Below, piece by piece: positions 1 to 39,958 of a stretch of 39,958 bases of DNA. A program made the position numbers and the translations under genes. This DNA is from Armatimonadota bacterium (lineage in GTDB: Bacteria; Armatimonadota; UBA10988), in the NCBI GenBank assembly GCA_016235455.1, contig JACRKZ010000086.1, positions 1 to 39,958 on the forward strand. The letters are read 5' to 3'. The stretch's first letter is position 1. Every line of letters begins with the position of its first letter. Below the pieces are notes generated by a model, which saw only the letters and a list, made by a program, of their open reading frames with translations, searched no databases and was not told where the DNA came from.

Positions 1-7861: not shown

Positions 7862-9577
7862 ATGACCGCCTGGCTGATGCTGCCCCTGCTCCTGCTGGCG
7901 CCGCCCGCGCCGCACCCGTGGTTTCCTCGACCGCCGTTGCCCGACGAGCTGATCATCGTGCCGTTTCAGGGCGATGCGCAGCGCGGCCTGCTGCTGGAGT
8001 CGCTGGCCGGCGTGGCGGCGCGTGCGGCGCTGGACGCCGGGCATGGGCCGCTGGTCTGGGAGTACCACGACCACTCGGACTACCGCGCCCTGCTGACCGC
8101 CTTCGCCGCCGCGCACCCGCTGCAGCGCATACCTCTTGACCTGGAAGCCGCGACCGCCGAACTGGCCCAGCGCGGGATCGTCCGAGGCTACCTGCTGTGC
8201 CGCTATGAGGACAGCAAGCGCCCTTGGCACGAACTGGGCCCGCACGATGAGAGCGTCAACGTGGCCACCTCGCTGGCCGGGCTGATGCGCGGCGTGGTGG
8301 TCACCGAGGCGCTGGAGCCCATCGCCCAGGCCGCGGGGCTGAGGCGCCTGGCCGACTGCCGTCCCATGACCGAGGCGGGCTGCCTGGCAGCGCACGCGGC
8401 CGAGTTCTCGCGGCTCGGTGTAGGCACCGGCGAGCCCCGCGCACGCAACGCTCGCTCGCTGATGATCGCCCAGCGCCTGTTCGTGTGCAGCGGCGTCGGC
8501 GAGGCCTACCGCGCCGCCCTGGTCCGCTGCGCGCCCGACTCGCCGGTGATCGGCTGGGGCCTCGGCCCCGAGGACGGTCAGACGCTGCCGTCATCGCGCC
8601 ACGGCCTGTTCCAGACCGCCACCAACTGGTGCCACAACCTGACTGTGCTGGCCAGCGAACAGCCCGGCCGCGACGTCGATTGGGCTGCGCTGCGGGTGCC
8701 CCCGCCTCCGGCGACCGCACCGCCCGAGCGCGGCCGGCATTATGTCTGCCTGACGCTGACCGACGGCGACAACATCCAGTGGATGATGGGCAACTTCGTG
8801 GCTGGGTCGGAGGGCCACAACTACTACGGGCATCCGCGGCGCGGCGCCATCCCGTTCACCTGGGGCGTGCCGGCCTCGGGCCTGCTGGCGCTGTCGCCGC
8901 GCACGCTGGCCGGCATCTTCACCACGGCCACGCCCAACGACGACTTCGTGCTGTACAACGGCGGCGGCTACTTCTACCCCGACGTCTACGGCGCCGACCG
9001 GCCCGACGACCGCTGCCTGAGGCTGCAGGCCCAACGCCTGCGCGCGGTGGTCGAACGGACCGGCACCAGAGTGCTCGCCTTCAACTTCCAGAAGTGGAAC
9101 AGCGCCGAAGCCCTTCGCGCCTGCGCGGTGTTCGCGCGAGAGATACCCTCTTTGCGCGGCATCCTGGCCTTCCAGTACTATCCCTACTCAGGCGGCGCCG
9201 GCGCGGTCGAGTGGGTCGACGGCGCCGCGGGCGACCACTGCCCGGTCATCAGCTGCCGCTACACCGTCTGGGCCGGCACCGGCCGGCCCGCCGATACCTC
9301 ACCGTCGCGCGTGGCCGCCCAGCTCAATCGCCTGCCCCGCGTTGGCGACAAGGCCACCGCCGACAACTTCTCGTTCGTGCTGGTCCACGCCTGGTCGCGC
9401 TTCCGCCAGCCGCGCGCCGGCGTGGTCGAAGACACCGAGGACGACGTGCCGCAAGACGCCGACGCCGGCTCGAGCCGCGGCTACGACCCCGCGCGCTGGA
9501 CCGCCGAGCGCCTCGATCCCCAAGTCGTTCCGGTCGGCGCGGCCCGCTTCGTCGAACTCATCCGCGCCACGCTATGA
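7862..9577 (+). CDS. Secreted GxGYxYP-domain putative glycoside hydrolase
   Basis: Signal-like N-terminus; SVNVATSLAG, TDGDNIQW, P.TWG and GGGYFYP motifs; RBS GAGGA. Confidence 0.82.
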   Translation: MTAWLMLPLLLLAPPAPHPWFPRPPLPDELIIVPFQGDAQRGLLLESLAGVAARAALDAGHGPLVWEYHDHSDYRALLTAFAAAHPLQRIPLDLEAATAELAQRGIVRGYLLCRYEDSKRPWHELGPHDESVNVATSLAGLMRGVVVTEALEPIAQAAGLRRLADCRPMTEAGCLAAHAAEFSRLGVGTGEPRARNARSLMIAQRLFVCSGVGEAYRAALVRCAPDSPVIGWGLGPEDGQTLPSSRHGLFQTATNWCHNLTVLASEQPGRDVDWAALRVPPPPATAPPERGRHYVCLTLTDGDNIQWMMGNFVAGSEGHNYYGHPRRGAIPFTWGVPASGLLALSPRTLAGIFTTATPNDDFVLYNGGGYFYPDVYGADRPDDRCLRLQAQRLRAVVERTGTRVLAFNFQKWNSAEALRACAVFAREIPSLRGILAFQYYPYSGGAGAVEWVDGAAGDHCPVISCRYTVWAGTGRPADTSPSRVAAQLNRLPRVGDKATADNFSFVLVHAWSRFRQPRAGVVEDTEDDVPQDADAGSSRGYDPARWTAERLDPQVVPVGAARFVELIRATL

Positions 9578-9703
9578 GCCGCTCTGGCTACAAATGTGGC
9601 CTCTCCGCCCCGTATCGCCCGCGCGCATTCGAATGCACATGTCGCCGAAAGTTTACGTGGATGTGCCTTACCGTTTGGGACTCTGGGCCTACATTGTTCC
9701 CGA

Positions 9704-9816
9704 GGCCGAAGGCGTAAGCCTGTGGGGTCGTCGATCCGCTGGTTGGATCGTGTCCGCTCGGAAGCGGGCCAAGCCCCCGAGAGTGAGTCTGGGAGACACC
9801 TCTCGCTGCTTCGGCC
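9704..9816 (+). ncRNA. Candidate multibranch structured RNA (riboswitch-like leader)
   Basis: Closing helix GGCCGAAG 9704-9711 / CTTCGGCC 9809-9816 enclosing stems 9724-9728/9773-9777, 9732-9737/9745-9750, 9752-9758/9763-9769, 9778-9783/9800-9805; TACATT at 9690-9695 just upstream. Confidence 0.5.
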
Positions 9817-9831
9817 AGACGGGAGAGAGAA

Positions 9832-10068
9832 ATGGACTGGCAGATGTTCCCCGGCCAGACAGTGCAAGACGCGCAGAGCTACCCCGAACCGCACATCGCG
9901 GAGTTGGCGGCGCTCTCGCTCGTCACATATCCGCGCCCCCGCAGGCGCTTGGCGGCCAAGCTGAGCCACCTGGTGGGCAGCAGTCTGGCGACCTTTACAC
10001 TGGCCCCGCGGTCGTGTTGGCTGCAGGTCCCGGACTTCCTGATGCGGCACGAGTCGGACCGCAAGTGA
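9832..10068 (+). CDS. Hypothetical small protein (78 aa)
   Basis: Purine-rich RBS GGGAGAGAGAA directly before ATG; lies between a putative promoter/leader and a strong hairpin; no family recognised. Confidence 0.5.
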   Translation: MDWQMFPGQTVQDAQSYPEPHIAELAALSLVTYPRPRRRLAAKLSHLVGSSLATFTLAPRSCWLQVPDFLMRHESDRK

Positions 10069-10092
10069 CGACTCGCCGCTGATCGGACAGCA

Positions 10093-10153
10093 CGGAGCCC
10101 TCTTCCGCGCGCATCAGACTCCGCCGCCGGAGTCGCGCCAGAAGGGGGCTCCG
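10093..10153. terminator. Long hairpin between convergent genes, probable bidirectional terminator
   Basis: CGGAGCCCTCTTC...GAAGGGGGCTCCG outer stem with inner GACTCCG/CGGAGTC stem; only a short T run follows. Confidence 0.55.
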
Positions 10154-10168
10154 CACTTTGGTCGACCG

Positions 10169-12286
10169 CTACTCTTCCCACGCCCGCGAGCGCGGCAGCC
10201 ACACCGTGAAAGTCGAGCCGCGGCCCAGCGCGCTCTCCACCTCCAGCCGGCCGCCATGGGCTTCGACCAGGTGCTTGGTGAGGTAGAGCCCCAGGCCGGT
10301 GCCGCCGATGCGGCGGCTGTGGGCGTCGCGCAGCCGACCGTACTGGGTGAACAGCGAGGGCAGATCCTGGCTGGCGATGCCGTAGCCGTGGTCGGCCACC
10401 CGCAGCGCCACTTCCGCCTCGCCCGGCTCGATGACCAGTTGCGTCGTGGAGCGCGGCGGCGAATACTTGAAGGCGTTGTTGAGCAGGTTGGTGAGAATCT
10501 GCTCGAGCTTGTCGCTGTCGGCGTCGATGCGGATCTCGGTCCCGGGCGCGACCAGCTCATAGGTGTGGTCGGGCGAGTAGACCTCTTGCGCGTCGATGAC
10601 CCGCCGGGCCAAGGCCACCAGATCCACGCGCTGCCATTGCACTTCCAGCGCGCGGCCGGAATCGATGCGGCTGATGCACAGCAGGTCGGCCACCATGCGG
10701 CGCAGGCGGTCGCACTCGTGGTCGATGATGCCGATGAACCCGCGGTGGTCGTCGTGCTGCAGCCGGGAATCGGCCAGCAGCGCGCTGGCGAAGCCCTTGA
10801 TGCTGGTCAACGGCGTGCGCAGTTCGTGGCTGACGAACGACACCAGTTCGGTGCGCAGCTTGGCCAGTTCGGTCAACTCGGTGATGTCGGTGCAGACCAC
10901 CACGCGGCCGACGCGTTCGCCGCTGGGCCCGTCGACGGTGGCGCTGTGCACGCGCATGACCCGGGGCTCGGGCTCCTCCAGGCGCGTCTCGCGACCTTCG
11001 TCCTCGGTGTCGCCCATGGCCAGCACGGCTGCCAGCGTCGGGTTGCGTACGTCGAGCAGCGCCTTGCCAACCAGCGATTCTCGGCCCAACCCGAACATGC
11101 TCACGGCCGCGTCGTTGACCATGAGCAGGTTGTTGTCCGCGTCGATCATGATCACCGCGTCGGCCATGTGCTCGATCATGGCCGTCAGGCGCGCCTTCTC
11201 GTCGGACAGCCGGCGGTTGGTCTTCTGCAGCGCGGCGTCGGCGCTCTTCACCCGACTGGCCAGCCGCCGGTAGAGCTGGGCGCGCTCGAGCGCGACGGCG
11301 GCCTGACTGGCCAGCGCCTCCACCAGACTGGTGCGCGCGTCCAGATCCTCGACCTCGGGCAGATTGACCAGTTCGAGCGCGCCGATCACGCCGGCCGGCG
11401 TCTTGAGCGGCACGGCCATCAGCGACCTGGTGCGGAACCCGGTGGCCAGGTCCACGTCCTGGAAGAAGCGTTCGTCGGCGTAGGCGTCGCGCACGAACAC
11501 CGTCTCACCGTCCTCGATGCAGGCGCCGACCAGCCCCTTGCCGCGCTCGATCTTGATGTCCAGCAGTTGCGCCTTGGCCGCGCCGACGGCCTGAAAGAAC
11601 CGCAGCACGCCCGTGTCGGCATCGGCCAGCACCAGCGAGCCGCCGATCGCCTGGGTGACGTCCATGGCCGACTGGAGGATGGTGCCCACCAGCTCGTCCA
11701 GGTCGTGGACGCGGTTGACCGTCCGGTCAATGTCGATCAGCGTGGTCAGCTCGTCGTTGCGCCGGCGCAGTCCGGTGACCAGCCGCGCGTGAGCCACAAG
11801 GACCGAGACCTGCGCGGCGATGTCGGCGATGAGTACCTCGTCGGCCGGGCTGTAGGGCTGGTCATCGACACGGTTCAGCACCTCGATGGCCCCATGAACG
11901 ACGCCGTCGACGCTGAACGGCGCACACAGCACCGAGCGCGTGTAGAACCCGGTGGCCTCATCGGCCCGCATGCAGAAGCGTTCATCAGCTCGCGCCGAGG
12001 TCACGTTGGCGATGCGCTGGTGCTCACACACCCAGCCGGCAATGCCCTCGCCGCGGTCCAGGCGTACGCGATTGAGCAGGGCGCTCGAGTCATCGGGCGC
12101 TGTGTAAAAGACGAGTTCGTCGGTGGCGGAGTCGACCAGCACCAGCGAGGCCGCGGCTGACCGGAAGGCCCGACAGAGGTGCGCCGACAGGGCCACGGCC
12201 AGCGAGGCCACGTCGGTCGCTTGAGCCAGCAGCGGCGTCAGGTCGGCCAGTGCGCTGGCGCGTGGGTCCACCGGAGGCTCCATCAT
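10169..12286 (-). CDS. Cytoplasmic sensor histidine kinase (GAF-GAF-coiled coil-PAS-HisKA-HATPase)
   Basis: Two GAF repeats (GEGIAGWV/GKGLVG, D.RF...D.ATGF.TRS, GAIEVLN/GALELVN); SHELRTPLTSI, NLLNNAFKYS, DHGYGI, GGTGLGL; no TM segment; RBS GGAG before ATG12286. Confidence 0.93.
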   Translation of the reverse strand: MMEPPVDPRASALADLTPLLAQATDVASLAVALSAHLCRAFRSAAASLVLVDSATDELVFYTAPDDSSALLNRVRLDRGEGIAGWVCEHQRIANVTSARADERFCMRADEATGFYTRSVLCAPFSVDGVVHGAIEVLNRVDDQPYSPADEVLIADIAAQVSVLVAHARLVTGLRRRNDELTTLIDIDRTVNRVHDLDELVGTILQSAMDVTQAIGGSLVLADADTGVLRFFQAVGAAKAQLLDIKIERGKGLVGACIEDGETVFVRDAYADERFFQDVDLATGFRTRSLMAVPLKTPAGVIGALELVNLPEVEDLDARTSLVEALASQAAVALERAQLYRRLASRVKSADAALQKTNRRLSDEKARLTAMIEHMADAVIMIDADNNLLMVNDAAVSMFGLGRESLVGKALLDVRNPTLAAVLAMGDTEDEGRETRLEEPEPRVMRVHSATVDGPSGERVGRVVVCTDITELTELAKLRTELVSFVSHELRTPLTSIKGFASALLADSRLQHDDHRGFIGIIDHECDRLRRMVADLLCISRIDSGRALEVQWQRVDLVALARRVIDAQEVYSPDHTYELVAPGTEIRIDADSDKLEQILTNLLNNAFKYSPPRSTTQLVIEPGEAEVALRVADHGYGIASQDLPSLFTQYGRLRDAHSRRIGGTGLGLYLTKHLVEAHGGRLEVESALGRGSTFTVWLPRSRAWEE

Positions 12287-12295
12287 CAGCACTCC

Positions 12296-14827
12296 CTAAG
12301 CATCGGTCAGCAGCCGTCGGGCGCTGATTGGCGTCGGCGGCCGGCATTCCTCCCACAGCGCCGAGGTCACCGTGACCGGCGCCCGTCGGCGGAAGACCCG
12401 GCGACCTACGCGGATCTCGGCCTCCAGCGTGAGCTCGCGCTGGTCGATGCCGGGCGGCAAGTTCAGCCGGAAGGGCACCGTCAGCCGTTTGGGCTCGCCC
12501 AGATCGAGCGTGGCGGACACGGGCTTGGCGCCCGGCAACTCCAAGCGCACCTGCGCCAGCTCGGCCAATGCGCCGCCGGTGAGCGTACAGACCACCGCCG
12601 CCTCCACCAGCCGGCCCGCCGGCACGGGGTCGGGCACGGCCAGGCCGCCCACCAACACCGTGGCGCGTTCGCCCACCGGCACTGGGCTGAGTACCGCGCA
12701 AGGCACCACCATCTCGTCGAGGCTGAGCCCGCCATCGGCCATGACCGCCTCGCGCGCCGCGGGAGCCAGCCGGTCAGCTCCCATTGCACACCACAGCCGG
12801 CGTCCGCCGACGATCATCTCCAGCACATCGTCGCGCTCGTTCACCTGGCCGTCGGCCGCCACACAGCGCGGCGCGAGCACCTGGCCCGACAGCGATAGCC
12901 CGGCCGCCTCGCGGCAGCGCACCGCGCCGCTGGTGCCGAGCAACACGATGACCTCGGCGCGGCGCGAGCGCGCCAGCGCCACACCAGCCTCGGCCAGCAG
13001 GTCCAACCGGCGACGCCAGCGTTCCACAGGCACGCCCGTGGCCGGCCCGGCCAGCAGGTTGACCGCCACCAGCCGCAGTTGGCCGCCCGCGGCGGCGTGC
13101 GCCACGCAGCCTTCCTCGGCCAGCCCGGCCAGCGCGCGCGGCACGGCGCAGGTGCGCAGAGCCAGCTCGGGCCGCGCCGTGCGCAGCAGCTTGGGCCACG
13201 ACTCGCCCTCGCTCAGGCCAGCGGCCACCGCACGGCGCAACGACTCCTCGGCCGCGGCGGGTAGACTTGCCGCCACCGCGCGCACGTGGCAGTCGCTGAC
13301 CTCGGCCAGCGGACCCGCCAGGCAGTCGCCCCAGGCCCGCCAGGGAAGGCCGGCCACCAACAACACCGTCACGCGCGGCTGGTCGGGCTCGGCCAGCAAG
13401 GGCTTGACCAGGTAGTCCCAGGTGCCGTCGACCTGGTGCTCGCCATCGAGGCCGCTGAGCGCCAGCCACGCCTCGCGGCAGCCGCCCTCGAAGCCCGCCA
13501 GCGCCTCGCGCGCCAACTCCACGCGGTGGTAGAGCGAGCGCAGCACGGCCTTGTGCCGGCCGGCATCGGGGCGCGGCCGCCAACCCGGCTCGGCCACGCT
13601 GTTGCGCGTCAGTGCTTGCGCGGCCGCGACCGCATCCTGCCCGAGCGTGTCGATCTCGGTGTCCACCATCCAGGCCAGTGCTCGCGCCTGCCGCGTGGCC
13701 AGACCCTCCTCGGGCCGCGGCGCGGTCAGTCGATGGCGGCCGCGATCGAGTCGCAACAGGGCACGCAGCAGTCGTGCATGGGCGCGCACGGCGCGCGACT
13801 CGCTCAGTTCGTCGGCGCGTTGGTCCAGGCTGTCGAGATCGCATTCCAGGCGCGGATCATCGGCCAGGCGATCTGTCGCGCAGGCTTCCAGCAGAACACG
13901 TAACGCCATGAGTGCCAGCGGCCCGCAGCGCAACTCGCGCCTGACCACCAGCGCGGCCACCTCGATCTCCTCGATGCGCAGCGCGCGGCACAGCGCGGCG
14001 CGTAGCGGACCAGTGAGGGCCGCCTCGGCCAAGGCCTGCTGGCTGGCGGCCAGCTTGCGGTTGGCGCTGGCCAGGCGGTAGGCGACGCGCGCCACCGCCG
14101 TGGCGTCGACGCCGGCCAGCCGCGCCGCGCCCGGATAGATGCGCGGCAGCTCCTCGCCCACGTTGGCCACATGCGGTCCGAGCAGCGCCACCAGCCAGGT
14201 GAGGCGCGCCGCGGGCTGCGGGTCGCTCAGGTCTACCCAGCACAAAGGCGCCGGCTGTCGGCTGAGCCAGTCGCGCAGGCGGACCGCCAATGGGCAACGC
14301 CGCGACTGCAGCCCGGCCAGCAGCGGCGCGCGCTCGTACAACGCTTGCCAGGCATCGGCCGGCTCGACGGTCTGCGCTGGGTCGAAGCCCAGCACCGCGC
14401 GCACGACCATCTCCTCTAGCTCGTCGGGGGTCGGCGTGCGCAGTCGGCGCCGAGCGCGCGTCAGCCCGCGGAAGCAGGCGTTGACCAGGGCCGGCTCGCG
14501 GTCCAACCAGGCCGGCCAGTCGTCATGCCCGCTGCCCAGGGCCAGCAGCCCGCGCGGCGTCACATCCAGCACCAGCCCGTCCAACGACGCGACGGCTTCA
14601 AGATCGGTGGTGAACACCTCGGCCCGGCGGCGGACCACCAGGTGGCGCGCGGCACGGTCGCGCCCTCGCCAGTCGAGGCGGAAGCGCAGGTTCGATTCGG
14701 CGAACCACACGGTCCAGCCCGGTGGGTCGAGCTGGTCGAGCAGTCCGTGCGAATCGCCCAGGATGACCAGCCGGGCGTCGGGCGCCGAGTCGGCCAGCCA
14801 GCGCGCGATGACCTCACTCGGTCCCAT
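12296..14827 (-). CDS. PglZ-like (alkaline phosphatase superfamily) protein with degenerate active site and C-terminal Ig-like domain
   Basis: N-terminal LVILGDSHGLL as in BREX PglZ; ordered blocks VTVLLVAGLPW..W, ASLP....SLR, IVLLGTSG, PR, DGGLSLDEMVVP align to PglZ vvDG, LPT.T..SR, iTSDHG, HGG.S..Em.vP. Confidence 0.65.
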   Translation of the reverse strand: MGPSEVIARWLADSAPDARLVILGDSHGLLDQLDPPGWTVWFAESNLRFRLDWRGRDRAARHLVVRRRAEVFTTDLEAVASLDGLVLDVTPRGLLALGSGHDDWPAWLDREPALVNACFRGLTRARRRLRTPTPDELEEMVVRAVLGFDPAQTVEPADAWQALYERAPLLAGLQSRRCPLAVRLRDWLSRQPAPLCWVDLSDPQPAARLTWLVALLGPHVANVGEELPRIYPGAARLAGVDATAVARVAYRLASANRKLAASQQALAEAALTGPLRAALCRALRIEEIEVAALVVRRELRCGPLALMALRVLLEACATDRLADDPRLECDLDSLDQRADELSESRAVRAHARLLRALLRLDRGRHRLTAPRPEEGLATRQARALAWMVDTEIDTLGQDAVAAAQALTRNSVAEPGWRPRPDAGRHKAVLRSLYHRVELAREALAGFEGGCREAWLALSGLDGEHQVDGTWDYLVKPLLAEPDQPRVTVLLVAGLPWRAWGDCLAGPLAEVSDCHVRAVAASLPAAAEESLRRAVAAGLSEGESWPKLLRTARPELALRTCAVPRALAGLAEEGCVAHAAAGGQLRLVAVNLLAGPATGVPVERWRRRLDLLAEAGVALARSRRAEVIVLLGTSGAVRCREAAGLSLSGQVLAPRCVAADGQVNERDDVLEMIVGGRRLWCAMGADRLAPAAREAVMADGGLSLDEMVVPCAVLSPVPVGERATVLVGGLAVPDPVPAGRLVEAAVVCTLTGGALAELAQVRLELPGAKPVSATLDLGEPKRLTVPFRLNLPPGIDQRELTLEAEIRVGRRVFRRRAPVTVTSALWEECRPPTPISARRLLTDA

Positions 14828-15341
14828 CGCGCCACTCCCCGACCGCCGCGCCGGCCATGCAGGCCGGCGGCGTCAATCCCAGATAGAGTTTGGGCCGACC
14901 CAGGCGCACCCGCCCGGGCATGACCCATACCAGCCGCCGCCGACCGCTGGCCAGGCGACCCAGGTCCAGTTGCTCGGCCAAGGCCAGTTCGGGCTCATGC
15001 ACCACGAGGTCGTCGGCCCCGGCGAAATCGGCGAGCAGGCGGTCGTAGGCCGCGGCCAGCGCCTGCCGTGTCTCGGCGCGCGCGGTCTCCAAGCGCAGCT
15101 TGCCGCCCGGCTCGGCGCGGCGCCGCGCGGCCTCGTGCTCGCGCTCCGCCAAGCCCTCCACGTCGGGCAGACGAGCCAGCAACTCGGTGGTCAAGGCGAG
15201 GCGCGGACGGTCGGCCAGAGCCGTGTCCAGAGCGCTGGGCAACGCAGCAGACATCGCCGCGCGTTCCGGCGCGGTGAGTAGCAGGACCTGACCCGTCTCT
15301 GCCCCCAACAGGGCTTCGAGCGCAGCACTTTCGCCAGCCAA
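14814..15341 (-). CDS. BrxF/BrxB-like small inactive P-loop-fold protein
   Basis: VLLLTAP (eroded Walker A position), LALTTELLARLP, LVVHEPEL, RRLVWVMPG....G..KLY resemble BREX BrxF/BrxB patterns; TTG15341 has GGAGG RBS; 14-nt overlap with the PglZ-like gene. Confidence 0.5.
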   Translation of the reverse strand: MAGESAALEALLGAETGQVLLLTAPERAAMSAALPSALDTALADRPRLALTTELLARLPDVEGLAEREHEAARRRAEPGGKLRLETARAETRQALAAAYDRLLADFAGADDLVVHEPELALAEQLDLGRLASGRRRLVWVMPGRVRLGRPKLYLGLTPPACMAGAAVGEWRDGTE

Positions 15342-15631
15342 CCCGACCTCCGGCTCCAAGCGAGGGTATGCCCCCAACAACCCAAAGCCACACCGGTAAG
15401 GCGGGACGGCGCTGGGCGGACAGGGACTCTAGCATTCGCCGACGATAGCGCCAAGCCTGCCGACCTCCTGGCACCACCTCACGAGTCCAGACCGGTGGAC
15501 GACTCGGCCCAGGCCGGCCCGGCGCGCGTCGTCAGTGGGCCGGCAGGCCAGAGCAAACAGGCGCTAACTCGGCCCGGCGGACCGGCCGCCGGACTCCTGC
15601 CCCAATGGAGGCTGGTCGCCGACTCGTCCGG

Positions 15632-17008
15632 TCACTGTCCGTGGGCAGCGGGCGCCCCTGGGGCAGGCGGCGACTGCGTCGAGGTCGAGCCGTCGAGCAT
15701 GGCCTGGTACCAGAATCCCGCGCGCCTGACCTGGCCCCACGCACAGTGATGCCGGGTCGGACCGGACGCCTTGTCGGCCACGAGGGGCGCGCCCTCGCTG
15801 CCCTCGATCTCGGCGAAGGCCAGCACCTTGCGCAGATTGACCATGCCCGCGAGCCGCTTGCCCGCGAGGGCTGGCGAGTAAGCGTAAGAGATGAGCGCGG
15901 CATTGGCCGCCGCCGGACAGACAAAGGGCGAGCCTCCGTCGCGCGGCTTGGCCACCAGCGGACGCAGCGCCTCCAGCCAGCCGTCCGCGGGCGGCAGCTT
16001 GCCATCGTGGCCGGCGGCATACTCCTTGAGGGCTTTGGCCAGATTCCTCATGCGCTCGGAGCAGGCATCGCTCTGCTCCTGGTCGCGCGTGGCTCGCTCG
16101 AAGGTCCAATCGTCGGGCAACACCATCGCTTCGCCGGTGGCCGTGGCGTAGATGATCGTCTTGCCGTGGCGGCCGCGCAAGGCGTCTAGCCGGTTCGGCG
16201 TGAAGGTCATGTTGGCGGCATCGCCCTTGACGCAGGCCAAGGTCACCGTCCGGCGCTGGTGCTCCCAGTCGTTGTTCAGCTCGGTGCCGCCCAACTCGGC
16301 ATTGAAGGCGTAGCTGAACTCCTCGTCGTCATGGTCGGGGCAGACCATGGCCTTGGGGTCCTCCAGGTAGGGCAGCAGTTCGTCGTACCAGGTGGCCGCC
16401 GCCGGCAGCTTGTCGCGATGCTCCTCGGCATAGCTGCGCAGCGCCTGGGCCAGTTCGCGCAGCTTGCTCATGCACTGCCAGGGCTGGGCATCCTCGGGCT
16501 CGGCCAAGGCGCCCTCGGGCACCGCGTCCATCATCTTGGCGATGCTCATGATCACGCTCTTGCCGTCGGGCGCGGTGGCCTGCAGGCTGGCCGCCAGATC
16601 CACCAGCCAGGTGCCGTCGGCCTGCTTGGCCAGGACCAGCTTGGGCTGCAAGGTGACGGTCTTGGTCAGATCGTAGGTGACCTTGTCCGCGCCAGCCGTC
16701 GCAGGTGCAGGTACCGCCATCAGCGTCGACTTGGGCATGGGGAACAGCGCCAGCTCGGCCAGACCGACCTCGCTGAGCAGCTGGCCCTCCGGCCCGCGCG
16801 TCATCTGGCCGACAAAGAGCGTGAGGAACGTGTCCAGGTTCTTCTCGCGCGCGCTGAACTCACGTACAGCCACCAGATCGGAGCGCTGCACGGCGTTGAG
16901 ATAAGCTTGCGCTACCGCCTCGGGCTTGGTGCGGTCCACCGCAGGCGCCTGGGCCCACGCCGCCACGCCTGCCAGCAGCCCGATCGCCATCCATCGCCAC
17001 CGCCCCAT
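15632..17008 (-). CDS. Secreted protein with NTF2-like N-domain and two tandem DUF1559-like domains
   Basis: Signal peptide MGRWRWMAIGLLAGVAAWA; twice C...LR.LA.AL..YA..H..KLP.A..W...L.P....F/MVCP...SYA; final RH...LDG; RBS GGAG. Confidence 0.7.
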   Translation of the reverse strand: MGRWRWMAIGLLAGVAAWAQAPAVDRTKPEAVAQAYLNAVQRSDLVAVREFSAREKNLDTFLTLFVGQMTRGPEGQLLSEVGLAELALFPMPKSTLMAVPAPATAGADKVTYDLTKTVTLQPKLVLAKQADGTWLVDLAASLQATAPDGKSVIMSIAKMMDAVPEGALAEPEDAQPWQCMSKLRELAQALRSYAEEHRDKLPAAATWYDELLPYLEDPKAMVCPDHDDEEFSYAFNAELGGTELNNDWEHQRRTVTLACVKGDAANMTFTPNRLDALRGRHGKTIIYATATGEAMVLPDDWTFERATRDQEQSDACSERMRNLAKALKEYAAGHDGKLPPADGWLEALRPLVAKPRDGGSPFVCPAAANAALISYAYSPALAGKRLAGMVNLRKVLAFAEIEGSEGAPLVADKASGPTRHHCAWGQVRRAGFWYQAMLDGSTSTQSPPAPGAPAAHGQ

Positions 17009-17266
17009 GGTCGTCTCCATCACATACTGCTCAACGCGTGAGCAACCAGAATCGTTCGCCGAGGTGGCGACGGCTCCTCTGCGCGATGGCAGGCCCGCCA
17101 TGTAACGCCCATCTGTATGGCACCACGATGGGTATCGATACATACTACGATACAAGCCTTCAGACGGACCTTCGACAGACCCAATGTAACATCAACATGA
17201 ACGCCGCACGGGCGAGAGGCCCCAGCTAGCGGGGCCGACGGAGCGGAGCAAGGTAGGCAAATCGCT

Positions 17267-19216
17267 ATGCTGAGGAAACAGTCGTTGGGCAAGAAACTCG
17301 TCGCGAGCTTCGGCTCGCTGCTGGTGCTGGCGCTGGTGCTGGGGGCCGTGGCCTGGATGGGTATCAGCTACCTGTCGGGCGCGCACGCCCGATCTGCCAA
17401 CGCGGCGCAGTGCCGCTTGCTGCTGGGAGAGTGCGTGACCGCCCATCGAGCCTTTGCGGACGCGGGTTTTGAGAAGACGGATCCCGAGGGCAAGGGCTGG
17501 GACGTTGTCTTCGCCGACCTGGCTGACAAGGCGACCAAGCAGATGCAGAGGCTGGCCGGCTTCGCGCGCGGCACCGAACAGACGGGCCTGGTGAAGCAGT
17601 CGGCCGAGAAAGTGGCTGCCTACCAAGCGGGTTTTGAGAAGCTGGTTACGGCGCGCCGGACGCTGGAGGAGAAGCGGTCGGCCTGGAGCGCGGCAGGCAA
17701 AGCTGGCAGCGAGACGGTCGCCAAGGTGAACACCTGGCTCGACGGTGGCATGGCGCAGGCCGACTCCGGCTCGGTGGCCCGCTGGGCCAAGTACGCCCAG
17801 GTCCTCAACAGCCAGGTCATGGCGGGATTCTACCTGTGCCGCACCAACGGCATCTACCTGATTCTGACCCGCTCGGACTCCTACTGGCAGACCTACCAAG
17901 AGGTGTCGGCGAAGGCGACGCAGGGCGCGGCCGACTGGGCCGCCGTGGCGCCAACGGACACGGGGCTGGCCGCTCAAGCGACGGCCATGAAGGAAGCCAT
18001 TGCCGCTCACCGGGCCGGCGGCGAGGCGTTCTACGCGGCGGTGGTTGCGCACCGCGCCGCCGAGAAGATCGTCGCTGACGCCAATGCCGACGCCGTGGCC
18101 ACGGTGACCAAACTGCAGCAAGTGTTCGCGCAGGCCGCGGAGCGGCTGGTCCGCCTGGCCCGACTGCTGTTCCTGGTGGTGACGGCGGTCATCGTCGTGC
18201 TGGGCCTCTGGCTGTCGCGCACCATGACCCTCGACATCGCCGGGCGCTTGCGCGCGGCGGTGTCGCACCTGTCGGAGGGTGCGGAGCATGTGGCCAGTGC
18301 TTCTTCGCACATCAGCACGGCCAGTTCCCAGATCGCCTCGGGTGCCAGTGAACAGGCGTCGAGCCTGGAAGAGAGCACCGCGTCCTTGGTCGAGATGGCT
18401 TCGATGACCCAGCAGACGGCGGATCAGACGAAGGCCACCAACAGCATCGCCCGCCAGGCCGAGGAAGCCGCCGCGCGCGGCTCGGAGGCCATGGGCCGCA
18501 TGAACGACGCCATCGCGGAGATCAAGCAGTCCAGCGACGAGACGGCCAAGATCCTGAGGACCATCGAAGAGATAGCGTTCCAGACGAACCTGTTGGCGCT
18601 CAACGCGGCGGTTGAGGCAGCGCGCGCGGGTGACGCCGGCAAGGGCTTCGCCGTGGTGGCCGAGGAGGTGCGCAACCTGGCCCAACGCAGCGCCGAGGCC
18701 GCCAAGAACACCGGCGACCTGATCGGCCGTTCGCAGCACAACGCCGACCGCGGCGTGGCGGTGGCCAGCGAAGTGGCCCAGATGCTCTCGGCCATCGAGG
18801 CCGGCGCGCGCCAGACAGCTCAGCTCCTGGAGCAGACCGTGATGGCCACCGACGAGCAGTCCAAGGGCATCGACCAGATCAGCTCGGCCGTCACCTCGAT
18901 GGACACGGTCACCCAGGCCTTCGCCGCCAGCGCCGAAGAGGCTACTTCGGCCGCCACCGAGCTGTCCGACCAGGCCGGGCAGTTGCGCGATCTGGTGCGC
19001 GACCTGAACGAGATGGTGGAGGGCGCCGGTCAGACGGCGCCGGCTCTGGCAGCGCCGGCCCACCCGCGGCCCGCGGTGGCAGCGCGTCCAGCGGCAGCCG
19101 CCAAATCAGTGTTGAGCGCGGGCGCAGCCCATCCGCCGCGCCTCAACCCGCCGCGCAACACCGGACCCGCGCCCGATGTGCGGATGCTCGACAGTGACGA
19201 GTTCGGCGACTTCTAG
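17267..19216 (+). CDS. Methyl-accepting chemotaxis protein
   Basis: Two TM helices around a large periplasmic domain; [40 protein letters not shown]; C-terminal EFGDF pentapeptide after a Pro/Ala linker. Confidence 0.96.
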
Positions 19217-19237
19217 AGCACAGTGAAGCGAGCCCCC

Positions 19238-19279
19238 GCACCCACCCGCCCGAGCGCCAGGCTTCGGGCGGGTGGGTGT
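19238..19279. terminator. Hairpin between convergent MCP and hybrid kinase genes
   Basis: CACCCACCCGCCCGA / TCGGGCGGGTGGGTG 15-bp perfect inverted repeat. Confidence 0.7.
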
Positions 19280-19298
19280 TGGGCTGGCCGCTCGGTGT

Positions 19299-21890
19299 TC
19301 AGCGGCCCAACATGCGCCGGACTCGTTCGACGAGCACCGCGGGCGAGAAGGGCTTCTCGATGAGCTCGACGCCGTCGTCGAGAACGCCGTGGTGGCCGAG
19401 CGCGTCGGCTGTGTAGCCCGACATGAACAGCACGGGCAGGCCGGGACGCATGGCGGTCACGGTGGCCGCCACCTCGGCGCCGCTGGCCTTGGGAAGCACC
19501 ACATCACTGAGCAGCAAGTCGATGGGGCCCTCGTGGTCGGTCACGATGGCTCGAGCTTCGTCGATGTCGCGCGCCAACAGCACCACGAACCCTGATCGCG
19601 CCAGCGAGTTGAGCACCACGCCGCAGGCCAGGTCGTCATCCTCCACCACCAGCACCGTGCCCTCACTGCTCGGCGCCGCGGCGGACGGCTCGGGCCGCTC
19701 GGGCTCCGACGCCGGCGGGTCCACTGGGTCGGCGCCGGGCAGCCAGATGTGGAAGGCCGTGCCGTGACCCACCTCGGACTCCACGCGGATCGTACCGCCG
19801 CTCTGAGCCACGATGCCGTCGACCGTGGACAGGCCCAACCCTGTGCCACGGCCCAGCTCCTTGGTGGTGAAGAACGGTTCGAAGATGTGGTCGACCACCT
19901 CGGCCGGCATGCCGGAACCGGAGTCACTGACCACCAGGCAAGCGCCGGGCATGGGCTCGCCGTCTGGCCCAACCCTGTTGAGCGCGGCGGTGGCCAGGCG
20001 CAGCCGGCCGCTCTGCGGCATGGCATCGCGTGCGTTGACCGCCAGGTTCAGCAGCACCTGCTCCATCTGGCCGCGATCGATGGTGACGGGCGGCACATCG
20101 CGGCCCAACTCGCAGACCAGCTCGATGTGCTCGCCGATGAGCCGGCGCAGCATGCGCTCCATGCCGGAGACGATCGTGTTCAGATCCCACACACGCGGCG
20201 ACAGCATCTGCTTGCGGCTGAAGGCAAGCAGTTGGTGCGTCAGCCCACCGGCCCGCTCAGCGGCGCGCAGCACCTCGCCGAGCTCCTCGGCATGGGGGCC
20301 CGGTTCGGCCAGCATCATCTCCGTGTAGCCGAGGATGGTGGTGAGCAGGTTGTTGAAGTCGTGGGCCACGCCGCCGGCGAGTTGGCCGATGGCCTCCATC
20401 TTGGTCGACTGTCTCAGGCGCTCCTGCAGTTCGCGCTCGTCAGTCACGTCGCGACCCAGGCTGGAGGTGCCCACCACGACGCCATCGGCGTCCTTGAGCA
20501 GCGTGCGGTCCCAGACGAAACAGCGCCGCCGGCCGTCCCGGGTGACCACGTTGTATTCCAGGTGCGCTTCGCCCTCACCCGCACGCACCATCGCCTCGAA
20601 CTGCGCGCGCAGTTCGCCGTCGGGGTCGTCGGCCATGTCGGCGAACCAATCGGCGCCGATGAGCTGATCGGGCGCCGCGCCGATGGCCTGGCCGAAGGCC
20701 GCGTTGCAGTAGAGCAGGCGACCGCCCGCGTCGAGCATCGCGGCGCAGAGCCGCGTGGAGTCGAGCATGGAGGCCATGCGTCGCCGCGACTCGACCAGAT
20801 CGGCCTCAGCCTGCCGGCGCGCATCGGTGTCGCGCACCACGGCGAGCAGCCGGTCTTGACCGTCCAGCAGGCCCCGACGCAAAGACACCTCGGCCCAGAA
20901 TAGCGAGCCATCTTGCCGGCGACAGCGCCACTCGAAGACCTGCCGCTGCCCGGCCATGGCGCGTGCGCAATGGGCGAGCGCAGTGGCGCGGTCGAAGGGC
21001 GGGTCGCCGCGACTGAAGTCGACCACGGTGCGCCCCAGGCATTGCTCGCGCGTCGTGCCGAACATCAGGCAGGCCGCGGGGTTGGCGTCGATGATCAGAC
21101 CCGTCTCGGCGTCGTGGACCAGCACACCGTCGTCCAGCGAGTCGAACATCGTGCGGAAGCGGTCTTCGCTGGCCTCCACGTCGGCCATCGAGCGCGCCAG
21201 ACTGGCGGTCATGTGGTTGAAGCTGACCGCCAACGCGGCCAGTTCGTCGTCCATCACTTCGGGCGGCACGCGGGTGGCCAGGTCGCCGTCAGCCACGGCC
21301 TCGGCGGCCTGGGCAAAGATGTGTAGCGGCGCGCCGATGGCGGCCCAGATGAGGAATCCGCCGGCCAGCGCCACCAGCAGCAGGCTGGCACCCAGCTTGG
21401 ACAGCGCTGATCTGGCCAGCTTGGCCGTGGGCGCGTCGAGCTCGCCTTGCGCCGAGAAGACCACAACCACCAGGTCGGTGTCGTCACGCGGCACTCGCGC
21501 GTAGCCATAGATGCGGCCGTTGGCGTCTTCACCGGTGCCCCGCGGCTGGCGGTGTATGGCGCGAAGCGTCTCCGCGGAGAACCAGTGCCGGGCCGGCTGG
21601 CCATCCCAGCTGGCGTCCTGGCCATAGGCGACCGCGTCGTTCGCACCGACCACCAGCGCCTGGTGCAGCGGCCGCCGCTGCCGCAGCCAGCGTTGGCCCT
21701 CGGCTGGCGCTTCAGCCCAGCGCTGCGCCATCGCGCCCGCCAGCGCCTCATGCCGTTGGCCGACGATACCGCGAATGGCGCCGCGCACGTCGACGCCAAT
21801 GACCATGGAAACCACGGCCAGCGGCACCGCGGACAGCAGCAGGAACCACACGGTCAACCGCAGCGCCAGCGAACGACCGGTCCAGTTCAT
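19299..21890 (-). CDS. Hybrid sensor histidine kinase (TM-sensor-TM-HAMP-PAS-PAS-HisKA-HATPase-REC)
   Basis: GDL..RV....DEL..LA.SFN.M (HAMP); GGVAHDFNNLLT, NLAVNARDAMP, FEPFFTTKE.GRGTGLGL; REC VLVVEDD, LLSDVVLP, FMSGY, KPF; RBS GAGGGGG before ATG21890. Confidence 0.95.
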   Translation of the reverse strand: MNWTGRSLALRLTVWFLLLSAVPLAVVSMVIGVDVRGAIRGIVGQRHEALAGAMAQRWAEAPAEGQRWLRQRRPLHQALVVGANDAVAYGQDASWDGQPARHWFSAETLRAIHRQPRGTGEDANGRIYGYARVPRDDTDLVVVVFSAQGELDAPTAKLARSALSKLGASLLLVALAGGFLIWAAIGAPLHIFAQAAEAVADGDLATRVPPEVMDDELAALAVSFNHMTASLARSMADVEASEDRFRTMFDSLDDGVLVHDAETGLIIDANPAACLMFGTTREQCLGRTVVDFSRGDPPFDRATALAHCARAMAGQRQVFEWRCRRQDGSLFWAEVSLRRGLLDGQDRLLAVVRDTDARRQAEADLVESRRRMASMLDSTRLCAAMLDAGGRLLYCNAAFGQAIGAAPDQLIGADWFADMADDPDGELRAQFEAMVRAGEGEAHLEYNVVTRDGRRRCFVWDRTLLKDADGVVVGTSSLGRDVTDERELQERLRQSTKMEAIGQLAGGVAHDFNNLLTTILGYTEMMLAEPGPHAEELGEVLRAAERAGGLTHQLLAFSRKQMLSPRVWDLNTIVSGMERMLRRLIGEHIELVCELGRDVPPVTIDRGQMEQVLLNLAVNARDAMPQSGRLRLATAALNRVGPDGEPMPGACLVVSDSGSGMPAEVVDHIFEPFFTTKELGRGTGLGLSTVDGIVAQSGGTIRVESEVGHGTAFHIWLPGADPVDPPASEPERPEPSAAAPSSEGTVLVVEDDDLACGVVLNSLARSGFVVLLARDIDEARAIVTDHEGPIDLLLSDVVLPKASGAEVAATVTAMRPGLPVLFMSGYTADALGHHGVLDDGVELIEKPFSPAVLVERVRRMLGR

Positions 21891-22024
21891 CCAGACCCCC
21901 TCGAAGCGTGTCATGCAGGCGCGGTGAGAAGCACCGCCGGCTGCCTGCCTCGATAAGCCGGACTAGTCTGCCACAATCCGCTGTCGACGTGGCGATCGTC
22001 GCCTCGGGAAACGTTACACCCGTG

Positions 22025-22996
22025 TCACGCAGCACCGATCGGACGTCGCGCTCGGCGGGGCATCGCCCACCAGGCGACGACGGTCAGCAGGCAGGTGACC
22101 GCGCATTCGGGCAACATGGCCGCGGCCACCAGCGCCGCCGACGTGCCGGTCAGCCGCGGCGCGCCCAGCACGCGCTGCACGACCGCGGGGTGCGCCCAGA
22201 GGTAGGCCAAGGAGATGGGCAGCAAGATGGCCAGGTAGTAGAGCAGCACGAGCCCGCACCAGCGGGCTAGGAACGGCAGCAGGCGGAGATCGGTGGCACA
22301 CCGCGCGGCCAGCCGCCGGTAGGCCAGCGCCACGGCCAGCGCGCCGGCGCAGTGCATCGCCATCGAGGTGGCGGTGAGGCCCGACATGGGCTCGAGGCTG
22401 CCGGCCAAGACGCCGATGAGCAGTGCCGGCCACGGCCCGGACAGAGCCGCGCCGAGCGTGACCAGCGTCTCGCGCGGGTCGACCATGATCTGTGTGCCAG
22501 GCAGGGTGACGTGCAGACCCGCCCCGATGACCAGCGCCGCCGAGAGCCCCGAGGCCAGCGCCACCAGCCAGCGCGTGGCGTCGGCGTTCAACCGCCGAGG
22601 GCGGAGTCGCACATGCGGCGGGCTGGCGGGCGGCAACGACTGATCGCAGAGCAAGGGCTGTCGCAGCGGCCGCGGCAAGGCGAACCAGACCGCGCTGGTG
22701 AAGAGCGCGGTGGCCACAAACTCATACGATGCGTCCACCAGGATCTTCGGGAGAGCCGTGCCGGCACCGAACCCGGAGGTCGCAGGACCGGCCCAGAGGG
22801 ATGGCACAGCCAGCGAGGCCAGGAGCGCGACGGGTTACAGCACACCCGCATAGTAGACCACCAACGCGCCAGCCCAGGCCAGCAGGAATGACCACCCATG
22901 CTGCCGGCAGCGCGGCGAGTCCGTGATGCGACGATAGGCCCACCCCATCCACAGACCGGCGGCCGCATGGCCCACCGACGGCAAAGCCCAACGCAC
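22025..22996 (-). pseudogene. Membrane protein with 1.5 tandem 5TMR-LYT-like sensor repeats, in-frame TAA at 22835-22837
   Basis: Complete repeat has PGT....DPRE..VTLGAALSGP; the same frame upstream of ORF 22025..22807 reads HAAAGLWMGWAYRR...FLLAWAGALVVYYAGVL*PV, paralleling HCAGALAVALAYRR...FLARWCGLVLLYYLAILLPI. Confidence 0.6.
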
Positions 22997-23053
22997 ACCA
23001 CGCCGCCGCGGCCCGCCTCCGACTCTGCGTCCGCGCGCCTCGGGCCATGCCGG

Positions 23054-24214
23054 TCAGCCTCCGAGTTCGATCACTCGCTGGCGGTAGTAGCGGTAGTCGT
23101 CGAGCTTCACTTCTTCGGGCACGCCATGGTCGCAGGTCGGAATGTAGCCGCCGCGCTCACGCATGACCGGGATGATGCGCTGCAGTTCCGCCTCGATGGC
23201 CTCGCGGCCAGCGGCCAGGATGCGCTTGTCAATGCCGCCGAACAGCGCCAGATCCGGGTGTTCGCGGCCCGTGCGCACCACGTCGCAGCCGCTGGCCACC
23301 TCGAACGGGCTCATGGTGGTCATGCCGATCTCTTTGTACACGCCGATCACCGGGTCGGCGAAGCCGTCGGTGTCGATCTGGATGTACAGCCGGCGCTCGG
23401 GATCGAGCTGCCGCGCGCGCAGGTTGGTGATGAGTTGCTGGTAGTAGGGCAGCAGAAACTCGCGCATCATGGCCGGCGAGATCAGCGGACCATGGTTGTA
23501 GCAGATGTCCTCGGCGAAGAAGATCTCGTCGATGGTGACATGCTGCTGGTGCCGCGCGATGACCGCGTCGGCCAGCTCGAACCAGGTCTTCATGCAGTCG
23601 TGGACCAGCGCGGGGTTGTCGTGGAAGACGTACAGCGTCTCCTCGGGGCCCATCAGGCTGCGCAGGTACATGTACCCGCCGATCAGTCCCTGGACGATCA
23701 TGTAGCCCTGCCCGGCGCGCTCGCGGGCGGTGGCCATGCGCTGCTCGAGGGTGTCGAAGCGGCCTGGCGCATCGACCGCCATGCGCCACTTGACGTCTTC
23801 CTCCCAGGTGCGCTGGTCCTTGACCGGATGGTCGATGTAGTCAGGCATGAACCCGTCGCGCCGGCCGCGGAAGACCAGCAGCTTGCGGCCGGCATGGTCC
23901 TGATAGACCTCGTGCTCGCCGCGCTCCTCGACGGTCTTGACCTCGAACTCGGGCACGAACGCGGCCTCGCACCAGCCGAGCTGGCCCAAGCCGTGGCTGC
24001 CACCCGGGTCGTAGCCAAACTCGGCCGCGAGGTTGGCGCCTTTGGCCAGGCCCTGCTCATACCAGCGTTCGAGGCAGTAGAACCCGAATTCACGCCGCAC
24101 CAGCGGCGCGCCGGGCGTCACGGCATAGGTGTCACGCAACTTGCGCGCCGACTCGACCATCTGCTCGCGCGGCAGCAGGGCGTGGATGCCGTCGGCGGGA
24201 CGATTACTGGGCAT
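23054..24214 (-). CDS. Uroporphyrinogen decarboxylase-family (MtaA/CmuA-like fold) protein
   Basis: LRSLMG.E, FAEDICYNHGPLISP, DTDG, PFEVASG.D, GGIDK, GGYIPTCDHGVP; RBS AGAAAGG. Confidence 0.88.
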   Translation of the reverse strand: MPSNRPADGIHALLPREQMVESARKLRDTYAVTPGAPLVRREFGFYCLERWYEQGLAKGANLAAEFGYDPGGSHGLGQLGWCEAAFVPEFEVKTVEERGEHEVYQDHAGRKLLVFRGRRDGFMPDYIDHPVKDQRTWEEDVKWRMAVDAPGRFDTLEQRMATARERAGQGYMIVQGLIGGYMYLRSLMGPEETLYVFHDNPALVHDCMKTWFELADAVIARHQQHVTIDEIFFAEDICYNHGPLISPAMMREFLLPYYQQLITNLRARQLDPERRLYIQIDTDGFADPVIGVYKEIGMTTMSPFEVASGCDVVRTGREHPDLALFGGIDKRILAAGREAIEAELQRIIPVMRERGGYIPTCDHGVPEEVKLDDYRYYRQRVIELGG

Positions 24215-25160
24215 GACTGGCCTTTCTACGCCATTGGTCGAACAGCACGGCGGCCAGCAAGATGCCGCCACGCACCACGTACTGGTAGTAGGTCTCGATG
24301 TTGGCCAGGTCCATGGCGTTCTGCACCGTGCCCATGATGAGCACGCCGACCACCACGCCGAGGATGCTGCCCGAGCCGCCGGTGAGCGAGACGCCGCCGA
24401 GCACGCAGCCGGAGATGCAGTCGAGCGCCAGGTTCTCGCCGACGTTGGGCTGGCCCATGTTCATGCGCGCGGCGGTGACGCAGCCGGCCAGGCCGGCGAC
24501 CAGCCCTTGGATGGTGAAGATCAGCACCCGCACGCGCTGCACCGGGATGCCCGAGAGTCGCGCGGCCTCCTTGTTGCCACCGATGGCCAGCGTCTGCCGG
24601 CCGAACGTGGTCATGTGCAGGAGGATGCCGAACAGCACCAGGCAGGCCAGCGTGACCCAGATGGGCGTCGGCACGCCCAGCCACTTGCCGATGCCCAGCC
24701 GGAAGAACGACACGACGGGGATGCTGACTGCTTGACCACGGCAGGCGATGAAGCCGATGCCTCGCGTGATCTGCATGGTCGCCAGGGTGGTGATCAACGC
24801 GTTGATGCCGAGCCTGGCGATGACCGTACCGTTGACCAGGCCGACCAGGCCGCCGAGCGCGATGCCGGCGGTCAGGCCCAGCAGAACGCTACCGCTCTTG
24901 CCAATGATGAGCGCACAGGTGACGCCCGAGGCCATGACGATGGAGCCCACCGACAGGTCGAAGTCGCCCGATGCCAGGCAGAACAGCATGGTGCAAGCCA
25001 CCATGCCGACCAGCGACACCGACGTGGCCAGGACGATCAGGTTGCCCTTGCTCGAGAAGTTTGCCACCGTGCCGCACAGCGTGGCAAACAGCACCACGAA
25101 CACGGCCGGCATGGCGAACTTGTCCAGCCAGCGCACCCAGTTTGCCCGCGAGGAGGCCAT
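24204..25160 (-). CDS. araH: L-arabinose-type sugar ABC transporter permease
   Basis: GMVACTMLFCLASGDFDLSVGS, INALITTLATMQI.RG, FGR.TLAIGGN.EAARL.G, CVLGGVSL.GG, YQYVVRG.ILLAAV.FD. Confidence 0.9.
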   Translation of the reverse strand: MASSRANWVRWLDKFAMPAVFVVLFATLCGTVANFSSKGNLIVLATSVSLVGMVACTMLFCLASGDFDLSVGSIVMASGVTCALIIGKSGSVLLGLTAGIALGGLVGLVNGTVIARLGINALITTLATMQITRGIGFIACRGQAVSIPVVSFFRLGIGKWLGVPTPIWVTLACLVLFGILLHMTTFGRQTLAIGGNKEAARLSGIPVQRVRVLIFTIQGLVAGLAGCVTAARMNMGQPNVGENLALDCISGCVLGGVSLTGGSGSILGVVVGVLIMGTVQNAMDLANIETYYQYVVRGGILLAAVLFDQWRRKASHAQ

Positions 25161-26245
25161 CAGTCGAGGATCCCTTCTTCCTTGGCGATCTTCTTGAAGT
25201 TGCTGCGGTCGACCATGATGGCCTTGGTCAGGGTCTTCTTGGCGGGCTCCACGCCGTCGCGGATCCACTTGAGCATCATCTCGGTGGTCTCGTAGCCGTG
25301 GCGCTTGGGGCTGATCAGGGCGGTGCCGATGAAGCTGGTCGGCTTCTCGCGCTCGAGCTCGGGGAAGCAGGAGCTGCCGCCGATGCCGATGCCCACGCAG
25401 GTCTCAGGCGCGAAGGTGCGGCCTTCAAGGGCCCGCACGGCGCCGAGCACACCTTCGTCGTTCATCGAGAAGACCAGCCAGTGCTTGATCTCGGGATGCT
25501 GGGTCAGCAACGCCTGCATGGCATCCATGGCGCCGGGGATGTCGGTCGTCTTCTCGTTCTTGGTGAAGATGCGGTCCTTGGGGAAGCCGCCGGCGACCAA
25601 CGCCTTCTGTGCGCCGTCGGTGCGGGCCTTGGAGGTGGCCAGTTCCTCGAAGGTGATGCCCGCGGCGGCGGTCTCTTCAGCCTTCCAGCCGCGCTTCTTG
25701 AACTCTTCGGCCAGCGACTTGCCGACCATCTCGCCGATATCACCAGCCGAGATGCCCATGTACGGCACGTCCTCCATGAACTTGCCGTCGGGGCCGATGA
25801 ACTGGTCGTCCACGGCGAAGACTTTCAGGTTCAGGTCCTTGGCCTTGTTGACGATGGCCGGCCCGAGCTTGGTGTCGGGGGTGCAGATGACGAAGCCCTG
25901 CGCACCGTTGGTGGCCAGGTTGTCGATCAGTTCGAGAATCTTGGCGCTGTCCTTGGTTCCGTTGCACAGCACCTCAAAGCCGTTGTCCGCCGCGCACTTC
26001 TTGGCGAACTTGTGCTCGTCCTGGAACCACTTCTCTTCGGGCTGCTTGACCAGGAAGCCGATCTTGATCGGCTTGCCGTCCTTGGTCATGGCCGCCGCCG
26101 CCTTGCCGCCCTGGGGTGCCGCGGCCTCGGTCTTGGGCGCGCCGGGCGGAGCCGGGGTGGGTTCAGCGGCGGGTTTGCAGCCGGCAGCCAAGGCCAAGCC
26201 GGCGGCGATGGCCGCCAGGCGCGTGATTCGATGCAACGGGCTCAT
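25160..26245 (-). CDS. araF: L-arabinose-binding protein (lipoprotein)
   Basis: KIGFLVKQPEE.WFQ.E.KFA, GA.GFVICTPD.KLGPAI, AVDDQF, MND..VLGAVRA.EG; lipobox LAAGC. Confidence 0.9.
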   Translation of the reverse strand: MSPLHRITRLAAIAAGLALAAGCKPAAEPTPAPPGAPKTEAAAPQGGKAAAAMTKDGKPIKIGFLVKQPEEKWFQDEHKFAKKCAADNGFEVLCNGTKDSAKILELIDNLATNGAQGFVICTPDTKLGPAIVNKAKDLNLKVFAVDDQFIGPDGKFMEDVPYMGISAGDIGEMVGKSLAEEFKKRGWKAEETAAAGITFEELATSKARTDGAQKALVAGGFPKDRIFTKNEKTTDIPGAMDAMQALLTQHPEIKHWLVFSMNDEGVLGAVRALEGRTFAPETCVGIGIGGSSCFPELEREKPTSFIGTALISPKRHGYETTEMMLKWIRDGVEPAKKTLTKAIMVDRSNFKKIAKEEGILD

Positions 26246-26316
26246 GACTCTCTCCCTCGATGCGGATGGTAGCGTTCGCTCCCCGCGGCGCGATTCCTTG
26301 GCGCCGCCAAATCAGG

Positions 26317-26907
26317 CTAGTCGCCGTGGCGCGAGCGCAGCAGCGGCGCGGTGCGCAGGATGAGGTGGACGCGCTCGATCAGGTCGACCCACTCACCGAT
26401 CTCCACGGCCAGCGCGTCGGCTTGCGGCGGCACGAGGCCGCTGGCGCAAGCGGCACCAGCCTCGTGGGCCATCTTGGCGCGGTAGATCGACAATGTGCGG
26501 TCGCCAAAGCGCTGCACTTCGTAGAAGTCCTCGGACAGCCAGACCGCCACGGGCACCTTGAGCGCGCCGTTGATGCGCAGCAGATCGGCTACTTCCGGCT
26601 GCTGGTCGCGGTCGACGAAACGCAGGTCGATGCTCGGCGCGGCCTCGGCGATGCGGCGGAAGATCGGTCCCTGACGCACACAGTCGCCGCACCAGGCGCC
26701 GGACAGCACCAGCCAGTTGATCTTCCTGGTGAACCCGCCCAGCAGCGTGGTCTGCGCCGCGCTCAGGTGGGTGTGGGCCAAGGCCGCCTGCCAGCGGTCG
26801 GCATGACGTGGATCGCTGCGGTCCAGATAGGCGTCCCAAGACCAGGCGCGGTCGAAGACGTCACGGTAGAATTGCTGGTTGTTGTCGTGGTAGCCGCTAT
26901 CCGCCAT
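26317..26907 (-). CDS. Thioredoxin-family protein (WCGDC type)
   Basis: LVLSGAWCGDCVRQGP, RD, NG..KVP motifs; RBS GGAG before ATG26907. Confidence 0.85.
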   Translation of the reverse strand: MADSGYHDNNQQFYRDVFDRAWSWDAYLDRSDPRHADRWQAALAHTHLSAAQTTLLGGFTRKINWLVLSGAWCGDCVRQGPIFRRIAEAAPSIDLRFVDRDQQPEVADLLRINGALKVPVAVWLSEDFYEVQRFGDRTLSIYRAKMAHEAGAACASGLVPPQADALAVEIGEWVDLIERVHLILRTAPLLRSRHGD

Positions 26908-26971
26908 GTCATACTCCAGCCGAAGTCTAGGCGAATTGGGCGATGGTCGCAAGGACTAGCCGAGGTGCCCT

Positions 26972-29191
26972 GTGTCGATGTGGTTGGCCTGGTTGATGTT
27001 GGCGCTGAGCGCGCGGCCCGGCTTCGTGCCCGTCGTGGGCCGGGCAGAGGGTTTGTCGGTGGTCATCGTCAAGACCGCTGGCCAGCCCGAGGAGCGTCAT
27101 GGCGACCTCCTGCCCATGACCGCGCGGCGCACCGACCAGGCCGGTGAGTTGGAGCTGCGTCACAGCGCCGCGCTGGCACCCATCACCCGCGCCGGCTTCC
27201 TCAACGTGACCCAATGGCTCCGCGGGCCTGGCACGGCACTGATACCCGACCTGAGCGCCGCACTGGGTCGCTGCGGCGTGGTGGTCATGCCCGATACCGA
27301 GCCCGCACCCATGGACGGCAGCAGCGCCAGCGTAGCCATGACCGTGGCCGCGACGTCGGCCCTGCTGGACCTGCCGGTCCTGCAGAATGTGGCCTTCACC
27401 GGCGCGGTCGCGCCGGACGGCTCGGTGACCGTCGTGGGTGGCGTGCCCGACAAGCTGCGCGGCGCGCTGCGCGGTCGGCTGGACACCCTGGTGGCCCCGC
27501 GGCCCAACGCCGAGCAGGCGCTGGCCACGCTGAGCATCGAGGACCTGGGCCGGATCCGCATTGTCGCGGTCAACCACCTGCGCGAGGCGCTGCCCGAAGG
27601 GTTTGGGCCGGTCGGGCCGTGGGGCAAGGGTTGGCAGGAGGCCCAGGACGAGTTGGCCCACGGCATCGCCCATCTGGCCGAGGACCACGTCGCCGACGCC
27701 GCCGCGGCGCTGAACGCCTATCGCGCGTTGGCCCCGCGCGACCTGACCGCGGCGCTGTGGCTCGACGCCGCCGCGGGCCGGCACATCGCCGCGCCGGTGC
27801 GCGCCGCCGCCCTGCGCTTCGCCTGTCGTTACGACGACGCCATCGCCGTCTGCCGCGAGCCCCAGGTCACCCTGGCGGCCAGCGCCGCGCTGGCCGCCAT
27901 CGCCGACCAGTGCCGACGCGATCGGGCGGCCGACCAGCGCGACCTGCTGCTGGCCGAGAGCCACGCCGCGCTGGCCGCGGGCGACCTGGCCAAGGCGCGG
28001 GCCCGGCTCGACGAAGCGGCCAAGACGCTCGCCCTGGAGCCGGGCGGCGCCGACGCCGTGGCCTGGCAGACCGCCGAGCTGCGGCTGGCCGAGAGCCGCA
28101 TGGCGGTCAAGGCCCGGCCCGAAGATGTGGCCGCCTGGCGAGAGCTGGCCGCACAGGCCCAGACCCGCCGGCAATGGCGCGAGGCCGCCGAAGCCTGGCG
28201 ACGCGTGGGCGAACTGGCCGACGCCGAGCGCCGGGCTGCCTACCGGCAGGCGCTCTGCTGGTTCCGCGTGGGCGAGTGGGATCAGGCCCGCCTGGTTCTC
28301 CTGGGCAACCTGCTCAACTGGCCGGCGGACACCGCGGGCCGCGACCTGCTGACCGCCATGGGCACCGACGTCGACGCGCCGCGGCCGGTGGCCATCGTGC
28401 CGGCCAGGCCGGCCGGCACCGTGATGCTGCAGGGCGGTTGCGACGAGGCCGGCGTGACCACCTGGCTGACCCTCGACGAGCGCGATCTGACCCGCGGCCA
28501 GGGCCGGCTCGCCGCGAGCTGGGACACCACCGCTTCGGCCAGTGGGCCGCACCTGCTCAGCGCGGTCGCCTGCGACCGTGCCGGCAACTGGGGCCTGGCC
28601 CAGCGCGTGGTCGAGGTGAGCAACGGTGCCACGCGGCCGACCGTGTTCATCGAAGCAGCGCCCCGCGCTGCGCCGCCCATGGCCGTGCATGTGCTCATCG
28701 GCGGTGAGGTCCGGCTGCGCCATGGCGACACGCTGGTGCTGCATCCGGACCGCCTCGTGGCACCGCTGCTCAAGCGCGCCCAACGACCGGCGGGCGACCT
28801 GCGCGTGGCCGCGACCTGGGGCGAACAGCGCGCCCTGCTGGCCAGCGGGCCGGTGCGGCTGGAGCCGGCAGACACCGCGCGCGAGGTCGGCCTGCACGGC
28901 CAGTTCGCCAATGGCACGGCGCTGGCGCCCGTCAGCCTGCGACTGCGCTGGACCGAGGAGTTGCCCGGCCAGCTTGTGTCCCATCCCGAGGCCACGCGCG
29001 TGCGGCTCGAGGTGCGTCCGCCACGCGGCTTCCGGCCCGTGCTCGCGGCGCTGGTGGTGGATGGCGTGCCCGGCCCCTGGCAGCTGCCCAGCGCGCTGAG
29101 CGTGCCCCGCGGCGCCCGCGAGGTGTCGGCCGTGTTGCTCGATGCCGACCAGGTCGCCTGCCAGACCACGACGTTGGACGTGGCGACGTAA
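26972..29191 (+). CDS. Secreted protein with Lon-type (S16) protease domain, TPR-like helices and Ig-like domains
   Basis: Signal-like N-terminus; DGSSASVA (catalytic Ser), AFTGAV..DG.V..VGGVPDK (catalytic Lys); WDT.....GPH.L.AVA.D.AGN Ig-like motif; no AAA+ motifs. Confidence 0.78.
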   Translation: MSMWLAWLMLALSARPGFVPVVGRAEGLSVVIVKTAGQPEERHGDLLPMTARRTDQAGELELRHSAALAPITRAGFLNVTQWLRGPGTALIPDLSAALGRCGVVVMPDTEPAPMDGSSASVAMTVAATSALLDLPVLQNVAFTGAVAPDGSVTVVGGVPDKLRGALRGRLDTLVAPRPNAEQALATLSIEDLGRIRIVAVNHLREALPEGFGPVGPWGKGWQEAQDELAHGIAHLAEDHVADAAAALNAYRALAPRDLTAALWLDAAAGRHIAAPVRAAALRFACRYDDAIAVCREPQVTLAASAALAAIADQCRRDRAADQRDLLLAESHAALAAGDLAKARARLDEAAKTLALEPGGADAVAWQTAELRLAESRMAVKARPEDVAAWRELAAQAQTRRQWREAAEAWRRVGELADAERRAAYRQALCWFRVGEWDQARLVLLGNLLNWPADTAGRDLLTAMGTDVDAPRPVAIVPARPAGTVMLQGGCDEAGVTTWLTLDERDLTRGQGRLAASWDTTASASGPHLLSAVACDRAGNWGLAQRVVEVSNGATRPTVFIEAAPRAAPPMAVHVLIGGEVRLRHGDTLVLHPDRLVAPLLKRAQRPAGDLRVAATWGEQRALLASGPVRLEPADTAREVGLHGQFANGTALAPVSLRLRWTEELPGQLVSHPEATRVRLEVRPPRGFRPVLAALVVDGVPGPWQLPSALSVPRGAREVSAVLLDADQVACQTTTLDVAT

Positions 29192-29247
29192 GGCGCAGGA
29201 CGCGATCACCTTCGTGCCCGGTCGCCCACCCCGACGCCCGACGCCCA

Positions 29248-32200
29248 CTACGCGCCCGGCAGGTCGAAGCCACGGGTCTCACCCTCGCCGCCCACGTCGT
29301 TGGGGTAGTTCTGCAGCGTGAACCACAGCCGGCTCGGCTTGGCGCCGTGGGGCAGCTCGAAGACCAGCGCGAAGTCGACCGACGCGCCGGCCTCGACCGG
29401 CACGGCCGCGTAGCTCTGCTGCTTGCCGCCGGCTTGCGCGGCATCGATGTCACGCAACTGCGCTTTCTCGCCGCCAGCGCACTCCAGCCGCGTCTCGCCG
29501 GGCAGCCGCTCATTGAGGATCGGCACCTGCGCCTTGGCGCCCGTGTTGGTCAGGCGGCAGCGGACCACCGCGAAGCCGGCCCGCTCGCCGCGCGGGGCCA
29601 GCGTGAGCCGCTCCTGGCAGTAGCGCTCGGCATAGCCCGGCTCGAAGCTGACGCCCAGCACGACGAGCGCCCAACTCCGCGCCGGCGCCGCGGGCGGCTT
29701 GGGTGCGGCTGCCTGGCCGGCCAGCGCGCGGCGCACGGTCTCGGCCTGCTCCGCCAACAGCTGGACATGGTCCTGACCCAGCGGGGTCACGGCGCGGAGC
29801 CGCGTCAGGGCGTCCGGCAAGGTAGAGAGGAAGGCCTGCTTGGTGGCGATGGGCAGCGGCGCCGCATCGACCTGGTCAGCCATGGACAGCAGCCGGCGCC
29901 GGATCCCGTCGGCCTCGGCGCTCAGCCGGGTCAGCTCATAGTCGATGGCCATGACGCGTCGGCCCAACGGCTCCAGCCGCTGCCGCAACCGCTCCGAGGC
30001 CGGCCCGAAGGCGACCTCGCCCTTGGCCGCCCGCGCCAGGAATGCCGACTCCGGCCGCGCCAGCAGAATGCCGTACTGCAACGTGGCGCCCGGCAGCGCC
30101 CGCTTGCTCGGCGGCCCTGGGCGGACCTCCTTGGCCCGGCCAACGGAGCGCTCGGGGTTCAGCAACCACTCGATCTCCTGGCCGGCCTCCGCGCTGTCAC
30201 GCTGCAACTGGGCGATGCGGCGCTGCAGGCGCGACGCCTCGCCCGACAGCGGTCGCGCATCGAGCGCCGCCAGGCCCGTCGCCGGGCGCAGCGCCAGCGC
30301 GGGCGCCGGGCGCGCGCCGGTCGCGCGCGGCTCGGCGCCGAGCACACGCGTGAGGTGGTCCGCGGCGGCACTCGCCAACGGCGTGTCGGGCAGTCCGATG
30401 CGGTAGAGCACACGCAGTTCCGAGCCCTTGTCGTCCACCGGCACGGCCACCGTGTGCTCACCCAGACCGTAGCATTCGGCGGCGGTGAAGGTCACTGTCA
30501 CCGGCGCCGGCACGGGCGGCAGCGGGGGTACCGGCACGGGCGCCTTGACCGGCTTGGCCGGCTTGCCGGTGGGCCTGGCCGGCGGCGGCGGCGCCGGGAC
30601 CAGCCGTTGCCACTCGAGCCTGACCACCTCTGGAACAGGCCGCAGCTCGGCCAGCCGCCCGGTGGACGGATCGCGTCGAGTCTCCGCCGCCGGTGCCGAC
30701 CAGCCGCCCGTCGCGTGCAACTCGGTGGCCGGCCGACCGGCGAAGCCCGCGCGCAGCCGCACGCCGGTCAACGGCGCGGCGGTCCTGTTGCTCAGTTCCA
30801 CGCCCAACACATCGCACACCAGCCCGGCCAAAGGCGGTGTGGTTGCTGGCGGTTGCAGGTCGAGGCTGGCCTGCGTCGCCACCAGGCCATCGTCGAGCTG
30901 CGCTTCGATGTGCGGCGCAGGTGCGCCGGCCACATGCTGGTAGCGCCAGGTGGTCTCCACCACGTTGCCCAACGCCGGATCGGCCCGCCACCGCGAGCGC
31001 GGCACCTGCTCGATGAGCACAGCCTGCTTGTTGACCAGCAGCGAGAGCTGCATGTGGTCCAGGTCCACCGTGTCGGCGTCGAGCAGGCGCAAGCGCACCT
31101 CGCAAGCCGCGCCGGCCCAGTCGCCTGCCACCATCTGCACCGTGGGCTCGTTCTCGACCAGCGAACCGCGCAGCCCGTGGCAGAACAGCACGCGCTTGAT
31201 GTCGTACTCGGCACCAGGGCTGTTGGCCAGCCAGGCGGCAGCGACCGTGTCGCCGTTGGCCGCTCCGTCCACGAAGCTGCTTGGCGACAGGTTGGCCACG
31301 ATGCCCCACAGCAGCTCAAGCCGCGGGTCATCCAGGGCGTCGCGGTACGTCCGCGGCGCGGGTGCCAGGGCCGGCGGCAGGGCCCGTGGCCGGTCGAGAC
31401 CGCGATGGGTCAGGTGCCACAGCGCCCCATCGAGCTCGGCGGCCACCGCGTTGCGGTTGTCGGTCAGCGGGTTGCCCCGGGGCCGCGCGGGATCGTCGAG
31501 CCGGCCGATGGGCCAGGTGGTCCGGCCGTAACGCAGATGGAAGGTGTACTGAGCCAGGTACTCGGGCAGCGCTTCGCTCCAGGCGCGCTGAGGCGTGTCA
31601 CACGGGGTGGTCAAGCCGGGAGCCGGGCCGTTGCCCCAGGGGATGCGCCAAGTCGTGTAGGCATCGCGCAGCAGGCCACGGCTGACCTCGCGACGACAGA
31701 CCGCCGACGCCTGCTCATAGTTGGCAAATGTCTCCGCCAGCGGCAGGTAGACCGCATCCCACGCGCGCGAGTAGCCGCCGGTGGCGGGGTCGAAGGGGAA
31801 GAGCACCTGCTTCTCCTCCCAGGCGTCGTTGGTGATGACCGTGTGCAGCCGCAGTTGCCGCCGCTGGTCGTCCATCTCGCTGACGATGAAGAAGGCTTTC
31901 TCCCCTAGCTCAGGCGGCACTGCGTCGTCGCCGCCGCAGGCATAGCGCTGGACATTGGCCCCGGCGCCGCCGATCTTGATGGTGCTGGTGACGGCCTGGT
32001 TCGACGCCGCAACGCCCGCGGGCATCAGCGCCTGGTACCCGCTGACCTGCGGCAGCGTGTTCAGCACCGCGACGAAGCCGGGCACCTCGGCGTAGACGAT
32101 GACCTGATAGCCGTAGCCGGCGGTGAACCAGGGATTGCCACGGCTCACCTGCCAACGGCCGTCGGCGGCGGTGGTGGTCTCGGGATCGAGCGTGTCCCAG

Positions 32201-32355
32201 TCGTCGGTCTCCCACAGCACGACCCGCACGCGCGTGCTGACCATCGCTTCGTAGCGACCGGAGACCGGGTTCCACAGCTCGACCTTGCCGCTGAAGGTGA
32301 CCTCGGCCATGGCGGCCGGCGCAAGCAGCAGGAGCAGGGCGAGCCAACGGCGCAA
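29248..32355 (-). CDS. Large secreted multidomain protein (zincin-like N-domain lacking HExxH, Pro-rich linker, coiled coil, DUF4352-like C-domain)
   Basis: TTG32355 with GGAGG RBS and signal peptide; RREVSRGL...AWSEALPEY at the HExxH...E position; C-terminal VRCRLTNTG...V.AGAS....LVFELP. Confidence 0.6.
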   Translation of the reverse strand: MRRWLALLLLLAPAAMAEVTFSGKVELWNPVSGRYEAMVSTRVRVVLWETDDWDTLDPETTTAADGRWQVSRGNPWFTAGYGYQVIVYAEVPGFVAVLNTLPQVSGYQALMPAGVAASNQAVTSTIKIGGAGANVQRYACGGDDAVPPELGEKAFFIVSEMDDQRRQLRLHTVITNDAWEEKQVLFPFDPATGGYSRAWDAVYLPLAETFANYEQASAVCRREVSRGLLRDAYTTWRIPWGNGPAPGLTTPCDTPQRAWSEALPEYLAQYTFHLRYGRTTWPIGRLDDPARPRGNPLTDNRNAVAAELDGALWHLTHRGLDRPRALPPALAPAPRTYRDALDDPRLELLWGIVANLSPSSFVDGAANGDTVAAAWLANSPGAEYDIKRVLFCHGLRGSLVENEPTVQMVAGDWAGAACEVRLRLLDADTVDLDHMQLSLLVNKQAVLIEQVPRSRWRADPALGNVVETTWRYQHVAGAPAPHIEAQLDDGLVATQASLDLQPPATTPPLAGLVCDVLGVELSNRTAAPLTGVRLRAGFAGRPATELHATGGWSAPAAETRRDPSTGRLAELRPVPEVVRLEWQRLVPAPPPPARPTGKPAKPVKAPVPVPPLPPVPAPVTVTFTAAECYGLGEHTVAVPVDDKGSELRVLYRIGLPDTPLASAAADHLTRVLGAEPRATGARPAPALALRPATGLAALDARPLSGEASRLQRRIAQLQRDSAEAGQEIEWLLNPERSVGRAKEVRPGPPSKRALPGATLQYGILLARPESAFLARAAKGEVAFGPASERLRQRLEPLGRRVMAIDYELTRLSAEADGIRRRLLSMADQVDAAPLPIATKQAFLSTLPDALTRLRAVTPLGQDHVQLLAEQAETVRRALAGQAAAPKPPAAPARSWALVVLGVSFEPGYAERYCQERLTLAPRGERAGFAVVRCRLTNTGAKAQVPILNERLPGETRLECAGGEKAQLRDIDAAQAGGKQQSYAAVPVEAGASVDFALVFELPHGAKPSRLWFTLQNYPNDVGGEGETRGFDLPGA

Positions 32356-32402
32356 GGCGATCCTCCGGGACGGATAGCCATCGTGATTCCTCGCGCGCGC
32401 GG

Positions 32403-33230
32403 CTATCCCTTCGCGGCCGGTGCCAGCCACACGCAGACATCGCGCCACTGCTTGGCCCACGACGCGTGCGGCACAACGCGTCGGTCCCCGCTGAGCGGAT
32501 CAGCCACGTGCACGCCGTCGCTGGCAATACGCTCGACCAGCACCGAGTGACCAACGCCGCTGGCCAGCTCGATGCTGGCCACGAACGGCCGCGCCAGCGC
32601 TTGCGCGGCGGCCTGGTCGAGCTTGGCTACGTGCACCGTGAGCCCTCGCGGCGCGGCATAGCGGCGCAGCACGCGGGCCAGCGCAACGGCATCGGTGCCC
32701 ATCATGGGGCTGGTGCCCGCGGCCTCGGCCAGCTCACCTTCGCTGGCGTCGATGCCCCAACGCGCCAGCAGCATGGCCGACGACGACGGCGCGCAGGTCC
32801 AGCCGGTGGACTGGGTCAGCAGCCCGGCGCGCGGATGGTTGTTGTGGCTCTCGGCATGGAAGTGCCAGTACAGAGCGCACGGCCCGTTCATGACCAGCAG
32901 CGCCACCAGCGACAGCCCGCCGAGCACCGGCGCCATGAGCGTCGACCGTCGCTCGGGCAGGCCGGCGATGAGCCCTACCAGCAGCAGACCGGCCCAGCAG
33001 GCCAGCGTCGGCTCACCGCCCAGCGGGCCGAACCAGGCGCCGCTGACCAGCCGCCACTCGGGCCAGGTCAGCGACGCTGCAAAGCTGGCCACGGCCACGC
33101 CGCCGGCCGACACCGCGACCAGCAGCGCGCCCAGCCGCGGCCCGGCTCGCCGGCTCAGCCGCGCACCGAGCGCCACCGACAGCCCACCCAGCACGATCGG
33201 CCAGACCGTGCGCCACAGCGCCCACAGCAT
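32403..33230 (-). CDS. Membrane-anchored C39-like cysteine peptidase (copy 3)
   Basis: About four TM helices, then QSTGWTCAPSS, SEGELA..AGT...GT, GHSVLV, VADP. Confidence 0.82.
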   Translation of the reverse strand: MLWALWRTVWPIVLGGLSVALGARLSRRAGPRLGALLVAVSAGGVAVASFAASLTWPEWRLVSGAWFGPLGGEPTLACWAGLLLVGLIAGLPERRSTLMAPVLGGLSLVALLVMNGPCALYWHFHAESHNNHPRAGLLTQSTGWTCAPSSSAMLLARWGIDASEGELAEAAGTSPMMGTDAVALARVLRRYAAPRGLTVHVAKLDQAAAQALARPFVASIELASGVGHSVLVERIASDGVHVADPLSGDRRVVPHASWAKQWRDVCVWLAPAAKG

Positions 33231-33231
33231 C

Positions 33232-34020
33232 TCAGCGCTCCTCCAGCCAGACGCATGTGTTCTGCCACATGGCCCGCCACAGTGCTCGCGAAAACGTATA
33301 GCGCCGGCCCGGCAGCGGGTCGGCCACCACCACCCGACCGGGCTCCATGCGCTCGACCAGGACGCAGTGCCGCAGCTTCGGCGACATCGCCACCACGGTG
33401 AGGAACGGCCGGTCCAGCCGTTCAGCCTGCCGCGCGGAAAGCATCGCGCCGCGTGCCGTCAGACCGCGGCGCCGCGCCGGGCCCGCTAGCACGTCGACCA
33501 TGCCGGCGGTGTTCGTGCCCAACGTGGGCATGGTGCCGGCAGCTTCGGCCAGCGCGCCCTCGCTCACCCGCAGGCCCGAGCGCGCCAGCAACATGGCGCC
33601 CGCCGAGGGCACGCAGGTCCAGTGGGTGCTCTGCCGGATCAGTCCGGCGGCGTTGACAAAGTTGTCCCGACTGGCCGAGTGGCTGTGCCAGTAAGCGGCG
33701 CACAAGCCCTGCGAGGCGACCGCCAGGTAGACGGCCATCGAGGTGGCCAGCAGCATGCGCCACCGGCGCGAGGTCACCCACCCACCCAGCAGCGTATGCC
33801 ACACCAGCCGGCCATGAGCAACGGACCGCCGGCCCACCGCCAGTAGGGCCAGAGCCGGAAGCACCAGCGGTCGTCGCTGCCCGCGGCCGCCAGGCTGAGC
33901 ACCGCCAGCAGACCCAGCACCAGCGCCGCCGGAGCCAGCGGCCTGGGCCGGCGCGGGCGACCGGCGGCCACCAGGAGCACCAGGCCCACCAGCACGGGCC
34001 AGATGGTTCGCCAGACGATG
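33232..34020 (-). pseudogene. Membrane-anchored C39-like peptidase (copy 2), frameshifted near 33795, start unresolved
   Basis: IVWRTIWPVLVG... (frame of ORF 33774..34076) matches LWRTVWPIVLG of copy 3, while QSTHWTCVPS, HCVLV, VADP lie in the frame of ORF 33232..33864. Confidence 0.7.
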
Positions 34021-34029
34021 CCGGCCTTC

Positions 34030-34845
34030 TCAGCACGCCTCCAGCCAGACGCACACATCGAACCAGCGCCGCGCAAAGTCGGCTCGGCTCCAGCGGTTGA
34101 CGAATCCGCCGGCGGGATCGACGAACGTCACGCCTTCGCCGTCGATGTGGGTGACGAACAGCGCGTGCAGCCCCTTGTTCGGGTCGTTGACCGTGGCCAC
34201 GAACGGCCGGCCCAGGCGCTCGGCGCGAGCCAGGTCGAGCGTGCCCATCACCCCGCGCAGCCCGGCGCGCGCGCCGGAATGGCACAGCGCCTGCCGCAGA
34301 CCCTCCGAGTCGGTGCCACCCACCGGACAGGTCGATGCCCAATGCGCCACCTGGCCCTCGCTGGCCAGCACGCCGTCGCGCGCCAGCAGCATGGCGCCCG
34401 CGGCGGCCATGCAGGTGACCGGCGTGGCCTGCGAGACGAGCCCCTCAGCGTCGGGCCAGTTGCAGGCAGGACGCGGTAGGTACAGCCAGATCACCGCCGG
34501 TATGGCCACCACGCCATGCACGACCAGCACGAAGGCCGTGGCCAGGCTCAGCGTGTCGCGGCTGATATGGCGCTTGGGCTCTGACCAGGCCACGCCGATG
34601 AGCAGGAGTGCGCCGCAGCACAGCAGCATGGCGTGCCCGCCCAGCGCCAACATCACCGGCCCGGCCAGCCGATGCCAGCTTCCGACGAACAGGTACACCG
34701 TCTGGCTGACCATGGCGCCGAAGACCAGCGTCAGGCCCAGCCGCACCGCCACTCGGCGACGGTTCGGCGCCCCCGCCGACCAGCCATACGCCAATGCCCC
34801 CCAACCCAGACCCAGCAGCAGCGCGAACCGCAGCCATGCACCCAT
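34030..34845 (-). CDS. Membrane-anchored C39-like cysteine peptidase (copy 1)
   Basis: Four TM helices, then QATPVTCMAAA, SEG.VA, GGT, LHALFV, FVDP; ATG34845. Confidence 0.8.
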   Translation of the reverse strand: MGAWLRFALLLGLGWGALAYGWSAGAPNRRRVAVRLGLTLVFGAMVSQTVYLFVGSWHRLAGPVMLALGGHAMLLCCGALLLIGVAWSEPKRHISRDTLSLATAFVLVVHGVVAIPAVIWLYLPRPACNWPDAEGLVSQATPVTCMAAAGAMLLARDGVLASEGQVAHWASTCPVGGTDSEGLRQALCHSGARAGLRGVMGTLDLARAERLGRPFVATVNDPNKGLHALFVTHIDGEGVTFVDPAGGFVNRWSRADFARRWFDVCVWLEAC

Positions 34846-34994
34846 GCCCCACCGCCTTTCGCTGCACGGGTGGTACCCCACGCCAGCGGGCGCGCAAACG
34901 GGCCCGCCGCCATGGATACGCAACAACTGTCGTGTTGACAACGGCTCGGTCGCATGGCACACCCAGGCATATCGGTCGTTCAGGGAGGACGCGC

Positions 34995-35828
34995 ATGGTG
35001 GATGCCATTGTGCTGGCCGGCGGAACGATCCCGGATTCCGAGCAGGCCTTCCGCGACGCCACCGGCGTCGACTGCAAGAGCCTGGTGCCGCTCGCCGGCC
35101 GTATCATGGTGGGCCATGTCATCGCCGCGCTACGCACCTGCGACCGCGTCGGGCGGGTCGTGGTCATCGGCCACCCGCGGCTGGCCGGCCACCCCGACTG
35201 CGCCGCGGCGGACATGGTCCTGCCCGAGGCCGGCGGCCGCAGCGAGAACCTCTATCAGGCCATCGACGCCCTGCCCGACGCGCGGCAGGTGCTCATGGTC
35301 ACCTCGGACATCCCGCTGGCCACGGGCGCGCACTACGCCGATCTGCTCGACCACTTCGGCCCCGAGGTGGAACTGGGCTACACCATCGTCCGCGCCGAGG
35401 CCGCACTCGCCGCGTTCGGCGACCGGCCGCCACCACCGCCGGACGACCATGGCCGCGCCATGCCTAACTGGGTGACCGTGACCGTTCGCGACGGCCGCTT
35501 CACCGGCACGCCCTGCATGCTCTTCCAGCCTGACGCGCTACGCCGCTGCCAGAGCGTCATCAAGCGCATCTTCGACGATCGCGAGATGGGCAACGTGGTG
35601 GGCGCCCTGCGCGCGGTGTTCGGCACGCTGTTCCTGGCGCGCGTGGGCCTGGCGCTGCGCTGCCCCTGGCTCGGCGGCCTGGTCTCCGTGGCGGCCATCG
35701 AGCAGCGCATGACGCGCGGCCTGGGCATCTGCTGCCGGGCCTATGTCAGCCCGCATCCCGAGCTGGCGTTCGATGTGGACCATCTGAGCGACGTGCCGTT
35801 GGCGGAGAGAGTGTTGACGGCGCGGTAG
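34995..35828 (+). CDS. MobA-like / NTP_transf_3 nucleotidyltransferase-domain protein
   Basis: DAIVLAGG, K.LVPLAGR.MV..V, TSDIPL, DG.FTG, PELAFDVD...D; RBS GGGAGG. Confidence 0.85.
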   Translation: MVDAIVLAGGTIPDSEQAFRDATGVDCKSLVPLAGRIMVGHVIAALRTCDRVGRVVVIGHPRLAGHPDCAAADMVLPEAGGRSENLYQAIDALPDARQVLMVTSDIPLATGAHYADLLDHFGPEVELGYTIVRAEAALAAFGDRPPPPPDDHGRAMPNWVTVTVRDGRFTGTPCMLFQPDALRRCQSVIKRIFDDREMGNVVGALRAVFGTLFLARVGLALRCPWLGGLVSVAAIEQRMTRGLGICCRAYVSPHPELAFDVDHLSDVPLAERVLTAR

Positions 35829-35836
35829 CGGCGGCA

Positions 35837-39958: not shown

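Follow-up and report, generated by a model that had tools for sequence, protein, structure and literature searches.

Three consecutive genes on the minus strand of a 39,958-nucleotide stretch of Armatimonadota DNA (contig JACRKZ010000086.1; the window hereafter) encode a small BrxF/BrxB-like protein, an 843-aa homologue of the BREX protein PglZ in which the active site is lost, and a histidine kinase. The interpretation that best accounts for our data, to which we give a probability of roughly 0.6, is that the first two proteins constitute a BREX-derived, non-catalytic complex that would regulate or feed the kinase. The evidence comes from the architecture of the operon, from homology and structure prediction for its products, and from the conservation of the three genes in related genomes.

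The initial annotation described three tightly coupled same-strand genes, and both junctions were reproduced in our analysis. Specifically, the 843-aa gene starts (ATG, 14827) inside the small gene, whose TGA ends at 14814, so that 14 nt are shared, while nine bases, GGAGTGCTG, which include a GGAG ribosome-binding sequence, lie between the TAG of the PglZ-like gene (12298-12296) and the ATG of the kinase gene. Third-position GC amounts to 0.82-0.90 in all three frames, as expected of real genes in this DNA. The TTG at which the small gene had been proposed to start is preceded by GGAGG 5 nt upstream; the shorter, 146-aa version of the gene caller (ATG at 15254) was discarded, since conservation extends upstream of that start. 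The intergenic region upstream of the operon parts the small gene from the stop of a 507-aa gene (15632-17155), and a sigma-70 consensus scan of positions 9500-15700 returned no promoter match. The coordinates of all features are reported in Table 1.

Table 1. Genes, predicted protein domains and flanking region of the operon, in positions of the window.
Feature	Position	Strand	Basis or remark
Small BrxF/BrxB-like gene	14814..15341	-	~175 aa from TTG at 15341; ORF call
Small gene, alternative start	14814-15380	-	188 aa from TTG at 15380
843-aa PglZ-like gene	12296..14827	-	ORF; BREX-type PglZ homologue with dead active site, probable pseudoenzyme
N-terminal alpha/beta domain (residues 1-100)	14528..14827	-	predicted docking site for the small protein
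Helical region (residues 101-480)	13388..14527	-	secondary structure of the model
Degenerate PglZ (alkaline-phosphatase-type) domain (residues 481-715)	12683..13387	-	alignment of motif columns
C-terminal beta-sandwich (residues 716-825)	12353..12682	-	all-beta secondary structure
Histidine kinase gene	10169..12286	-	ATG at 12286; Pfam domains above cut-offs
Kinase gene, alternative start	10169-12292	-	GTG at 12292
Non-coding gap, presumed promoter region	15381..15631	-	upstream of the operon

When searched against the Pfam, PADLOC and NCBIfam HMMs, the 843-aa protein matched no family at E<=1, and a PF08665 search of its whole genome gave no match, with no score above gathering for this protein. 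The label "PglZ-like", assigned in the initial annotation, is confirmed by the deeper tests. Specifically, hhalign aligned the clade of the 843-aa protein with a set of seven sequences over 805 columns (100%, E 5e-41); PF08665 is above its cut-off in six of the seven, the seventh being an unscanned ORF of locus L017. Pfam-positive PglZ proteins were also reached by phmmer (E from 7.5e-10 to 9.3e-5), and these are the nearest active relatives of the 843-aa protein. Among ten scanned relatives the Pfam PglZ domain exceeded the cut-off in the four most distant ones, the remaining six being without match. A structural match to PglZ was found as well: using the AF2 model (pLDDT 88.3, pTM 0.78) as query, the two top-ranking Foldseek hits were the BREX PglZ chains 9zn5_B (3.1e-14) and 9nv3_C (5.7e-11), over ~957-959 columns, followed by PorX (E 4e-8). 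Two of the active relatives had their surroundings scanned, and their loci, L016 and L018, carry a BrxC-like ATPase and/or PglXI alongside: the former encodes a BrxC-like ATPase, PglZ and PglXI, the latter PglZ and PglXI, with a Ser/Thr kinase-HD gene between the two and a flanking partial ORF without match. The PglZ-like family itself is very rare: of 1.84 billion, 21 representatives reach E<=0.001.

Conservation along the protein is uneven. Four residues of the N-terminal domain (D25, F49, R50 and D75) are invariant in all 20 aligned sequences, true PglZ proteins included, and residues 101-330 form the best conserved segment, where the 12 clade members have a mean pairwise identity of 0.52 and share 44 of 230 columns without any change, against mean identities of 0.40-0.44 in the other four segments. 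The C-terminal beta-sandwich is followed by a disordered tail (residues 825-843, pLDDT <50); for Salmonella PglZ, a beta-barrel end spanning residues 749-867 is described (PMC12205998).

The degenerate domain differs from true PglZ at every position of the active site, a feature that is new relative to the initial annotation. In the profile alignment, the PglZ motifs are placed opposite the IDNFRQD, LPTAT, DHG and HGG motifs of PorX, whose T272 and H500 are reported to correspond to T538 and H741 of Escherichia fergusonii PglZ (PMC12205998). True PglZ proteins show D, D, T, R, D and H at six motif columns (4/4) and H at a seventh (3/3, P0023 being gapped there), where the window protein has A492, R497, A526, L530, T632, S633 and D698. 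At each of these seven metal-site and nucleophile columns, the canonical residue is missing from all 12 clade members. The replacements, mostly Ala, Gly, Ser or Leu, differ among members, with A, G or S at the nucleophile column and D or A at the final His column. In E. fergusonii PglZ, the T538A substitution abolished both nuclease and phosphodiesterase activity, according to the same source (PMC12205998). With the nucleophilic Thr and every metal-binding residue lost, the 843-aa protein is therefore, judging from the alignments, most likely neither a phosphodiesterase nor a nuclease. The domain nonetheless retains 22 of 235 columns invariant in the clade, among them R607, R654, R686 and E705, which makes a rebuilt active site conceivable.

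The small protein is more difficult to classify. It matched no family of the Pfam, PADLOC or NCBIfam HMMs at E<=1, and its own family comprises only seven proteins at E<=0.1. By hhalign it matched a 209-aa ORF of the type-3-like BREX locus L016 (93.4%, E 2.5e-7), while a neighbouring L016 ORF used as a control gave 0.1%; the 209-aa counterpart itself has no match to a BrxF or BrxB model. Foldseek searches with its predicted structure (pLDDT 77) returned, as the best two of 350,542 chains, 9zll_E (E 0.034, probability 0.82) and 9zll_G (0.038, 0.66), followed by P-loop NTPases, with none of these hits at E<=0.001. Entry 9zll is a BrxC-BrxB-PglZ complex, and the two matched chains would be BrxB, judged by their lengths of 190 and 189 residues. 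A Walker A motif, GK[ST], is absent from the small-protein sequence. The earlier designation "BrxF/BrxB-like" has moderate support from these tests. As the fold match lies below significance and the family models gave no match, the designation rests on gene position, on the profile match and on the predicted complex described below.

The complex between the small protein and the PglZ-like N-terminal domain was predicted with an ipSAE of 0.78, as compared with 0.00 for the best of three controls. For reference, 58 of 80 solved complexes attained this mark, as did 2 of 110 mismatched pairs, counts that apply here only approximately since our own alignments were used. At least 93% of the contacts agreed across three prediction runs, with a partner pLDDT of at least 77. 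On the PglZ-like side, the predicted interface consists of residues 20, 42-58 and 67-82; it takes in the invariant R50 and D75, while F49 falls between the listed contacts 44-48 and 50-51. On the small protein it includes the invariant E131, L132, E136, P155, G156 and L165. In Salmonella BREX, BrxB is reported to bind residues 1-96 of PglZ (PMC12205998). The predicted docking of the small protein on the N-terminal domain of the PglZ-like protein parallels that of BrxB on PglZ; because a similar BrxB:PglZ complex has already been solved, the score may reflect likeness rather than prove binding.

In the kinase encoded by the third gene, two GAF domains, a PAS domain, HisKA (58.8 bits) and HATPase_c (94.5 bits) pass their Pfam cut-offs. 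The H box, SHELRTPL, with the His at residue 489, is intact, as are the N box (NLLNNA, from residue 602), the G1 box (DHGYGI, from 634) and the G2 box (GTGLGL, from 664), by which the kinase is predicted to be active. Its strongest 19-residue hydrophobic window, located in the GAF linker, scores only 1.62; hence "soluble" is a reasonable description, and the soluble GAF-GAF-PAS kinase of the initial annotation is borne out by domains and hydrophobicity alike.

The surroundings of the triad are not those of a BREX locus. The neighbouring genes encode a metallophosphoesterase, a GxGYxYP protein, the 507-aa protein of unknown type, an MCP and a hybrid kinase, and all ten further window ORFs searched with PADLOC were without match. 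A BrxC/PglY ATPase domain was not found among the neighbours, nor was a methyltransferase domain (PglX/PglXI) in the Pfam-scanned ORFs of the window, and BrxA, BrxL and helicase genes were not found at the locus. These scans agree with the earlier observation that brxC, pglX, brxA and brxL do not flank the operon; likewise, no tRNA gene lies near it and no GC anomaly marks it, in line with the absence of mobile-element marks noted before. The genome as a whole (93% complete) gave no match to PF08665, PF08747, PF04465 or PF10923. One partial PF19557 match occurs on another contig in a non-defence setting; since the protein concerned occurs in 151 of the 401 genomes of the phylum sample, it is not specific to the triad. 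No response regulator was found in the operon or conserved beside it.

We compared the locus with its five counterparts in related genomes. In all six loci the kinase gene lies directly downstream of the PglZ-like gene on the same strand; the two are either separated by 0-9 nt or overlap by 4-8 nt, and the overlap of the small gene with the PglZ-like gene measures 4 or 14 nt. The linkage to the kinase is thus conserved, through overlapping or near-touching junctions. The five kinase orthologues share 52-66% identity with the window protein. The small gene is also present in 6/6 loci: among the five relatives, tblastn detected four and a profile search, with a profile built without L014 and L015, all five. 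When 21 genes of the window were compared with the other loci, orthologues emerged for the members of the triad only, and the hybrid kinase shows no more than generic kinase-domain similarity.

The PglZ-like gene occurs as one match per genome in 5/7 genomes of the order, 5/6 of the family and 4/4 high-quality genomes. Among the 401 genomes of the phylum sample, eight contain a match to the PglZ-like query. The three matching genomes outside the family align to query positions 16-336 only; two of these matches are Pfam-positive PglZ proteins in loci with PglXI, and the third (G250, locus L017) is unscanned. A close copy of the triad was found in none of the 396 other genomes of the sample. A genome of the same genus contains neither the PglZ-like gene nor a kinase orthologue; its completeness is 80%, and it is half as large as the window genome. 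In another genome the PglZ-like gene was not found beside or away from a kinase orthologue (51% identity), whose contig of 2,382 bp stops 157 nt upstream of it. The family carrying the triad is known from uncultured bacteria only. The triad appears to be a vertically inherited, family-wide chromosomal module and not a mobile defence island.

Together these data can be assembled into a working model. The first two genes derive from a type-3-like BREX system, the one from a small partner of BrxF/BrxB type and the other from a full-length PglZ; this BREX ancestry is supported by the PglZ relatives in BREX-like loci and by the small-ORF match in L016. The PglZ-like protein has kept the four-part architecture and most likely lost catalysis, and the small protein is predicted still to dock on its N-terminal domain. 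Through translational coupling, the resulting non-catalytic complex would be made together with the soluble kinase and act as its accessory sensor or regulator. It may bind a cue, for which the substrates cleaved by active PglZ enzymes make a nucleic acid or oligonucleotide the most plausible choice, and the bound cue may alter kinase autophosphorylation towards a response regulator encoded elsewhere. A domesticated BREX sub-complex serving two-component signalling had been one proposal of the initial annotation, a new signalling-linked defence module the other. In the former, the BREX ancestry and the kinase link stand; between the two, we infer domesticated signalling, which is favoured by the loss of the active site and by the single-copy, family-wide occurrence. 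A narrower form of the model, which we advance tentatively, sees in the pair a stripped-down BREX sensing head that recognises a nucleic acid or (cyclic) oligonucleotide without cutting it and informs the histidine kinase directly.

Defence systems usually show a patchy, transfer-prone distribution. This bears on the alternative that the triad is a signalling-linked anti-phage module, in which the BrxF/B-PglZ remnant retains the sensing of invaders that has been proposed for the iSTAND and PglZ N-terminal modules of BREX and triggers, via the kinase, a protective programme without DNA cutting by PglZ. The BREX ancestry of the pair and the predicted, retained BrxB-like docking are consistent with such a role, as are the proposal that BrxB-type iSTAND modules are sensors switching on PglZ and the presence of a kinase, PglW, beside PglZ in type 2 BREX (both as presented in PMC12839542), and the Ser/Thr kinase-HD gene of L018. 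Against it stand the vertical pattern (single copy, 5/6 family genomes, no close copy in 396 others), the ten further window ORFs without a defence gene, the lack of an encoded effector, methyltransferase or BrxC, and the absence of a GC anomaly or a nearby tRNA gene, so that we regard it as unlikely. Family-wide vertical inheritance is, as such, compatible with a defence role. In a second scheme the direction of control is inverted: as in PorXY, the kinase would have the pair as its output or client and control it by binding or by non-canonical phosphorylation. The PglZ domain of PorX is described as the output of a two-component pathway (PMC9757075), PorX is among the fold matches, and the kinase comes last in the gene order. 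The PglZ-like protein, however, lacks a receiver domain (no Pfam family at E<=1), its N-terminal domain is where the small protein is predicted to dock, and the loss of the catalytic residues leaves the kinase no obvious enzymatic output to govern; this scheme is accordingly quite improbable.

Two further explanations concern the fate of the catalytic domain. GAF domains commonly bind small molecules, and a PglZ-like protein that were still an enzyme, with an active site rebuilt from, for example, the invariant Arg and Glu residues, might have a substrate or product sensed by those of the kinase. The 22 invariant columns of the domain speak for this idea, whereas the replacement of all seven canonical positions by residues that vary within the clade, together with the effect of T538A alone on E. 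fergusonii PglZ (PMC12205998), renders it very unlikely. The loss of the catalytic residues could also mark a BREX relic in decay, with an unrelated kinase as its chance neighbour, and NG86 dN/dS ratios of the PglZ-like gene are high (~0.6-0.8). These ratios are uninformative, because synonymous sites are saturated and compositionally constrained and because the plainly functional kinase gives similar values by the same method (~0.36-0.76). The relic explanation failed the tests of synteny and integrity: the PglZ-like gene has no internal stop in any of the six orthologues, each of which aligns as one frame over ~750-840 codons (41-52% identity), the junction overlaps are conserved in 6/6 loci, 62 alignment columns are invariant among ten members, and the fold is confidently predicted. 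It was therefore rejected as the least credible account of all.

The preferred interpretation, a non-catalytic complex acting on the kinase, bears on what PglZ and BrxB do in BREX beyond catalysis; catalytic mutants of E. fergusonii PglZ are reported to keep much of the defence (PMC12205998). The triad amounts to a natural experiment, in which the PglZ scaffold, the BrxB-type partner and the predicted docking surface were kept across several genera, while in the same lineage every catalytic residue and all other BREX genes were discarded and a sensor kinase was linked to the pair. Such a history suggests a re-use of parts of a defence system in signalling. Should the pair modulate the kinase, the PglZ:BrxB sub-complex would be able to bind or sense in a way that is separable from any enzymatic activity, and the triad would be a clear case of defence parts turned to signalling, in the direction opposite to PorX. 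If, in addition, the pair were a sensing head in the narrower meaning given above, this would be the first known exaptation of BREX components into two-component signalling, with the sensing function of BREX naturally separated from its catalytic one. The three proteins are soluble, expressible and assayable, which makes the system a practical one.

The closest known counterparts are the PglZ:BrxB pair of type 1 BREX and PglZ with BrxF in type 3 (9nv3, 9zn5, 9zll; described in PMC12205998 and PMC12839542). As in BREX PglZ, an N-terminal alpha/beta domain, a helical region, an alkaline-phosphatase-type domain and a C-terminal beta-sandwich follow one another, with homology over the full length, and a small partner gene lies beside the PglZ-like gene, with its product predicted to dock on the N-terminal domain. 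In contrast to BREX, the metal-binding and nucleophile residues are all lost; the locus is without BrxC, methyltransferase, BrxA, BrxL and helicase; the pair shares an operon with a histidine kinase; the triad is family-wide and single-copy instead of patchy; and the sequences are by now too divergent for the Pfam and PADLOC models to detect.

Type-3 "BR" systems, as outlined in PMC12839542, present PglZ and an iSTAND protein as a portable module recruited into other systems, as would be the case with the triad, and type 2 BREX, through PglW, illustrates that protein kinases can accompany PglZ (PMC12839542). In both, unlike in the triad, PglZ is described as active, being a stand-alone domain in type-3 BR; the partners are helicases, ATPases or methyltransferases, and the kinases are Ser/Thr/Tyr kinases as opposed to a GAF-PAS histidine kinase (PMC12839542). 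The phrase "inactive PglZ" does not occur in the main text of that paper, where the single mention of "histidine kinase" refers to a Schlafen RNase fusion. PorX/PorY of the Bacteroidota (PDB 7pv7, 8ted, 8p6f) resembles the triad in tying a PglZ-fold domain to histidine-kinase signalling. In PorX, an active PglZ domain is fused to a receiver domain and is the output of the pathway, whereas the triad combines long BREX-type N- and C-terminal parts and a BrxB-like partner with a PglZ-like gene placed upstream of the kinase.

The three genes are arranged head to tail on the minus strand of the window, the small BrxF/BrxB-like gene being followed by the PglZ-like gene and then by the GAF-GAF-PAS histidine kinase gene. 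The TGA of the small gene and the ATG of the PglZ-like gene are embedded in a 14-nt overlap, while nine bases containing a GGAG separate the TAG of the latter from the kinase ATG. Third-position GC reaches 0.82-0.90 across all three frames, which is the level of real genes in this genome of 70% GC. The next ORF upstream, also of coding type (GC3 0.85), matches nothing in Pfam at E<=0.01 or in PADLOC at E<=0.001, and the other triad loci do not keep it next to the triad. Since 250 nt lie between this ORF and the small gene, the triad forms a unit of its own, whose downstream end is set by a convergent gene of the GxGYxYP family. A scan of the operon region with the sigma-70 consensus returned no promoter-like site, and the terminator consensus scan returned one terminator-like site, located within the kinase gene, with shuffled sequences giving as many. 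Two signalling genes lie just upstream of the operon; such signalling-rich surroundings are found in this genome only, and the relative locus L002 has FlhA as its downstream neighbour.

Coordinates of the triad and of neighbouring features in the window
Feature	Position	Strand	Remarks
Kinase gene, 707 codons	10169-12292, alternatively from the ATG at 12286	minus	ORF
PglZ-like gene, 843 codons	12296-14827	minus	ORF
Small gene	14814-15380 as listed; likelier 14814-15341	minus	TTG start, GGAGG 5 nt ahead
507-codon ORF	15632-17155	minus	family not recognised; next gene upstream
Methyl-accepting chemotaxis protein	17267-19216	plus	
HAMP-PAS-PAS hybrid histidine kinase	19299-21914	minus	with receiver domain
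739-aa protein	26972-29191	plus	Lon_C proteolytic domain at residues 112-207, no other domain recognised
1,070-aa protein	29248-32460	minus	no Pfam or PADLOC match; adjoins the Lon_C gene

Five further loci carrying the triad were compared with the window, namely L001 and L002 on named Fimbriimonadaceae MAG contigs, L003 on a metagenome contig, and L014 and L015 in genomes of the same family. In 6/6 loci, window counted, the PglZ-like gene (41-50% identity) is preceded by the small gene and has a kinase orthologue (52-66%) next to it downstream on the same strand. Specifically, the small gene was detected by tblastn in four of the five relatives and by profile search in all five, L014 and L015 being independent of the profile. 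The overlap between the small and PglZ-like genes measures either 4 or 14 nt, and the PglZ-like/kinase junction varies from a gap of 0-9 nt to an overlap of 4-8 nt. For the other 18 window genes tested, the five further loci contain no orthologue, and therefore the conserved unit consists of the three genes. All together, these data bear out the layout of three coupled genes proposed in the initial annotation, with its overlap and RBS-bearing gap, and the linkage of the pair to the kinase, which it had singled out for checking in relatives, holds in order, strand and closeness of the junctions.

The PglZ-like gene occurs as a single copy in 5/7 genomes of the order, 5/6 of the family and 4/4 high-quality genomes. 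In a phylum sample, 8/401 genomes gave a match, three of them outside the family and through the N-terminal region only; the two of these three that were scanned are genuine PglZ proteins, encoded at loci with PglXI. Neither the PglZ-like gene nor a kinase orthologue was found in G006, a genome of the same genus (80% complete, 3.4 Mb). In addition, a genome of the sister family (G001) carries a full-length kinase orthologue with 51% identity (L033, G001:C526:1-2382), on a contig that stops 157 nt upstream of the gene. No PglZ-like gene was detected in this 88%-complete assembly, and the 157 nt gave no match to the PglZ-like C-terminus, a tail that is poorly conserved. The G001 kinase may predate the pair, or it may have lost it.

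The kinase itself comprises two GAF domains, a PAS domain, HisKA and HATPase_c, each exceeding the Pfam cut-off. Residue 489 is the phospho-acceptor histidine, the N, G1 and G2 boxes are present, and no convincing membrane segment was found in the sequence. As judged from these sequence features, the third protein is an ordinary-looking cytoplasmic sensor kinase, and presumably an active one.

The 843-aa protein has no match in Pfam, PADLOC or NCBIfam, even at E<=1, and belongs to a very small family: a word-indexed search returned 10 proteins, and an exhaustive search of 1.84 billion proteins returned 21 family representatives at E<=0.001, 14 of which at E<=1e-30. The first 320 residues carry the alignment of the four weakest representatives (E 7.5e-10 to 9.3e-5), and these same four, out of ten relatives scanned, exceed the gathering score of the Pfam PglZ domain in the corresponding part of the sequence. 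When the profile of the clade to which the window protein belongs was compared with seven sequences, six Pfam-positive PglZ proteins among them, the profile-profile alignment extended end to end over 805 columns with a probability of 100% (E 5e-41). The AlphaFold2 model, a confident one (pLDDT 88.3, pTM 0.78), is matched best in the PDB by two full-length chains of BREX PglZ, 9zn5_B (E 3.1e-14) and 9nv3_C (5.7e-11), with PorX next (4e-8). An N-terminal alpha/beta domain, a long helical region, an alkaline-phosphatase-type domain and a C-terminal beta-sandwich succeed one another in the protein, the helical region being the best-conserved segment; a matching four-domain order is reported for Salmonella PglZ (PMC12205998). 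The sole PDB-sequence match of the clade profile, the designed repeat protein 8e55 (E 0.015), was treated as a chance hit.

Alignment with true PglZ proteins, that is, the PF08665-positive relatives, places their motifs FDGMRWD, LPSST..SR, SDHGF and HGGxS opposite VAGLPWR, LPAAAEESL, GTSGAV and ADGGLS in the window protein, where the canonical residues D, D, T, R, D, H and H are replaced by A492, R497, A526, L530, T632, S633 and D698, respectively. At none of these seven columns is the canonical residue kept in any of the 12 clade members; the four Pfam-positive relatives retain all of them, P0023 lacking the last column. The signature motifs were also aligned with those of PorX through the true-PglZ profile, and given a five-residue offset in chain numbering the aligned positions appear to include PorX T272 and H500, the counterparts of T538 and H741 in the E. 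fergusonii PglZ; there, the T538A substitution is reported to abolish both phosphodiesterase and nuclease activity (PMC12205998). To judge from the aligned motifs, the PglZ-like protein is very probably a pseudoenzyme. Ratios of dN/dS (NG86) were set aside, because dS levels off at ~0.54-0.86 where third-position GC is ~0.9 and the kinase ratios resemble those of the PglZ-like gene. A second, remoter clade of PglZ homologues, made up of four metagenome proteins of 840-901 aa (P0016, P0017, P0019 and P0020), has partly degenerate motifs, with the second Asp retained in 3/4 and one His in 2/4; it may represent an intermediate stage of inactivation.

The small protein has no match in the Pfam, PADLOC and NCBIfam libraries. 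A profile search found seven proteins, none of them with a Pfam family, so that no transitive sequence link leads from the small protein to BrxB, and a protein atlas search returned clusters without names and one lead at 0.86, in which 27% of members carry AAA, a result judged uninformative. When the profile was compared by hhalign with a 209-residue ORF of L016, a BREX-like locus belonging to a different family within the phylum, a match with 93.4% probability over 130 columns (E 2.5e-7) was obtained, and the adjacent L016 ORF, used as a control, gave 0.1%. This locus encodes a BrxC-like ATPase, a Pfam-positive PglZ and PglXI and resembles type 3 BREX; the 209-residue ORF has no BrxF model match and is called BrxF by its gene position. 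For the structural model of the small protein (pLDDT 77), the top two of 350,542 chains were 9zll_E (E 0.034) and 9zll_G (0.038), weak matches with none at E<=0.001, and P-loop NTPases rank after them; no Walker A motif occurs in the sequence. The two chains, of 190 and 189 residues, come from a BrxC-BrxB-PglZ complex, and from their length we infer that they are BrxB.

Prediction of a complex between the small protein and residues 1-480 of the PglZ-like protein gave a passing score of 0.78, the best of three controls scoring 0.00; this mark is reached by 58/80 solved complexes and by 2/110 mismatched pairs, counts that apply only approximately given the use of own alignments. At least 93% of contacts agree between runs, with a partner pLDDT of at least 77. 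The predicted interface is confined to the N-terminal domain of the PglZ-like protein (residues 20, 42-58 and 67-82), takes in its R50 and D75, and contacts invariant residues of the small protein. D25, F49, R50 and D75 are invariant in 20/20 aligned sequences, true PglZ among them, and in Salmonella BREX BrxB is reported to bind PglZ residues 1-96 (PMC12205998). This predicted pass may reflect likeness to solved BrxB:PglZ complexes instead of proving binding by this copy. In conclusion, the L016 profile match, the fold matches and the complex prediction connect the small protein with the BrxB/BrxF class. A receiver-like nature of the N-terminal domain was also considered and rejected, since the domain has no Pfam receiver match and its invariant residues map to the surface on which the small protein is predicted to dock.

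The genome of the window (93% complete) has no match to the Pfam models of PglZ, BrxB, DUF499 and BrxC_BrxD. A 1,483-aa protein encoded elsewhere in it (G000:C35:32962-37410; L020:8960-13411, minus) matches DUF6079, a BrxC-related ATPase family, partially, over no more than positions 169-352 of the profile. It lies among a fucosidase, a DUF1559 pilin-like gene and CNNM transporters, a setting that is no defence island. In the phylum sample 151/401 genomes have homologues, and this protein is therefore unconnected to the triad; it may be another BREX-related ATPase without a defence use. A further kinase accompanying PglZ was observed at L018, another BREX-like locus in the phylum, where a Ser/Thr protein kinase-HD fusion (4353-7010, minus; PADLOC matches mad6 and PD-T4-6) lies between PglZ and PglXI.

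The pair is of BREX ancestry, its catalytic residues have been lost, its operon structure is conserved, and the kinase is intact; the small protein is predicted to dock on the N-terminal domain of the PglZ-like protein. We propose that the resulting complex would partner the kinase as a sensor or regulator that lacks enzymatic activity. Its cue could possibly be a nucleic acid or an oligonucleotide, because such are the reported substrates of active PglZ and PorX (PMC12839542, PMC12205998) and because the helical region is so well conserved. No response regulator is encoded near the triad. We give the whole reading, a BREX-derived non-catalytic pair that regulates or feeds the kinase, a probability of about 0.6; its functional step stands at roughly even odds, and the statements on identity are much firmer.

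A signalling-linked defence module is an unlikely alternative. It is doubtful that the pair is instead a client of the kinase. That the PglZ-like protein is a re-invented enzyme is improbable, every canonical position being substituted throughout the clade. Least credible of all is a decaying relic, which the lost active site might suggest and which synteny, intact frames and conserved coupling contradict. The regulatory reading of a non-catalytic pair is the one we prefer.

The initial annotation knew of no description of this arrangement, and the literature, supplements lying outside the scope, likewise gave none, either for a catalytically dead BREX-type PglZ or for a PglZ-BrxB-type pair that shares an operon with a GAF-PAS histidine kinase. 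Supplementary Data S1-S3 of PMC12839542 (PglZ neighbourhoods and alignments), which could hold it, belong to the material outside that scope. By titles and the openings of abstracts, the publications listed as joining PglZ and histidine kinases concern PorXY/T9SS, BREX or unrelated surveys, and none was found that brings PglZ, histidine kinase and GAF together. Although its family is rare, the triad may bear on BREX mechanism and on how pseudoenzymes evolve from defence systems. As a BREX system the locus was rejected, an active PglZ site, a BrxC and a modification module each having been looked for and not found, and as a PorX-type regulator the PglZ-like protein was rejected for want of a receiver domain. 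The nearest known systems are the PglZ:BrxB or PglZ:BrxF sub-complex of BREX, PorXY, and the 'BR' systems, into which PglZ together with an inactive STAND partner has recently been described as recruited (PMC12839542).
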